A stretch of DNA of 64,000 nucleotides from an uncultured Gammaproteobacteria bacterium (GTDB lineage Bacteria; Patescibacteriota; Microgenomatia; UBA12405): NCBI GenBank assembly GCA_964408995.1, contig CAYPBP010000004.1, positions 16,618 to 80,617 on the forward strand, in the 5' to 3' direction. The first letter of the stretch is position 1, and each line of letters opens with the position of its first letter. Below, piece by piece: positions 1 to 64,000 of the stretch. The notes under the pieces were generated by a model that did no database searches, was not told the DNA's origin, and saw only the letters and a program-made list of their open reading frames with translations. The translations under genes were made by a program, and so were the position numbers.

Positions 1-415
1 CACCGTCACTGGTTAAACAAATAGTAGTTCGTTTTGGATCTCCTAGAGCTAGTCCACAAGCAAAAGAAAGGCCTTGACCAAGAGAACCAGAGGAATATTC
101 AACCCCAGGAACTTCAATGGAAACGTGACCTTGAAGAAATGAATCAAAAGAAGAATAACCATCTAATAATTTTTTTGGGAAATATTTGGCTTTAGACAAA
201 ACGACATAAAGGGCTTGAGCTAAGTGTCCGGCAGATAAAATAAAATGGTCTTTTTTTAAATCAAAAAGATTAGAAAAATAAACGGCAGTGATTAAATCCA
301 GTGAAGATAAACAACCACCAATGTGTCCCCCGTTTTTATAAGTCATATCTAATAAATCAAGTCTTAATTCTTTGGCTGTTTTCTGGAAGGGATGCGTTTT
401 TCTTAAAGTAAGCAT
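1..415 (-). CDS. Transketolase N-terminal subunit. The gene is partial and runs off the window start; its start codon is at 415..413.
   Basis: Manual translation of the minus strand gives MLTLRKTHPFQ...GGHIGGCLSSLDLITAVYF...ILSAGHLAQALY...SGSLGQGLSFACGLALG...LTSDG, the thiamine-diphosphate-binding N-terminal signature of transketolase. It is not in the ORF track because it is truncated by the window edge. Confidence 0.8.
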   Translation of the reverse strand, partial: MLTLRKTHPFQKTAKELRLDLLDMTYKNGGHIGGCLSSLDLITAVYFSNLFDLKKDHFILSAGHLAQALYVVLSKAKYFPKKLLDGYSSFDSFLQGHVSIEVPGVEYSSGSLGQGLSFACGLALGDPKRTTICLTSDG

Positions 416-489
416 TTACCTAGTATAAGATAAAGATCTCCATCGTGCCAGTAGCACAATGGCTTAATGAGATATAATAGCCAGTATCG

Positions 490-990
490 ATGGAAGACTT
501 TTATAAAAAATATCACTTGAGCGTTCAAGGCTTTGTAGCCCAAAAAATTGATGATGAAGGAGTGGCTGAAGAATTAACTAATGACATTATGATGGCAGCT
601 ATAATTTGCCGACCTAATTTTAATGGTGATTCGAGTGAGTTTAGTTGGATTTGTAGTATTGCTAAACATAAAATAATTGATTATTACCGAAAGAAAAAAC
701 TTAAAACTATTTTGTTTTCAGTGTCACCTGTCTTTGAAGAAATTGCTGATAAAGCCTTAACTCCAGAAAGAGATGCACTTAAAAATGAACTTAAAGATGA
801 AATAAAAAAAACATTTAAAGAATTAAGCAAAGGATATAAAGATATTTTGCGACTTAAATATATAGAGGGAATGAAAGTGAGTGAAATTGCAAAAACCTTA
901 AAGTTAACTATTAAAGGGGCTGAATCTAAACTAATTAGAGCTAAAAAGAAATTTAGAAAAGCGTGGAGTTATGATAAAAAAAAGAATTAA
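490..990 (+). CDS. ECF-type RNA polymerase sigma-70 family factor
   Basis: A region-2-like segment (FSWICSIAKHKIIDYYRKKK) and a region-4 HTH (YKDILRLKYIEGMKVSEIAKTLKLTIKGAESKLIRAKKKFRK). Confidence 0.75.
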   Translation: MEDFYKKYHLSVQGFVAQKIDDEGVAEELTNDIMMAAIICRPNFNGDSSEFSWICSIAKHKIIDYYRKKKLKTILFSVSPVFEEIADKALTPERDALKNELKDEIKKTFKELSKGYKDILRLKYIEGMKVSEIAKTLKLTIKGAESKLIRAKKKFRKAWSYDKKKN

Positions 991-1315
991 AAAAATAATA
1001 AAATTAGTTTTTTTGATAACTGTTAGACAGATTTGGAAACTGTTGTGCAATTTATATAATATTATTGAACAACCATTTTTGACACTTAAAAAGTTGATTA
1101 TAAAAGATAAAGATAAGTCACAAATGTTTTTAGTGGGAATAATTTTTTTGATGCCAATGTTTGCTTATGGAATAGCTAGAGTTGTTTCGGATTATTATCG
1201 ATATGGAATAATTCTTAATGGAGTAGGAATAGTTTTTTTGACAGCAATAAGTATTCAAATAATTTTTTTGAGTTATTTGGGGTATTGGCTTTGGAAAATA
1301 ATCAAAAGTAAATGA
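971..1315 (+). CDS. Small membrane protein with two C-terminal TM helices. Its position makes it a possible anti-sigma factor.
   Basis: It overlaps the sigma-factor stop by 20 nt and has hydrophobic C-terminal segments. No recognisable domain. Confidence 0.35.
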   Translation: MIKKRIKKIIKLVFLITVRQIWKLLCNLYNIIEQPFLTLKKLIIKDKDKSQMFLVGIIFLMPMFAYGIARVVSDYYRYGIILNGVGIVFLTAISIQIIFLSYLGYWLWKIIKSK

Positions 1316-1346
1316 TTTTGAAATAAGTGACGACTTAACTTCTACC

Positions 1347-1799
1347 ATGATTAAAAATAATAAAATTGATTTCAAAAGTAAGGATTATTTAGAATTTATA
1401 GATATTACTGATCAAGTAGAAGGGTTTGTTAAAGAAAGTGAAATAGAGAATGGAAATATTTTAGTTTTTTCTACTCATACAACATTAGCTATTTGTGTTA
1501 ATGAAAAAGAAAAAGGAATTGTGGCTGATTTTAAGAAATTGATGAGTAAAATGATTCCTAAAGAAAATTATTATCAACATAATGATTTGGAAGTTAGAAC
1601 TGAAAACTTAGTTTGCCAATCAGCTAGTTCTGATTGTTTGAATGGACATTCTCACTGCACCCAAATGTTAATGAGAAACTCAGAAACTATTCCAATAATT
1701 GAGGGAAAAATGGCATTGGGAGTATGGCAAAGAATTTTTGCTATTGAACTCGATTGTGCTAGGCCACGAAAAGTTTTACTACAAATAATTGGAGATTAG
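1347..1799 (+). CDS. YjbQ/UPF0047 family protein (secondary thiamine-phosphate synthase-like)
   Basis: Length about 150 aa, with the NGHSH and GVWQ motifs typical of the YjbQ family. Confidence 0.6.
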   Translation: MIKNNKIDFKSKDYLEFIDITDQVEGFVKESEIENGNILVFSTHTTLAICVNEKEKGIVADFKKLMSKMIPKENYYQHNDLEVRTENLVCQSASSDCLNGHSHCTQMLMRNSETIPIIEGKMALGVWQRIFAIELDCARPRKVLLQIIGD

Positions 1800-2851
1800 A
1801 TAGTTAGTTTATTAACTTCTTCCATTAAAGCAGATAAGATTTGATTTTCGGGAACTGTTTTTATTATTTTACCTTTGGCAAAAATAGCTCCACAACCTTT
1901 TCCACCAGCAACTCCAACATCAGCTTCCATGGCTTCACCTGGACCATTAACAACACAACCCATAACAGCCACTTTAATTGGTTTATCAACGTTTTTCAAA
2001 GCTTCTTCAACCTTGTTGGTTAAAGAAATTAAGTCTATTTCGGTTCGACCACAAGTTGGACAAGAAATTATATCTGGACCTCGTTGTCTTAGATTCAAAC
2101 TTTTTAAGATAGCCCAGCCAACTTTTACTTCTTCATTAACAGCAGCAGTTAAAGAAACACGTAGAGTTGATCCAATTCCCTCTTGAAGAAGAGTGCCGAT
2201 GCCAATTGAGTTTCTGATAGTTCCCATAAAAGCACTGCCAGCATGAGTTACTCCTAAATGAATTGGGTAATCAGTTTTGGTGGCCAAAAGTCGATAACCT
2301 TCAATCATTTGAGGAACGTCATTAAATTTTATGGAGACTAAAGTATTGTAAAAATTTAATTTTTCTAAAATACGAACATGTCTTAAAATGGACTCAACTG
2401 CGGCTTTGGGAGTTGGACCATATTTTTTGAATAAATCTTTTTCAATTGAACCAACATTAACACCAATTCTGATGGGAATATTTTTGTCTTTACAAGCATT
2501 AACAACAGCTTGAACTTTCTCTTCTGAGCCAATATTGCCAGGATTAATCCTAACTTTGTCAATGCCATTTTTGATTGATTCTAGAGCTAATAAATAGTCA
2601 AAGTGAATATCAGCAACTAGTGGAATGTGAATTTGTTTTTTAATATCACGAATGGCTTTAGCTGATTCCATATTAGGAACAGCAACTCGAATTATCTCAC
2701 AACCATCTGCTTCTAATTCTAAGATTTGTTTAACAGTGGCAGTGATATCTTTGGTATCAGTGTTACACATTGATTGAACTCTGATTGGGTTATCTCCACC
2801 AAGAATTAAGGAAGCAACTTTGACTTCTCTAGATTTATATTTTTTATTCAT
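1796..2851 (-). CDS. ispG: 4-hydroxy-3-methylbut-2-enyl diphosphate synthase (MEP pathway)
   Basis: 351 aa with a GcpE-like N-terminus (REVKVASLILGGDNPIRVQSMCNT) and the conserved CPTCGR Fe-S motif at the C-terminus. Confidence 0.9.
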   Translation of the reverse strand: MNKKYKSREVKVASLILGGDNPIRVQSMCNTDTKDITATVKQILELEADGCEIIRVAVPNMESAKAIRDIKKQIHIPLVADIHFDYLLALESIKNGIDKVRINPGNIGSEEKVQAVVNACKDKNIPIRIGVNVGSIEKDLFKKYGPTPKAAVESILRHVRILEKLNFYNTLVSIKFNDVPQMIEGYRLLATKTDYPIHLGVTHAGSAFMGTIRNSIGIGTLLQEGIGSTLRVSLTAAVNEEVKVGWAILKSLNLRQRGPDIISCPTCGRTEIDLISLTNKVEEALKNVDKPIKVAVMGCVVNGPGEAMEADVGVAGGKGCGAIFAKGKIIKTVPENQILSALMEEVNKLTI

Positions 2852-3695
2852 AACTTTTAATTGTTTTAATAACTTCTTCTAAAATTGATTCAGGAGTAGA
2901 AGCACCAGAACTAATAGCAACTTCTTGATGTCCTAAAAACCATTCTCTATTTAATTCTAAAGCATTATCGATAATATAACTGGTAGCACCATTAGATTGG
3001 GCTACTTGTTTAAGATTGTTAGAGTTAGCACTAATTGGAGAACCAACAATAATGACTAAACTACAAGTTTTAGATAATTCAATAATGGCATTTTGACGAT
3101 CAGTGGTGGCTTGGCAAATATGAGGTAAAATAGTAATTTTAGGATATTTATTTTTAATGAAATCAAGAGCATTTTGGGTTTCCAATAAAGAAAGGGTTGT
3201 TTGAGTCATAAGCACATAGTCTTGAGGGTCAGAAATATTTAAATTAAAAATATCGTCGATAATAACTGGAGTGATTAATGAAGGATTTTCACCAACAATA
3301 CCAATTGTTTCATCATGGGTAACGCTGTTACATAAAAAAATTATTTTTTTATTTTGACTAATAAATTGATTGACTGTTTGATGTGATTTTAAAACCAAAG
3401 GACAACTAGCATCAACAATAGTTAATTTCCTAGTTTTGGCTTGATTAAAAACCGAAGGTGGGGCTCCATGAGCCCTAATAATAACAATAGAATTTTTAGG
3501 GATTTGATCTATGGATTGAACAGTTTTGATATTTAATTCTGATTCTAACCAATCGACAACATGTTGGTTATGGACTAACTCGCCTAAAAAATAAATATTT
3601 TTTTGAAATTTTTGAGAAGTTTTTAAAGCTAAATCAATGGCTCGATTGACACCGAAACAAAAACCATGAGGAGAGGCAATATGAAGATTTAGCAT
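2844..3695 (-). CDS. ispH: 4-hydroxy-3-methylbut-2-enyl diphosphate reductase
   Basis: 283 aa LytB family protein (SPHGFCFGVNRAI, HNQHVV, and conserved Cys and His). It overlaps ispG by 8 nt, so the two form an operon. Confidence 0.9.
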   Translation of the reverse strand: MLNLHIASPHGFCFGVNRAIDLALKTSQKFQKNIYFLGELVHNQHVVDWLESELNIKTVQSIDQIPKNSIVIIRAHGAPPSVFNQAKTRKLTIVDASCPLVLKSHQTVNQFISQNKKIIFLCNSVTHDETIGIVGENPSLITPVIIDDIFNLNISDPQDYVLMTQTTLSLLETQNALDFIKNKYPKITILPHICQATTDRQNAIIELSKTCSLVIIVGSPISANSNNLKQVAQSNGATSYIIDNALELNREWFLGHQEVAISSGASTPESILEEVIKTIKSYE

Positions 3696-3702
3696 ATATA
3701 GC

Positions 3703-4710
3703 TTGTATTATACTAAAAAGTATATAATTACTATAATAAAGATGAAAAAGATAAGTTTTGATATTTTATATTGGATAATAGGAATATTTTTAGTAATTTC
3801 AGCATTGGTTTATGTGAAAGAAAGTTTAGTAACGTCATTGGCATTTTTTTCTTTGAGTTTGTTGATTTTACCAATTACAAAAACATTATTCTCTTTTTTG
3901 AAAAGTTCAATTAAATTTATTATTGGATTTTTAATTTTAATGATAGCTTTTTGGGCAATACCAGAAAATAAGGAAGAAGAAATCATACAAAACAAAATTG
4001 ATATTAAACCAACAGAAATAATAACTTCAATTCCAACAGTTAACTCTGAATTATTTTTAGTAACAAAAATAATTGATGGAGATACTTTGATGATTGATAT
4101 TAATGGCAAGGAGCAAGCTGTTAGACTAATTGGAATTGATACCCCAGAGGTTAAAGATTCCCGAAAAACAGTCCAATGTTTTGGAACTGAAGCCAGTGAA
4201 GAAGCAAGACAATTAATGGAAAATAAAAAAGTAAAGTTAGAGGCAGATATAACTCAAACCGATAAGGATATTTATAATCGATTATTAAGATATGTTTATT
4301 TAGAAGATGGAACTTTGATTAATAAAAAATTAATTGAGGAAGGATTTGGTTTTGAATATACTTACAAGATCCCCTACAAATTTCAAACAGAATTTAAAGA
4401 TGCCCAAAAAATGGCTGAAAGCAAAAAAGTAGGATTATGGGCTGATGGAGTTTGTTTAACACCAATACTAACTAAAGTTCCGACTATAACTAAAACCCAA
4501 ACAACAAAAAAAAATCAACCAATTGAGACAACCACAACACAAGATAAAACAATAAAAACAAATTCTAACTCTGGTTTTGTTTGTGATTGTAGTAAAAGTT
4601 GCACAAAAATTAGTTCTTGTGAAGAAGCTTATTTTCAATTAAACAACTGTGGATGTAGTGTTCGAGATAGTGATGGCGATGGTGTGCCTTGTGAAAGTTT
4701 GTGTAACTAA
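3703..4710 (+). CDS. Membrane-anchored thermonuclease (SNase-like) with a C-terminal Excalibur Ca-binding domain
   Basis: N-terminal TM helices, an SNase core (IIDGDTLMIDINGKEQAVRLIGIDTPE), a Thr-rich linker and a Cys-rich DSDGDGVPCE Excalibur motif. Confidence 0.75.
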   Translation: MYYTKKYIITIIKMKKISFDILYWIIGIFLVISALVYVKESLVTSLAFFSLSLLILPITKTLFSFLKSSIKFIIGFLILMIAFWAIPENKEEEIIQNKIDIKPTEIITSIPTVNSELFLVTKIIDGDTLMIDINGKEQAVRLIGIDTPEVKDSRKTVQCFGTEASEEARQLMENKKVKLEADITQTDKDIYNRLLRYVYLEDGTLINKKLIEEGFGFEYTYKIPYKFQTEFKDAQKMAESKKVGLWADGVCLTPILTKVPTITKTQTTKKNQPIETTTTQDKTIKTNSNSGFVCDCSKSCTKISSCEEAYFQLNNCGCSVRDSDGDGVPCESLCN

Positions 4711-4713
4711 AAA

Positions 4714-6276
4714 CTATTTAGAATCTTTGGCCAAGACATCGTGAGCTGAGCCTTCACGTAAAGTTAGTTGAGAAACTGGCCTTTTAACACTATCTTTTCT
4801 GAAACTGGATAAATCAAGACAACCACAATTACACATAGTAGATTTTGTCTTGTAAATTAATTCTTCTAGATTTTCTTTTAATCCACCAGCAAAAGGAACA
4901 TAGCTGTCTACCCCTTCTTCAAATTTAAGTGAATTTTTTCCACCAATGTCATATCTTTGCCAATTTTGAGCTTTATTTGATCCTTCACCCCAATATTCTT
5001 TCATAGGAGTACCATTGATGATAACTTTTGCACCTGGAGCTTCTTCAAAACGAGCAAAATAACGACCCATCATGACAAAATCGGCACCCATGGCTAGAGC
5101 CATAGTGACATTATTGTCAGTGACAATACCACCATCAGAACAAATAGGAATATAAATACCGGTTTTTTTAAAATAAAGATCTCTGGTTTTGGAAACTTCC
5201 ATAACAGCAGTGGCTTGACCACAACCGATACCTTTTTGCTCTCGAGTTATACAAATAGATCCACCACCAATTCCAACTTTAATAAAATCGGCTCCAGCGG
5301 CGGCTAAAAATTCAAAACCATTGGCAGCAACCACATTTCCGGCTCCGATTTTGACATCGTTACCATATTTTTTTCTAACAAAGGAAATAACATCTTTAGC
5401 ATATTCACTATAACCATCTGAAGAATCAATACATAAAACATCAACACCAGCAGCAACTAAAGCTGGGATTCTTTGTTCATAATCTCTGGTATTAATACCA
5501 GCACCAACCATAAATCTTTTTTGGTCATCTAACAATTCATTTCTGTTATCGACGTGTTGATCGTAATCTTTTCTAAAAACTAGTGATTCTAAATTACCTT
5601 TTTTATCAATAATTGGTAAAACATTTAATTTATGTTCCCAAATCATGGCATTGGCCTGGGAAAGTGAAATACCACTTTTGCCACAAATTAATTTTTCCAT
5701 AGGAGTCATAAATTTACTGATAGGAGTATTGTTTTCGATATAGCCAATCCTGTAGTCACGAGAAGTAACCAGTCCTAGCAATTTGCCATTAGACTTTCCA
5801 TTGTCGGTTATAGGAATAGTTGAGTGACCTTTTTGAGCTTTTAAATCAAGAACATTATCTAAAGTATCGGTTGCTTTTAAGTTGGAATCACTGGTAACAA
5901 AACCAGCTTTATATTTTTTGACTTTGGAAACCATTTCACATTGATCTTCTATAGTTTGAGAACCATAGATAAAAGAAAGACCACCTTGTTTGGCAAGAGC
6001 GACAGCTAAATTATCATCGGAAACCGCTTGCATGATAGCAGAAGTAACTGGAATGTTTAGTTTTAAAGGTTTAATTGAAGCATCTTTTTTAGAATATTTG
6101 GTTAAAAATGTTTCAAGTGAAACTTTGTCTGGAATACATTCTTTGGTGGTTAAGCCTGGTGATAATAAATATTCTCCAAAAGTTCTTGATTCTTCTACTA
6201 AATGATTGTCTATTGACATAATTGGGGGTTTTTTAGGTTTATTTTGGCTTTTCATTATTGATAGATTATACATCAA
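4714..6276 (-). CDS. guaB: Inosine-5-monophosphate dehydrogenase with CBS domains. The true start is possibly an internal Met.
   Basis: Catalytic loop [24 protein letters not shown], the CIDSSDGYS motif and a CBS pair. The first 20 codons overlap the divergent neighbour, so the start is uncertain. Confidence 0.9.
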
Positions 6277-6320
6277 AATTGAAAAATCTGGTTAAATTAG
6301 AGATAGGAGTAAAATTTGAT

Positions 6321-6911
6321 ATGAAAACACTAGTAATAATGATTCCAGGATTAGGAAATGATAGTGTTTATATTTATAATCCAATGTTGAATTGGTGGAG
6401 AAAAAAGGGAATAGAAATGCTTTTGTTTAAAACTGAATGGAGAAGTAAGGAAAATTATCAAAAAAAAATAAAAAGGTTATTGGATTTAATTGATGAAAAA
6501 TCGAAGAATAATAAAGTGTCATTAATTGGAATGAGTGCTGGGGGAAGTTTGGCTGTAAACGCTTTTAGTGAAAGAAAAGATAAGATTAATAAAGTGATAA
6601 CTGTTTGTTCTAGGCTTAGAATAGGAAAGATGAATGGTTTAAGTGGTTTTAAAAAAAGAGTTGAGGGCTATCCATCTTTTAAAGAATCAATTATAAAAAC
6701 TGAAGAAAAAGAAAAATTATTGGCTAAAAAAGAAAGACAACAAATTATGACTGTTCATGCTCTTTTTGGCGATCAATTGATAAAAGCGAATACGGCCATT
6801 ATTGATGGGGCAAGGAATATAACGGTAGCAACCATGGGACACAGAATTAGTATTGCTTCTAGTTTGACGATATTTTCAAAACCGTTAAGGGAATTTATTG
6901 TTGGGAAATAA
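6321..6911 (+). CDS. Alpha/beta hydrolase fold protein. The ORF track starts at 6258, but the start is more likely at MKTLVIMIPGLGND.
   Basis: A GxSxG nucleophile elbow (LIGMSAGGSL). The 6258 start would overlap guaB. Confidence 0.5.
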   Translation: MKTLVIMIPGLGNDSVYIYNPMLNWWRKKGIEMLLFKTEWRSKENYQKKIKRLLDLIDEKSKNNKVSLIGMSAGGSLAVNAFSERKDKINKVITVCSRLRIGKMNGLSGFKKRVEGYPSFKESIIKTEEKEKLLAKKERQQIMTVHALFGDQLIKANTAIIDGARNITVATMGHRISIASSLTIFSKPLREFIVGK

Positions 6912-6918
6912 AACGAGA

Positions 6919-6962
6919 AACGGCAGGTGTAGTATCTTAAAAAGAAACATTCACCTGCCGGC
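6919..6962. terminator. Bidirectional hairpin (CGGCAGGTG...CACCTGCCG) flanked by T/A tracts
   Basis: A 9-bp inverted repeat with a long loop between convergent genes. On the minus strand it is followed by TTTCTCGTTTTATTT. Confidence 0.4.
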
Positions 6963-6994
6963 GTAGATAAAAACAATAAAACTGAAAAAATAAA

Positions 6995-7321
6995 TTAAGA
7001 GAGAATGGTAATAAGGTCTTTGATTTCTTGATTCATTTTGGGTGTAGAGGTAGGAGTTTGAAGTTGTTTTAATTTGTTTTTGAAAAACCTAATAGCTTGA
7101 TCTGTTGGCTTTTTTAAGAAATAACTTTGATCACCTGGAACTGTCAGAACAGTTAAAGCGGTATCAATTGGACGCGGCATCTGTTTTGTTAAAAACCAAC
7201 CTCCGAGAAATATTAATTCCCCTGTTACCCTAACTGTTTTGACAAAAAAGAACTGGAGGTTAGATTTGCCTTGAATTCCAATTATAACCAAACTGTTTTC
7301 TGATGGAATAAAGTTGTTCAT
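6995..7321 (-). CDS. Small hypothetical protein, the first of three tandem small genes. The start is placed at MNNF.
   Basis: A GAAAGGAG Shine-Dalgarno lies 7 nt upstream of the ATG at 7321. The ORF-track start at 7375 would overlap the upstream gene. Confidence 0.4.
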   Translation of the reverse strand: MNNFIPSENSLVIIGIQGKSNLQFFFVKTVRVTGELIFLGGWFLTKQMPRPIDTALTVLTVPGDQSYFLKKPTDQAIRFFKNKLKQLQTPTSTPKMNQEIKDLITILS

Positions 7322-7572
7322 ATTAATGCTCCTTTCTTTTTTAATTCTTCTTTTTGGTCTTGATAACTTTGCCAATTGTGTAAAAGATAGCTTCTCTCGG
7401 ATTTTATATCACTTGTAAAATCAGTGAGCTTAAGCTTTTTCCTGCCGGGCTTGAAAATAATAGTAAAACTTGACTTAGACCTATCAAGAATACAATGTTT
7501 TACTTTGGTAATTTTGGATATATTGGACAGGTTGAATTTTCTACCAAAACATTTATATTCATCTGGAATCAT
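7318..7572 (-). CDS. Small hypothetical protein, paralogous to 7569..7817
   Basis: It shares KC.G, F.P.gKK..L.D and a C-terminal EELKKKGA with its neighbour. The DNA at both 3' ends is near-identical (ccctttcttttttaattcttc). Confidence 0.5.
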   Translation of the reverse strand: MIPDEYKCFGRKFNLSNISKITKVKHCILDRSKSSFTIIFKPGRKKLKLTDFTSDIKSERSYLLHNWQSYQDQKEELKKKGALI

Positions 7573-7817
7573 CTTTTTGCCCCTTTCTTTTTTAATTCTT
7601 CCTTAGTACGATATTTTTCGAGCTTGTCTTCCAATTTTCTTTTGGCAGAATATACTTCACTTCTTTGATCTGATAATCTGACTTTTTTGCCATTAGGAAA
7701 TAATTTGACATAAAAATGCGCTTTGTTCCAATTGAAAAAGTTACTTTTTATCTCACCGATGTCATAAACCTTAGGGAAAGATATAAATACACCTAAACAT
7801 TTCATACTGCTTTTCAT
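7569..7817 (-). CDS. Small hypothetical protein (tandem paralog)
   Basis: See 7318..7572. It overlaps the neighbour by 4 nt. Confidence 0.5.
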   Translation of the reverse strand: MKSSMKCLGVFISFPKVYDIGEIKSNFFNWNKAHFYVKLFPNGKKVRLSDQRSEVYSAKRKLEDKLEKYRTKEELKKKGAKR

Positions 7818-8166
7818 TTTTTACATTGTTCCTTTCTTAATTTCTTATATTTATTTTTTTGAATAAATGCCCAGTCTAGACACAAAAGTTTATGTCCAAG
7901 CTGAGCATTTATTCTCAGTTTTATTGATTTTTAAGGTACAAATTTACTAAGTTTAACCAGCTTTAGGCTATTTAATAAAATTAAGGGATTGTATTAGAAA
8001 ACAGGGATAAAATCAATCAAAGAATATATCTGAAACTGTTTTAGGTAGATAAAGAAATTAAAAAAATTGAGAGAAAGTTAACCCGCTTTGGGTTATTTTA
8101 ATAAAAGTGAGTGATTATATTCAAAATGGGTATAAAAGTCAAGTTATAGGATACTTTTTAGTTTTG

Positions 8167-8237
8167 AGACGCGGATGGGAGTTGAACCCATCTAGACGGT
8201 TTTGCAGACCGTTGTCTAACCGCTTGACTACCGCGTC
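8167..8237 (-). tRNA. tRNA-Cys (anticodon GCA)
   Basis: Minus-strand read GACGCGGTAGTCAAGCGGTTAGACAACGGTCTGCAAAACCGTCTAGATGGGTTCAACTCCCATCCGCGTC. It has a 7-bp acceptor stem, anticodon loop CTGCAAA and T-loop GGTTCAA. No CCA is encoded. Confidence 0.85.
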
Positions 8238-8239
8238 AG

Positions 8240-8497
8240 TTAGATTTGTAAAGAATTGCTAATTTGCAATTTTAAACTAATTTTAGCTTTTCCGCCAGAC
8301 TTTAGATATTTTTCTCTATTTTGAGCATCTTTTTTGTCTAAAAATGCTTCGTAATAAACTAATTTTACTGGCCTTCTATTTTTGGTTGATTTAACTAATC
8401 CTAATTGATGTTGTGAAATTCGCCTTTTTAAATTAGAACTATAACCAGTGTAAATTTTTTGATCTTTAAGACTTTTCAAAATGTAGACGTAGTACAC
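8240..8497 (-). CDS. GIY-YIG nuclease superfamily protein (UPF0213-like)
   Basis: MYYVYILKS...KIYTGYSSNLKRRISQH is a classic GIY-YIG signature. The gene lies directly upstream of tRNA-Cys. Confidence 0.8.
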   Translation of the reverse strand: MYYVYILKSLKDQKIYTGYSSNLKRRISQHQLGLVKSTKNRRPVKLVYYEAFLDKKDAQNREKYLKSGGKAKISLKLQISNSLQI

Positions 8498-8534
8498 ATT
8501 TAAATGATATCAAAAACTGAATTAAGGTTTTGCA

Positions 8535-8602
8535 CCCCGCCGCTGCGGGGTAACCGCTTGTCCCGCCGCTGCGGGGTAACCGCTTGTCCCGCCGCTGCGG
8601 GA
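8535..8602. repeat. 2.6 tandem copies of a 26-bp GC-rich unit (cccgccgctgcggggtaaccgcttgt), each containing a CCCGC-N4-GCGGG hairpin
   Basis: Read directly from the sequence. The GC content contrasts sharply with the AT-rich surroundings. It lies downstream of groEL. Confidence 0.8.
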
Positions 8603-8622
8603 TAGAGAGTAAGCCTATTTTA

Positions 8623-8654
8623 TCAAAAAACCCTCCAATTAAGGAGGGTTTTGA
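8623..8654 (-). terminator. Rho-independent terminator of groESL
   Basis: The hairpin CCCTCC AATTAA GGAGGG is flanked by A6 on one side and T4 on the other, so it can work in both directions. On the minus strand it is followed by TTTTTTGAT. Confidence 0.7.
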
Positions 8655-8735
8655 TTATTCAATTAATATCCTTCGATTCCTTCGATAAATTAATAACGAA
8701 GTTCACTCAGGATGATGAAATTTAATTAAATTTCA

Positions 8736-10406
<1,671 letters not shown>

Positions 10407-10417
10407 TTAATTAATAA

Positions 10418-10708
10418 TTATTTAATAATTGCCATTATATCGTCGAATTTTAATAATAATAATTCGACATTATCTTCTTTATATTCTTTACCACCCCATT
10501 CACGGTAAACAACGATGTCACCGACAAGGCATGGAGATTTAATTTCACGACCGTCTATAAAGACAGTATCGCCAACAGCGAGAACTTTACCTTGTTGAGG
10601 TTTGTCTTGATGGGTTTCTGGTAAAACGATACCAGAGGCAGTGGTTTTTTCTTGTTTTTGTGGCTCGACTAGAAGGTAGCCAGCAACAGGATGGATTTTG
10701 GTTGACAT
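10418..10708 (-). CDS. groES: Co-chaperonin GroES (Hsp10)
   Basis: 96 aa with the typical GroES mobile loop and beta-barrel motifs. It sits immediately upstream of groEL. Confidence 0.95.
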   Translation of the reverse strand: MSTKIHPVAGYLLVEPQKQEKTTASGIVLPETHQDKPQQGKVLAVGDTVFIDGREIKSPCLVGDIVVYREWGGKEYKEDNVELLLLKFDDIMAIIK

Positions 10709-10741
10709 AGTGTTTTTGAACGATTAAATAATAAATAATAA

Positions 10742-10768
10742 TTATCAGTCGAAATAGTCGACTGCTAA
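10742..10768 (-). promoter_or_regulatory. CIRCE-like inverted repeat (HrcA operator) TTATCAGTC-N9-GACTGCTAA
   Basis: A 9-N9-9 inverted repeat with one mismatch between the arms. It closely matches CIRCE TTAGCACTC-N9-GAGTGCTAA and lies 34 nt upstream of the groES start. Confidence 0.7.
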
Positions 10769-10769
10769 T

Positions 10770-10797
10770 ATTATAACCAGACTAAATATTTTATCAA
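10770..10797 (-). promoter_or_regulatory. Sigma-70-type promoter of groESL (-35 TTGATA, 16-nt spacer, -10 TATAAT)
   Basis: Minus-strand read TTGATAaaatatttagtctggtTATAAT, immediately upstream of the CIRCE-like element. Confidence 0.6.
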
Positions 10798-10885
10798 GGT
10801 GTAAAACCCTCCGTCCCGACTGAAGTCGAGGACACCTCCCTTGACAGGGAGGCTTTAAAAAAAATAATTGGATATAATAGATAGT

Positions 10886-11482
10886 ATGAATAAAGTAAAA
10901 GTTTTAATTGAAGGATTTGCTTATAAAAATGATAATTATAAAAAAGTATCCCCTAGCGTAGTTTTGATTGAGACTGATACCTTAAAAATAATTGTGGACC
11001 CTGGTTTAAATAGAAAAGATTTATTAGATGCACTAGAAAAAGAAAAATTAAAGACTGGTCAAATTGATTTTGTGGTTTTGACACATAATCATTTGGACCA
11101 TTCGGCCTTGGTTAGTGCTTTTGAAAAAGCAATAATTCTAGATGATGAACAGAAATATATACAAAATGGAGAAATATCGATGCAAGGAGAAAATATTTTA
11201 GGACAAGGAGTGGAAATAATATCAACCCCAGGTCATGATCCATTCCATTGCTCTGTTTTAATTAAAACTGAAGATATGGGAACAGTGGTGGTGGCAGGAG
11301 ATACTTTTTGGTGGAGAGATGGAAATGAACCAGAAAAAGATTTTGAAAGTTTGATTAATTTAAAAGATCCGTTTATAAAAGATGAAAAAGCTTTGATTGA
11401 AAGCCGAAAGAAAATTTTAGAAATTGCTGATTATATAATCCCCGGTCACGGAAAGATGTTTAAAAATTTAAATAAAAAATGA
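10886..11482 (+). CDS. MBL-fold metallo-hydrolase. The ORF track starts at a TTG at 10868; the ATG at 10886 is preferred.
   Basis: The HxHxDH motif (VLTHNHLDHSA) with downstream His and Asp residues. Confidence 0.8.
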   Translation: MNKVKVLIEGFAYKNDNYKKVSPSVVLIETDTLKIIVDPGLNRKDLLDALEKEKLKTGQIDFVVLTHNHLDHSALVSAFEKAIILDDEQKYIQNGEISMQGENILGQGVEIISTPGHDPFHCSVLIKTEDMGTVVVAGDTFWWRDGNEPEKDFESLINLKDPFIKDEKALIESRKKILEIADYIIPGHGKMFKNLNKK

Positions 11483-11988
11483 AAAATTTAATTTTTATTG
11501 GTGGAACAATGGGGGTTGGGAAAACAACAACTTCTAAATTATTAAAAAAACTTTTACCAAACTGTGTATTTTTAGATGGTGATTGGTGTTGGGATATGTC
11601 GCCCTTTAAAGTCGCACCTGAAACACAAAAACTAGTCGTCGACAATATTTGCTTTTTACTTAATAATTTTTTGAAATGTACAGAATTTGATAATGTTATT
11701 TTTTGTTGGGTGTTACATAAACAATCAATTATAGATGACATTATTTCTAGATTAGATTCAGATAATTACAATCTTTTTAATTATTCTTTAGTTTGCTCAC
11801 AAGAAGCTTTAAAACAAAGATTGCAAAAAGATGTTGAAAATAAACAAAGGGAGGAAGAAATTATCTCTAGAAGTATTGAAAGAATTGAAATGTATAATGA
11901 TTTGGATACAAAGAAAATTGATGTATCTATCATTACTCCACAAGAAACAGCAAAAATTATAGCTGATGAAGTATTAAAAAATAAATAG
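11479..11988 (+). CDS. P-loop NTPase, small nucleotide/nucleoside kinase-like
   Basis: A Walker A motif (IGGTMGVGKTT). The ATGA start-stop overlap with the upstream gene indicates an operon. Confidence 0.5.
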   Translation: MKNLIFIGGTMGVGKTTTSKLLKKLLPNCVFLDGDWCWDMSPFKVAPETQKLVVDNICFLLNNFLKCTEFDNVIFCWVLHKQSIIDDIISRLDSDNYNLFNYSLVCSQEALKQRLQKDVENKQREEEIISRSIERIEMYNDLDTKKIDVSIITPQETAKIIADEVLKNK

Positions 11989-12056
11989 AATTTGGGTTAA
12001 CAAAAAGAAAATTCCATAGTTAAAATTAAGGAAGTTAGTAAGTTATAATAAGCTGT

Positions 12057-13328
12057 ATGTCAAAAATAAAAAATATCTATGCCCGAGAAATCTTGGCTAG
12101 TGGCGGAGCCCCAAGTTTAGAAGTTACCGTCACCTTAGAATCTGGAGCTATTGGCGAAGCATCAGTTAGTTATGGTGCATCAGCTGGTTCAAAAGAAGCT
12201 ACTGTCCTTTTGGACGGAGATAAAACCAGATACGGCGGCAAAGGAATGCTAAATGCTATTGCCAATATTAATAATCAAATTAAAAATGCTTTGGTAGGAA
12301 TCGAAGCTGGTGAACAAAGAGCAATTGATAATAAAATGATTGAATTGGATGGAACTATAAACAAAGCAGTTTTGGGTGGAAATGCTATGTTGGGAGTGTC
12401 TTTGGCAGTGTGCCGTGCTCAAGCCTTGGAAGAAAACTTACCTTTATATAAATACTTAAGAAAAATTTATTCAATTAATGAAACTGAATGGAAATTACCA
12501 AAACCAATGATTGTGATGATTGAAGGTGGAAAACATGCTGATGAAACCACTGATTTACAAGAATTCATGATTGGAGCTATGGGAAACAAAAGTGCGGCCG
12601 AAAATGTACGAATGGAAATGGAAATTTATAGCGCTTTGAAAAATATTTTAAAAGGTGAGAAATTATCAACCAATGTAGGTAATGAAGGTGCTTTTGCTCC
12701 AAACGGAATAGCTTCTAATGAAAAACCCATTGAATACTTAGTCCAAGCTATTACTAATGCTGGATATACTCCAGGAGTGGATGCTGGGGTGGGAATTGAT
12801 GCCGCAGCTTCCGAATTTTATAATGAGGAAACTAAGAAATATGAATTGAAATTGGAAGGAAAAGAATTAACCAGCGAAGAGTTAATCGCCTATTACAAGC
12901 CTTGGATTGAAAAATATCCAATCGCCACCATGGAAGATATGTTGTCAGAATTTGATTGGGATAACTGGCCAAAAATGGTAGAAGCTATTAATGATAAATT
13001 TCCTTTGATTGCTGATGATTTAACAGTAACAAACACCGCTCTTTGGCAAAAAGCGATTGATATGAAAGCAGCTACAGCTATTTTAATTAAATTAAATCAA
13101 GCTGGAACTTTAACTGAAACTGTTGATTGTTGTTTACTCGCCAATGCTAATAATTTGTTAACCATGCCAAGTCATCGGGGTGGTGGTGAAACCAATGATA
13201 CTTTTATGGTTGATTTGGCAGTAGCTGTTAATTCGGCTTATATAAAAGTTGGACCAACTCGAGGAGAAAGAGTCTGTAAATATAATAGATTAATGAGAAT
13301 TGAAGAAGAGTTAAATAATGAAAAATAA
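12057..13328 (+). CDS. eno: Enolase (phosphopyruvate hydratase)
   Basis: 423 aa with the SHRGGGETNDTFMVDLAVA signature and the enolase N-terminal fold. Confidence 0.92.
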   Translation: MSKIKNIYAREILASGGAPSLEVTVTLESGAIGEASVSYGASAGSKEATVLLDGDKTRYGGKGMLNAIANINNQIKNALVGIEAGEQRAIDNKMIELDGTINKAVLGGNAMLGVSLAVCRAQALEENLPLYKYLRKIYSINETEWKLPKPMIVMIEGGKHADETTDLQEFMIGAMGNKSAAENVRMEMEIYSALKNILKGEKLSTNVGNEGAFAPNGIASNEKPIEYLVQAITNAGYTPGVDAGVGIDAAASEFYNEETKKYELKLEGKELTSEELIAYYKPWIEKYPIATMEDMLSEFDWDNWPKMVEAINDKFPLIADDLTVTNTALWQKAIDMKAATAILIKLNQAGTLTETVDCCLLANANNLLTMPSHRGGGETNDTFMVDLAVAVNSAYIKVGPTRGERVCKYNRLMRIEEELNNEK

Positions 13329-14850
13329 AAAAATTATTTTAATAGTTAGAGATGGTTGGGGTTATTCGACTAGCTCTTATGGTAACGCCATAATGGCAGC
13401 TAAAACTCCAAATAGCGATAATTATATAAATAATTACCCCACTTCCCTTTTGAAGTGCATTGGTGAGGAAGTAGGTAACCCAGATTCGGCTCAGGGCGGA
13501 AGTGAAGTTGGTCATTTAACTTTAGGGGCTGGAAGAATTGTGTGGCAACCTCAACAATTGATAAATAATGCAATTGAGGATGGTAGTTTTTTTACTAATC
13601 CAGCCCTTTTGGGAGCAATTGAAAATTGCAAAAAAAATGATTCAGCTCTACATTTGGCTGGTTTACTATCTGATGCTGGAGTCCACTCTGATATCAGTCA
13701 ACTTTATGCTTTATTAAAGTTGGTAAAAGATAATGGATTAACTAAAGTTTTTATCCATGTGATTACTGATGGCCGAGATGTAGGAGAAAAAACAGCTTTG
13801 GAATATATAGAAAAACTAGAAAACAAAATTAAAGAAATGGGAGTTGGCAAAATTGCTTCAGTGATTGGTCGATATTATGCTATGGATAGAGACACTAATT
13901 GGGAAAGAACTAAAGCTAGTTATGATTTGATGACCCAAGGAACAGGGTTTAAAGCCACAAGTGCTAGAGAAGCGGTTTTGAATGCATACGAAAGGGGTGA
14001 TAAAACTGATTATTATGTTCAAGCAACAACAATTGTAGAAAATGATAAAGCAGTGGCCTTGCTGACAGAAAAAGACTCTTTTGTTTGGTTTAATTTTAGA
14101 ACTGATAGATCTAGACAAATTACAGCCATGATGAAGAAACAAAGTTTGTGTCCGAAAGATTTTTGGGGCACAATTAATCCTTACTATGTAGGAATATGCC
14201 AATATGATGAAAGTTGGACCTTGCCAGTGGCTTTTTTATCAGAAAAAATTAAGAATAATTTAGCCCAAGTTTTGGCTGATAATAATAAAAGTGATTTAAG
14301 AGTGGCAGAGACGGAAAAATTTGCTCATGTGACTTTCTTTTTTAACTCTCAACAAGAAAAAGTATATGATGGAGAAGAAAGATTTATGGTGCCAAGTCCA
14401 AAAGTCGCCTCTTATGATTTGCAACCAGAAATGTCAGCTTATGGAGTAAAAGATAAAGTTTTAGAAAATATTGGAAAATATGATTTTACATTAATAAATT
14501 TTGCTAATGCTGACTTGGTTGGTCATGCTGGAATTTTTGAGGCTGCAGTTAAAGCCTCTGAAGTGGTTGATGAATGTGTGGGAGAAATTGTTAATAAAGC
14601 CCTTGAAAATGATTGTTATGTAATTGTGGGAGCTGATCATGGAAATGCCGAAGAAATGCTTTATGATGATGGCCAAAAAGATGCTTCTCATGGATTTAAT
14701 CCAGTCACCTATTCTTTGGTGGGTAAAGATTTAGAAGGAATTGAATTAAAGAAAAATGGTGGATTAAAAGATGTGGCGCCAACAATTTTGGAATTAATGG
14801 GAATTGAAAAACCACTAGAGATGACTGGAGAAAGCTTAATTGTTAGATGA
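13318..14850 (+). CDS. gpmI: 2,3-bisphosphoglycerate-independent phosphoglycerate mutase
   Basis: 510 aa with an alkaline-phosphatase-like core and the iPGM motifs (RDGWG, ADHGN). It overlaps eno by 11 nt. Confidence 0.9.
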   Translation: MKNKKIILIVRDGWGYSTSSYGNAIMAAKTPNSDNYINNYPTSLLKCIGEEVGNPDSAQGGSEVGHLTLGAGRIVWQPQQLINNAIEDGSFFTNPALLGAIENCKKNDSALHLAGLLSDAGVHSDISQLYALLKLVKDNGLTKVFIHVITDGRDVGEKTALEYIEKLENKIKEMGVGKIASVIGRYYAMDRDTNWERTKASYDLMTQGTGFKATSAREAVLNAYERGDKTDYYVQATTIVENDKAVALLTEKDSFVWFNFRTDRSRQITAMMKKQSLCPKDFWGTINPYYVGICQYDESWTLPVAFLSEKIKNNLAQVLADNNKSDLRVAETEKFAHVTFFFNSQQEKVYDGEERFMVPSPKVASYDLQPEMSAYGVKDKVLENIGKYDFTLINFANADLVGHAGIFEAAVKASEVVDECVGEIVNKALENDCYVIVGADHGNAEEMLYDDGQKDASHGFNPVTYSLVGKDLEGIELKKNGGLKDVAPTILELMGIEKPLEMTGESLIVR

Positions 14851-14886
14851 TATAATAGCCTATTATTAGGTTAATTAGAAAAATAT

Positions 14887-15120
14887 ATGAGTAATGATGA
14901 AAATTTTAAAGAACCCTTTGATTATAGTTTTTTGAATAATGTTAAAAGTATTTGTAGAGTAAATTTTTACGCTAGTACTAGTGAAACAGCAACGCTTACA
15001 CTACCGGAAGTGCCTGGATCTCGATTTTATGACGAAGATCGCCCAGAGTCTGAATGCAATGATTTAGATAGAGAAAAGTTTAAGAAACCTTTTGATTGGA
15101 GTTTTTTAAATAATGATTAA
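14887..15120 (+). CDS. Doubtful small ORF (77 aa) with an internal duplicated motif FKEPFDYSFLNN/FKKPFDWSFLNND
   Basis: The ORF is bracketed by a 37-nt DNA direct repeat (see findings) and has no clear RBS. It may not be translated. Confidence 0.25.
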   Translation: MSNDENFKEPFDYSFLNNVKSICRVNFYASTSETATLTLPEVPGSRFYDEDRPESECNDLDREKFKKPFDWSFLNND

Positions 15121-16312
15121 GATTTTAGCACCGGCGGGAAATTTTGAAAGCTTGATGGCAGCCATAAACGCCAAGGCTGATGAGGTTTATTTTGGAGTGG
15201 GAAGTTTGAATATGAGAGCTAGTAGTGCCAATAATTTTTCTATAAGTGATTTAGAAAAAATTGGTCAAATTTGTAAAAAAAATAAAGTAAAAAGTTGGGC
15301 AACTTTGAATACGGTGGTTTATGATGAAGAACTTGAAGAGATAAAAAAAATTTTAAAAGAAATTAAGAAAGCTCTAATTGATGGAGTAATTGCAACGGAC
15401 TTAGCTGTCATAAAAATGGCTAATAAATTAAAATTGGAAGTTTGTGTGTCAACCCAAATGTCAGTGTCTAATTTAGAAACTATTAAAACTTTAAGTAAAT
15501 GGGTAGATAGAATAGTTTTGGCTCGGGAATTGAATTTAGAACAAATTAAAAAAATAACCGAGGGAATTAAGAAAGAAAAGATTAAAGGAGCTAGTGGAAA
15601 GCTAATTGAGATTGAAGTTTTTGGACATGGAGCCATGTGTGTGGCAGTTTCGGGTCGATGTCAGATGAGTTTGTATAGTAATAATTTGTCAGCTAACCGA
15701 GGAAAGTGTGTCCAAATGTGTAGGAGAAAATATGAGGTAAAAGATATGGATAGTGGTAAAGAAATGGTTTTGGATAACAATTTGGTAATGAGTCGAAGTG
15801 ATTTATGCACCATCGGATTACTAGATAAATTAATTGAAAGTGGAATCTCAACTATTAAAATTGAGGGTCGAGCCAGAGGGGCTGACTATGTCGATTTGGT
15901 GGTTTCAGTTTATAAAAAAGCCATAAATTTAATTGAAAAAAATAATTATAAAAAAACTGAAAAAAAGAAATTATTAGACCAATTAAAGACGGTTTTTAAC
16001 CGAGGTTTTTCGTCTGGTTTTTATCTAGGAAGATCGACTGACGAGTGGGCATTGGGTGAAAATAATCGCGCTACAGAATTGAAACAATTAATTGGTCAAA
16101 TAGAGCACTTTTACCCGAAGCCTTCGGTTTGTCAAGTTGAAGTAAAAAGCGGGATTGAAGTTAAAAATGGAGATAAATATTTAATAATGGGACCAACGAC
16201 TGGAGTCATTAGAGGGACTTTTGAAGACATAAAAATGGATGACAAATTAACTTTCAAAATTTCTAAAAAAGCTAGAAAAAATGACAAGGTTTGGGTGATA
16301 AAATCTGTTTAA
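15113..16312 (+). CDS. Peptidase U32 family protein (PrtC/RlhA/UbiU-like, probable Fe-S enzyme)
   Basis: The N-terminus MIKILAPAGNFESL..ADEVYFG is a U32 hallmark. A conserved four-Cys cluster is present (CVAVSGRCQ...CVQMC). Confidence 0.85.
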   Translation: MIKILAPAGNFESLMAAINAKADEVYFGVGSLNMRASSANNFSISDLEKIGQICKKNKVKSWATLNTVVYDEELEEIKKILKEIKKALIDGVIATDLAVIKMANKLKLEVCVSTQMSVSNLETIKTLSKWVDRIVLARELNLEQIKKITEGIKKEKIKGASGKLIEIEVFGHGAMCVAVSGRCQMSLYSNNLSANRGKCVQMCRRKYEVKDMDSGKEMVLDNNLVMSRSDLCTIGLLDKLIESGISTIKIEGRARGADYVDLVVSVYKKAINLIEKNNYKKTEKKKLLDQLKTVFNRGFSSGFYLGRSTDEWALGENNRATELKQLIGQIEHFYPKPSVCQVEVKSGIEVKNGDKYLIMGPTTGVIRGTFEDIKMDDKLTFKISKKARKNDKVWVIKSV

Positions 16313-16325
16313 AATCCAATCTTCC

Positions 16326-16376
16326 CCCTGACCCCCTTCTTTAACAAGACGGGGGAAAAATATTTTTTATTTAAAA
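16326..16376. terminator. Hairpin CCCCC(T)TCTT-TAAC-AAGA(C)GGGGG with a flanking A5/T6 tract
   Basis: It lies between convergent genes. Confidence 0.4.
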
Positions 16377-16385
16377 TAAAATATT

Positions 16386-16781
16386 TTATTTATCTCGTAA
16401 ATAAAATTGTGTAGCGGCTCGGATAATGGTGGCACCGATGATGGCGATAAGAAAAATTGGATCGATAATTTGTTTAACAAAAGCTCCAATTAATAAAACA
16501 AAAATCATGAACCATAAAGCGTTTCTGTCGGCAATGGCCTCGTGAAGTCTTTCTCTTTCGTCTTTTTTAATTTGGGCCATAATATGGACAACGTCTATTA
16601 TTAATAGAGCAGCTATGACCATAGTAAAAATATTTTTAATATTTTGATCAATAGGAATTGAACTAATAATAACTATAGGGGCTACGAAGACAGTTATATA
16701 AAGCCAACCCTGCCAACAGTTTGGGGTTAATCCCCAACCAGTATACTTTCTAACATTGAACCATTTTGGATTTCCAATCAT
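16386..16781 (-). CDS. Integral membrane protein, hypothetical
   Basis: Four predicted TM segments and no known domain. It lies downstream of an XRE regulator. Confidence 0.5.
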   Translation of the reverse strand: MIGNPKWFNVRKYTGWGLTPNCWQGWLYITVFVAPIVIISSIPIDQNIKNIFTMVIAALLIIDVVHIMAQIKKDERERLHEAIADRNALWFMIFVLLIGAFVKQIIDPIFLIAIIGATIIRAATQFYLRDK

Positions 16782-16814
16782 ATTTAGTTTATTAGTTAAT
16801 TAGTAATTAGTTTA

Positions 16815-17006
16815 TTAGTTAAATAAAAATAATTTGTCAATTGATGTTTTAAGTGTTTTAGCTACATCATGAGCTAGTTTTAAAGATGGATTGTATTTGC
16901 CTTGTTCAAGAAAAACAATCGTTTCTCGCCTAACTCCAACCAAGTTAGCTAACTGGTCTTGAGTTAGATTTAATTTAGCTCGATATTCTTTTATTTTAGT
17001 TTTCAT
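16815..17006 (-). CDS. XRE-family HTH transcriptional regulator
   Basis: [39 protein letters not shown] is a canonical Cro/C1 HTH. Confidence 0.85.
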
Positions 17007-17063
17007 GTTATGTATTTATAACTATAAGTTAGAACTATCTAACACATTTGTCAAGAGAGTAAA

Positions 17064-18524
17064 TTAAATACAGCTGGAACGGAATTCGATTTTATTTTCA
17101 GGTAAATATAGTTTTTGATCGACATTTAATTCGTCAATGAACTCTTGATTGTGAGAAACAATTAAAAGTGCTCCTTGATAGGATTTAATTGAATCTAAAA
17201 TTAATCTTTGAGATAAAGGATCTAAATAAGTTGTAGGTTCATCTAGGACTAAAAAATTAAAATTTTGAGCCAAAAGACGAGCAATTGAAAGACGAGTTTT
17301 CTCTCCACCAGATAGACCAAAAACTTTTTGAAAAACTTTATCACCAACAAAAAGCATTTTACCTAGAAGTGATCTTATTTGGCTTTCGTTCATGCCACTT
17401 TCTAATTTTTTAATAGTTTCAAATAAAGTTATTTCTGGGTCTAAATCTGATAATTCCTGACAATAATAACCCCATTTTAACTTTTCGTCTCTGACAACTT
17501 CACCCGAATCTGGATCTAAATTACCTAGCAGAATTTTTATTAAAGTTGATTTGCCGGCTCCGTTAGGACCTAGAAGAGCAGTTTTTTGACCTCGTTTAAT
17601 GGTCAAATTTACTTGATTTAAAACTCGTTTTGAATTGAAAGACTTAGAAATATTTTTAGTAAACAAAGGTATCTCTCCAACCCAAATAGGCTCTGGCAAA
17701 ATTAATCTGATTCTTTTGGCCTCAGGAGGAAGAGAAGGCATATTTTCTTCTATTTTTTCAATTCTTCTTTGAAGATTTAACTTAGCCCTAACACCTTTTT
17801 CTGATTTAAAATGAGAGATTTTTAGTAAACCTTTTTTCATTTGAACTAAATGTTTTTGCTCAGTTTCAATTTGACGTTTTAATAAGTCTTCTTTTTCAGT
17901 TTTTAATTTTGAGAATTCATGATAATTACCACCATAAACATCAATTTGTTTAGTTTGAGGATTAATATAGAAAATCTTGTTTAAAGTTCCCCCTAGCAGA
18001 TCCAAATCATGGGAAATGATAATTAAAGTTCCTTTAAATCGATTAATAAAGCTCATTACCCATTTCTTACCATCATCGTCTAGAAAATTTGTTGGTTCAT
18101 CTAAGAGTAAAACTTTAGCTTGACTTAAAATGGCTCGGCATAAAGCTAATCTGGTTTTTTGACCACCACTTAAAACTTGAGGTTGGTCTTTTAAATCTAA
18201 TTTACCCAATCCAAGACCAGATAAAACTCTTTTAATTTCATATTCTGGATTATTATTTATATTAAGATATTCGAAAATATTTTTAGAATTGTCCATAACG
18301 GAATCGCTTTTAATTTCTTGGGGTACAAAAGTAATTTTTCCTTCAACTTTAATATGGCCGTCATCGGCCTGTTCTATTCCAGATAAAATTTTGAATAAAG
18401 TAGTTTTTCCAGAGCCATTAATACCAACAAGACCAACTTTTTCTCCATCGTTAATAGTAAAGCTCATATTGTCAAAAAGAGCTTTGTCTGTCCACTTAAA
18501 TGATAAATTCTCAACTTTAATCAT
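17064..18524 (-). CDS. ABC-F family ATPase with tandem ABC domains and no TMD
   Basis: Two Walker A motifs (GINGSGKTT, GPNGAGKST) and two LSGGQ signatures (LSGGQKTRL, LSGGEKTRL). Confidence 0.85.
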   Translation of the reverse strand: MIKVENLSFKWTDKALFDNMSFTINDGEKVGLVGINGSGKTTLFKILSGIEQADDGHIKVEGKITFVPQEIKSDSVMDNSKNIFEYLNINNNPEYEIKRVLSGLGLGKLDLKDQPQVLSGGQKTRLALCRAILSQAKVLLLDEPTNFLDDDGKKWVMSFINRFKGTLIIISHDLDLLGGTLNKIFYINPQTKQIDVYGGNYHEFSKLKTEKEDLLKRQIETEQKHLVQMKKGLLKISHFKSEKGVRAKLNLQRRIEKIEENMPSLPPEAKRIRLILPEPIWVGEIPLFTKNISKSFNSKRVLNQVNLTIKRGQKTALLGPNGAGKSTLIKILLGNLDPDSGEVVRDEKLKWGYYCQELSDLDPEITLFETIKKLESGMNESQIRSLLGKMLFVGDKVFQKVFGLSGGEKTRLSIARLLAQNFNFLVLDEPTTYLDPLSQRLILDSIKSYQGALLIVSHNQEFIDELNVDQKLYLPENKIEFRSSCI

Positions 18525-18622
18525 AATTATTGTCTATTATAAGGCAAAAAAGAAATTAATTAAGGAAATAATGATTACATTTGTAAATGTTTTGTTACTT
18601 AATATGGTAGAATCCAATATAA

Positions 18623-19444
18623 ATGAAGATTGGAAAAGATAAAAAAGAACTTTTAATTAGACTTTTGGAGGGATTGTTTTGGTTTTTACTTAAAATTGTT
18701 TTTATATGGCTTGTCGTAATTCAAATATTTGAAAGGCTTGATAAGAGATTGCCTTTCTTTTTTGCCCTAGTAGTAACCTATTTTATTTCCGCTTATGTTA
18801 TTTTGCCACAAGCTATTCGTTTAATCTTGCTTATATTAAGAAAAGGAAGGATCCCCCGTTTTACTAGAGGCAGAGATGGATTTCATGTTGATCCGGTGAA
18901 TATAATTTTTTTGGGAACTAAAAATCAATTACAAGATGTTTTTAAAAAGATTGGATGGCATCAGACAGACCCAATAACTATTAAAAGCTCTATAAAAATG
19001 ATTAAAACTTTTGTTTTAAATAAACCATACCCTAAGGCCCCTTTTAGATCATTATTTTTGTTTGGTAGAGAACAAGATTTGGGTTTTCAAGAACCGATTG
19101 GAAATAGCCCTCGAAAAAGACACCATATTAGGTTTTGGGCAACTAATAAAGATCAAATAATTGATCCTTTAGATATAAAATTTTGGACAAAGAAACATAA
19201 GATTGCTTACTCAGAAACCTTTATGTGGGTTGGGGCTGGGAGCGAAGATGTGGGATTTGGTTTGACTGTTAGCTACCAGCCTTCACATAAAGTGAATCAC
19301 AATGTAGATGAAGAAAGAGATTATATTTTATCCTCACTAAAAAAGGCAAAATGTATTAAAAAAATCAGCTATTATGATCCAGGCGAATTTAAAGTTGGAA
19401 AATATACTTCTGATGGACGAATTGCAGTGGCAGAATTGATTTAA
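18623..19444 (+). CDS. Membrane protein, possibly with an LssY-C-like domain
   Basis: Two N-terminal TM helices followed by DPVNIIFLGT...GWHQTD, which I recall as LssY-C-like. This is unverified. Confidence 0.35.
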   Translation: MKIGKDKKELLIRLLEGLFWFLLKIVFIWLVVIQIFERLDKRLPFFFALVVTYFISAYVILPQAIRLILLILRKGRIPRFTRGRDGFHVDPVNIIFLGTKNQLQDVFKKIGWHQTDPITIKSSIKMIKTFVLNKPYPKAPFRSLFLFGREQDLGFQEPIGNSPRKRHHIRFWATNKDQIIDPLDIKFWTKKHKIAYSETFMWVGAGSEDVGFGLTVSYQPSHKVNHNVDEERDYILSSLKKAKCIKKISYYDPGEFKVGKYTSDGRIAVAELI

Positions 19445-22233
19445 TTAGACTTTTTTACCGTTAAAGTGTCACCATTTTCTATAGAGACAGCTAAAGTTTT
19501 ACTTTTGATTTGATCTTCAAATAATTTTGGCCAGTTTGGAGCTGTAATTTTGATTTTATCGTTTATTTCTAAACCAGCTTCACGTCGTAGAACTTGAATT
19601 GATCTGACTAAATCACGATATTCCCCTTCGGCAATAAGCTCTGGGGTCAAATTAGTATCCAAAACAACAGCTAAATCTTCTTTTTTAGATTCAAAAACAA
19701 TTTCTTTAACATTAGTTTCCTGGGCAATGATATTAATTAAGTCTTGGCTTAATTTGAAATCTTGATTAATAGTGGCCTTGGCTAATGGTTGACGAAGTTT
19801 TAAGTTGAATTTTTGTCTTTGACCATGAATTAATTGACAGATATTTCTAACTGATTCCATGGCTTTTTCAAGATTAGGATTGATTAAATTTTTATCGGCT
19901 TTTGGCCAATCTTCTAAATGAACACTTTGATCAGAACTAGCAATATCAAAACCACAAAGGTTTTGATAAATAATTTCAGAAACAAAAGGGATAAAAGGAG
20001 TTAGGAATCGAGAAATTTGGTTAAAACAGAAATATAAAAGCTGGTTATTATCACTTCGATCACGACTACGACGAATGTACCAAGTGGATAAATCACTAAC
20101 AAAGTTTTCAATAGCTTTAGTGGCAGTTGAGGTGGTGTATTTATCTAAACTTTCAGTAGTTTTTTGGATAGTTGAATTTAGTCTGGACAAAAGCCAAAGA
20201 TCCATAGTGTTGGTAGTTTTTGGAGCAGTTTGATTGTCTTTATCTGGTTGCCAATTTTCCATGTTGGCATGTTGAGTGAAAAAACGATAAGAATTCCAAA
20301 GAATAAGGAGGAAATCTTTTTTAACTTGATCAGCAATATTGTAACCAAAATTGACACTGGTAAAAGCTTTTTGCTGACAATAAAGCCAACGCATTGGGTC
20401 AACACCCATTTTAGCTACAGCTTCATCGTAAGGAATACCATTTTTTTTGGTTTTACTCATCCTCTCACCTTTTTCATCTCTAACTTCAGCATAAGTAACG
20501 ACATTTTTGTATGGAGGAACATCTTCAAAAGTGACAGAAAAATAAAGCATGGAATAAAACCAAAGTCTAACTTGTTCGGTCATTTCCAAAACCATTTCAG
20601 CTGGGAACCATTTTTGCCAATAATCTTTATTATCTAAATACTTTAGGGTGGAAAAAGGAACTACACCAGCATCAAGCCAGACATCGCCGACATCAGGAAT
20701 ACGTTTAACGTTTTGACCGCATTTAGGACATTTGATCTCAATTTCATCAATCCAAGGACGATGAAAAGATGGAAGCCTTTCGACGAGTTCAGGGTTAACA
20801 GCTTTTTCTTGTAATTCTTCTTTGGAACCAATGACAACTAATTCGCCACAGTCACATTGATAGAAAGGCAGAGCTAAACCATAAAAACGTTTACGATTAA
20901 TCATCCAATCTTCCATTGAGTCGAGCCAATTTTGCATGCGACGACCAGCGTATTTAGGATGCCAATTTACTTTTTTGGCAGCTTCTTTTAATAAGGGACG
21001 GATTTTATCTGAATTAATAAACCAAGAATCTTCTAGTCGGAAGAGACATTTGGTTTTACAACGCCAACAATGAGGATAACGATGAGTAACTGATTCAGTT
21101 TTGAATAATAAATCTTTGGATTTTAGATAATCAAAAACCTTTTCATTAACATCGTGAGCATAGAGACCACTTAATTCACCATAACCTTCTAAGAAATGAC
21201 CAGCAGTATCAAGTGGAGCAATCATATCAGCTCCAAGTTTTTTACCTAATTCAAAATCTTCTTGACCACAACCAGGAGCAATGTGAACAACACCAGTACC
21301 ATCTTCTGGGCTGACTTCATCCCAATTAGTGATGTAGTGTTTAACTCCAATTTGTGCCGGAATATCATAAAGAGATTCATATTCTAGATTTAATAAAGTT
21401 TTAGCATCAATACTTTCATAATCAGTTAAAGCAAGTCGGTCGGCGGCAACCTTGGCAAGATATATAACACTGCCTTCGAATTTAGCTTTAACATATTCAA
21501 AATCAGTATTAATGGCTAACAAAACATTGGCTGATAAAGTCCAAGGAGTAGTGGTCCAAACTAAAACATATTCATTTTGACGATCTTTTAATTTGAATTT
21601 CAAATAAACTGAAGTATCAGTGTCCATTTGGTAACCATCGGCTTCTTCGTGCTGAGATAAACCAGTTTCACAACGAGGACACCAAGTGGTGGCTGATTTT
21701 TTCTTGATTAACCAACCTTTTTGCCAAACAGTTTTTAAAAAGTGCCAAATATAGAGATTGTTTGTTTGAGAATTGGTGTAATAAGAATCGTCCCAATCCA
21801 TAAACATGCCAAGACGTTTGGATTGTTCGGTTTGAATTTGACTATATTTATTGACTCGAGCCAAACAAGCATTAGTAAAATTATCCATGCCAAAATCTAA
21901 AATATCTTTTTTAGAGTTAAATCCGGATTCTTTTTCAACTTCGACTTCGACCCAAAGACCTTGGCAATCAAAACCATTTTGAAATCTTTGAGCAAAACCT
22001 TGGCTGTTTTTATAACGCTGGAAAACGTCTTTTAGAGCTCGACCCCTGGCATGATGAACACCCATGGGGTTATTGGCAGTGATAGGACCATCAATAAAAC
22101 TAAAAATCTTATCTGAAGAATCGTTTTTGTGAAGATATTTTTGGACCACATCGTGGGTATACCAAAAATCAACTAACTTGGTTTCCAGTTCGGGAAAGTT
22201 TGGTAATGATGGTAAATCTTTAAAGAATGACAT
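19441..22233 (-). CDS. ileS: Isoleucine-tRNA ligase
   Basis: 930 aa class I aaRS. It has the IleRS-specific WTTTPWTL motif, KMSKS as MSKTK, DVWLDAG and Zn-ribbon Cys pairs. The HIGH region is atypical (GVHHARG). Confidence 0.8.
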   Translation of the reverse strand: MSFFKDLPSLPNFPELETKLVDFWYTHDVVQKYLHKNDSSDKIFSFIDGPITANNPMGVHHARGRALKDVFQRYKNSQGFAQRFQNGFDCQGLWVEVEVEKESGFNSKKDILDFGMDNFTNACLARVNKYSQIQTEQSKRLGMFMDWDDSYYTNSQTNNLYIWHFLKTVWQKGWLIKKKSATTWCPRCETGLSQHEEADGYQMDTDTSVYLKFKLKDRQNEYVLVWTTTPWTLSANVLLAINTDFEYVKAKFEGSVIYLAKVAADRLALTDYESIDAKTLLNLEYESLYDIPAQIGVKHYITNWDEVSPEDGTGVVHIAPGCGQEDFELGKKLGADMIAPLDTAGHFLEGYGELSGLYAHDVNEKVFDYLKSKDLLFKTESVTHRYPHCWRCKTKCLFRLEDSWFINSDKIRPLLKEAAKKVNWHPKYAGRRMQNWLDSMEDWMINRKRFYGLALPFYQCDCGELVVIGSKEELQEKAVNPELVERLPSFHRPWIDEIEIKCPKCGQNVKRIPDVGDVWLDAGVVPFSTLKYLDNKDYWQKWFPAEMVLEMTEQVRLWFYSMLYFSVTFEDVPPYKNVVTYAEVRDEKGERMSKTKKNGIPYDEAVAKMGVDPMRWLYCQQKAFTSVNFGYNIADQVKKDFLLILWNSYRFFTQHANMENWQPDKDNQTAPKTTNTMDLWLLSRLNSTIQKTTESLDKYTTSTATKAIENFVSDLSTWYIRRSRDRSDNNQLLYFCFNQISRFLTPFIPFVSEIIYQNLCGFDIASSDQSVHLEDWPKADKNLINPNLEKAMESVRNICQLIHGQRQKFNLKLRQPLAKATINQDFKLSQDLINIIAQETNVKEIVFESKKEDLAVVLDTNLTPELIAEGEYRDLVRSIQVLRREAGLEINDKIKITAPNWPKLFEDQIKSKTLAVSIENGDTLTVKKSN

Positions 22234-22266
22234 ATTTGTTGGATTTAATTATGTCTGTATTATACC

Positions 22267-22731
22267 TTATATTTGGTTCATTACCTCAATTATGTGGCTA
22301 GTAGAAAAGGATGGAATTCTTTTAATAACTTCGACTAATTTGGCACCGACTAGTTTGGCTTGAGTTTTTTTAATTTCGGTTTTTTCGTCCCCTTTGGTGA
22401 TGGCAATTACTGATGGTTTAATTTCTTTTACTAAATCAGTATATTGTTGACCATTAATTTCTGGTAATAAAATTACCCAATCGACCATATCTAAATTAAT
22501 TAATATTTCAGCTCGATTTTGCTCTTTATTTATTGGTCTGTCATTACCTTTTAATTTTTTAATAGTGGCATCGGATTCTAGTAAAACAACTAAAGTTTTA
22601 CCCAGCTTTTTGGCTTTTTTCAAAAAACTAATGTGGCCCAAATGAAGAATATCAAAACAACCTCCGACCAAAACTATCTCTTGGTTTTTTTCGAGTTTGT
22701 TTAGTTGATTAATTTTGATGATATTGGACAT
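22267..22731 (-). CDS. Cytidylyl/adenylyltransferase of the RfaE domain II / HldE-C type
   Basis: VLVGGCFDILHLGHISFLKKAKKLGKTLVVLLESDATIKKLKGNDRPIN closely matches D-beta-D-heptose-1-P adenylyltransferase (HIGH-type nucleotidyltransferase). Confidence 0.7.
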   Translation of the reverse strand: MSNIIKINQLNKLEKNQEIVLVGGCFDILHLGHISFLKKAKKLGKTLVVLLESDATIKKLKGNDRPINKEQNRAEILINLDMVDWVILLPEINGQQYTDLVKEIKPSVIAITKGDEKTEIKKTQAKLVGAKLVEVIKRIPSFSTSHIIEVMNQI

Positions 22732-22775
22732 ATAGATTGGTAATGTATTATACCTTTTGGTATTATTAATTTATA

Positions 22776-23423
22776 ATGAAAAAGTTTATTAGATTGTACA
22801 AGCCTCAAATAATAGCCTGTAGCCCGTTTTTTGTTATAGCTTTGATTATTGTTGTTCTTCATCTATTCCTGCATCCTGTAAGAGTTCTTGATATGAGTAC
22901 AAGTATATTTTATATGGATGAAAAACACACTTTGGCAGCTTTATTTTTAACACTGACGTCATTTTTGGTTGGATATTTAATATTAGTTAACCTAGTTAAT
23001 AAAAAAAACAAAACTGAACGGTTAATTAACCTTTTTTATGGTTTGTTTTTTATTATTCTTTCTATTGATGAATATTTTGAAGTTCATGAATATGCTAATA
23101 CTCTTGTAAAGGCTGCTATTAAAAATGATGGAATTGGTAAATCATTGACTAATTGGTCTTGGATTTTTCCGTTATCATTAATAATTTTAGCTGTATTTGT
23201 ATTATTTATAGTAAAAATTAAAAATCTAAAGCCTAATGCCAGGCTACCTATTATTTTAGGAACACTGTCTTTTGGGTTGGTGTTAATCTTTGAATTATTG
23301 GGTGCGGCTACTTATGGAAACAATATTTATGTATATTTTGTAGCAATTGAAGAAGGTATGGAAATGATTGGAATTTCTTTCTTTTTACTTGCTGTTTTGG
23401 TGGAAAATAAAAAGATATTATAA
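22776..23423 (+). CDS. Integral membrane protein, hypothetical
   Basis: Multiple TM helices and no known motif. Confidence 0.45.
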   Translation: MKKFIRLYKPQIIACSPFFVIALIIVVLHLFLHPVRVLDMSTSIFYMDEKHTLAALFLTLTSFLVGYLILVNLVNKKNKTERLINLFYGLFFIILSIDEYFEVHEYANTLVKAAIKNDGIGKSLTNWSWIFPLSLIILAVFVLFIVKIKNLKPNARLPIILGTLSFGLVLIFELLGAATYGNNIYVYFVAIEEGMEMIGISFFLLAVLVENKKIL

Positions 23424-25178
23424 TTGTTTGTAGATTGATTCAATTTGATCAACCATTGATTTTATAGAGAATTTTTTTGAATCAATCATAGCCTGTTTTC
23501 CAATTTTATCTCGCAAATTTTTATCTATTAAAATTTTTTTTAATAGATTTGATAATTCTTGTGAATTTTTCGGATTTACAAGAAAACCGTTTTTATTATT
23601 TTTAATAAATTCTTTTGGTCCACCAGTATTAGAGGCAATTACTACTTTTCCGGCTGCCATAGCTTCTAAATACATTAGTCCAAAGGTTTCATATAATGCT
23701 GGCACACAAACAATATCTGCTCCAGAATAAAATTCTGGCATTTTATCTGGGCTAATTATTGGTATAAATTTTACATTTTTTTCCAGTTTTTTTTCTTTGA
23801 CTATTTCTTTTATAGTTATTTTTGTATTTGCTAATACTTTATTTGCACATACTTCGTTTGAAATACTTACTAATAAAAAATTATTAATTCCATTTTTTAT
23901 TAATTTCCCCAGAGCATCGAAAACTAATTTTAAATTCTTTTGTTTATTAAGTTCTCCATTGGTTAAACTAAATAACCTGGCTGGACTAAAAAGAATTATT
24001 CTTCCTTCTTTTCTAAATTTAGACATTGTATTTCCGACTTTTGCTTTTGAAAAAAGATTAGTATCAATTCCGTTATAAATTACATTTATTTTTTTAGCAT
24101 TTGTTCCTAATTTTTTCCACTCTTTTTTAACAAAATCACTAACACAAATTAAATAGTCCCATGGTAATTCCCTTAGTGGTTTTGTCACCTCACAATCTTT
24201 TAATTGAGCATTATGAGCATGTTCAATTATTGGAATTCCAGAATTTTTTACTGTTTTAAATATTTTTAATACTGTTTTGACTCCTATGGATTTATCTTTA
24301 CTTCCAGATGGATATGTTCCATTATGAAAATGAAAGATGTCTGGTTTATTTCTTTTTAAAATTTCAAACAAGTCGTAATCAACTTTTTGTTCATTCTGAA
24401 AATTTTTGGAATCAACATATTTTCTTCTAAATACTTTAATTCCAAAGACTTTTTCATCAGTCTCTTTTCCATCATCCAGTACTGATGTTAATACTGATAC
24501 TTCATATCCTCTTTTTACTAACTCCCGAGCTTGATTTAATAATATTGTTTCGGCTCCACCAACTTTAGGATAAAAAAACCAACTAAAAAACATTATTGAT
24601 CTGTTTTTATTTTTTTCTTTTAAAACGGGTAGTTCTTTAAAATAGTTGTGGCCAAAATTATCTTTATTTAAATTTATCCAATTTTTTAAAATAAAACTAT
24701 TAAACATAGCATGGCCTACTAATAAAATATTTTTTTTAGAATATTTATTAATAAATTTTCTTAAATCTAGATACCTTTTATCTAACAAATCTGGTTTTTC
24801 ACCTTTGGTGAAAACCCAATTTTGAAAATTATTTGATTGAACATTTTTATAATCATTTGGATATTTTTTTTGGGCTTGGGCTGATGTCATTCCACTAATT
24901 ATTCCAACATCAACTTCATTTAATAATTTAGTTTTAATTATTAGAATATTTTTTCCATAACTTTCTTTTTGTTGTTTTTGATAAATTTTTGCTGTTTGAT
25001 AAGCTCTTTTTAAATTACTACAAATTATTACATCAAATTGATATTTTCCAGCTATTTTTATAGCTTGTTTTTTTACTTCTTCTTTTCCTTTACTTATTAG
25101 TGATGTATCTATGCGACTACCAGCAAAAAAATTTTTTTGATTATGTTCAGATTTTGCATGTCTAACTAAAACAATCAT
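23418..25178 (-). CDS. Fusion protein: N-terminal histidine phosphatase (PGM-like) plus C-terminal GT4 glycosyltransferase
   Basis: The N-terminus MIVLVRHAKSEHN carries the RHG-motif family signature. The C-terminal half is a GT-B fold (EHAHN..., E..FGLMYLEAMAAGKVVIASNTGG). Confidence 0.7.
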   Translation of the reverse strand: MIVLVRHAKSEHNQKNFFAGSRIDTSLISKGKEEVKKQAIKIAGKYQFDVIICSNLKRAYQTAKIYQKQQKESYGKNILIIKTKLLNEVDVGIISGMTSAQAQKKYPNDYKNVQSNNFQNWVFTKGEKPDLLDKRYLDLRKFINKYSKKNILLVGHAMFNSFILKNWINLNKDNFGHNYFKELPVLKEKNKNRSIMFFSWFFYPKVGGAETILLNQARELVKRGYEVSVLTSVLDDGKETDEKVFGIKVFRRKYVDSKNFQNEQKVDYDLFEILKRNKPDIFHFHNGTYPSGSKDKSIGVKTVLKIFKTVKNSGIPIIEHAHNAQLKDCEVTKPLRELPWDYLICVSDFVKKEWKKLGTNAKKINVIYNGIDTNLFSKAKVGNTMSKFRKEGRIILFSPARLFSLTNGELNKQKNLKLVFDALGKLIKNGINNFLLVSISNEVCANKVLANTKITIKEIVKEKKLEKNVKFIPIISPDKMPEFYSGADIVCVPALYETFGLMYLEAMAAGKVVIASNTGGPKEFIKNNKNGFLVNPKNSQELSNLLKKILIDKNLRDKIGKQAMIDSKKFSIKSMVDQIESIYKQL

Positions 25179-26533
25179 TATTCTATAATGGCTAATAATT
25201 CAGCTAAAACACGAATAGTCTTATCAGCTGCTTCTTTGAGTTCTTTAGATTTTGGTCTATAAGCTACACTTAATTTTGCTTGTTTAAAAGCTGCTAAACT
25301 TTTGTCGTTTCCGGCAACCATAATGGTTTGCGAAGGTTTTACTTTTTGTGATTTTATAGCTTTATAAAAAGATTTAGAAAATCCCTCATCAAAAGTATCA
25401 TTCATCCAATTGATTGATTCTTCTTTTATTTTACCTGTATATTTACCTTTTTTCTTCTCTAAACATATTCCATCCCAAAAATGAATACCTAATCTGTTGG
25501 CGTAAACTTCTACGATTGGTGAAAAGTTTGAGCTGATTATTCCAACTTGATACTTTCTTCTTATTAATGCTTTAATTACTTCTTGGGCATAACGAACAAT
25601 TGGTAATTTAGAAACAATTTCTTCTACTGTAGAAACTTTGGTTTCAATGAATAGTTTTGCGTTCTTTGCGAGATATTCTCTAGCTGTTATTTTTCCTTTT
25701 TCTAAAGAATCATGATTTTTATTAATTTCTTCTTGAATTCCTAAAATTTTATATAATTCTCCAAGAGCAGACTCATTAATTAAAGTATTATCTAACGTAA
25801 ATAAAACTAATTTGTAATTATGACGAATTAGGCCAGCTTTAGAAATCATTGTTTCTAATACTTGCCGACTCATTTCTTTAACTGTTTCAGCTGAATTTTC
25901 TCTGTTGACTAAAGAGCCAATGTTAACTTCAACAATCCTTTGTTCTGATTCAATAGCATCAAAAAGTAAGCCAATATCTACTCCATACCTATCAGCAAAT
26001 TCAGCATTTATTAAAAAACTTTTTTTGGCACAAATTTGACCACTAATTGGTTGATCGAAATACATACTAGGGAATAGTATTTCCATCATTGGTTTTACTG
26101 CAAATTCTGTAACCCTACCTCTGGCTCGAGTAAAAGATCCTCTAGCCATGTCTACCTTATCTAATAATACTGGTTCTACAATTTTAAATATTTTTTGACT
26201 AGTTATATTGCCTAAATCAGCATCTAAGAATAAAATTATTTCATTTCTTGCTTTTTTAACCCCAGTTTTTAAAGCTAAACCCTTACCTCTGTTTTTATTT
26301 AATTTAATATATGTGAAACGTTCTTCGTTTTCAAATTGTTTTACTGCTATTTCTGTATCATCAGTACTCCCATCATCTATAAAAATTAGTTCATCCATTT
26401 GGGGAATTTTTAATAATTCTAAAACTACTTTTACAAAACGTGGGTTTTCATTATAAGAAGGTACAACAGCAGAAAATTTTTGTGAAACTTCTTTATCTAG
26501 TTCGTTAGTTAGAAGTTCATTTGAATTTAACAT
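25178..26533 (-). CDS. Fusion protein: N-terminal GT-A glycosyltransferase (GT2/GpgS-like) plus C-terminal HAD phosphatase
   Basis: VVPSYNE...IDDGSTDDT...RGKGLALK...FLDADL is a GT-A DxD-type fold. The C-terminus carries HAD motifs (LVLFTLDNTLI ... GNDKSL). Confidence 0.7.
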   Translation of the reverse strand: MLNSNELLTNELDKEVSQKFSAVVPSYNENPRFVKVVLELLKIPQMDELIFIDDGSTDDTEIAVKQFENEERFTYIKLNKNRGKGLALKTGVKKARNEIILFLDADLGNITSQKIFKIVEPVLLDKVDMARGSFTRARGRVTEFAVKPMMEILFPSMYFDQPISGQICAKKSFLINAEFADRYGVDIGLLFDAIESEQRIVEVNIGSLVNRENSAETVKEMSRQVLETMISKAGLIRHNYKLVLFTLDNTLINESALGELYKILGIQEEINKNHDSLEKGKITAREYLAKNAKLFIETKVSTVEEIVSKLPIVRYAQEVIKALIRRKYQVGIISSNFSPIVEVYANRLGIHFWDGICLEKKKGKYTGKIKEESINWMNDTFDEGFSKSFYKAIKSQKVKPSQTIMVAGNDKSLAAFKQAKLSVAYRPKSKELKEAADKTIRVLAELLAIIE

Positions 26534-26835
26534 CGTTTATTATAACATCTTATACAATAAAAATACAAAATATTGGCTAAAGTTTGAGGAAATATGTTAT
26601 AGATACTATTTCTGTATTCTATAAAATTGAAGCAGGAAATAAAAAATACTTTTATCGGACTGAGAATATTGAAAACATCAGGCCTACGTTTCACTACGGC
26701 CTGCGAAAGCGGAACATGTGGGTCTAGCACCATTCTGTCCCTATAACACCCACATTTGATTGTCTAATTTTACCATTCTATTCATCCTAAGGTTAGAGAG
26801 TAGAACTAAATTACCAATATAAATAATTAACCCTC

Positions 26836-26865
26836 TTGACAATAAATTAGCACTCGTTTTACAAT
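26836..26865 (+). promoter_or_regulatory. hsp20 promoter (-35 TTGACA, 18-nt spacer, -10 TACAAT) overlapping a CIRCE-like half-site TTAGCACTC
   Basis: Read directly from the sequence. A perfect CIRCE left arm lies at 26847-26855; the right arm is degenerate. Confidence 0.6.
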
Positions 26866-27021
26866 ACTGCTAGGTGGTTAGAAAAACCAATATAGCATTA
26901 GCCTGCGATAGTGGCTTAATAATCATCATTGCAGTCTCCTTGGTGGGGACGCCTACAATGTAAATTGGTGATCTTCTAACCACCTTAATTAATTATTTTT
27001 ATATTTAATAAGGAGGTAAAA

Positions 27022-27450
27022 ATGTCAGTCAACATTGTTCCTAAAAAAATGTTATCTTTTCCTTCTTTTTCTCTACCCAGTCTTTGGGATGAGGATGAAG
27101 ATTGGTTTATGACTCCATCCACTCAGAGTGGACTATCTGTTTACGAAGATGACAGTAAAGTATATATTGAAACAGCTATTCCAGGGATAAACCCTAAAGA
27201 TGTCGAGGTTACCTTTCAAGATGGCTATCTATGGGTAAGGGCTGAAACTAAAGAAGAGGAAAAAGATAAAAATAAAAAATATTACCGTCAAGCCAGCCAG
27301 TCATTTTCTTACCGTGTAGCTGTTCCCGGTGAAGTTGATTCCAATAAAGAACCGGAGGCAACATATAAACACGGAATGATGACAATTACTTTTAATAAAA
27401 TTCCGAAGTCTCAGCCAAAAAAAATACAAATAAAGACAATTGACGAATAA
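27022..27450 (+). CDS. Small heat shock protein, Hsp20/alpha-crystallin family
   Basis: An alpha-crystallin domain (VYIETAIPGINPKDVEVTFQDGYLWVRAE...) preceded by an AAGGAGG Shine-Dalgarno. Confidence 0.85.
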   Translation: MSVNIVPKKMLSFPSFSLPSLWDEDEDWFMTPSTQSGLSVYEDDSKVYIETAIPGINPKDVEVTFQDGYLWVRAETKEEEKDKNKKYYRQASQSFSYRVAVPGEVDSNKEPEATYKHGMMTITFNKIPKSQPKKIQIKTIDE

Positions 27451-27478
27451 AATTGTTTTGAAAAACTGTATTTTAAAC

Positions 27479-27506
27479 CCCGTTATATGACGGGATTTTT
27501 GTTTAT
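27479..27506 (+). terminator. Rho-independent terminator of hsp20
   Basis: CCCGT-TATATG-ACGGG followed by ATTTTTGTTTATT. Confidence 0.7.
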
Positions 27507-27610
27507 TACAGAAACTTGTCTTGGAAAATGTTGAATTTGGAGAATATACACCAACAAGTTAGGAAAATACTTGACTAGCACTCGGGTCGCACAGAACTTT
27601 GGCCGTTAGG

Positions 27611-27693
27611 CGGAAGGGATGGGAGTCGAACCCACATGCCATTTCTGACGCAGGTTTAGCAAACCTGTGGCTTACCATTCGCCGCACCCTTCC
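27611..27693 (-). tRNA. tRNA-Ser (anticodon GCU), class II with a long variable arm
   Basis: Reverse complement GGAAGGGTG...CAGGT TTGCTAA ACCTG CGTCAGAAATGGCATG TGGGTTCGACTCCCA TCCCTTCC G. It has a 7-bp acceptor stem and T-loop TTCGACT. Confidence 0.85.
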
Positions 27694-27749
27694 TTGTTGG
27701 ATGTGTTTTAGTATATCAAATTTTTATAAAATGCTTTATTATTATATTA

Positions 27750-28277
27750 ATGGAAGAACAAATGGATAAATTAATAAAAAGTATTAATGAAGAGAAGACG
27801 TTATTTGAGTGGGAATCAGCTGAAAGGTCTTATAAAAAAAGAGATAAAGACTTTTGGATAACAGTAGTGGCAATTTTGATTCTATTTTCTGTTATTTTAT
27901 TCTTTATAGAAGAGTTCTTTTTGATAGTAGCTTTGGTTTCAATATTATTTTTATATTATGTTTTAGCAACAGTTCCTCCAGAGAAAATTAAAAGTAAAAT
28001 TACCAACAGAGGCGTTTATTTTGGGGAAGCAGAGTACAAATGGGATATTTTGGCAAGATTTTGGTTTAAAAAGAATTTAGATAGTGAACTTTTGGAATTT
28101 GAGACTGAACTAAACTTCCCAAGACAAATCTCTTTGGTTATAAATACTGAAGAAAAAGAAGAAATCAAAAATGTCCTTTTGAAAAAATTACCATTGATTG
28201 AATCTTCACCTAACTTTATTGATAAATTAACAAAATGGTTTGGAGACAGATTACCTTTGGAAAAACGGGAAAAATAG
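27750..28277 (+). CDS. Membrane protein, hypothetical
   Basis: Two central TM helices and no known domain. Confidence 0.4.
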   Translation: MEEQMDKLIKSINEEKTLFEWESAERSYKKRDKDFWITVVAILILFSVILFFIEEFFLIVALVSILFLYYVLATVPPEKIKSKITNRGVYFGEAEYKWDILARFWFKKNLDSELLEFETELNFPRQISLVINTEEKEEIKNVLLKKLPLIESSPNFIDKLTKWFGDRLPLEKREK

Positions 28278-28304
28278 ATTTTTTTTGGTATAATTCACTT
28301 CGAT

Positions 28305-28378
28305 GTACTCGTAGCTCAATTGGATAGAGCATTGGTTTGCGGAACCAAAGGTTGGAGGTCCGAGCCCTCTCGAGTACA
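28305..28378 (+). tRNA. tRNA-Arg, apparent anticodon GCG
   Basis: GTACTCG TA GCTC AATTGGATA GAGC A TTGGT TTGCGGA ACCAA AGGTT GGAGG TCCGAGC CCTCT CGAGTAC A. The cloverleaf is good; G37 is consistent with Arg. Confidence 0.75.
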
Positions 28379-28439
28379 CTCAGTAAGTGTCGTTTGCGGT
28401 CCCGCAGCAGCGGGACGATTCCTTGTAGGCGCACTTAAT

Positions 28440-28751
28440 TTAATTAACTTCTTTAAGATTATCGACGTAGAGAACTTTACCACTGTACATACCAGAAACT
28501 TCAATATACTTTTTTATATAACTATCTAAGTTATATTTTTGGCTAGTAATAGTGGTGACTTCAGTTCCTGATTTTAAAAGATAACCTTCGGCTGTTTTAA
28601 TTATTAATTGACCAGTTAAAGTAGTAATACTTTTAGTTGGGCTTTTAGAAGTTGGCACAGTAGCAGGCTTGGCCACTAGGCTACAGCCACCTAGACAAAA
28701 TAAAGAAAATAAAAAGATAAAACTGATGGTGATTTTTTTAATATTTTTCAT
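28440..28751 (-). CDS. Small lipoprotein, hypothetical
   Basis: A signal peptide with lipobox LGGC (MKNIKKITISFIFLFSLFCLGGCS). Confidence 0.55.
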   Translation of the reverse strand: MKNIKKITISFIFLFSLFCLGGCSLVAKPATVPTSKSPTKSITTLTGQLIIKTAEGYLLKSGTEVTTITSQKYNLDSYIKKYIEVSGMYSGKVLYVDNLKEVN

Positions 28752-28810
28752 TAGAAAATGATAGCAAAAATAGATTAAAATGTCTTTTTGAGGTAAAATT
28801 CATTCTTAAT

Positions 28811-28894
28811 GGTGGGATGCACCGAATTGGTAAGGTACCCCGTTCGAAACGGGACGTTCGCAAGGACATGGGGGTCCGACTCCCTCTCCCACCG
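28811..28894 (+). tRNA. tRNA-Ser (anticodon CGA), class II
   Basis: GGTGGGA...CCCCG TTCGAAA CGGGA...long variable arm...GGGGG TCCGACT CCCTC TCCCACC G. One mismatch in the anticodon stem and an unusual T-loop. Confidence 0.6.
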
Positions 28895-28916
28895 CTTTAA
28901 TTTTGATAAAGTATAA

Positions 28917-29345
28917 TTGGCTATGGAAGAAAAACAAATTCAAATGGTTTTTATGGTGGCAGGAGTGATTATCCAAAAAGATAATAAATATCTTTTAGTC
29001 CAAGAAGGAAAAGGTGCAGCATATAAACTTTGGAATTTCCCAGCTGGAAAGGTGGATTTGGGAGAATCGATTGAAGAGGCAGCCGTTAGAGAAGCTTTTG
29101 AAGAAGTTGGATATAAAGTTGAATTAATTAAAAAAATAAGTGTTCATCAAAAATCAGTTGATGAACCAGTAAAACATATTTTTGAAGCTAAAGTAATAGG
29201 TGGAGAATTAAAAACTAAAAAAGGAGAAATTCTTGATGCTAAATGGTTTTCTTTTAAAGAAATTAAAAATATGGAAAATGAATTACGAAATGGTGAGTGG
29301 ATTATTGATGTAATAAATATTTTTGAGGCTTTGAAAAATGATTAA
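28917..29345 (+). CDS. NUDIX hydrolase
   Basis: The Nudix box GKVDLGESIEEAAVREAFEEVGY. Confidence 0.85.
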   Translation: MAMEEKQIQMVFMVAGVIIQKDNKYLLVQEGKGAAYKLWNFPAGKVDLGESIEEAAVREAFEEVGYKVELIKKISVHQKSVDEPVKHIFEAKVIGGELKTKKGEILDAKWFSFKEIKNMENELRNGEWIIDVINIFEALKND

Positions 29346-29970
29346 GGTAATTTATTTTGATTTTGGAGGGGTTTTGGTAAATTATGAAAAATTTTTACAT
29401 ACAATGTGTTCTGATTTTGGGTTAAATACTGATGATTTCTTTAAGTTCTACGACAAGTTTGATTATCTCGATATGTCTATTGGGAAAATTACAACTGATG
29501 AATTTTGGCAAAAGTGTATAGAAAAATTTAAGCTTAAAAATGCAGAAAATTATGATTTACTTAAATCTTGGGCATTGGATTATAGGATTATCAAACCAAT
29601 TAATGAACTAGTTTATTCATTGGAAAATAAAATAGATATGGGAATTATTTCCAATATTCCTTCTGGGACTTGGGAGTCTGCATTAAAATATGGAATGGTT
29701 CCAAATATTAAATATAAAAAAGTTTTTTTGTCTTACCAATTGGGTCTTCGTAAACCAGATCCTGAAATTTACAAAATTGTTCAAAAAGAATCAGGAGTTA
29801 AAGGTAAAGAGATTTTATTTGTTGATGATATAGAAGAAAACTTAGTGGTACCTCAAAGTTTAGGTTGGAAAACAGTGTTGTTTAATCAAAATAAAGCTGA
29901 AGAAGGGGTTAAAAAGATTAAAAATTTATTAAAAATAAATGAAAAAAGAACTATTTTATGCCACAAATAA
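29338..29970 (+). CDS. HAD-superfamily hydrolase (subfamily IA-like)
   Basis: Motif I IYFDFGGVL, with downstream motifs II and III and the DD motif (VDDIEENL). Confidence 0.75.
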   Translation: MIKVIYFDFGGVLVNYEKFLHTMCSDFGLNTDDFFKFYDKFDYLDMSIGKITTDEFWQKCIEKFKLKNAENYDLLKSWALDYRIIKPINELVYSLENKIDMGIISNIPSGTWESALKYGMVPNIKYKKVFLSYQLGLRKPDPEIYKIVQKESGVKGKEILFVDDIEENLVVPQSLGWKTVLFNQNKAEEGVKKIKNLLKINEKRTILCHK

Positions 29971-30568
29971 TCCTGGAAAGAGATTTGAGGCAATTAAACA
30001 TTTGGGTCATCACGGAATTAAGGTTACCACTCCAAGTGATTATGAAATAAATATTGATATTGAAGAAAGTGGAAATAGTTTAGAAGAAAATGCTATTTTA
30101 AAAGCAGAAGCTTATTCTGACTTAGTAACTGATACCTTAATTCTTTCGGATGATACAGGCTTAGAGATAGATGCCCTTAACGGAGAACCAGGGATTCATG
30201 TGAGACGTTGGAGGGATGGAGAAAATGCTATGACTGATGAAGAATTAATTGATTATTGTTTGGAAAGAATGAAAGGAATTCCAAAAAAAAAGAGAGGAGC
30301 TCAATTTAAGACCGTTTTGGCTTTGAATATCCCCGGTAAAGGAATAGAAATTTTTACTGGAATTTTGAGAGGCTATATTTTGGAAGAAGCATCACCTATT
30401 AGAGTTGAAGGTTTCCCTTTTAAATCTTTATTTTTTGTAGAAGAATGGAACATGCTTTTGGGAGATGCGATGGAGTTGCCAGTTGAGGATAAACAACATT
30501 TGTTGAACCATCGAGAAAAAGCTATGAATAAAGCTATTCCAAGAATTAGAGAATTACTAAAAGATTAG
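29939..30568 (+). CDS. rdgB: Non-canonical purine NTP pyrophosphatase (Ham1/RdgB family)
   Basis: LFYATNNPGKRFE...SDDTGLEIDALNGEPGIHVRRW is the Ham1 signature. Confidence 0.85.
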   Translation: MKKELFYATNNPGKRFEAIKHLGHHGIKVTTPSDYEINIDIEESGNSLEENAILKAEAYSDLVTDTLILSDDTGLEIDALNGEPGIHVRRWRDGENAMTDEELIDYCLERMKGIPKKKRGAQFKTVLALNIPGKGIEIFTGILRGYILEEASPIRVEGFPFKSLFFVEEWNMLLGDAMELPVEDKQHLLNHREKAMNKAIPRIRELLKD

Positions 30569-31896
30569 GCTTTTTTGTATATTTTATTAAGTAAATAAAG
30601 ACTGCCGGTGATGGCCACTAAATTTGAATCTTTTGTGGCTTTTTTGATAGCTAAATTGGGGTTGCTAATTATTTGATATTTATCAAAATTCAAATCTCTT
30701 AAGATTTTGATTAAATAATCTTGGGTCTGAGAAATAGCCACCATATCTTGATCGGTAACTATAAAACTCGTCAAAATAATTTTTTTAGCAATAGGAAGAA
30801 TTTCTTTTAGCATCTTTTTGGCTTCTTTTTTTTGTTTGAAAGCAACTACAAAAACAAAATCTTTTTGAGGAAAAGAAAATTTAAGACTTTTGATGAATGC
30901 AGACATTTTTTGAGGATTGTGAGCTCCATCATAAACAATAGTAGAGTTATTGGTCTTTGAAACATCCATACGACCAAGAAACTTGAAGTTGGCTAGAGTT
31001 TTTTTGACAATTTTTTGGTTAATTTGAAAATTATCACGATTACTAATTGTTTTTAAAACACTTAAGGCTAAAGCACTGTTTTCAACTTGATAGAGAGCAA
31101 TGGTGTTTATTAAAAGTTTTTTTAAAACTAAATTATCAAAACAATAAGTATAAGTTAAACCTTTTTTGGCTAATTTAATATTTTTATAATTTATCCCCTT
31201 TTTGATATAGGAGAGGGACGATTGATTGTCTTTGGCAGCTTTGTCGATAACTAATTTGGCGGCTTTTACTGGCCATAAAGACAAGACTGTATTTTGGGAT
31301 TTAATAATGCCAGCTTTTTGAATAGCAATTTTACCAATAGTACTACCTAAAACATTAGTATGATCTAGGCCAAGTTTGGTAATAACGGCGATTTTATTTT
31401 TAGAGTCAATGATATTAGTGCCATCCATTAACCCCCCCATACCAGTTTCTATAACAGCATAATCGACATGGTAATAATAAAAAGCAAGATAAAAGATGGC
31501 TACTAAAATTTCAAAATAAGTGGGATTGCCAAGACCACTAGTTTTAGTTTTTTCAATAGCAGGGATAACTTTATTTAATAAAAGAACAAAATCTTTTTGA
31601 CTGATTAGTTTATTGTTAATTTGAACTCTTTCTTTGATATCAAAAATGTGGGGAGAAACAGTTAGACCAGTTTTGAATCCATGATTGGCTAATAAGTGGC
31701 TTAAATAAGAAGCAGTAGAGCCTTTGCCAGAAGTGCCGGCAATATGAATGACGGGATAAGAATTTTGAGGATTGCCAAGGCAGTTTAAGATAAATTTTTG
31801 ACGACTAAGGCCAAGCTCTCCGGGATACCTGTATTTACCTTTGGGAATTGATTTATAAAGATATTCGAGGGCCTGTTTATAGTTTTGAATCTTCAT
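30565..31896 (-). CDS. folC: Folylpolyglutamate synthase/dihydrofolate synthase (Mur ligase family)
   Basis: P-loop HIAGTSGKGSTASYL, then GLTVSPHIFDIKERVQING, and the Mur ligase middle and C-terminal domains. Confidence 0.8.
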   Translation of the reverse strand: MKIQNYKQALEYLYKSIPKGKYRYPGELGLSRQKFILNCLGNPQNSYPVIHIAGTSGKGSTASYLSHLLANHGFKTGLTVSPHIFDIKERVQINNKLISQKDFVLLLNKVIPAIEKTKTSGLGNPTYFEILVAIFYLAFYYYHVDYAVIETGMGGLMDGTNIIDSKNKIAVITKLGLDHTNVLGSTIGKIAIQKAGIIKSQNTVLSLWPVKAAKLVIDKAAKDNQSSLSYIKKGINYKNIKLAKKGLTYTYCFDNLVLKKLLINTIALYQVENSALALSVLKTISNRDNFQINQKIVKKTLANFKFLGRMDVSKTNNSTIVYDGAHNPQKMSAFIKSLKFSFPQKDFVFVVAFKQKKEAKKMLKEILPIAKKIILTSFIVTDQDMVAISQTQDYLIKILRDLNFDKYQIISNPNLAIKKATKDSNLVAITGSLYLLNKIYKKA

Positions 31897-32563
31897 CTTT
31901 TACTGGTTTATTGAGCCAATTAATGCCTAAATAAACAAAAGGAGTAGTGAAAACTGACATAGTAGTTTTTAAAATCCAATAAGGCAAAATGATTCCCCAT
32001 AAAAAAGTTACATTATCTGAAAATGAGGTATTGAGAGAATAGAAAGCCACTGTTATAAAAATGAAAGTGTCAAAAAAGACAGCCAAGGTGTTAGAAAGAT
32101 TGTTTCTAAACCAAAGACCGTATTTGCTCATCTTTTGTTTTAATTTGTGGAAAACATTGATATCTAAGAAATTAGATATAGAAATAGCAATTAAACTAGC
32201 AATGGAAATTCTGATTGATTGGGAGAATATTTTGTTATAACTATCAACCATAGGTAAAAAACGGGTTGATGAAGGTAGGGCAATAGCAAAAGAAGAGAAT
32301 AAAATTATAAAGAAAATTATAGAAATTGAAATTTTAGCCAAATTTTTGGCTCGTTTATATCCATAAACTTCAGTAAAAATATCATTGATGGAAAAAATCC
32401 AAGGAATTAAAAACATACCCATAGCTCCAGTTAATTTAAGGCCAAAGATAGTAACTAGAGGAAAAGTTTTGGAACCCATTAATTCGGCAGCAACTAGACA
32501 AAAAATGTATACAGCAACTAAGAAATCAGACTTATATTGGTTTTGATTGGGTAACTTTTTCAT
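31877..32563 (-). CDS. YhhQ/VUT-family membrane protein (putative queuosine-precursor transporter)
   Basis: Six TM helices and the motif IFSINDIFTEVYGYKRAKN typical of YhhQ (DUF165). Confidence 0.5.
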   Translation of the reverse strand: MKKLPNQNQYKSDFLVAVYIFCLVAAELMGSKTFPLVTIFGLKLTGAMGMFLIPWIFSINDIFTEVYGYKRAKNLAKISISIIFFIILFSSFAIALPSSTRFLPMVDSYNKIFSQSIRISIASLIAISISNFLDINVFHKLKQKMSKYGLWFRNNLSNTLAVFFDTFIFITVAFYSLNTSFSDNVTFLWGIILPYWILKTTMSVFTTPFVYLGINWLNKPVKDEDSKL

Positions 32564-32622
32564 AAATGTTTTTTAAATTAATAAGGAATTATATCAAATG
32601 ATATTTTGTATAATATACAGAT

Positions 32623-33231
32623 ATGATTAAAGCTATAATTTTTGATTTTGGAAATGTTATCTGTCATTTTACTAATGAAATTCTTATTGAAAGAATCAGT
32701 AAGCTTTCGGGTAAAATAAAAGAAGAAGTCTTTGATTTGATTTATAAAGAATCTGAATTACCTAAAAAATATGAAACTGGATTAATAACTTCTCAAGAAT
32801 TTTATAGTGGATTATCAAAAGTTTTAGGTTTAAATGTGCCATATGAACAATTCAAAGAGATTTATTATAAAGATAAATTTACTCCAGTTGAAGGAACAAT
32901 GGATTTAATTAAAAAATTGCAAAAGAATTACAGAATTAATCTGTTATCTAACACTAGTGAATGGGATTTTGAATATATGAATAAAGTCGCCCCAATTATA
33001 AAAACTTTTGAGACAATAACTACTTCTTTTCAATCAAAATCAATGAAACCAGATAAAAAAATATTTTTAGATGCTTTGGGCAAATTGAAATTGAAGCCGA
33101 AAGATTGTGTTTACACTGATGATATTTTGGAATATGCAAAGGCAGCAAAAGATTTAGGAATGATAGGAATTCAATTTACCACCGCTAAAAAATTTGAAAA
33201 TGATTTAAAAAAGTTGGGAGTGAAGATTTGA
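32623..33231 (+). CDS. HAD-superfamily hydrolase
   Basis: Motif I IIFDFGNVI and the C-terminal DD motif (YTDDILEY). Confidence 0.7.
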   Translation: MIKAIIFDFGNVICHFTNEILIERISKLSGKIKEEVFDLIYKESELPKKYETGLITSQEFYSGLSKVLGLNVPYEQFKEIYYKDKFTPVEGTMDLIKKLQKNYRINLLSNTSEWDFEYMNKVAPIIKTFETITTSFQSKSMKPDKKIFLDALGKLKLKPKDCVYTDDILEYAKAAKDLGMIGIQFTTAKKFENDLKKLGVKI

Positions 33232-33263
33232 CATTTGGTAAAAAACCCTTAAAATAGCGCCAT

Positions 33264-33497
33264 ATGTCAAATAATAGAGAAAAATGTCCAAATAATAGTT
33301 ACCTTGGATCTGCCGATTGTTATGGTTGTTCGTGTGCCGATTTTAATGATCCTTTAAAAGATATCGTTTGTCGATGCCCAAAAGATATAAAGGATCCTCA
33401 AGGAATTGATAACTTAAAAAAAGGTTATGTGGAAGCTTCTCAAAGTCCAACCCAAAACGGATTTATTGAATATTTAAAAAATCTTCCACAAAAATAA
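33264..33497 (+). CDS. Small Cys-rich protein (6 Cys in 40 aa), hypothetical
   Basis: The pattern C-x10-CYGCSC-x11-CRC. Confidence 0.35.
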   Translation: MSNNREKCPNNSYLGSADCYGCSCADFNDPLKDIVCRCPKDIKDPQGIDNLKKGYVEASQSPTQNGFIEYLKNLPQK

Positions 33498-33815
33498 TTA
33501 TTTCTTTTTAAAAAGAGAAGTGAAATAAGGTAGGTGCCAAAGAGTGTGAAAAATGGCAACTAGAGCCATGACAATACCAGTCTCGACATGAATCCAAAGT
33601 ATTGATTGATACCAAGAAATGGAGAGTTTTAGGTCAATAAACATAGCTAAAATTAGGCCAATGATTCCGGAAATTAAAAAGGATATGAGTAAAATAATAT
33701 TCCATATACGACGATGAGTAATTAGAGAAATTTTTTGGGATTTAACTAAGTAACTAGAAATAAAATAAAAGTCAAAAACGATAAAAGATAGGAGAAAAAA
33801 ATAGTAATTATTCAT
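33498..33815 (-). CDS. Membrane protein, hypothetical
   Basis: Three TM helices. Confidence 0.4.
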   Translation of the reverse strand: MNNYYFFLLSFIVFDFYFISSYLVKSQKISLITHRRIWNIILLISFLISGIIGLILAMFIDLKLSISWYQSILWIHVETGIVMALVAIFHTLWHLPYFTSLFKKK

Positions 33816-33818
33816 AAA

Positions 33819-34181
33819 TTATTCTAGGGTAATAGCACTGGCAGGACAAATATTAATAGCCATCGATAAGTTTTGAGAATCTAAATTGGTTGATGAAATA
33901 ACAAAAGCTTTACCAGTATTAGGATTCATTTCAAAATGGGATGGATCAATTCTGGTACATTTACCACAACCAATACAACGAAGTGGTAGGACAGTTAATT
34001 TTTGAAGGTGAAGTGGATTAGAAGAGATTGTAGGTGATGGTTCTTTTGTTGGTGATAAGTTTGATTCTTCATCTAAAGAAATTTTTGGAGAACTAAAATC
34101 AGGTTTAATTATAGAAATAATAAAAGCAGTGATAGTACCAAAAACTAAAAATAAAGGTAAGAAAAGTTTTTTAATGGTCAT
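33819..34181 (-). CDS. 4Fe-4S ferredoxin-type protein with an N-terminal TM anchor
   Basis: CIGCGKCTRIDP ... CPASAI are two Fe-S cluster-binding motifs. Confidence 0.65.
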   Translation of the reverse strand: MTIKKLFLPLFLVFGTITAFIISIIKPDFSSPKISLDEESNLSPTKEPSPTISSNPLHLQKLTVLPLRCIGCGKCTRIDPSHFEMNPNTGKAFVISSTNLDSQNLSMAINICPASAITLE

Positions 34182-35554
34182 ATTAAGTTAACTTCTTCAA
34201 TAATTTTTTTTCTTTGCCAAGAACCTTGTTTGTATAAAGCAAAAGCCATACTAGCACTAATAACATTGGTAATTGGGAAAGAAAGCCAAATTCCTCTTAT
34301 GCCTAGACTGGTTTTTTGAGACAAAAAATAAGCCAAAGGGATTAAAACAAAGAATTGAGAAAAAATAGTCATAAACATGGTAGTGGTAGTTTTGCCAGCA
34401 GCTATAAAAACATTAGCAAAAGACATTTGAAGACCAACAAAACCAAAACCAACTGCAGCGGTTCTAATAAAAGCAGCACCGGTAGCAATGACTAATGGAT
34501 CATTGGGAATAAAGAAAGAAATAAATTGAGGAGCAAAAATGAAAACAATTAAAGATAAAAAAGACAAGATTGAAAAAGAAAGAACCGCGCTTAGTTTAGA
34601 AATTCGAATCGCTTCTTTGATATTTTTGGCACCAATATTTTGGCCAACCAGAGTACCATTGGCAACTGCTAGACCAATGCCAACCATAAAAATTACTTGA
34701 TTAATATTAGAAGCGGCACCATAAGAGGCCACAGCAACAGTACCAAAACCAGTAAATAGAGATATAACAAAAACCATAGCGAAATTTCTGGCTGATTGTT
34801 CGATTGATGAAGGCAAACCAATTAAAAAAGCTTTTTTAATGAATTTAAAATCAGGTATAAAGTCAGCTAGTTTTAAGTGGATTCCATGTTTGCCACCAAA
34901 TAAAATTGCCATACCAATAATGGCTGATAAAGCTTGAGTTATAAAAGTGGCCATAGCGGCACCCATAGGACCCATAGCCGGGATTCGCCCATAACCAAAA
35001 ATAAAAAGAGGGTCAAGAAAGAAATTTAAAATTACAGTAACGATAACTACATAAACTGGAATAATTGGTTTGCCAATTCCCCTCATAATTGACATGAAGA
35101 TGAAGAAAAAGAAATTGAAAATAATAGCAGCAAAAGAAATTCTTAGAAAACCAAGAGCATTAGAAAAAATTTCATCATTAGCTCCCATAAATTTAAGGAT
35201 ATTGGGAGCAAAAATCAAACCTAAAATACTAAAAATAAACGACAGAAAAACAACCATTAAAATGGTTTGAGCAGCAGAATGACTGACCATTTTGTTGTTT
35301 TTGGCACCAAAATATTGAGCCACAAAAGTAGATCCAGCCATGGCAAAACCAATACCAATTGAAAAAGCGAGAAAAATAATTGGAGCACAAATGGAAACAG
35401 AAGCTAAAGCGGCTCCGCCAAGACGACCAACCCAAAAAGAATCAGTCATCTGATATATGGATTGAAAAAGATTGGCCACAATAACAGGAATAGCTAAAGT
35501 AAAAATAATCTTTAGAATAGGCATTTTGATAATAGATTTGGCTTTGTTTATCAT
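34178..35554 (-). CDS. MATE-family efflux transporter
   Basis: 458 aa with 12 TM helices and MATE/NorM-like conserved segments (PIIVANLFQSIYQMTDSFWVGRLG). Confidence 0.8.
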   Translation of the reverse strand: MINKAKSIIKMPILKIIFTLAIPVIVANLFQSIYQMTDSFWVGRLGGAALASVSICAPIIFLAFSIGIGFAMAGSTFVAQYFGAKNNKMVSHSAAQTILMVVFLSFIFSILGLIFAPNILKFMGANDEIFSNALGFLRISFAAIIFNFFFFIFMSIMRGIGKPIIPVYVVIVTVILNFFLDPLFIFGYGRIPAMGPMGAAMATFITQALSAIIGMAILFGGKHGIHLKLADFIPDFKFIKKAFLIGLPSSIEQSARNFAMVFVISLFTGFGTVAVASYGAASNINQVIFMVGIGLAVANGTLVGQNIGAKNIKEAIRISKLSAVLSFSILSFLSLIVFIFAPQFISFFIPNDPLVIATGAAFIRTAAVGFGFVGLQMSFANVFIAAGKTTTTMFMTIFSQFFVLIPLAYFLSQKTSLGIRGIWLSFPITNVISASMAFALYKQGSWQRKKIIEEVNLI

Positions 35555-35654
35555 AATTTAAATCCCTCTCCTTCGACAGGCTCAGGATTCTCCCATTAAA
35601 GAAGGGAGATTTACAGTTTTTAATTTTAACACTTAATTAACTTATAATTGATTA

Positions 35655-36350
35655 ATGAAAACAATTTGGAAATGGATAATTTTAATAATTGAAATGGTAA
35701 TACTTTGGGGATTGATATTAAATTTTTTAAGGACGATGAGATTGGTGGATGTAAAAAGAATACCAATGGTGAAAGAAATAGTTGAATATATACCAGAATT
35801 GCCAACACCAACTCCAAAACCAACTATAATCATAACTCCAACTCCAATTGTAATAAAAAAAATAGTGACCCCAACTAAAAAACAAATAATAGACGATGGT
35901 GAACCTTGGGGAGTAGCAAAACAGATAGGTGAAGTAACTTGGACAATGAAAATTGGCGAGGATGAAAGAATGGCAACTCCTAGAGAAATTTTTGATGCTT
36001 TAAATGAATATCGAAGAGTCCATAATTCACAAATTTTAAATTGGGATGAGAAATTGTCTAATTATGCCCAGCAAAGAGCTCAATATTTGAATAGTATTAA
36101 ATCAGTCGATCAACATAAAGGTTTTAAAAACTTTTTAGAAAATGAAGATGGATTTAATAAAGTAGGCTTTACATCTCTTGGGGAAAATATTAGTTTTGGA
36201 TATAGATTGAATGGAGTTCATACAATTGAATGGATGTATGCTGGAGATAAACCTCACAACGATAACCAACTTAATACTAAATGGGATCATGTGGGAATTG
36301 GGGTTGATGGATTGGCTACTTGTTTAATTTTTGGAACTGGAAAATTTTGA
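35655..36350 (+). CDS. CAP/SCP/PR-1 domain protein, membrane-anchored with a Pro/Thr-rich linker
   Basis: EIFDALNEYRRVHN..., HKGF and WMYAGDKPHNDN...WDHVGIGV are CAP motifs. Confidence 0.75.
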   Translation: MKTIWKWIILIIEMVILWGLILNFLRTMRLVDVKRIPMVKEIVEYIPELPTPTPKPTIIITPTPIVIKKIVTPTKKQIIDDGEPWGVAKQIGEVTWTMKIGEDERMATPREIFDALNEYRRVHNSQILNWDEKLSNYAQQRAQYLNSIKSVDQHKGFKNFLENEDGFNKVGFTSLGENISFGYRLNGVHTIEWMYAGDKPHNDNQLNTKWDHVGIGVDGLATCLIFGTGKF

Positions 36351-36365
36351 TATACTTAATTTAAT

Positions 36366-36926
36366 ATGAACAAAACACAACAAAACCTCCTAAAAGCATT
36401 TGCTGGTGAGAGCCAAGCCAGAAATAAGTATTACATGTTTGCCAAAATGGCTCGAAAAGAAAATTTAGAATGGGTAGCTCGAGTCTTTGAAGAAACAGCT
36501 GACCAAGAAAGAGCTCACGCTGAAGAAGAGTTTGAAATGATTAAAGATTTGGTAACTGTTGAAGAAAATTTGGGAATTGGACCATTTAGTAAAAATACTT
36601 TAGAGAATTTAAGAATGGCTGCCGCTGGTGAACATCATGAATGGACAGAAATGTATCCATCTTTTGAAGAACAAGCCAAAATTGATGGAGATACTGAGGC
36701 TGAGAGATTATTTAGAGAAGTTAGAGAGGTCGAAGAAAAACATGAAGAAAGATATTTGATTATTGCCACTCATATGGATGCCAATACTCTTTACAATCGA
36801 GATGTAGAACTAGAATGGAAATGTGTTAATTGTGGTTATATCCATAAAGGAAAAACTCCCCCACAAACTTGTCCTGTATGTAAAAAACCATATACTTGGT
36901 ATCAACCATTAGGACTGGTAAGATAA
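36366..36926 (+). CDS. Rubrerythrin
   Basis: A ferritin-like diiron domain (E..E..H repeats) plus a C-terminal rubredoxin-like CxxC...CxxC. Confidence 0.88.
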   Translation: MNKTQQNLLKAFAGESQARNKYYMFAKMARKENLEWVARVFEETADQERAHAEEEFEMIKDLVTVEENLGIGPFSKNTLENLRMAAAGEHHEWTEMYPSFEEQAKIDGDTEAERLFREVREVEEKHEERYLIIATHMDANTLYNRDVELEWKCVNCGYIHKGKTPPQTCPVCKKPYTWYQPLGLVR

Positions 36927-36932
36927 TTAATA

Positions 36933-37475
36933 GTGATTATTTTTAAAAAATATAAAGATTTAACTCTATTTTTTTCGGGAATAATATTGGCTTTTATTTT
37001 GTCAACATTGCCTTGGGTAAATAATTTTTTAGCTAGTCTCCATACTTTTGGTTATATAGGAGCATTAATTGGAGGAATCTTTTATGTTTACAGTTTTACT
37101 GTGGGAATTGGAATAATGATTATTGTAATCTTGTCTAAAAGTTTACCTGTCTTACCATTAGTTTTGATTTCTAGTTTTGGATCAATGCTTGGTGATACTT
37201 TATTATTTAAATTAACAAAAGATAATTTAAAAGATGAACTTTTGGAAATTTATAAAATAATTGATAAAAAACAAATAATAAAAAGAACTTTATATCATCG
37301 AAAATTAAAGTGGATATTACCAATTTTAGGAATAACTATAGTTGCAAGTCCTCTATCTAATGAACTTGGAATAATGTTACTAGGAGTTAGTGATATAAAG
37401 AAAAGATATTTTATGCCAGCTAGTTTTGTGCTTAATGGAACTGGTCTTTATTTATTAATAATGGCAATAACTTAA
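36933..37475 (+). CDS. Membrane protein, possibly DedA/VTT-like
   Basis: TM helices and a GSMLGDTLLFKLTK segment resembling the DedA motif. Weak. Confidence 0.3.
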   Translation: MIIFKKYKDLTLFFSGIILAFILSTLPWVNNFLASLHTFGYIGALIGGIFYVYSFTVGIGIMIIVILSKSLPVLPLVLISSFGSMLGDTLLFKLTKDNLKDELLEIYKIIDKKQIIKRTLYHRKLKWILPILGITIVASPLSNELGIMLLGVSDIKKRYFMPASFVLNGTGLYLLIMAIT

Positions 37476-38866
37476 TGAGAATTAATTCGATTGGAATAGA
37501 TAATTTACCAAAATCTCCAAAATTAAGAGAAATGATAGGGCCAAGTTTTGTTTTACTGGGAATGGGTTTAGGGAGTGGTGAATTAATTATGTGGCCATTT
37601 TTGGCAGCTAATTATGGTTTGGGTATCGTTTGGGCAGCAGTTTTAGGTATTACTTTTCAATTTTTTATTAACATGGAAATTGAAAGATACACTTTAGTAA
37701 CTGGTGAAAGTGTGTTTGTTGGTTTGGCTAGAAAATTTAGAATTTTATCTCCAATTTGGTTTATTTTATCAACAATTATTCCTTGGATGTGGCCAGGAAT
37801 AATTTTATCTTCAGCAACTATTTTTGCAGCTATATTTGGATTTAATAGAGCTAATTTAATAGCAATTATAATGTTAATTTTGGTTGGATTGATATTGAGT
37901 TTAGGGAAAGTGGTTTACAAAACCCAAGAAGTAATTCAAAAAACTTTGATATATTTTGGAGTTCCTTTTATTTTATTAATAGCTATTTATTTTGCCAAGG
38001 GTAGTGATTGGCAAAGTTTAGCTAATGGTTTTATGGGACAAGGAGATGGATTTTGGCTAATCCCCTCTGGTTTGTCTTTAATAACTTTTTTGGGAGCTTT
38101 TGCTTATTCTGGAGCTGGAGGAAATTTGAACCTAGCCCAGTCCTTTTATATTCGAGAAAAAGAATATGGAATGGGAAAATATGGGGGCAAAATAACTAGT
38201 TTATTGAAAAAGAATGATGAAAATTTTAATTTAGAAGGGAAAACTTTTGAGATAAATAAAGAGAATCTTTCTGTTTTTAAAGATTGGTGGAAAAAGATAA
38301 ATACAGAACATCTTTTAGTCTTTTGGCTTACGGGGGCAATTACAATTATTTTTCTTAGTCTTTTAGCTTTTTCAACTGTTTATAAACAAACTGAAGGTTT
38401 GGCTGGAATTAATTTTTTGTTTAAAGAAGCTAGTGTGATTTCTAGTAATACAATCCCCGTGTTAGGATCAACCTTTTTAATATTAGTGGTGATGATGTTG
38501 TTTTCAACTCAATTATCAGTAATGGATGCTACCAGTCGAATTACTTCAGAAAATTTAATCATTATGAATCAAGATAAGTTTAAAATTAAAAATTTATCTA
38601 AATATTATTTCTTGTTTTTGTGGACTCAGATATCTTTGGCAATAATGATTTTATTGTTTGGTTTTAAAGAACCAATGCAATTGGTAATTATTAGTGCCTT
38701 TTTAAATGCAATGACAATGTTGGTTTATTCGATTGCAATCTTGTGGTTAAATCAAAAAACACTGGCCAAGGAATTAAGACCAAAAATTTGGAGAAGATTA
38801 ATTTTGTTGATTATAATTATTTTCTTTGCAATTTTTAGTTGGGTGACATTGTTTAGAAGAGAATAA
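37475..38866 (+). CDS. Polytopic membrane transporter (possibly distant Nramp/APC-superfamily)
   Basis: About 11 TM helices. The N-terminal GPSFVLLGMGLGSGELIMWPFL is reminiscent of Nramp TM1 but lacks the DPGN motif. Confidence 0.3.
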   Translation: MRINSIGIDNLPKSPKLREMIGPSFVLLGMGLGSGELIMWPFLAANYGLGIVWAAVLGITFQFFINMEIERYTLVTGESVFVGLARKFRILSPIWFILSTIIPWMWPGIILSSATIFAAIFGFNRANLIAIIMLILVGLILSLGKVVYKTQEVIQKTLIYFGVPFILLIAIYFAKGSDWQSLANGFMGQGDGFWLIPSGLSLITFLGAFAYSGAGGNLNLAQSFYIREKEYGMGKYGGKITSLLKKNDENFNLEGKTFEINKENLSVFKDWWKKINTEHLLVFWLTGAITIIFLSLLAFSTVYKQTEGLAGINFLFKEASVISSNTIPVLGSTFLILVVMMLFSTQLSVMDATSRITSENLIIMNQDKFKIKNLSKYYFLFLWTQISLAIMILLFGFKEPMQLVIISAFLNAMTMLVYSIAILWLNQKTLAKELRPKIWRRLILLIIIIFFAIFSWVTLFRRE

Positions 38867-38925
38867 AAAAGATAGGAAACACTACTTTTGTTTTGGTTTG
38901 AAGATTTATTTAGATATAATAGAGC

Positions 38926-39435
38926 ATGGTTATCAAAGAAGAAGAAAAATTGTATGACGAGAGATCAGCCGGTGGATTGGTCTATAAAATAGAAAATAAC
39001 AAAGTGTTTTGGCTTTTAATTAAAACTATTTCCAACTTTAAGAGTGATAAAAATAAGAAAAAAGAAACTGATGGAGCGATTTATAAATTCCCCAAAGGTC
39101 ATTTAAAACAAAATGAGTTTTTAAAGGAGGCCGCCCTAAGAGAAGTGGAAGAAGAAGGCCGAGTCAAAGCCAAAGTGGTTCTTAAGTTGGGTTCAAATGA
39201 TTATATTATTTGGGACAGGGAAGAAAGAAAAAAAATCATTAAAAAAGTTACTTTCTTTTTGATGGAATATGCTGGTGAAAGTAATTTGAAATATTATGAT
39301 ACAGAAATGGTTTTGGAAAGAACTTGGTTTAGTTTTGAAGAAGCCAGTAAGGTTTTGGCATATGAAAGTGAAAAACTGCTTTTAAAAAAGGCCAAAGTTC
39401 AATTGGAAAAAATCAAAACCCCTCTGTCTCGATAA
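38926..39435 (+). CDS. NUDIX hydrolase
   Basis: The Nudix box GHLKQNEFLKEAALREVEEEGRV. Confidence 0.8.
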   Translation: MVIKEEEKLYDERSAGGLVYKIENNKVFWLLIKTISNFKSDKNKKKETDGAIYKFPKGHLKQNEFLKEAALREVEEEGRVKAKVVLKLGSNDYIIWDREERKKIIKKVTFFLMEYAGESNLKYYDTEMVLERTWFSFEEASKVLAYESEKLLLKKAKVQLEKIKTPLSR

Positions 39436-39485
39436 ATCGAGACATCTCCCCTTGAGGAAAGGGAGACTTATTTATTTTTAATAAA

Positions 39486-39962
39486 ATGACAAAAGAAAAT
39501 ATTATTGAAGGAGTAGAAAAAGTAAAACTACAAAAAAAAGATCATAGCCAACGAGGTTTAGAATTTGGAAGAGATTTAGATAATGAAGAATTTTTAGGTC
39601 TTTTGGATGGAATAGGTGGTGGTTTAGAACAAAGAACAATAGAAGATAGAGCAAGACGTATATTAACCCTAGATGCTTATGAAGCAACAAAAGCTATAGC
39701 CGAAGAAATTATAGAAAAGACAGACGAACTAGAAAAAGGTGAACAACCAGGAATAGAATATTATGAAAAAGGTTTTGACCTTGGAAGAAAGTCGAGTAGT
39801 CGTAATTTATCATCTTTTTTGGAAGGAATGAGCAATGGATTGGAGATTAAAACATTAAATGATAGGATTAATACTGTAAATAATGAAATTGATGAAAAAA
39901 TTGATCTAAGAGTAATGATTAAAGATTGGGCAGAAAGATTAAAAAATACTCACTATCAGTAA
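39486..39962 (+). CDS. Hypothetical protein (acidic, helical)
   Basis: A good ORF with no recognisable motif. Confidence 0.4.
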   Translation: MTKENIIEGVEKVKLQKKDHSQRGLEFGRDLDNEEFLGLLDGIGGGLEQRTIEDRARRILTLDAYEATKAIAEEIIEKTDELEKGEQPGIEYYEKGFDLGRKSSSRNLSSFLEGMSNGLEIKTLNDRINTVNNEIDEKIDLRVMIKDWAERLKNTHYQ

Positions 39963-39996
39963 AGTTAGATAATAAGATATAATATCCCTACCTATT

Positions 39997-40080
39997 GGAG
40001 GAGTCGGATAGTGGTTCATTCCACAGACCTGGAAAGTCTGCGCTGTAAAAAGCTCGTGAGTTCGAATCTCACCTCCTCCG
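39997..40080 (+). tRNA. tRNA-Ser (anticodon GGA), class II
   Basis: GGAGGAG...CAGAC CTGGAAA GTCTG CGCTGTAAAAAGCTCG TGAGTTCGAATCTCA CCTCCTCC G. A TATAAT box lies 15 nt upstream. Confidence 0.85.
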
Positions 40081-40308
40081 CCGTATTTGAGTTGTTCCGT
40101 ATAGTTACGTGTAATATAGGCGATGCTACTCCTTCGAACTTTTCTTTTTTGTTCCTGTTAGGTTCAAATTTGGTTCCAGACTCACCACCTAACAGTGATG
40201 ATACTAAATATTTTATACTCATATGTTTGGCAGCCTTTAATAATAGACATATGGAAATAATAAAAAGTATTTGCAAATATATTAAAGACAGTATAGTAGA
40301 ATACTATT

Positions 40309-41331
40309 ATGCGTAGAGATAAATTTTCACAATATTTTTTGTTCTTTTGTTTAATAGCTTTTATAATTTTGGTCTTTTTTATTTTTCGTCCATTTTTAAA
40401 CCCATTAATTATGGCTGCTGTTTTTGCTGTTATGTTTGAACCAATTTATTTAAAATTAACAAAATGGACTAAGGGCCATTCTTCAATTTCAGCCCTTTTA
40501 GTCACTATTATTTCGATAATAGTGGTAATAATACCAATATCTTTTTTGGCAAAGACAATTTTAAAAGAAACAACTGACATATATAAAAATTTAAGTGGTC
40601 GCAACGTCGTAGAAATAATAGAAAAGACAATTGTTAATGCTAAAGTAGTTTTTCCTAACTTAGAAACTATTGAATTAGATCTCAACAAATATATTGGTCA
40701 AGGGTTAGAATCATTAGTTCAAAATATTGGAGGAATATTTTCTAGTTTTGCTGCTATTATTCTAAATTTTTTTGTATTTTTGATGGCACTTTATTTCTTT
40801 TTAAGAGATGGGGAGAAATTTGAAAAATATTTTATAAAACTAAGCCCTCTTAATGATCAAGATGATTTGTCCATAATTTCGCGACTTAAATTAGCGATAC
40901 ATGCAACAATAGGTGGAAATCTTGCTATTGGGGTAATTCAGGGAATACTTACAGGTATAGGATTTGTCATATTTGGAGTACCTAACCCGGTTTTATGGGG
41001 TAGTATAGCAGCTATTGCTGCCCTTTTGCCTGGAGTCGGTACTGCTTTGGTTCTTACACCAGCCATAATATATTTATTTATAATTGGTAATATTTATAGT
41101 GGAATTGGGTTAATTATTTGGGGGATGGCTGCTGTCGGTTTGATAGATAATTTTTTAGGTCCAAGTTTGATTGGTTATGGAATGAAATTGCATCCTTTGA
41201 TTGTTTTTATCTCAGTGCTTGGAGGAGTAATTATTTTCGGTCCTCTTGGTTTTATATTTGGACCATTGACTATTAGTGTTTGCCTAGCTTTAGTGGATAT
41301 ATATTTTTCAATAAGAAAGGTTAAATTATAA
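40309..41331 (+). CDS. AI-2E family transporter (PerM/YhhT-like, UPF0118)
   Basis: 340 aa with 8 TM helices and the typical AI-2E N-terminal and C-terminal conserved segments. Confidence 0.7.
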   Translation: MRRDKFSQYFLFFCLIAFIILVFFIFRPFLNPLIMAAVFAVMFEPIYLKLTKWTKGHSSISALLVTIISIIVVIIPISFLAKTILKETTDIYKNLSGRNVVEIIEKTIVNAKVVFPNLETIELDLNKYIGQGLESLVQNIGGIFSSFAAIILNFFVFLMALYFFLRDGEKFEKYFIKLSPLNDQDDLSIISRLKLAIHATIGGNLAIGVIQGILTGIGFVIFGVPNPVLWGSIAAIAALLPGVGTALVLTPAIIYLFIIGNIYSGIGLIIWGMAAVGLIDNFLGPSLIGYGMKLHPLIVFISVLGGVIIFGPLGFIFGPLTISVCLALVDIYFSIRKVKL

Positions 41332-41396
41332 GGATAGAATAGTTTTGGACTCACATGCTCCGTCAAGTTTTACATTCAGAGAAATGAGACTGATTG

Positions 41397-41876
41397 TCAC
41401 CAAAAAAAGATTAATATTAATATGATAAAAACTGTAATAAAAATAATCAATCTTTTTTTATAAGTTAATGTTTTTTTAGTTTCTTCCCAATGAATTTTTT
41501 TGCTTAACCAAAGGACGATAAAATTAAATATTGGAAAAAATAAAAATAGAACACAACTAAGAAATAAAGAAAGTAAAGGAAATAAAATAAAGTCAAAAAT
41601 TGAATTTGAAGAAAGGAATATCTGAATTAATAATAATATTATCGATACTAATAAAGTAAGAAGCCAGCTTGCTTTTTTACTTTTGTTAGAGATAAATTCA
41701 TTGAGGATAAAAGGAACCCTGATTATAAAAAATAACCCAAATAATAATCCGAAGAAACCAAATTCTGAATTTTCATTCCCAGGTTTTGAACTTATATAGC
41801 TAAAAACTATCATAATAAGAAAAAGCCAAAAAATAAGATCAAAAGAAAGAATATATTTAATTATCTTTTTCAACAT
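41397..41876 (-). CDS. Membrane protein paralogous to the N-terminal domain of 61694..62917
   Basis: The first 12 aa are near-identical (MLKKIIKYILSF). It shares blocks (VPFILNEFISNKSKK, PLLSLF, KKTLTY) with the SIMPL-domain protein at 61694. Confidence 0.6.
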   Translation of the reverse strand: MLKKIIKYILSFDLIFWLFLIMIVFSYISSKPGNENSEFGFFGLLFGLFFIIRVPFILNEFISNKSKKASWLLTLLVSIILLLIQIFLSSNSIFDFILFPLLSLFLSCVLFLFFPIFNFIVLWLSKKIHWEETKKTLTYKKRLIIFITVFIILILIFFW

Positions 41877-41895
41877 TAAGCAATAATAGCATTTA
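41842..41895 (-). repeat. IR-L, a 54-bp repeat inverted relative to 61675..61728 (52/54 identical), spanning the start codon
   Basis: Reverse complement taaatgctattattgcttaATGTTGAAAAAGATAATTAAATATATTCTTTCTTT versus plus strand taaatgctattattgcttaATGTTAAAAAAGATAATTAAATATATTTTTTCTTT. Confidence 0.85.
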
Positions 41896-41911
41896 ATCAG
41901 AGCTATATTAT

Positions 41912-43240
41912 TTATTTAACTTTGAATATTTGCTTGTCTTTAATCACAAATTTTGTCTTAAAAAGGCTTAGGATCTCTTGTTTTTCTTCTGAAAAACCAG
42001 TTTTTAGAACGTGAACGATATAATCTTTCATTCTTTCTTTATCTGACTTCTCTTTTATTATTGGATAGTCCATAATTTCAAATTGTTGGGTAAACATCTC
42101 TTGATGAAGAACATCCTCTCTTAATCGGTGATAATGTTCAATTTCCTCTCTTATTTTCTTATTAATAGCATCTTGATCAAACTCTATTTCGTCAATTTTA
42201 GACAATAGTTGATTAATTAAGTCATCTTCAGTGATATAAGGCTGGGTACAGTCATAATTTACTGATCGGCCGCAATGATAATAGACATATCGGTTAACTT
42301 TTCCATTAGTTAAATTCTTGTATTTCTCTTCAGCAGTTATTCCCCCTCCACATTGGCCACATTTAAATAAACCTTTGAAAGGAAAAACTTGTTTATTCCA
42401 GGATCTTGATGGGGCGATTAATTGTATTTGAGTTTTATCAAAAATTTCTTTAGTTATAATTGGTTTATGTTTTCCTTTGTAGAATTTACCTCCAAATTCA
42501 AATTCACCATAATAAAATGGATTTTTTAAGATTCGATAAATTTCTCCAATAGCTACTCTTTTACCAACTTTGGTTTTAAAACCACTTTTGTCTAGCCAAT
42601 ATTTAATCGTTCGTCCACTTTGGCCTTGATTGGCAGCTCTTTCAAATATTTCTTTAACAATTGGAGCTCTTTTTCTGTCAATTTCAATACAAGAAATTCT
42701 ATTTTCAGTTAATTTGTTAATATAACCAATTGGAGCTGATCCTGGCCTCCATCCTGCCTCACATTTAGCTCTAAGGCCTCTTTTAACGTTAATACCTCGA
42801 TTATCATTTTCTAGTTTGGCTTGAGAGCATAAAATCATTAAAAGAAACTTTTCATTTGGATTATTGGAAAATGATTGAGAAAAAGTTCGGATAATTTGTA
42901 GTTTCCTTTGATCCATTAAATCTACTAATGTTCCAAGATCGCCAGCATTTCTACTTAATCGGTCTGGTGCCCAAGTTAAAATGGCATCAAATTCTCCATT
43001 TCGGATATCAATTAAAAGTTTATTGAAGATTGGTCTTAACCCTGATGATTTAGCTGAATGGCTTTCTTGTCTAACTTCTTTAATAAATAATCCATCCCTG
43101 TTGGCTAAATCTTTCATCTCTTTAATTTGAGAATCGATTGACATAGCCTGTCGCTCGTCAGATTCGGTCGATTTTCGAGCATAAAGACAATAGTTTAACC
43201 GCTCATTTTCTTGGATAGTTCCATTTTTTTCATTTTTCAT
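41912..43240 (-). CDS. Large serine recombinase (resolvase/invertase catalytic domain, recombinase domain and Zn ribbon)
   Basis: YCLYARKSTESDERQAMSIDSQ (catalytic Ser motif), DRLSRN, and CGQCGGG...YYHCG as the Zn ribbon. Confidence 0.85.
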   Translation of the reverse strand: MKNEKNGTIQENERLNYCLYARKSTESDERQAMSIDSQIKEMKDLANRDGLFIKEVRQESHSAKSSGLRPIFNKLLIDIRNGEFDAILTWAPDRLSRNAGDLGTLVDLMDQRKLQIIRTFSQSFSNNPNEKFLLMILCSQAKLENDNRGINVKRGLRAKCEAGWRPGSAPIGYINKLTENRISCIEIDRKRAPIVKEIFERAANQGQSGRTIKYWLDKSGFKTKVGKRVAIGEIYRILKNPFYYGEFEFGGKFYKGKHKPIITKEIFDKTQIQLIAPSRSWNKQVFPFKGLFKCGQCGGGITAEEKYKNLTNGKVNRYVYYHCGRSVNYDCTQPYITEDDLINQLLSKIDEIEFDQDAINKKIREEIEHYHRLREDVLHQEMFTQQFEIMDYPIIKEKSDKERMKDYIVHVLKTGFSEEKQEILSLFKTKFVIKDKQIFKVK

Positions 43241-43282
43241 GATGGGACTATACCGCAGTAAAAATACTTATCAACTAGATGA

Positions 43283-44095
43283 TTATTCTTTACCATTTAA
43301 AATGTTTTCATTTGGCATTTTCCCATTATTCAATTTTTTCCAAAAGTCATACAATTTATCTTGTATTTCTTTAGGATTTTCTTCTTCTTTTCCAAAAAAC
43401 ATTGAAACCCATAGAATCGATTGAGACGCGGTGATTAAAGCCATTGAAATATCACCCTCAGCAATGCGTTCAAGTATCTCTTGATCAGATGATCCCTGTG
43501 TCCAAACATCAATAGAAGAAACATGATTTTTTCTATTTCCATGCATATATTCCTTCAATACAATTTGTTTTTGAAAATCTGGCATGTTAGTTTTTTGAGC
43601 AATAAAATCAATCATTCCTTCAATATCTAATCCTGCCCAGTTTTTTCTTCCTTTAGTTTCTTTTGATAATTTTAAATATTTTTCTTCAACTTCATTTCTG
43701 AAATTATCATCGACATGTAATTTGTTAAAATCTAAAAAATCGATATCAGCTTTATCTTCTACAGCAATATAATCTATTAATCTTTTAGAATATTTCGCCT
43801 TACCCTTAAGATTTATATAAACCATAGCAATACTATCTTCAAAGATTCTTCTTGATAAATCTAAAATTGATCCAGAAAAAACAATTAAATTCCCTCTATC
43901 TATTTTTATTTGATCAATCAAAACCAACATTGTTTGCATTGTGAAAAAATCTTTTCTAATAACACCTTCAAGGATCTGACCGAATAATTCTTTACACGTG
44001 TTTTTCTTCGGTATTAAAGGGTATATTATTTCGTATATTTCTTGAAATTTAAGATACAAACTATAGAAATCATTATCTTCAAACTTTTTTTTCAT
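43283..44095 (-). CDS. Hypothetical protein (island cargo)
   Basis: A 270-aa ORF with no recognisable motif. Confidence 0.4.
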   Translation of the reverse strand: MKKKFEDNDFYSLYLKFQEIYEIIYPLIPKKNTCKELFGQILEGVIRKDFFTMQTMLVLIDQIKIDRGNLIVFSGSILDLSRRIFEDSIAMVYINLKGKAKYSKRLIDYIAVEDKADIDFLDFNKLHVDDNFRNEVEEKYLKLSKETKGRKNWAGLDIEGMIDFIAQKTNMPDFQKQIVLKEYMHGNRKNHVSSIDVWTQGSSDQEILERIAEGDISMALITASQSILWVSMFFGKEEENPKEIQDKLYDFWKKLNNGKMPNENILNGKE

Positions 44096-44124
44096 CTCTA
44101 ATTTTATAACAAGAATTAAAAAAA

Positions 44125-44823
44125 TTAAATTTTTGTATCTAAAAGTCGACTAACAATACTTTCTACTTCCTCTTCTGTAATACCAAATTTAGTAGCTGTC
44201 TCTTTGGTTGATTTGGTTTCAGCTTCATAACTATCTGAAACACTTTCATATTTTTTATAAAGACTCATAGAATATTCATAAATTTCTTTTTCTCTGTCTG
44301 TTCCAGACACTTCCTTTTCTTGTGGTCCTAATTCTGGAGTTATTGTAATAGCTTTTCCATTTATTGCCTTTATCGAATCTTTACTTACTTCCCAAGTAAA
44401 AATTTGATCAAGACCTAGTGTTCTAAAAGAATAATCAACATTATATATTCCATCACTATTTAAAGATGCAGACCAACTTCCAGTTTTAGTAGTTGGATCA
44501 GCTTTCATTCCCTTTAATACTAAATTCTCTAAGTAAACAGAAACAGCCATTCCTTTTGTTGATTTATCTATGGTTTTTAAATCATTTTTTATTTCATAAT
44601 TTTTCAACATTGAAATTGCATCACTCTTAGTTAGAGATTCTGCTTTTTTAATTGATTTAGGCGTTGATGCTTGGTTTGCCACTTGTTCTTCTTTATATTG
44701 TTTTCCTTTCTCAAAAGCTTCTTTTGCATCTTTATTGCCAATATTTGAAATAGTTGTTAGTAATAATATAACCAAAAAAGCAGAAACTATTTTATGTCTT
44801 AAAAACCAATTCTTCTTTTTCAT
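44125..44823 (-). CDS. Secreted or membrane-anchored hypothetical protein
   Basis: An N-terminal signal/anchor (MKKKNWFLRHKIVSAFLVILLLTTISNI). Confidence 0.4.
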   Translation of the reverse strand: MKKKNWFLRHKIVSAFLVILLLTTISNIGNKDAKEAFEKGKQYKEEQVANQASTPKSIKKAESLTKSDAISMLKNYEIKNDLKTIDKSTKGMAVSVYLENLVLKGMKADPTTKTGSWSASLNSDGIYNVDYSFRTLGLDQIFTWEVSKDSIKAINGKAITITPELGPQEKEVSGTDREKEIYEYSMSLYKKYESVSDSYEAETKSTKETATKFGITEEEVESIVSRLLDTKI

Positions 44824-44950
44824 ATTTTTTATAAATTGTTAATTCAACATCATACTAACTGTGGCTTAGCACAAAGTCAAGGCTATGTTGTGCCTCTTTG
44901 CTAAGTCTGACTTAGTAGAGTATTGGTTTAACTTTTCATAGTCTTTTGGT

Positions 44951-45166
44951 ATGAGAAGTAATGCCAAATTAACCAAAACTATTTGTAAAAGAATTAAAAA
45001 ATATAGAAGTGACAGAGGTTTAACTCAGGAAGATTTAGCCGAAAAAGTTAGAGTTAGTCGAGTTTATATTGGCTATGTCGAGCAAGGCCGAAATACTCCA
45101 TCTTTGGAAGTTTTAGAAAAAATAGCTAAGTCTTTAAAGGTAGATGTTGGTGACCTTCTGAAATAA
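44951..45166 (+). CDS. XRE-family HTH regulator (candidate island repressor)
   Basis: LTQEDLAEKVRVSRVYIGYVEQGRNTPSLEVLEKIAKSL. Confidence 0.8.
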   Translation: MRSNAKLTKTICKRIKKYRSDRGLTQEDLAEKVRVSRVYIGYVEQGRNTPSLEVLEKIAKSLKVDVGDLLK

Positions 45167-45920
45167 ATATTAATTTCGGAAAGTATTTATAAAGATTTTT
45201 AATTATTTCCCCTCTTATTATTATCCTTTGATTTTCATAAATTACATTTGAAAAAATATTGTCTTGAATGTAATCTAAGTGTTCTTCTATTGTTTCTAAT
45301 ATTCTTTTTTCAAAAAATGTTTTTAAATAACTTTCTATAATAAAACCTTTCATAAATGGATCAACTGGAAAAGCTGACTTAAGGTTTATCTTCCTACAAT
45401 GTTTTCTAATTCCAGATAAGTCATGTAAACATTTAAAAAAATATAAATTTTCTTTTCCAAAGACATTGTCAAATAAATAATTATTAATCAATAAATCTAC
45501 TGTTATTGATAAAAAAAGATCCAACTCAAAATAAAGATAAAAACAAATATCTGAATATGTTGCTATTTTACCTAATACAACTGAATAAATTTTCATTTTA
45601 TGAACTTTTAATTTTGGATTTTTATTTATTTCATATCTATAAATCAATATAGAAATCTCATTGACTAATGCTAAAAATGTTAAATAATGAATTTTTGCCT
45701 CTAAATCTTCCAATTGAATCATTTTTATTAATTCAACCCATTGGTTAGTTTCACATCTATCACTTTCTTCTGTTTCACCAATCATTTCTTTTATTTCATC
45801 CATTCTGAAAATAGGAGCAGAATTATCTACTCTATAATAATTAGAAAAGATAAGGGATATCTTTTCTTTTGGCAAAAATTGTGGTTGTTTTATCTTTTTT
45901 TTAATTGTATTTGGTTTCAT
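45126..45920 (-). CDS. Hypothetical protein
   Basis: A 264-aa ORF. Its 3' end overlaps the XRE gene convergently by 40 nt. Confidence 0.35.
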   Translation of the reverse strand: MKPNTIKKKIKQPQFLPKEKISLIFSNYYRVDNSAPIFRMDEIKEMIGETEESDRCETNQWVELIKMIQLEDLEAKIHYLTFLALVNEISILIYRYEINKNPKLKVHKMKIYSVVLGKIATYSDICFYLYFELDLFLSITVDLLINNYLFDNVFGKENLYFFKCLHDLSGIRKHCRKINLKSAFPVDPFMKGFIIESYLKTFFEKRILETIEEHLDYIQDNIFSNVIYENQRIIIRGEIIKNLYKYFPKLIFISEGHQHLPLKT

Positions 45921-46432
45921 AATTTTTTTTTAAAAGCAGAAAACTTGGATAAAACTTCAATCTTTTTAGCCTCATTTTCATGATCTTTAATCTGACTTGA
46001 ACTATTAATAATTGATCTAAGGATATAAAAGAAAAACCTAGGAATTTTTCCTTTTATTACATTCTTGGATATTAACTGAAGTGCAGTTTCTGGATTTGAA
46101 GAAATAACAGTTTTTATTAGTTCTTGTTTATCTTTTTCAGAAAGATAAACTTTATTATTTGAATAACTAGGGTGATGATTATTAAGCCAATAAATAATTG
46201 CTGTCATATTTTTATCTTTAATAGCAGATATTAACTGTGATTCGGCGATGTCATTAATAAAAAGGTTGCCATATTTAATGGCTTCATCAGTTTTTTGCTT
46301 AAATTCTTTATTATTAGCGCGCCATCTATAATAACTAGCTCGACTGATATTGGTTATTTCACATGTTATCTGAACGATTGGTGTCTTTTTCAATTGTTCA
46401 ATTAATAGTTTTTTATCCTCATCGATTTTCAT
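45917..46432 (-). CDS. Small HTH-containing protein (IS3-OrfA / phage small-terminase-like SRASYYRW motif)
   Basis: ITCEITNISRASYYRWRANNKEF resembles HTH_Tnp/Psq-type motifs. It lies downstream of the ParB-methyltransferase gene, as in phage packaging modules. Confidence 0.35.
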   Translation of the reverse strand: MKIDEDKKLLIEQLKKTPIVQITCEITNISRASYYRWRANNKEFKQKTDEAIKYGNLFINDIAESQLISAIKDKNMTAIIYWLNNHHPSYSNNKVYLSEKDKQELIKTVISSNPETALQLISKNVIKGKIPRFFFYILRSIINSSSQIKDHENEAKKIEVLSKFSAFKKKL

Positions 46433-47742
46433 ATTTCTTTAGTTTTTGAAAATGATTGATAATTATTGACATATACAACATCATTATTAGTTATTTTTTT
46501 ATATCGAGAAATTATGAGATCACAAAATATTGGTTCAACTTCAGCCATCAGACATTTTCGTTTTAATTGTTCACAGCTACACATAGTTGAACCTGAGCCG
46601 GCAAATAAATCTAAAACTGTGTCTCCAACTCTAGTGCATCTTCTTATGGCTTTTTCGTGGAGAGTAGGACTCTTTTCAGTTGGATGAGTATATTCATTTC
46701 CAGGCAATCTTTTTATTAACCAAATATTTAATAAATCAAGAATATTGTCGATTGTTTGATTACCTGAGCCAATTTCTTTATTCATAATTTCGTTTAGATT
46801 CTTGGGATTTTCAGAAATTGGTGCTTTACCAATTGTTCCATAGACACACGCCTCGTAACTTTTATTAAAGGCAGTATTTGGTGTGGGTGAAAATCCGTTT
46901 TTTATCCATAAGCATACCCGTTTATTTTTTATTCCAATTTCCTTATACAAATCTTGAATTAAACCGATATTACACTCATCACTCCAAAAAAATATATGAC
47001 AATCTAATTTAGAAATAACTAATGCATTTTCAATTGTTTTTTTTAAAAAACTTCTATATTCTTTATCTGTTTTATTATCATTAGTCTTTCCTCCATATGT
47101 TCCCTTACCTCCAATCCCCTTATTATAATCAAGTGAAATGTTAAACGGAGGATCACAATAAACCATAGATACCTCTTTATTTGATGTCAGTTGATTAACA
47201 ACTGACAAGTCGGTACTATCACCACAAATCAACAGATGAGGACCAAGTTGAACAATATCGCCTAATTTAGTTCTTGGTTCCTTAATCTTTTCAATCTCTC
47301 TCTGCGTATCAAAATTATCATCTTCTGTGTCTAAATTTTTGTCCCAAATTTTTGATAAATCGCTATTATCAAAACCAATATTCATCAGCATTTCAACGTC
47401 GAAATTTTTTAATAAATCAAAATTCCACGTGCCAGTATTACGATTTAACCTAAGGTTCAACTCTTTTTCTCTTTCAATGTCTGGAATATTTATATAAATA
47501 ACTGGTATTTCCTTATACCCAAGCTGTTTAGCTATTTCTAGACGAAAATTTCCACCAATTACAATTCCTTGGCGATTCTCAGCAGAATTCACCAAAATTG
47601 GATCAACTATTCCAAAACGTTCAATACTCTCCTTGAGATTGTCTGATTGTTCCTTGCTCCAATGTCTTGGATTGTATTCGGGATTTTTTAAATTATTAAT
47701 ACGAACATTCTCTATCTTTATTTTCTCGTTTTTATCAGTCAT
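46429..47742 (-). CDS. ParB-like nuclease domain fused to an N6-adenine/N4-cytosine DNA methyltransferase (phage-type ParB-MTase)
   Basis: The N-terminus carries ParB motifs (GIVDPILV...VIGGNFRLEIAKQLG). The methyltransferase has motif IV DPPF (VYCDPPFNI) and a C-terminal motif I FAGSGST, the beta-class order. Confidence 0.8.
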   Translation of the reverse strand: MTDKNEKIKIENVRINNLKNPEYNPRHWSKEQSDNLKESIERFGIVDPILVNSAENRQGIVIGGNFRLEIAKQLGYKEIPVIYINIPDIEREKELNLRLNRNTGTWNFDLLKNFDVEMLMNIGFDNSDLSKIWDKNLDTEDDNFDTQREIEKIKEPRTKLGDIVQLGPHLLICGDSTDLSVVNQLTSNKEVSMVYCDPPFNISLDYNKGIGGKGTYGGKTNDNKTDKEYRSFLKKTIENALVISKLDCHIFFWSDECNIGLIQDLYKEIGIKNKRVCLWIKNGFSPTPNTAFNKSYEACVYGTIGKAPISENPKNLNEIMNKEIGSGNQTIDNILDLLNIWLIKRLPGNEYTHPTEKSPTLHEKAIRRCTRVGDTVLDLFAGSGSTMCSCEQLKRKCLMAEVEPIFCDLIISRYKKITNNDVVYVNNYQSFSKTKEI

Positions 47743-47796
47743 TGCGACCTCCTAATTCAATAAATAAAGCTCAGAGCCTTTCTAGTATCTCTGACT

Positions 47797-47882
47797 TATC
47801 TATCTCATTAGGTATTGCTAGAAACCTACATAAAAACATGGAATTATCTATCTATTATCTTTTGAAATTTCTTATCTATCTC
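47797..47882. promoter_or_regulatory. Three direct repeats of (C/A)TTATCTATCT in the divergent promoter region between the ParB-methyltransferase gene and the endonuclease gene
   Basis: Copies at 47797-47808, 47844-47855 and 47871-47882, read directly from the sequence. Confidence 0.45.
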
Positions 47883-48023
47883 TTATTCTTATCAATCTAT
47901 TTATTGTCGAACTAAACAATTGTACAACTTCTTAAGAAGAAAAGCTAATATGTAAAATCATCAAATTATTTTTTCAAATTAAATTTTGATTAGCAGTTTT
48001 AAAATCTTGATGGCGGTATAATT

Positions 48024-49448
48024 GTGGCAGAAACTATTAATCTAAATAAAATGATTGATAAATATCAAACAAAAAATCAAATTTTAAAAAAAGCAGAAAC
48101 AATTAAAAATAAATCTTTGCGCGAGGTAATTTCTAATGAAGCAATTAAAAATATTGAAAATCAAATCAGCGGATATGGTTTAAAACGTAAGGGTTTTTTA
48201 GGTGATTTAATAGAAAAATATTTTTTTGATATTAATCCAGGAAATATTAGTAAACCAGATTTTAATGTTGCTGGAGTTGAACTAAAAACTACTCCATTAA
48301 AAAGCCACTCACAAAAACAATATGTATCAAAAGAAAGATTAGTTTTTTCAATGATTAACTATGAATCTATTATTGATGAAAAATGGGAATCAAGTTCTTT
48401 CTTAAAGAAGAATAAATCATTATTATTAATGTTTTATTTGTGGATACAAAATCAAAGTATTCTTGAATATAAATTCAAACTTATTCATTTATTAGATTTA
48501 ATTGATGATATTTCTGATGAAGATAAATTTCAAATTCAAAAAGATTGGGAATACATCGTTGCAAAAATTAAAAGAGGTGAAGCCCATTTATTGTCTGAAG
48601 GTGATACATACTATCTTGGAGCTTCTACAAAAGCCACTAATAGCCAAGCAGTACGTAATCAACCATTAAATAATACGCCAGCAAAACCAAGAGCATTTTC
48701 ACTTAAACAGCAGTATATTAATTATCTTATTCAAACAAAATTACTTGGTAACACAATAAATACTGATTCTATATTCAAAAAACAAAGAAGATTAGAAACA
48801 ATTGAAGACGTAATTAAACAAAAATTCTCATTATTTATTGGAAAAACTGATAAAGAAATTTTAACTAGACTAAATTCTAATTTAGGTAAAAAATCAAAAA
48901 GCTATAAGCGATTAATTGTGAATAAAATTCTTGGAGTAAAATCCAATAAGATTGAGGAATTAGATAAAGCAAATGTAACACTTAGAGTTTTGACCTTGGA
49001 ACATACAGGTAATTTAAGAGAATCAATTTCATTTCCTGCTTTTGACTATAAGGATTTAGTGACACAAGTTTGGTATGACGATATAAAAGAAATAATGTCT
49101 GATTTTCATTTACAACTTGAAACTAAAAAATTTTTATTTGTCGTTTTTCAAAAACAAAAAGGAACAAAAAATATAATTTTAAAGAAAATAATATTTTGGA
49201 ATTTTCCAATGAGTGATATTGGTGAAGCTAAAAATGTGTGGCAAAAAACTGTTAATTGTATTAACGAAAATCGTTACAATGATTTACCAAAAACAAAGGA
49301 CAGTAAAATAGCACATGTACGCCCTCATGGAAAAAACTCTAAAGATACAATAGAAACTCCACAACACACACAAGAAATGAAGCGTTGTTTCTGGTTAAAT
49401 GCTAAATATATACAAAATGCCATAAATAACGATGAAAATGAAGCTTGA
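48024..49448 (+). CDS. Type II restriction endonuclease of the Sau3AI/MutH family (predicted GATC-specific)
   Basis: KGFLGDLIEKYF...KPDFNVAGVELKTTPL matches the MutH/Sau3AI catalytic D-x6-E-x-K block (DFAALGVELKTIP in MutH). The 474-aa two-domain size resembles Sau3AI. The GTG start at 48024 is uncertain; an alternative ATG lies at 48051. Confidence 0.75.
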   Translation: MAETINLNKMIDKYQTKNQILKKAETIKNKSLREVISNEAIKNIENQISGYGLKRKGFLGDLIEKYFFDINPGNISKPDFNVAGVELKTTPLKSHSQKQYVSKERLVFSMINYESIIDEKWESSSFLKKNKSLLLMFYLWIQNQSILEYKFKLIHLLDLIDDISDEDKFQIQKDWEYIVAKIKRGEAHLLSEGDTYYLGASTKATNSQAVRNQPLNNTPAKPRAFSLKQQYINYLIQTKLLGNTINTDSIFKKQRRLETIEDVIKQKFSLFIGKTDKEILTRLNSNLGKKSKSYKRLIVNKILGVKSNKIEELDKANVTLRVLTLEHTGNLRESISFPAFDYKDLVTQVWYDDIKEIMSDFHLQLETKKFLFVVFQKQKGTKNIILKKIIFWNFPMSDIGEAKNVWQKTVNCINENRYNDLPKTKDSKIAHVRPHGKNSKDTIETPQHTQEMKRCFWLNAKYIQNAINNDENEA

Positions 49449-49479
49449 TCAATTTGTTTTTATTTGTTAGAATGGCTTT

Positions 49480-50760
49480 ATGAAAAGAATAAAAGTTGTT
49501 GAATTGTTTGCTGGTGTTGGTGGTTTCCATCTTGGTTTTGAAAGAGCAAATAAAAAACTTCGGTTGAAAAAGAATGAAGGATACGAAATTGTATGGGGAA
49601 ATCAATGGGAACCTTCAACAAAAATACAACATGCTTTTGATGTTTATAAAAATCATTTTGTTAAAGCTATAAATCAATATTCTAATACTGATATACATGA
49701 AGTAGTTGAAAAACATTTTAATAAAATTCCCAAACATAATTTACTTGTTGGTGGATTTCCATGTCAAGATTATTCTGTAGCACGTACATTAACCCAAGCA
49801 AAAGGAATTCAAGGAAAAAAAGGTGTTCTATGGTGGGATATAAAAAACATTTTAGAAAAGTCTGGAGACGATAGTCCAGATTATTTAATGTTAGAAAATG
49901 TGGATAGATTACTTAAATCACCCGTAAAACAAAGAGGTCGTGATTTTGCTATTATGTTGTCTTCTCTGGCAAAACTCGGATACGCTGTTGAGTGGAGAGT
50001 AATTAATGCTGCTGATTATGGAATGCCACAGCGAAGAAGGAGAACTTACATTCTTGGCTATAAAAGAGGAACGGACTTATATTCGAAGTTAAAAGAAAAT
50101 AAAGGAATTAAATGGATTAACGAAAAAGGTGTTTTTGCTAAATCATTTCCAATTATTAATATTAAAAATGAGATAAAACCATTTTTAATAGATAAAGATA
50201 TTTTAAAAATAAATGATAATTTTAATAAGAATTCGAGAAAAACTCCATTTGAAATATCAGGATTAATGATAGACAGAGAAATATACACGACAAAAATAAT
50301 TCCAAATTATAATGGTCAAAAAACAATAATAAAAGATATTCTTGATGATGAAAAAGATGTCCCAAAAGAATTTTATATTGATAAATCTAGTTTACCTATA
50401 TGGAAAAAACTTAAAGGTGCTAAAAATGAAAAAAGGAAAACTAAAGATGGATTTGAATATAATTATAGTGAAGGAGGGATGGTATTTCCAGATAAATTAG
50501 ATGGTCCTTCTAGGACAATAGTTACAGGAGAAGGAGGATCATCCCCTTCTAGGTTTAAACATGTTATTAACATAAATGGAAAAAAAAGAAGATTAACACC
50601 TAACGAACTAGAAGCTTTAAATATGTTTCCAAAAGGTCATACTGCACTAGAGAAATCAGTAGTTAAAAGAGCTTTTTTTATGGGAAATGCACTTGTCGTC
50701 GGGGTGATAACTAGATTAGGAGTAGAACTTTTTAAAGAAATAAATAAAAATAGCGCATAA
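49480..50760 (+). CDS. DNA (cytosine-5)-methyltransferase
   Basis: Motif I ELFAGVGGF, motif IV GGFPCQDYS, the ENV motif (LMLENVDRL), QRRRR and motif X GNALVV. Confidence 0.9.
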   Translation: MKRIKVVELFAGVGGFHLGFERANKKLRLKKNEGYEIVWGNQWEPSTKIQHAFDVYKNHFVKAINQYSNTDIHEVVEKHFNKIPKHNLLVGGFPCQDYSVARTLTQAKGIQGKKGVLWWDIKNILEKSGDDSPDYLMLENVDRLLKSPVKQRGRDFAIMLSSLAKLGYAVEWRVINAADYGMPQRRRRTYILGYKRGTDLYSKLKENKGIKWINEKGVFAKSFPIINIKNEIKPFLIDKDILKINDNFNKNSRKTPFEISGLMIDREIYTTKIIPNYNGQKTIIKDILDDEKDVPKEFYIDKSSLPIWKKLKGAKNEKRKTKDGFEYNYSEGGMVFPDKLDGPSRTIVTGEGGSSPSRFKHVININGKKRRLTPNELEALNMFPKGHTALEKSVVKRAFFMGNALVVGVITRLGVELFKEINKNSA

Positions 50761-50843
50761 TGTTTTTATTCCTAATTTTAATGTTGTAGTTAATCTTATA
50801 TTTTCATGATATCCTTTGTTATTAATAATAATGATTCAAATGT

Positions 50844-52106
50844 ATGAATAAACAACAGAGAATAGATGAATTAATAAAAATAAAAAATGATAATAGTTCA
50901 GTGGTAAAATCGGGAATAACTATAAGATATGATGGTGAGTTTAAAACATTTACAACTCATAAAATACCTTTAGAATGTTTAATTTACAATAAGTACAATG
51001 GAAGGATTGGTGCAGCTATTAAATCCTATGAAAAACAATTCAGAGAATTAGATCCAGAAAATAGTAAAGATAAGGATATAATCATTGATTTTCTTTGGAA
51101 ATCAAAAAAAGACAGAAATGAAAAAACTGAAAGAAGCCTTGCCACAGATCATCAAGTTACCTATGGTGTTGTGACAAAAGACGGAATAATTATTGATGGT
51201 AATAGAAGAGCCATGTTATTAAATAAGATTTATAACGAAAGAGACTTATGGCAAAAACAAGGCATTGATGTAGACCACTGTAAATACTTCGAAGCAATAA
51301 TTCTGGATGAAGAATTTGGAGCTAAAGAAATTATGAAGTTGGAGACAACCCTACAAATGGGTCAAGATGAGAAACTTGATTACAACGCCATTGAAAAATA
51401 TCTAAAATGTAAAGACCTGTTGAGTGTCGGATACAGCGAACAAGATATTTCTACAATGATGAGTGAAAGAATTGGTGAAATAAAAAAATACCAATCAAGG
51501 CTTAAAACAATGGAGAGTTATTTGAATTACTGGTCATATGACGGCTTATATACAATGTTAGACAAGCGAGAAGATCAATTCATAACTTTAAATAAATTTT
51601 TATCAACTTATAAAAATGGTAATGGTGCAGCAGATTGGCCATATCAAGACTTTGATGTTAGTGAACTTGAGCAGATAGCTTACAACTATATTCGTGCAGA
51701 ATATGAAGGTAAAGAGTTTAGAAAATTATTTGAGATATTCAAAAAAGGAGATATTTGGAAAAGGTTTAAAGAACGTTATAATAATGCAACTGAAAACTAC
51801 AAAGAACAATTAGTATCTGAAATAAGAGAAAGTACCCCTGATGAGGATATTTCAGAACAGTTAATAGCAAGAGACACAAAATTTAAAGAAACATTAACTA
51901 AAGAATTTGTAGAAAGCATTATTTGGAGTGACGCCCATCTTCGTGAATCAAAAGAAATTGACAAACCATTTGAGCTATTAACTAAATGTATAAACTATTT
52001 AAATAGCATAGATACTAACAGTGATGGTTTTAGTGAGAGTGGAATATATGAAAAAATTGTGGAAATTAACAAAAAATCTTTTGAACTAAAAAAAATGTTT
52101 GACTAG
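50844..52106 (+). CDS. ParB/Srx-fold domain protein, first gene of the putative defence operon
   Basis: KIPLECLIYNKYNGRIG corresponds to ParB box I (...NPR). VTYGVVTKDGIIIDGNRRAMLL corresponds to ParB box II (GxRR, as in DGQHR/DGQQR of DndB/DUF262). Confidence 0.55.
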   Translation: MNKQQRIDELIKIKNDNSSVVKSGITIRYDGEFKTFTTHKIPLECLIYNKYNGRIGAAIKSYEKQFRELDPENSKDKDIIIDFLWKSKKDRNEKTERSLATDHQVTYGVVTKDGIIIDGNRRAMLLNKIYNERDLWQKQGIDVDHCKYFEAIILDEEFGAKEIMKLETTLQMGQDEKLDYNAIEKYLKCKDLLSVGYSEQDISTMMSERIGEIKKYQSRLKTMESYLNYWSYDGLYTMLDKREDQFITLNKFLSTYKNGNGAADWPYQDFDVSELEQIAYNYIRAEYEGKEFRKLFEIFKKGDIWKRFKERYNNATENYKEQLVSEIRESTPDEDISEQLIARDTKFKETLTKEFVESIIWSDAHLRESKEIDKPFELLTKCINYLNSIDTNSDGFSESGIYEKIVEINKKSFELKKMFD

Positions 52107-52111
52107 AATTT

Positions 52112-54073
52112 ATGAACCAAATTTCATTAGATATTGATAAGAATTCAAGTCAACTAATCATTTCTGAAAAAACACCAAATTTTATTCCAAAAGCTAGATT
52201 GTATTTAGAGAATTATTTATCAGCTTCATTAGATAATAATAAATATTTAATACCATACACAGAAACAAATAAATCAATAACTCTTCAAAAAATATCTGAA
52301 TATATTAAGAGGTTTGGATACGAACCAAGATATTCTGAACAATTAGAATGTGAATTTAACCAAATAATAATAGAGGAAAATAATTTCATTAAATTTTCCG
52401 ATAAAGCTGAAAAAATTAGAAACAATAATATTGTAAGTGATGAATTATCAAATTTTATCTCTGTTTTAGAAAGTAAAATGGTTAGAAAGCCATATAAATT
52501 GCAATTATTATCTTCTTTTCATCTTGCATTTTCACAAAATGCATGTAATTTTTCTGTCCCAGGTGCTGGTAAAACAACAGTAGTTTATGGTGCTCTTACA
52601 TACTTGAAATCGTTACCTGACGAGGATAAAAAACATATTGACAAACTATTAGTGATAGGACCTTTAAGTTCTTTTGGTCCATGGGAACAAGAATATGAAA
52701 AATGTTTCAATAGAAAACCAATATCAAAAAGAATTACAAGTAATTTAAGCAAAGGACAAAAAGATGCTATTTTATTTAATCCAGAAAACATAGAATTAAT
52801 CTTAATATCATATCAAGGAGTTATTTCTTCTCAAAAGAATATAAAGTATTTTCTAAAAAATAATAAAGTAATGGTAGTGTTAGACGAAGCACATAAAATC
52901 AAAAATACTAATAGTGGTTTATGGGCAGAGACAATATTGTCATTATCAGAGTTTTGCAAATCTAGAGTTGTTTTAACTGGAACTCCTGTTCCAAACGGAT
53001 ATCAAGATTTATATAACTTATATAAGTTTATTTGGCCTCAAAACAATGTTCTTGGTTTTAATAAATTTCAATTAAAATCACTTACAACCAGTCCAAACCA
53101 GAATATTATTAAAGAATTAATTTTAAGAGCATCACCATTTTTTATTAGAATAACTAAAAAAGATTTAGGCTTACCAAAACCAATAGAGAATAGTCCTATT
53201 TTTTGCAAGATGGGTCAGCAACAGAAAGAAATATACGATTATATAAATGATATATATATGAAATATTTATCTAAACAAAGTTCAAATAATAATTTTTTTG
53301 CTTCGTTACAAAAAGCAAGAATTATTCGTCTCATGCAACTGGCTACCAATCCAAATTTATTAAAAAAACCACTTGATACATTTTATAGAGAACAAGGAAT
53401 CCCTGATAATATTTATATTGACGATACTGAGATAAAAGAAAAAATCTCAAAATATAGTGAGATTCCTGCAAAGTTTATTACTGTCGGTGAAATTATAATT
53501 AATATTTTGAAAAATAGTAGTGAAAAAGTTATAGTTTGGTCAAACTTTATTCAAAATATTAAAGATTTTCAGCAATATTTGCATACTTTGAATATTAATT
53601 CAAAATTATTATATGGAGATATTCCAGTAGATAAAGATGATGATTTACATGATGAAGAAACTAGAGAATCAATTGTTCGAGAGTTTCATAACCCAAATTC
53701 ATCATTTAGAGTAATAATCGCAAACCCATTTGCGGCATCAGAATCGATTTCGTTACACAAAGCTTGTCATAATGCTATTTATATGGATAGAACTTTTAAT
53801 GCAGCTAATTTTATTCAATCGAAAGATCGCATTCATAGAGTAGGTTTAAATGCAGACGATAAAATTAATTATTATTATATAGTTTCAGAGAACACAATAG
53901 ACCTAAGAATTCATGAGAGATTAATTATAAAAGAAAAAAGGATGTTGGAAATTATAGAAAGTCAAGAAATACCATTATTTAAAGAAAACGATTCAGATAC
54001 AGGTACAATAAATGATATAAAAGCAATATTAAACGAATATGAGTATAAATCTAAAGCAAATCATAAATCTTAG
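52112..54073 (+). CDS. SNF2-family (SF2) helicase/ATPase
   Basis: Walker A GAGKTT, DEAH box VVLDEAHKIKN, motif III LTGTPVPNG and motif VI QSKDRIHRVG. Confidence 0.8.
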   Translation: MNQISLDIDKNSSQLIISEKTPNFIPKARLYLENYLSASLDNNKYLIPYTETNKSITLQKISEYIKRFGYEPRYSEQLECEFNQIIIEENNFIKFSDKAEKIRNNNIVSDELSNFISVLESKMVRKPYKLQLLSSFHLAFSQNACNFSVPGAGKTTVVYGALTYLKSLPDEDKKHIDKLLVIGPLSSFGPWEQEYEKCFNRKPISKRITSNLSKGQKDAILFNPENIELILISYQGVISSQKNIKYFLKNNKVMVVLDEAHKIKNTNSGLWAETILSLSEFCKSRVVLTGTPVPNGYQDLYNLYKFIWPQNNVLGFNKFQLKSLTTSPNQNIIKELILRASPFFIRITKKDLGLPKPIENSPIFCKMGQQQKEIYDYINDIYMKYLSKQSSNNNFFASLQKARIIRLMQLATNPNLLKKPLDTFYREQGIPDNIYIDDTEIKEKISKYSEIPAKFITVGEIIINILKNSSEKVIVWSNFIQNIKDFQQYLHTLNINSKLLYGDIPVDKDDDLHDEETRESIVREFHNPNSSFRVIIANPFAASESISLHKACHNAIYMDRTFNAANFIQSKDRIHRVGLNADDKINYYYIVSENTIDLRIHERLIIKEKRMLEIIESQEIPLFKENDSDTGTINDIKAILNEYEYKSKANHKS

Positions 54074-55055
54074 GTCACTTGGTAATCCAGAATTGACGAA
54101 AAAAATAATCAAAACTGTTTATCATTCAAGTAATCCTTTAAAGTTAAGTGATTTAATAATCATATGCAAATTAAGTGGTTATACATTTATTGATGTGGTT
54201 GAGAATAACATCAATATATTAGACCAATTGGGATTATTAAAAATAAATGGAGAGTTTGTAACGATTGGTAAAATCGAAGTAAAACACAACGAAGTTATTT
54301 ATGGAGATATTATTAAATTATTTTTGGATGAAATAACAAATATGGGGAAGTTGTTCGATATATTTAAACCAGAAGGAATATTTTTTGATAATAAATCTCA
54401 ACTCATAGGAATAAAACAAAATTATTTATCATTGAAACATTCTCAAATTAGAGATTTTTTAATTAATTTTGGTTTTTACTCTTCTAACATTGACAAATAT
54501 GATTATTTTATTGACAAGAAGTATGAAGATTACTTCAAAAACATTGTTAGTCTTTCAAAAAAAAAGGAGATTGCGAAAATTAATAAAAAAAATTTTACAT
54601 TAGAACAGTTAAACAGAATATTAGATATTAGAAATGAAATGGGTATGGAAGGTGAAAAAATTGCACTAGAATTTGAATTACTACGATTAGTTGGACATTC
54701 CTTAATCCAGGATATAAAAATTATTTCCGATATAAGTGTTAATAGAGGATATGACATTGTGTCTTTTGATGGACCAGAATCAAAAGAAATAGATAGATAT
54801 ATAGAAGTAAAGTCGTATAGAAATCAACCTAGATTTTTTTGGAGTGAAAATGAGGTCAGAACAGCTGAAAGATTAAGTGAAAAATACTATATATATTTGG
54901 TTAATTTAAGTGATAATAACCATGGAAATAATATTATTATAATCAAAGACCCATTTAAGCACGTATTTGAATCAGTAAACTGGAAAATATCTACAAGTAC
55001 TTGGGAAGTTAATAAAATTAATAATAAATATATTCAACAAACTAATGAATTTTAA
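54039..55055 (+). CDS. DUF3883-like (PD-(D/E)xK-type) domain protein
   Basis: The C-terminus GEKIALEFELLRLVGH...NRGYDIVSFDG...RYIEVKSY...FWSENEVRTAE...YYIYLV matches the DUF3883 pattern as I recall it. It overlaps the SNF2 gene by 35 nt in another frame. Confidence 0.6.
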   Translation: MSINLKQIINLRSLGNPELTKKIIKTVYHSSNPLKLSDLIIICKLSGYTFIDVVENNINILDQLGLLKINGEFVTIGKIEVKHNEVIYGDIIKLFLDEITNMGKLFDIFKPEGIFFDNKSQLIGIKQNYLSLKHSQIRDFLINFGFYSSNIDKYDYFIDKKYEDYFKNIVSLSKKKEIAKINKKNFTLEQLNRILDIRNEMGMEGEKIALEFELLRLVGHSLIQDIKIISDISVNRGYDIVSFDGPESKEIDRYIEVKSYRNQPRFFWSENEVRTAERLSEKYYIYLVNLSDNNHGNNIIIIKDPFKHVFESVNWKISTSTWEVNKINNKYIQQTNEF

Positions 55056-55092
55056 TAAAACTTTTTTTATCTGAATATCTAAATCAAAAAAA

Positions 55093-56619
55093 ATGAACAT
55101 TACCGCTTCAAAACTTTATAATTACATTCAATGTGAACATCGAATTTGGAGAGATATTTATGGCCCACAAGATGAAAAATCTAAGGATACAAATCCTTTT
55201 GTCCAAATGCTTTGGGATAAAGGTGTAGCTCATGAAGAAAACATTGTTGAAGGTTTAGGTCAGATTCTTAATTTAAAAGATGTCGGTACAGAAGAAGAAA
55301 AAATTCAAAAAACTATTGATGCAATGAAAATGGGTGTACCCCTTATTTACCAAGGAGTACTAAGAAATGGTGACTTGTTAGGTATCCCAGATTTACTACA
55401 AAATAATGGCGATGGAACATATTTACCTATCGATATTAAAAGTGGAATGGGAATAGAAGGTGTTGATGAAGAAAATGATAATGATGGAAAATATAAAAAG
55501 CATTATGCTGTTCAATTAGCACTTTATGTTGAAGTATTAATTGCAAATGGGTTTGCTAAAGAACATAAAGGAATGATTATTGATATTGATTCGGAAAAAG
55601 TAATTTATGACCTTGATCAAGAAATGGGGGCTAGAAATCCAATAACTTGGTGGCAGTATTATCAAGAAATAAAACTAAAGGCTACTAGTTTATTGCTAAA
55701 CGAAACTCAAAACAAACCAGCATATTCTGGTAAATGTAAACTATGTCCTTGGTATAAAAGTTGTAAAGATTGGATAAATAAAAAACATGATCCAAGTGCA
55801 ATTTTCTATGTAGGTCGGGCAATGAGAGATACTTTATTTAAAGATTTAGAAATAGAAAGTTATGAAGATATTATTAATATTGATGTTGAACAAGCACTAG
55901 AAAAAAAGAATAAAGAAAAAGGGTTTTTGTATCGAATTGGCAAAGACAGCTTAGAAAAATGCATTAAAAGAGCAAATGTAACAAATAATATTAAAAAACC
56001 AGTTGTTTATATTACCCCCGTCTTTCCAAAAACTTCTTACGAATTATTTTTTGATATTGAAGATGATCCAACTCAGTCTTTTATTTATTTACATGGTGTA
56101 TATGAAAGATCTCCAAAAGAAGAAAGATATGTTTCGTTTGTAGCTGAAGAAAAAACAGGTGCTTCCGAAAAAGAAGCTTGGCTTAATTTTTGGATTTATA
56201 TTAGATCATTACCTAAAGACGATTTTACTGTTTACTATTATTCTCACCACGAAAAAACAACTTACAAAAAAATGAGTCAAAAATATCCTGGGGTAGTAAG
56301 TGATGAAGAGTTAGAATGGTTTTTTAGTCCTGGAAAAGCGGTTGATTTATATTCTGATGTTATTCTAAAAAATACGGATTGGCCTCTAATGAGTTATTCA
56401 CTGAAAGATATTGCTCAATATTTAGACTTTAGTTGGAGAGACAAATCCCCTTCAGGTGCTATGTCAATCGAATGGTTTAATAAATATTTAGAAACTAAGG
56501 ATAAAAAAGATATGGATAGAATTTTGCTTTATAATGAAGATGATTGTAAAGCCACTATGGTTATTAAAGATTTTTTGATATTTCAAGCGATTAAGGAAAA
56601 TAATTATGAAAACAATTAA
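55093..56619 (+). CDS. Cas4/RecB-like Fe-S PD-(D/E)xK nuclease fused to an RNase-H-like (PolB-type) 3'-5' exonuclease domain (TM0106/YprB-like)
   Basis: An N-terminal Cys (YIQCEHRIW), then PIDIKSG (DxK), QLALYVEVL (QxxxY) and the C-terminal triad CKLCPWYKSC. The C-terminus FFDIEDDPTQSFIYLHGV resembles an Exo I motif. Confidence 0.6.
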   Translation: MNITASKLYNYIQCEHRIWRDIYGPQDEKSKDTNPFVQMLWDKGVAHEENIVEGLGQILNLKDVGTEEEKIQKTIDAMKMGVPLIYQGVLRNGDLLGIPDLLQNNGDGTYLPIDIKSGMGIEGVDEENDNDGKYKKHYAVQLALYVEVLIANGFAKEHKGMIIDIDSEKVIYDLDQEMGARNPITWWQYYQEIKLKATSLLLNETQNKPAYSGKCKLCPWYKSCKDWINKKHDPSAIFYVGRAMRDTLFKDLEIESYEDIINIDVEQALEKKNKEKGFLYRIGKDSLEKCIKRANVTNNIKKPVVYITPVFPKTSYELFFDIEDDPTQSFIYLHGVYERSPKEERYVSFVAEEKTGASEKEAWLNFWIYIRSLPKDDFTVYYYSHHEKTTYKKMSQKYPGVVSDEELEWFFSPGKAVDLYSDVILKNTDWPLMSYSLKDIAQYLDFSWRDKSPSGAMSIEWFNKYLETKDKKDMDRILLYNEDDCKATMVIKDFLIFQAIKENNYENN

Positions 56620-57859
56620 AGTATCAATACAAGATGTAAACACACTATTACTTCTAGAGGATGGTCAAAAAGGAGACATAATTGATCTTAAGTCTATTCA
56701 TGATACAGATATTGATAAAACAACAATTGATAATCTTATAAAAGAAATCAGGAACGATGAGTTTAATACACAATTAGAGTCGGCAAAACGGAATATTGAA
56801 AAAGAAAAGTCTCTTGAAGCAGAAATCAAAGAGAAGGATATTATAAATAAAGCTAAAGAGGCACTTACAAAGAAAGATCAGGAAATCATAGCTCTCAACA
56901 TAAAAGTCGAAAACATCGCAAAGCAGGTTGAATCGGATGCTAAGATCAAAGCCCTGGAAGAGAAAAAATATTTAGAGGATGAGTATAGACAAAAAATATC
57001 CGAAAAGGATACCGAGGTTCAAGAAATTAAACATCAAAAAGAACTAAGCGATCAAAAATATCAAGATCAACTCAAAGCAAGCGAAACTGCTTTAGTTTCA
57101 CTAAAAGAAATGCGCTCCAGAATGAGCACTAAGATGATTGGTGAATCATTAGAGACTCACTGTGAGAATGAATTTAATAAACTTCGACCACTTGCCTTTC
57201 CTAATGCTAAATTTAATAAAGATAATCAGATATCGGACTCTGGATCTAAAGGTGATTATGTTTATCGAGAGTCAGACGATGATGGCAACGAAATTCTATC
57301 AATTATGTTTGAAATGAAAAATGAAGATAATGCAACTACTACTAAGAAAAAGAATAAGGACTTTTTCAAAGAATTGGACAAAGACCGACGTGAGAAAAAC
57401 TGTGAATATGCGGTTTTGGTTAGCCTTCTTGAAAAAGATAATGAATACTATGACGATATAGTTAATGTCTCTGATTATCCCAACATGTATTCTATCCGAC
57501 CTCAACATTTTATAACTATAATTGGCTTTTTGCGCCAAGGTAATCTAAAATCCCAAGAATTGAGAAAAACTATTTTTATTCTTAAGAATCAAAATATCGA
57601 TGTAACTAATTTTGAGGCTAATATGAATGCATTTAAAGATGCCTTTGATAGAAACTATAATTTAGCTTCAGAACAATTTAGTGACGCTATTAAAGAAATC
57701 GACATTACTATTAAGCACCTTAATAAAGTGAGGGAGAACTTACTTAAATCTGATAACAACCTAAGGCTAGCCAACAGTAAAACATCAGAATTAACAATAA
57801 AAAAATTAACGGCTAATAGTCCGAGTGTTGCCAAGGCATTTGAGGATAATACTAAATAG
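56606..57859 (+). CDS. Coiled-coil protein with a C-terminal PD-(D/E)xK-like region (DUF2130/RmuC-like)
   Basis: A long coiled coil followed by GESLE...F...KGDYVYRE...ILSIMFEMKNE (D...ExK). The overall pattern is as in DUF2130/RmuC. It overlaps the upstream gene by 14 nt. Confidence 0.5.
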   Translation: MKTIKVSIQDVNTLLLLEDGQKGDIIDLKSIHDTDIDKTTIDNLIKEIRNDEFNTQLESAKRNIEKEKSLEAEIKEKDIINKAKEALTKKDQEIIALNIKVENIAKQVESDAKIKALEEKKYLEDEYRQKISEKDTEVQEIKHQKELSDQKYQDQLKASETALVSLKEMRSRMSTKMIGESLETHCENEFNKLRPLAFPNAKFNKDNQISDSGSKGDYVYRESDDDGNEILSIMFEMKNEDNATTTKKKNKDFFKELDKDRREKNCEYAVLVSLLEKDNEYYDDIVNVSDYPNMYSIRPQHFITIIGFLRQGNLKSQELRKTIFILKNQNIDVTNFEANMNAFKDAFDRNYNLASEQFSDAIKEIDITIKHLNKVRENLLKSDNNLRLANSKTSELTIKKLTANSPSVAKAFEDNTK

Positions 57860-58032
57860 TAAAAGATTACTATAACTGGTCACGATTGTTATTTTTGTAA
57901 TTATAAAAAAGTAACTTAAGAGATTGAATAAGACTTTATTTTAAAATAAATTGAGTAATTTTATTCATAGTAGTAAGATAGGCCAATAGATTAGCTGGTA
58001 GTTTGATCTAATAAATAATTTTGATTAAATAA

Positions 58033-59850
58033 GTGGCACAAATATATCCAGACATAAAAAATATTAATAAGTTAAAGGTCCGACCTACTTCAGGAGAATG
58101 TCAACTTTTAAATTTTTTAATAAAAAATCTTTCTAATGATTTTGAGGTATATTTTCAACCTTATATTAACGGAGATAGACCAGATATAGTTATTGTAAAA
58201 AAGAATTCAGGAGTTTTAATTATTGAAGTTAAAGATTGGAATTTGGGTAGTTACGAAATTGATAGTAATAAAAATTGGTATTTAAAGAAAATACAAAATA
58301 ATAGAGGACAAAAACAGATTATTAAATCACCCATATCTCAGGTTAAAGAATATAAAAATAATCTTTACAATCTACATATTGAAAATTTATTAGAAAGAAA
58401 GATAAATGACCCAAAATATTTTTCAATTGTTAATTGTGCTGTGTATTTTAGTAATGCTACCAAAAATGAAATTAATATTTTTTTTGAAAAAGAATTTAAA
58501 ACAGAAAATCAAGATCTGAAATATATTGATTTATTAGGAAAAGATGATTTAACTTTAGAAAAATTTAATAAAGTTTTATCAAAACGTCGATTAAACACAA
58601 AATCACATTTATTTGATGAAGAATTATATAACAGTTTTAAAAGGTTTTTCCAACCTCCAATTCACACTTTGGAGGAAGGAACTGAAATTAAATATTCTCC
58701 AAAACAAACTGAATTATCACAAAGCATGGTGGTTCAACAAAAAATTAAAGGTTTTGCTGGAAGTGGAAAAACTATACTTCTTGCCAAAAGAGCAGTTAAT
58801 TCCCATAAAAGAACCTCTTCAAAAGTCTTGATTTTAACCTACAATATAAGTCTTAAGAATTATATACACGATAAAATAAGTGATGTAAGGGAAGAATTTG
58901 AATGGAAATATTTTAATATTTCTAATTATCATCAATTTATTAATTCTGAAACAAATAACTTAAACATTTGTATTAAAAAACTTGAATCTTATGAAGACTT
59001 AAATTTATTTAATGGTTATGAAAATCAAATAGAAAAATATAAAACTATATTAATAGATGAAGTACAAGATTACAGAACACAATGGATACAAATACTGAAG
59101 AAATATTTTCTTGATGAAGATGGAGAGTTTGTAGTTTTTGGAGACGAAAAACAAAATATTTATAAAAGAATTTTAGATCAAGACAAAAAACCAAATACTA
59201 CTATTCCAGGTAGATGGATTGAGTTAAAAGAGTCTTTTAGACTAAGCGAAAAAATAATACATTTATCAACTAGATTTCAAAAATATTTCTTTAAAGAAAA
59301 ATATGATCTGGATGTAACCGAAAACATTGAACAGCATACTTTATTTTCTGAAGAGAATATAAAACATTATTTTTTCAAAAAAAAAGAATTATTACCAATA
59401 ATTAGCCAAATATCAAAAATAATAAAAGAAAAGAAAATCCATCCTAATAATATTTGTTTTCTTTCATCTAAAAAAGAAATATTAAGAGATATTGATTTTG
59501 AAATAAGAAACTCTTTTAAAGAACACACTAAAACAACGTTTGCAACAAAAGAAAGGTTTGAATCTCTAAAAAAAGAAAATGATATTAATTTTAAAAAAGT
59601 ATTAAAAGGTATTGATAAAAACAAGAAATTTAATTTTTGGATGAATGATGGAACAATGAAATTATCAACAATACATAGCTTTAAAGGATGGGAAATACCA
59701 ACACTATTCTTAATTATAAATAATAATGATGATGTTGATGAATTAATTTACACTGCTATAACAAGATGTAGATACAATTTGTTCATTATCAATATTGGAA
59801 ATCAAAAATATTATGATTTTTTTGAAAAAAATAAAGATTTGTTAAATTAA
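58033..59850 (+). CDS. NERD-domain nuclease fused to an SF1 (UvrD/AAA_19-like) helicase
   Basis: The N-terminus GECQLLNFL...GDRPDIVIVKKNSGVLIIEVKDW is a NERD domain. It has Walker A GFAGSGKT, Walker B ILIDEVQDY and a C-terminal UvrD_C-like GWEIPTLFLI. Confidence 0.7.
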   Translation: MAQIYPDIKNINKLKVRPTSGECQLLNFLIKNLSNDFEVYFQPYINGDRPDIVIVKKNSGVLIIEVKDWNLGSYEIDSNKNWYLKKIQNNRGQKQIIKSPISQVKEYKNNLYNLHIENLLERKINDPKYFSIVNCAVYFSNATKNEINIFFEKEFKTENQDLKYIDLLGKDDLTLEKFNKVLSKRRLNTKSHLFDEELYNSFKRFFQPPIHTLEEGTEIKYSPKQTELSQSMVVQQKIKGFAGSGKTILLAKRAVNSHKRTSSKVLILTYNISLKNYIHDKISDVREEFEWKYFNISNYHQFINSETNNLNICIKKLESYEDLNLFNGYENQIEKYKTILIDEVQDYRTQWIQILKKYFLDEDGEFVVFGDEKQNIYKRILDQDKKPNTTIPGRWIELKESFRLSEKIIHLSTRFQKYFFKEKYDLDVTENIEQHTLFSEENIKHYFFKKKELLPIISQISKIIKEKKIHPNNICFLSSKKEILRDIDFEIRNSFKEHTKTTFATKERFESLKKENDINFKKVLKGIDKNKKFNFWMNDGTMKLSTIHSFKGWEIPTLFLIINNNDDVDELIYTAITRCRYNLFIINIGNQKYYDFFEKNKDLLN

Positions 59851-59897
59851 TTCTTTAAAATCCAGCCATAAGTTTATTTAAATGTTAATATTGCTTA

Positions 59898-61640
59898 ATG
59901 GTAAAAAGGATAATTAATAAAATTATGTCTAAGTTAAAAATAATAATAATCTTATTTTCTTTAGTATTGATAAGTGTGTTTTTACTATTATTCCCTGCTT
60001 TTTATTTTAATAAGCTTGAATTTCAAATGAAATCAATTTATTCATCAATAGAATCTGTTAAAGGGGCATCTTTTGATAATGTTGAGCAAAGAAGTGGTCG
60101 AGAAGGAGGTCTAAAATCAAACGAAGAATATGAATATTATTCTGGTCTAATTAATGAGAATTTAAATAAAATGGATTCTCTTATTAATGACCATCAGAAT
60201 CTATTAGAAAAACAAGCTAAGATTACTTTTCTTTTGCCACCAAAATATAAAAAATACTACGGTCTTAAAAAGGAAGCCTTTGATAAGTATTATTTATCAT
60301 TAAGAGATTATAAAAAAGTCAAAGAATCTGAGAGTATTTTTTATTATGTATTAACAGAGCAAATCAAGTTCTCTAGTTTCATGAGAGATACTAGTGGTGG
60401 TAAAGATATAAGTATAGATTCTTTAAAAGAAGTAATTAACAAACTTCAAAAACTACAAATAAGTATTAAAGAAAATTTTGAAAAAGGTCTTTTAACTGAA
60501 AATTTTAATGATAAAGTGCCTAAAAAAATAAGTGTTTTTATTAGTGTTTACAATGTCGTGTTAGATTGGAAAGAAAAATTAGTTACAGATGATGAATTTT
60601 GGAATAAAATACTAAAAATAATAGACAACGATAATAATAACAAAGGTTATGATGTAGTAGAAATTATTTATGACTCAAGAATTAAAATTACTGATGTTAA
60701 AGGAAAAGAATGGATAAATCTTTATGACACATCAATAGAATTATCAAATAAAGCATCAGAATATTATTATAGTAATAAACTTTCTGATGATAATTTAAGT
60801 AAAATACTGTCAATTTATAATAAAAATTATCCTGAAAATAAAGAAAATAAAAACGATACAAAAATAGAAGAAAAATATATTGATTTAAACGGTGATGGTC
60901 AACAAGAAGTCCTACAGATAACAAGTAAAAATAGTAATGAAGCATATCCAGAGCTTATTTTGATTGCTTTTGATAAAAACAAGAAAGAAATTGGTAGATT
61001 ACCAGATAATTTTCCTGCCATAGATATACCTTTATCTAATACAGCCAGAGTATATACTCCAATTAAAAAAGATAAAAAACAATTTGTAAGTCTTGAATTT
61101 ATTCTTGGACCACATTCATCAGAGACCATGTTTTTTGGTTTATTCAAGTCGAAAGATGGAAATATGGGTATCATTCCAGTATGTTTAACTGATGATGTTG
61201 AAGATGCTAGAGATTGTTTATTTTGGTCTGGTGAAGTTGGTGATTTATGGGCTGATGATTATGATAAAGATGGGGTATTGGAAGTAGTGGAAATGGTTGA
61301 TGAATATCCAAAAGATGGACCATTAACTGATGAAATTAAAAATATCACCAATGAAACATTTGGAAAATTAGGCCAAAAAGCTAGTGATGGTGCTTTAAGG
61401 GTTTTAAAAAGAGAACAAGGTGGTAGAGGAAATAAGGTTATTTGGGCAATCTATAAATATAATGACAAATATTTTGAGAAACAATTAGGAAAAGATTACG
61501 ATAAATATTATGTTTTAGCGAAAGATCAGATTAGTAGTCTGTGGACTAAATATCCAAAAATAATTAAAAAGAGTGAGATAAGTAAAGATTCGTTGGAATA
61601 CAATGAATTTTTAAGAAACTATTGGCATGGAAATATGTAA
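59898..61640 (+). CDS. Membrane-anchored hypothetical protein whose 5' leader and N-terminus resemble 61694 and 41876
   Basis: One TM helix then a large low-complexity extracytoplasmic region. The 5' 46 nt are about 83% identical to IR-R. Confidence 0.45.
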   Translation: MVKRIINKIMSKLKIIIILFSLVLISVFLLLFPAFYFNKLEFQMKSIYSSIESVKGASFDNVEQRSGREGGLKSNEEYEYYSGLINENLNKMDSLINDHQNLLEKQAKITFLLPPKYKKYYGLKKEAFDKYYLSLRDYKKVKESESIFYYVLTEQIKFSSFMRDTSGGKDISIDSLKEVINKLQKLQISIKENFEKGLLTENFNDKVPKKISVFISVYNVVLDWKEKLVTDDEFWNKILKIIDNDNNNKGYDVVEIIYDSRIKITDVKGKEWINLYDTSIELSNKASEYYYSNKLSDDNLSKILSIYNKNYPENKENKNDTKIEEKYIDLNGDGQQEVLQITSKNSNEAYPELILIAFDKNKKEIGRLPDNFPAIDIPLSNTARVYTPIKKDKKQFVSLEFILGPHSSETMFFGLFKSKDGNMGIIPVCLTDDVEDARDCLFWSGEVGDLWADDYDKDGVLEVVEMVDEYPKDGPLTDEIKNITNETFGKLGQKASDGALRVLKREQGGRGNKVIWAIYKYNDKYFEKQLGKDYDKYYVLAKDQISSLWTKYPKIIKKSEISKDSLEYNEFLRNYWHGNM

Positions 61641-61674
61641 AATATTAATTCTGTAAGCAAATTTATATTTTAAA

Positions 61675-61728
61675 TAAATGCTATTATTGCTTAATGTTAA
61701 AAAAGATAATTAAATATATTTTTTCTTT
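61675..61728 (+). repeat. IR-R, the partner of IR-L (41842..41895)
   Basis: See IR-L. Confidence 0.85.
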
Positions 61729-62917
61729 CCACCCTACTTTATATTTTTTTATTGCCACAGTAGTTTTTAACTACATGGGAACTAAAACTGGAGAAGCAGC
61801 TGGTTATTTTGCCGAATTAGGAATCCTGTCTGGACTACTGTTTATGGTTTTAGTTCCTTCTGCTCTTAATGAATTTCTTGCTAATAATACTAAGAAAGTA
61901 GATTGGTTAATAGTTCTTCTAGCATCAATTATATTAGCGGCAGTAATGACTCTTCTTCCAGATTCAGTTTTTACTTTTGTTACAATGCCACTACTGGCCT
62001 TGTTCTTTGGTTTTATTATCTTTTTATTTTATCCACTATTTAGTCTTGTTCTTTGGTTATTTAACAAGATCCCTTTTAAAAAGATTCCTTTGAAAAAAAT
62101 TGAGAAAACATTAACCTATGAAAATATTTCATTAGAGTATAATAATTTTATGGAAATGATTAAAAAAATATTCAAAAATGTAACCCCAAATCTACTATTT
62201 ATTGGAGCCATAATTCTTTTGAGCACAATAATCTGGTCAAATGCTTTTTCTAAAAAAGAAATTAAAACATATAAAAATGCAGTTTCTGTTATTGGTGTAT
62301 CAACTAAAGATGTAGTTTCTGATAAAGCAATTTGGGTAATAACAATATCCAGAAAGAGTCTTGATAGATCCAAAAATATTAAAGAATTAACTGTTGATGA
62401 AAAATTAGTTAGAGAACACATTATTAACCTTGGTTTTGATAAACAAATACTTGGTTCTTCACGAATTGGTGTTGATACAATCTACAAAGCAAAAGAAAGT
62501 GGTTATGGTAATACTACAGAAATTGAAAATTATGAAACAAAATCAACTTTCACTATAGAAACAAAAGATGTTTACAAAGTTGGTGAAGGAGTTAATAAAT
62601 TAAGATTATATTGTGAAGAAAAAGGGATTGGTTTAATTGATAATAGAGCCGAATATACCTATACAAATTATGAATCTGAGAAAATACCTTTACTTAAAAT
62701 AGCTATATCTGATGCACAAGATAGAGCTAATGCTTTAGTTAATGCTTCTAGTGGAGTTTCTAAAACTTCAATTGGAAAAATATTAAGTGCTCAACAGGGT
62801 GTATTCCAAGTTAATAGCAAGAACGACAAGGATGTTGATGATTATGGTAACTTTGATACAACATCTATCGAAAAGACTATTAGAGCCACTGTGAGAGTCG
62901 ATTTTAATGCCGAATAG
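61694..62917 (+). CDS. Membrane protein with a C-terminal SIMPL (DUF541)-like domain
   Basis: An N-terminal multi-TM domain paralogous to 41397..41876. The C-terminus AQDRANALVNASSGVSKTSIGKILSAQQG resembles the SIMPL family. Confidence 0.5.
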   Translation: MLKKIIKYIFSFHPTLYFFIATVVFNYMGTKTGEAAGYFAELGILSGLLFMVLVPSALNEFLANNTKKVDWLIVLLASIILAAVMTLLPDSVFTFVTMPLLALFFGFIIFLFYPLFSLVLWLFNKIPFKKIPLKKIEKTLTYENISLEYNNFMEMIKKIFKNVTPNLLFIGAIILLSTIIWSNAFSKKEIKTYKNAVSVIGVSTKDVVSDKAIWVITISRKSLDRSKNIKELTVDEKLVREHIINLGFDKQILGSSRIGVDTIYKAKESGYGNTTEIENYETKSTFTIETKDVYKVGEGVNKLRLYCEEKGIGLIDNRAEYTYTNYESEKIPLLKIAISDAQDRANALVNASSGVSKTSIGKILSAQQGVFQVNSKNDKDVDDYGNFDTTSIEKTIRATVRVDFNAE

Positions 62918-62937
62918 TTAATAAAGGTTATTATTTA

Positions 62938-63915
62938 ATGTTTAAAAAAATAACTAGAATTTTATCTTTAATTGTTTTTATATTTGTTGTATCTAGTACT
63001 TTGATTTGGTTCTATTTAAATAAAGATGTAGAAACAGTAACAGAAGATACTGTAAATCTAATTACTGAAGACTTTGCAAAAGAAAAGCCTAAATCTGAAA
63101 AAATTTTTGATTATGGTAGTGAAGCTAGCAATGACCATATTGTTTTTAATATTGGCAAATTTGATTTTGAGTTTAATAGAGTAAAAGATTTAATGGACAC
63201 AAAGCTTGTTGTTAAAAATGGAACAAAAATATTAATTTCTAAAAAATACCCAAATGCTGTGTCCTCAATCTATAAAATTTTATTTAAAGATAAAAACATT
63301 ATTTTAGTGAATTATTATTCCGGTGGAGCACATTGTTGTTATATGGTAATTCCTTATCTTATTGATGGTGAAAAAGTTATTGAAGGAACAGAATTAGACC
63401 TTGGGAACATAGATATATTCTTCAAAGTTGATCCTTTTTTTATTAAGGATGACAAACTCTTTGTATTATCTCGTGATGATAGGTTTGCATATTTTGAAAT
63501 GAGCTATGCTGATTCTTCAAACACAATGTTTTTTACTAGTTTTCATGAATTATCACTTGAACCTTTAGGGTTTATAAATAGAAGCGAATTGTTTGTTGAT
63601 CATTACAAAGAACTCTACACTGGAGCTAGTAAGGATTTAAAAGAAAAAATAACTCAAGAAAATTGTGCTAAAGATGAAATAACCAAACAACCAATTTTTG
63701 GAAATTTGGTTTTAAAACATATTTATGGATTGTTAGCAGGAATTAATAGAAATAGGCTTAAATTAGAAATGTCAGGTGATTGGTGGTGTTTTCCTGGAAA
63801 AAATTTGGATGAAATTGAAGAGAAAATTTATAAATCCTTAACAGAAAGTGGAGAAAGTGAAGATTTTGCTGGTGAAAATATACAGAAAAATTATGGAAAG
63901 ATAATTGGGCAATAA
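62938..63915 (+). CDS. Membrane-anchored hypothetical protein
   Basis: An N-terminal TM helix and no recognisable domain. Confidence 0.4.
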   Translation: MFKKITRILSLIVFIFVVSSTLIWFYLNKDVETVTEDTVNLITEDFAKEKPKSEKIFDYGSEASNDHIVFNIGKFDFEFNRVKDLMDTKLVVKNGTKILISKKYPNAVSSIYKILFKDKNIILVNYYSGGAHCCYMVIPYLIDGEKVIEGTELDLGNIDIFFKVDPFFIKDDKLFVLSRDDRFAYFEMSYADSSNTMFFTSFHELSLEPLGFINRSELFVDHYKELYTGASKDLKEKITQENCAKDEITKQPIFGNLVLKHIYGLLAGINRNRLKLEMSGDWWCFPGKNLDEIEEKIYKSLTESGESEDFAGENIQKNYGKIIGQ

Positions 63916-64000
63916 AAGATTAATTATGTAGATAAATTTCTAGTCTAGTGTTTAAAAATTCTTTTAAAGCTTTTATTGTAGATCGAATAACTACTATAAA

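What the first reader, a model, noticed from the sequence alone, without database searches (positions are those of the whole stretch)
50844..57859. Five-gene operon (ParB-like, SNF2 helicase, DUF3883-like, Cas4/RecB-exonuclease fusion, DUF2130/RmuC-like): candidate undescribed multi-nuclease defence system
Five co-directional genes are packed with overlaps or gaps of at most 40 nt: 50844-52106, 52112-54073, 54039-55055, 55093-56619 and 56606-57859. Together they combine a ParB/Srx-fold protein (the DGNRR box II motif family used by DndB/DUF262 defence proteins), an SNF2 ATPase, and three different predicted PD-(D/E)xK-type nuclease modules. One of the nucleases is a Cas4-like Fe-S nuclease fused to a PolB-type 3'-5' exonuclease. 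The operon lies inside a recombinase-bearing island, directly next to a restriction-modification pair. It does not match the gene content of the helicase-containing systems I compared it with. DISARM would need DrmA/B/C (DUF1998, PLD). Dpd would need the TGT-like DpdA. Druantia and Hachiman have different partners. It is therefore a plausible novel defence module, but this is inference from domain architecture only.
Basis: partly seen in the sequence, partly recalled or inferred. Interest (0 to 1): 0.85.

Follow-up and report, generated by a model that had tools for sequence, protein, structure and literature searches.

The report
Cytosine methylase with ParB–SNF2–nuclease trio
The five genes are real but are not one system: the first three (a ParB-like protein, an SNF2 motor and a DUF3883 nuclease) always travel with a cytosine-5 DNA methylase across many phyla, which looks like an undescribed restriction-modification-like defence cassette, while the last two genes are unrelated neighbours.

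Summary
All five ORFs sit at the stated coordinates, and every domain call holds up. SNF2, DUF3883/NOV_C, TM0106 (Cas4-like plus RNase_H_2) and DUF2130 were confirmed by profile searches. The ParB/Srx assignment was confirmed only by predicted structure. In 80 genomes from at least 13 phyla, including archaea, the ParB-like gene is followed by the SNF2 and DUF3883 genes in 68 of 68 loci with enough sequence. A cytosine-5 DNA methylase is adjacent in 79 of 80. Homologues of genes 4 and 5 occur in 0 of 80. The conserved unit is therefore C5 methylase + ParB-like + SNF2 + wHTH-DUF3883 nuclease. The trio has no system-level match in PADLOC or NCBIfam, and the ParB-like protein has no hit in any library. 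No paper describing the cassette was found. The most likely function is an ATP-dependent, methylation-gated restriction system; this is inferred, not tested. Gene 5 (DUF2130) is a highly conserved stand-alone gene that recurs beside unrelated R-M systems. Gene 4 is a known family (TIGR03491) without conserved linkage.

The parts
48024..49448 (+). Sau3AI-family type II restriction endonuclease (MutH-like fold). It is the optional REase component of this 'class C' version of the cassette.
   Evidence: NCBIfam NF040973, 417.6 bits (cutoff 300). Pfam MutH. PADLOC REase_II, 244 bits. The same REase+MTase pair flanks the trio in L017, L073, L082, L083 and, inverted, L084. The public gene call starts 27 nt later.
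49480..50760 (+). Cytosine-5 DNA methyltransferase, close to the MTases paired with Sau3AI-like REases. It is the modification component and the universally linked partner of the trio.
   Evidence: PF00145, 196.7 bits. TIGR00675, 217.7 bits. PADLOC MTase_II, 539 bits. A C5 MTase is adjacent to the trio in 79/80 loci; the exception is a 2.4-kb contig.
50844..52106 (+). ParB/Srx-fold N-domain plus HTH plus helical C-terminal region. Box II-like DGNRR lies at 118-122 and a Box III-like LETxxQ...DYNxIEKY at 166-186.
52112..54073 (+). SNF2-family ATPase (predicted dsDNA translocase) with an uncharacterised N-terminal region of about 145 aa.
   Evidence: PF00176, 96.7 bits, and PF00271. Walker A GAGKT 151-155, DEAH 258-261, motif VI QSKDRIHRVG 569-578. 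Directly follows gene 1 in 68/68 testable loci. The top 120 homologues are all 618-673 aa and carry only generic names such as 'DEAD/DEAH box helicase'.
54039..55055 (+). Winged-helix N-terminal region, long helix, then a DUF3883/NOV_C PD-(D/E)xK nuclease domain. This is the predicted effector nuclease.
55093..56619 (+). TM0106-family protein: Cas4-like Fe-S PD-(D/E)xK nuclease fused to an RNase_H_2 (PolB-exonuclease-like) domain. It is an adjacent gene, NOT part of the conserved cassette.
   Evidence: TIGR03491, 224.4 bits (cutoff 97.45). PF13482, 90.7 bits. C14/C215/C218/C224 and D114-I-K116. Homologues in 0/80 trio loci. In other loci this slot holds AspBHI_N-Mrr/HNH enzymes.
56606..57859 (+). 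DUF2130 protein: coiled-coil N-terminus plus PD-(D/E)xK-type C-terminal domain. It is an adjacent, highly conserved stand-alone gene, NOT part of the conserved cassette.
   Evidence: PF09903, 245.9 bits. 80 relatives at 65-88% identity, with no trio and only one with TM0106 upstream. No conserved partner. Neighbours are often unrelated R-M genes.

Best explanation
Bases 48024-55055 hold one copy of a widespread, horizontally mobile cassette. Its invariant core has four genes. They are a cytosine-5 DNA methyltransferase, a ParB/Srx-fold DNA-binding protein, an SNF2 ATPase and a winged-helix/DUF3883 PD-(D/E)xK nuclease. Here, as in a minority of genomes, the methylase brings its own Sau3AI-type endonuclease.

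The most likely function is an ATP-dependent, methylation-gated restriction (R-M-like) defence system. The proposed steps are:
1. The methylase marks host DNA with 5mC (shown only as domain identity).
2. The ParB-like protein binds DNA through its HTH. It acts as an NTP-gated clamp or loader (inferred from fold and motifs).
3. It recruits the SNF2 motor, which translocates on dsDNA (inferred from family).
4. The wHTH-DUF3883 subunit nicks or cuts DNA that lacks the mark. This is inferred from intact catalytic residues and from the nickase activity of the same domain in HmaA.

Genes 4 (TM0106 nuclease) and 5 (DUF2130) are separate genes of the same defence or mobile island. They are not subunits.
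For: - Composition: gene 1 is followed by gene 2 and gene 3 in 68/68 loci with at least 4.4 kb of sequence. A C5 MTase is adjacent in 79/80.
- Coupling: in 51 loci the MTase ORF ends within -60 to +100 nt of the gene 1 start. In most of these the stop overlaps or abuts the start.
- Fusions: the MTase C-terminal domain is fused in frame to the ParB-like protein in P0025, P0164 and L002 (hhalign prob 99.9 and 98.9).
- Partner swaps: the trio keeps a C5 MTase through at least three swaps. Class A is a 550-aa MTase with no REase, in 50 loci. Class B has a BanI-like REase, in 19 loci. Class C is Sau3AI-like.
- Rearrangement: in L084 the Sau3AI-like R+M pair is inverted and lies on the other side, yet stays adjacent.
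- Mobility: the cassette occurs in Bacillota, Bacteroidota, Actinomycetota, Pseudomonadota, Spirochaetota, Saccharibacteria, Omnitrophota, Methanolobus and other groups. The tree does not follow taxonomy.
- Mobile context: it sits in a T4SS element (L082) and at a prophage edge (Javan191). In the window it lies beside a serine recombinase in a low-GC region.
- Defence neighbours: Vsr, type IV AspBHI-like enzymes, RT and SocA/Panacea.
- Active sites are intact.
- Precedent: SNF2 + NOV_C (HmaA) protects against T4 and needs the NOV_C nickase (PMC11232893).
Against: - No experiment exists for any member. Defence is inferred from context.
- It is unexplained how one trio could read the methylation status set by three unrelated MTase lineages with presumably different specificities.
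- Classes B and C already have a complete type II R-M system, so the trio's extra role there is unclear.
- Promoter and terminator scans are uninformative in this AT-rich DNA.
- The ParB assignment rests on a predicted structure. Gene 1 has GNRR where canonical ParB has GERR (the latter from memory), so NTP hydrolysis may be absent.
- No full-length copy was found among 72,556 plasmids.
Confidence: 0.6

Rival explanations
1. The trio is an accessory or back-up module of C5-type type II R-M systems, not a methylation reader itself. One version has it load at breaks or nicks made by the REase and destroy the cut DNA, as a RecBCD-independent degradation step. Another has it fire when the R-M system is inhibited.
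For: Classes B and C carry a bona fide type II REase next to the trio: BanI/DpnII-like, or the Sau3AI family at 418 bits. The R+M pair and the trio stay together after rearrangement. ParB-like clamps and SNF2 motors need no sequence specificity of their own, which would explain compatibility with different MTases.
Against: The commonest and apparently ancestral class A (50 loci) has no recognisable REase. Its MTase C-terminal domain shows no similarity to the class B REase (hhalign prob 0.4). It also has no Pfam or PDB match.
Confidence: 0.2
2. The cassette is an offensive or establishment module of mobile elements, a counter-restriction device like the DarB-type methylase-SNF2 dyad. It would methylate the element's own incoming DNA with help from the SNF2 motor and the ParB-like protein. 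The nuclease would target rival elements.
For: Methylase-SNF2 pairs and ParB-superfamily enzymes are recurrent in phage and conjugative-element early-entry proteins (PMC5512222). The cassette lies in an ICE (L082) and at a prophage end (Javan191). A ParB_N-MTase fusion of phage/ICE type is 3 kb upstream in the window.
Against: The described dyads use adenine methylases fused into giant polyvalent proteins. Here the genes are separate, the methylase is C5, and a REase-fold nuclease with intact catalytic residues is always present. Vsr and type II REases accompany the cassette, as in resident R-M systems. Genes 1 and 3 have no PHROG match. No full-length copy is on PLSDB plasmids.
Confidence: 0.08
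3. The five genes 50844-57859 form one multi-nuclease defence system.
For: Spacing is tight and the genes are co-directional, with no + strand terminator-like site between genes 3, 4 and 5. All five have nucleic-acid-related domains. A TM0106-DUF2130 pair also follows another SNF2+MTase system in L088.
Against: Homologues of genes 4 and 5 are in 0/80 trio loci. They are also absent from the closest relatives, which share 52% identity in gene 1. Close gene 5 relatives lack the trio in 80/80 loci and lack gene 4 in 79/80.
Confidence: 0.04
4. The trio is a modification-dependent (type IV-like) restriction module. It would attack foreign modified cytosines, and the linked methylase would serve another role.
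For: The winged-helix plus PD-(D/E)xK architecture and the ATP-dependent motor recall type IV enzymes. 5mC-dependent AspBHI-like genes often sit next to the cassette.
Against: Obligate linkage to an active-looking C5 methylase (79/80) would be self-destructive for a 5mC-dependent enzyme. No SRA, EVE, YTH or DUF3427-type reader domain was detected.
Confidence: 0.06

Closest known systems
Hma system (HmaA-HmaB-HmaC); HmaA is SNF2 with a C-terminal NOV_C/DUF3883 nickase
   Same: Both combine an SNF2 ATPase, a DUF3883 PD-(D/E)xK nuclease and a DNA methylase in one locus. HmaA alone protects E. coli from T4 and needs the NOV_C catalytic residues D, ExK and E (PMC11232893). The equivalent residues D239, E256, K258 and E272 are invariant here.
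   Different: Here SNF2 and DUF3883 are separate proteins, and the nuclease has its own winged-helix N-terminus. The methylase is a classical C5 enzyme, not DUF1156. There is no DUF499 ATPase. A ParB-like protein is an obligate extra component. No PADLOC Hma model hit gene 2 or gene 3. None of the top 120 gene 2 homologues carries a fused NOV_C.
DISARM, especially class 2 with the DrmMII C5 methylase
   Same: Both are multi-gene, methylation-based defence systems pairing a C5 methylase with SF2 helicase(s) and a nuclease. Gene 2 gives weak partial hits to DrmD.
   Different: There is no DrmA/DrmB (DUF1998), no DrmC (PLD) and no DrmE. The DrmD hits are 45-47 bits against NCBIfam cutoffs of 610-950.
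Type III and Type ISP restriction-modification (Res: SF2 motor plus PD-(D/E)xK; Mod: methylase)
   Same: The logic is the same: a methylase plus an ATP-driven motor and a REase-fold nuclease acting on unmodified DNA.
   Different: The methylase is C5 rather than N6/N4. The motor is SNF2-type and separate from the nuclease. There is an extra ParB-like subunit. A separate type II REase is present in some classes.
Dpd system (DpdB ParB-like ATPase, DpdE SNF2-like helicase)
   Same: A ParB-superfamily protein and an SNF2-like helicase co-occur in a DNA-modification-based defence island (PMC12839542). Gene 2 gives weak DpdE hits.
   Different: There is no DpdA (TGT), no DpdC and no 7-deazaguanine pathway. 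DpdE scores 16.8 bits against a cutoff of 500. The modification here is 5mC.
Canonical ParB/Noc/KorB CTP-dependent DNA clamps
   Same: Gene 1's predicted N-domain and HTH superpose on them. It has a Box II-like GxRR and a Box III-like ExxxQ...NxIE motif.
   Different: There is no sequence-level match to Pfam ParB_N. It has GNRR instead of GERR and a different, all-helical C-terminal half. There is no ParA partner. It is embedded in an R-M-like operon.
PD-T4-1 (single-gene DUF3883 defence protein) and Tiamat TmtA
   Same: They share the C-terminal DUF3883 domain. PADLOC PD-T4-1 scores 70 bits over gene 3 residues 152-303, and TmtA scores 49 bits.
   Different: The match covers only the nuclease domain. 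The N-terminal parts and the gene context differ.

Membership tests
Type II R-M, Sau3AI family (genes 48024-50760) | The REase passes the curated Sau3AI-family model, and a C5 MTase lies adjacent. | tested here: met
   NF040973, 417.6 bits against a cutoff of 300. PF00145, 196.7 bits. TIGR00675, 217.7 bits against a cutoff of 100.65.
ParB/Srx superfamily (gene 1) | ParB/Srx N-terminal fold with a GxxR-type motif. | tested here: met
ParB/Srx superfamily (gene 1) | Sequence match to Pfam ParB_N (PF02195) or DUF262/GmrSD_N/DndB. | tested here: not met
   Gene 1 has no Pfam, NCBIfam or PADLOC hit. In the same search, the ParB-MTase at 46429-47742 does hit PF02195.
ParB CTPase clamps | CTP binding and hydrolysis, and clamp closure. 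| not testable with these tools
   Only motif resemblance is available (GNRR 119-122; LETxxQ...NAIEKY 166-186).
Hma | HmaA (SNF2 fused to NOV_C) plus HmaB (DUF1156 MTase) plus HmaC (DUF499 ATPase). | tested here: not met
   SNF2 and NOV_C are separate genes. No Hma model hit in PADLOC. No DUF1156 or DUF499 in the window ORFs scanned.
DISARM | DrmA plus DrmB (DUF1998) plus DrmC (PLD), with DrmD/DrmMI or DrmE/DrmMII. | tested here: not met
   Only partial DrmD/DrmA hits to the SNF2 core, at most 47 bits against cutoffs of 610-950. No DUF1998 or PLD protein in the operon.
Zorya (ZorD) | ZorA/ZorB motor proteins plus ZorC/ZorD; ZorD passes its model. | tested here: not met
   The best PADLOC hit is ZorD at 96 bits, covering only the helicase core. 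NCBIfam ZorD scores 56 bits against a cutoff of 1500. No ZorABC.
Dpd | DpdA (TGT-like), DpdB and DpdC. | tested here: not met
   DpdE scores 16.8 bits against a cutoff of 500. No TGT-like protein.
TM0106 family RecB-like nuclease (gene 4) | Passes TIGR03491; Cas4-type 4-Cys cluster plus RNase_H_2 domain. | tested here: met
   224.4 bits against a cutoff of 97.45. PF13482, 90.7 bits. C14/C215/C218/C224.
DUF2130 (gene 5) | Passes PF09903. | tested here: met
   245.9 bits against a cutoff of 26.7.
Proposed cassette (C5 MTase + ParB-like + SNF2 + wHTH-DUF3883) | All four genes are adjacent, with genes 1, 2 and 3 in that order on one strand. | tested here: met
   Window 49480-55055. 68/68 and 79/80 in other genomes.
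Proposed cassette (C5 MTase + ParB-like + SNF2 + wHTH-DUF3883) | Protects against phage or foreign DNA in a methylation-dependent way. | not testable with these tools
   No experiment is available, and no paper was found.

The most novel reading that the evidence does not exclude
A new class of epigenetic immune system in which a ParB-type, NTP-gated DNA clamp is the surveillance subunit. It would load on DNA, couple physically to a C5 methylase through the methylase's uncharacterised C-terminal domain, and license an SNF2 motor and a DUF3883 nuclease to destroy DNA lacking 5mC. This would be the first use of the ParB clamp principle in restriction. It would also be a prokaryotic precedent for the C5-methylase-SNF2 partnership seen in eukaryotes (DNMT5, DDM1/HELLS).
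Probability: 0.25. Interest if true: 0.8.

Novelty: new variant of a known kind. Interest (0 to 1): 0.62.

Why it matters
If it is confirmed as a defence system, three things follow.
- It would add a widespread four-gene R-M-like system that current defence annotators miss. It occurs in about 220 of 185,579 species representatives and spans bacteria and archaea.
- It would give the ParB/Srx clamp fold a role in immunity.
- It would assign a function to a family of roughly 1,800 'hypothetical' proteins.

The finding also corrects the annotation logic for this locus. The methylase and endonuclease belong with the trio, while TM0106 and DUF2130 do not.

Separately, the recurrent placement of DUF2130 beside unrelated R-M systems is a lead on an uncharacterised, highly conserved PD-(D/E)xK protein.

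Tried and rejected
- **Named systems.** Pfam, NCBIfam, PADLOC and PHROGs scans of all five proteins and their neighbours found no named multi-gene system.
- **DNA and protein similarity.** Megablast of the region against plasmids gave nothing. tblastn of gene 1 against plasmids gave only half-length paralogues at about 30% identity. Against phages there was one full-length hit, at a prophage edge.
- **Gene 1 against PDB.** A profile search by sequence found nothing meaningful, so the ParB assignment needed a structure prediction.
- **MTase C-terminal domain.** I tested whether the class A MTase C-terminal domain is a hidden REase. It has no Pfam or PDB hit and no profile similarity to the class B REase.
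- **Split HmaA.** I tested whether gene 2 is a split HmaA. None of the top 120 homologues has a fused NOV_C.
- **Partner of DUF2130.** I looked for a conserved partner. There is none; the best cluster is in 14/80 loci.
- **Operon boundaries.** Promoter-like sites equal the shuffled expectation, so boundaries cannot be read from the sequence.
- **Literature.** Seven full-text searches and targeted reading of nine papers found no description of the cassette. One search was wasted on 'NOVC', which matches a Vibrio acronym. Makarova et al. 2011 is not held.
- **Source organism.** It could not be named. The only look-ups returned a Logan assembly of run SRR8925755, with no accession or name recorded for the NCBI copy.

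Full report
**Observation.** They are co-directional, with junctions of +5, -35, +37 and -14 nt. Profile searches confirm four of the five domain calls.
- Gene 2 is an SNF2 ATPase (PF00176, 96.7 bits, plus Helicase_C).
- Gene 3 carries NOV_C/DUF3883 (56.1 bits).
- Gene 4 is a full-length member of the TM0106 RecB-like family (TIGR03491, 224 bits against a cutoff of 97). It combines a Cas4-like PD-(D/E)xK domain with an RNase_H_2 (PolB-exonuclease-like) domain.
- Gene 5 is DUF2130 (246 bits).

Motif positions were read from the sequence. Gene 2 has GAGKT at 151-155 and DEAH at 258-261. Gene 4 has C14, C215, C218, C224 and D114-x-K116.

The upstream pair is a Sau3AI-family REase (417.6 bits, cutoff 300) and a C5 methylase. 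A large serine recombinase lies at 41912-43240. Bases 1-40 kb encode GroEL, IleRS, enolase and other housekeeping proteins, so the region from about 41.4 kb onward is an island in a bacterial chromosome. Its G+C content is lower than that of the core.

**What is conserved.** Gene 1 belongs to a family of 1784 detectable proteins, all unnamed or generically named. At 50% identity this is 289 clusters with E<=1e-30.

A scan of one genome per GTDB species found 221 loci, and 80 were fetched. They come from Bacillota, Bacteroidota, Actinomycetota, Pseudomonadota, Campylobacterota, Spirochaetota, Chloroflexota, Acidobacteriota, Caldisericota, Melainabacteria, Saccharibacteria, Omnitrophota and the archaeon Methanolobus.

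tblastn with the window proteins and an unbiased all-against-all clustering of ORFs in these loci gave three results.
- Genes 2 and 3 follow gene 1 in every locus with enough sequence, 68 of 68.
- Homologues of genes 4 and 5 occur in none of the 80.
- A fourth family is present in 79 of 80 loci, and it is a C5 DNA methyltransferase. The single exception is a 2.4-kb contig.

The two closest relatives (52% identity in gene 1) were looked up, giving three loci, which tell the same story. L082 and L083 read Sau3AI-like REase, C5 MTase, gene 1, SNF2, NOV_C, then an AspBHI_N-Mrr enzyme, inside a T4SS element. L084 has the trio followed by the inverted MTase and REase.

Conversely, 80 close relatives of gene 5 (65-88% identity) carry the trio in 0 loci and gene 4 in 1. 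Gene 5 has no conserved partner. The five-gene unit is therefore rejected. The conserved unit is methylase + ParB-like + SNF2 + DUF3883 nuclease.

**Anatomy of the cassette.** The methylases fall into three unrelated lineages.
- Class A (50 loci) is a protein of about 550 aa with a C-terminal domain of about 180 aa. In most cases its stop codon overlaps or abuts the gene 1 start, and no REase is present.
- Class B (19 loci) is a methylase of about 484 aa with a BanI/DpnII-like REase directly upstream of gene 1.
- Class C (the window, L004, L017, L073, L082-L084) is the Sau3AI-like R+M pair.

On a neighbour-joining tree of gene 2, class A is paraphyletic and widespread, class B is one clade, and class C appears more than once. 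The trio has therefore kept a C5 methylase through several partner exchanges.

The class A C-terminal domain has no Pfam or PDB sequence match. It is unrelated to the class B REase. It is fused in frame to the ParB-like protein in P0025, P0164 and L002. That is Rosetta-stone-type support for a physical link between methylase and gene 1, although loss of a stop codon between overlapping genes could also produce such fusions.

**Function.** Several lines point to a methylation-based restriction system.
- Linkage to a C5 methylase is obligate.
- Vsr is frequently present (21 loci).
- Type II REases are present in some classes, and type IV 5mC-dependent enzymes are often adjacent.
- The cassette sits in ICE and prophage contexts.
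- Its distribution is patchy and crosses domains.

The closest tested precedent is HmaA, an SNF2 ATPase fused to NOV_C. It protects E. coli from T4 and needs the NOV_C nickase residues (PMC11232893).

I therefore propose the following. The methylase marks self DNA. The ParB-like protein binds or clamps DNA and couples to the methylase. The SNF2 motor translocates. The wHTH-DUF3883 subunit cuts unmarked DNA.

Only the composition and the intact motifs are shown; every mechanistic step is inferred. The main difficulty is how one trio reads marks written by three different methylase lineages.

Four rivals remain.
- The trio is an accessory of type II R-M systems that processes REase-made breaks. 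This is weakened because class A has no REase.
- It is a mobile-element counter-restriction module like the DarB methylase-SNF2 dyad (PMC5512222). This is weakened by the always-present nuclease and the C5 chemistry.
- It is a type IV-like enzyme. This is hard to reconcile with an obligate C5 methylase.
- It is the original five-gene system. This is rejected as a conserved unit.

**Comparison with known systems.** PADLOC-DB v2 gives only partial helicase-core hits for gene 2: ZorD 96 bits, DrmD 47, DpdE 39. For gene 3 it gives nuclease-domain hits: PD-T4-1 70 bits, TmtA 49. Gene 1 has none.

NCBIfam equivalogs score far below cutoff: ZorD 56 against 1500, DrmD 45 against 610-950, DpdE 17 against 500. 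NCBI names the gene 2 homologues only 'DEAD/DEAH box helicase'. Membership in Hma, DISARM, Zorya and Dpd was tested and not met.

Full-text searches and reading of the most relevant comparative-genomics papers found no description of this cassette. The library lacks most subscription journals, so prior description cannot be excluded.

**Genes 4 and 5.** Gene 4 is an ordinary member of TIGR03491. Its slot downstream of gene 3 holds other nucleases elsewhere.

Gene 5 is unusually conserved for an island gene. Its close homologues lie next to HsdR, EcoRI-type methylases, GmrSD-HNH, a split SNF2/Type ISP-like pair and a Sau3AI-like R-M pair. It is either the anchor of an insertion hotspot or a general R-M-associated factor. 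No functional study of it was found in the literature.

**Verdict.** It is best classed as a new variant of the known kind 'methylase plus ATP-dependent motor plus nuclease', with an unprecedented ParB-like subunit.

Noticed in passing
window 56606-57859; L085, L088, L100, L131, L150: Close homologues of the DUF2130 gene (65-88% identity) sit beside unrelated R-M or defence genes. These include HsdR (8 loci), EcoRI-type MTase (8), GmrSD_N-HNH (14), PIF1-WYL (5), a split SNF2/Type ISP-like pair with TM0106, and a Sau3AI-like R-M pair. The gene is either a hotspot anchor or a generic R-M-associated PD-(D/E)xK factor. No functional study of it was found in the literature.
   Followed up: partly
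L001-L080 class A loci, e.g. L009:8392-10011; P0025, P0164, L002:9080-11299: C5 methylases of the commonest cassette class carry a C-terminal domain of about 180 aa (motif KYHIPY..RVELTN..W..IH.SQG). It has no Pfam or PDB match. In three cases it is fused in frame to the ParB-like protein.
   Followed up: partly
window 46429-47742 (-), 45917-46432 (-), 41912-43240 (-): A ParB_N plus N6/N4-methylase fusion of the phage/ICE type lies next to a weak small-terminase-like ORF and a large serine recombinase. The island may be a degraded prophage or integrative element.
   Followed up: no
window 58033-59850: A NERD nuclease plus UvrD-like helicase protein matches the PADLOC candidate family C3a187 (200 bits). 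It is followed by two ORFs with no family match (59898-61640 and 62938-63915) and a SIMPL/DUF541 protein. The defence-island character continues to the window end.
   Followed up: no
L082:14174-15391, L009:14245-15294 and four other loci: 5mC-dependent AspBHI_N-Mrr/HNH type IV enzymes occupy the slot directly downstream of the DUF3883 gene, next to an active-looking C5 methylase. Their target contexts must be mutually compatible.
   Followed up: no
window, whole; 48024-55055: GATC, the Sau3AI site, is under-represented. Over the window there are 123 observed against 184 expected (second-order Markov). Within the cassette there are 6 against 17.7. GTAC is similarly low, so the signal is weak.
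   Followed up: partly
plasmid hits H1-H25 (e.g. LN906635.1 85029-85652): Half-length paralogues of the ParB-like protein (residues about 21-229, 29-35% identity) are common on Enterococcus and Lactobacillaceae plasmids, where they are annotated as hypothetical.
   Followed up: no
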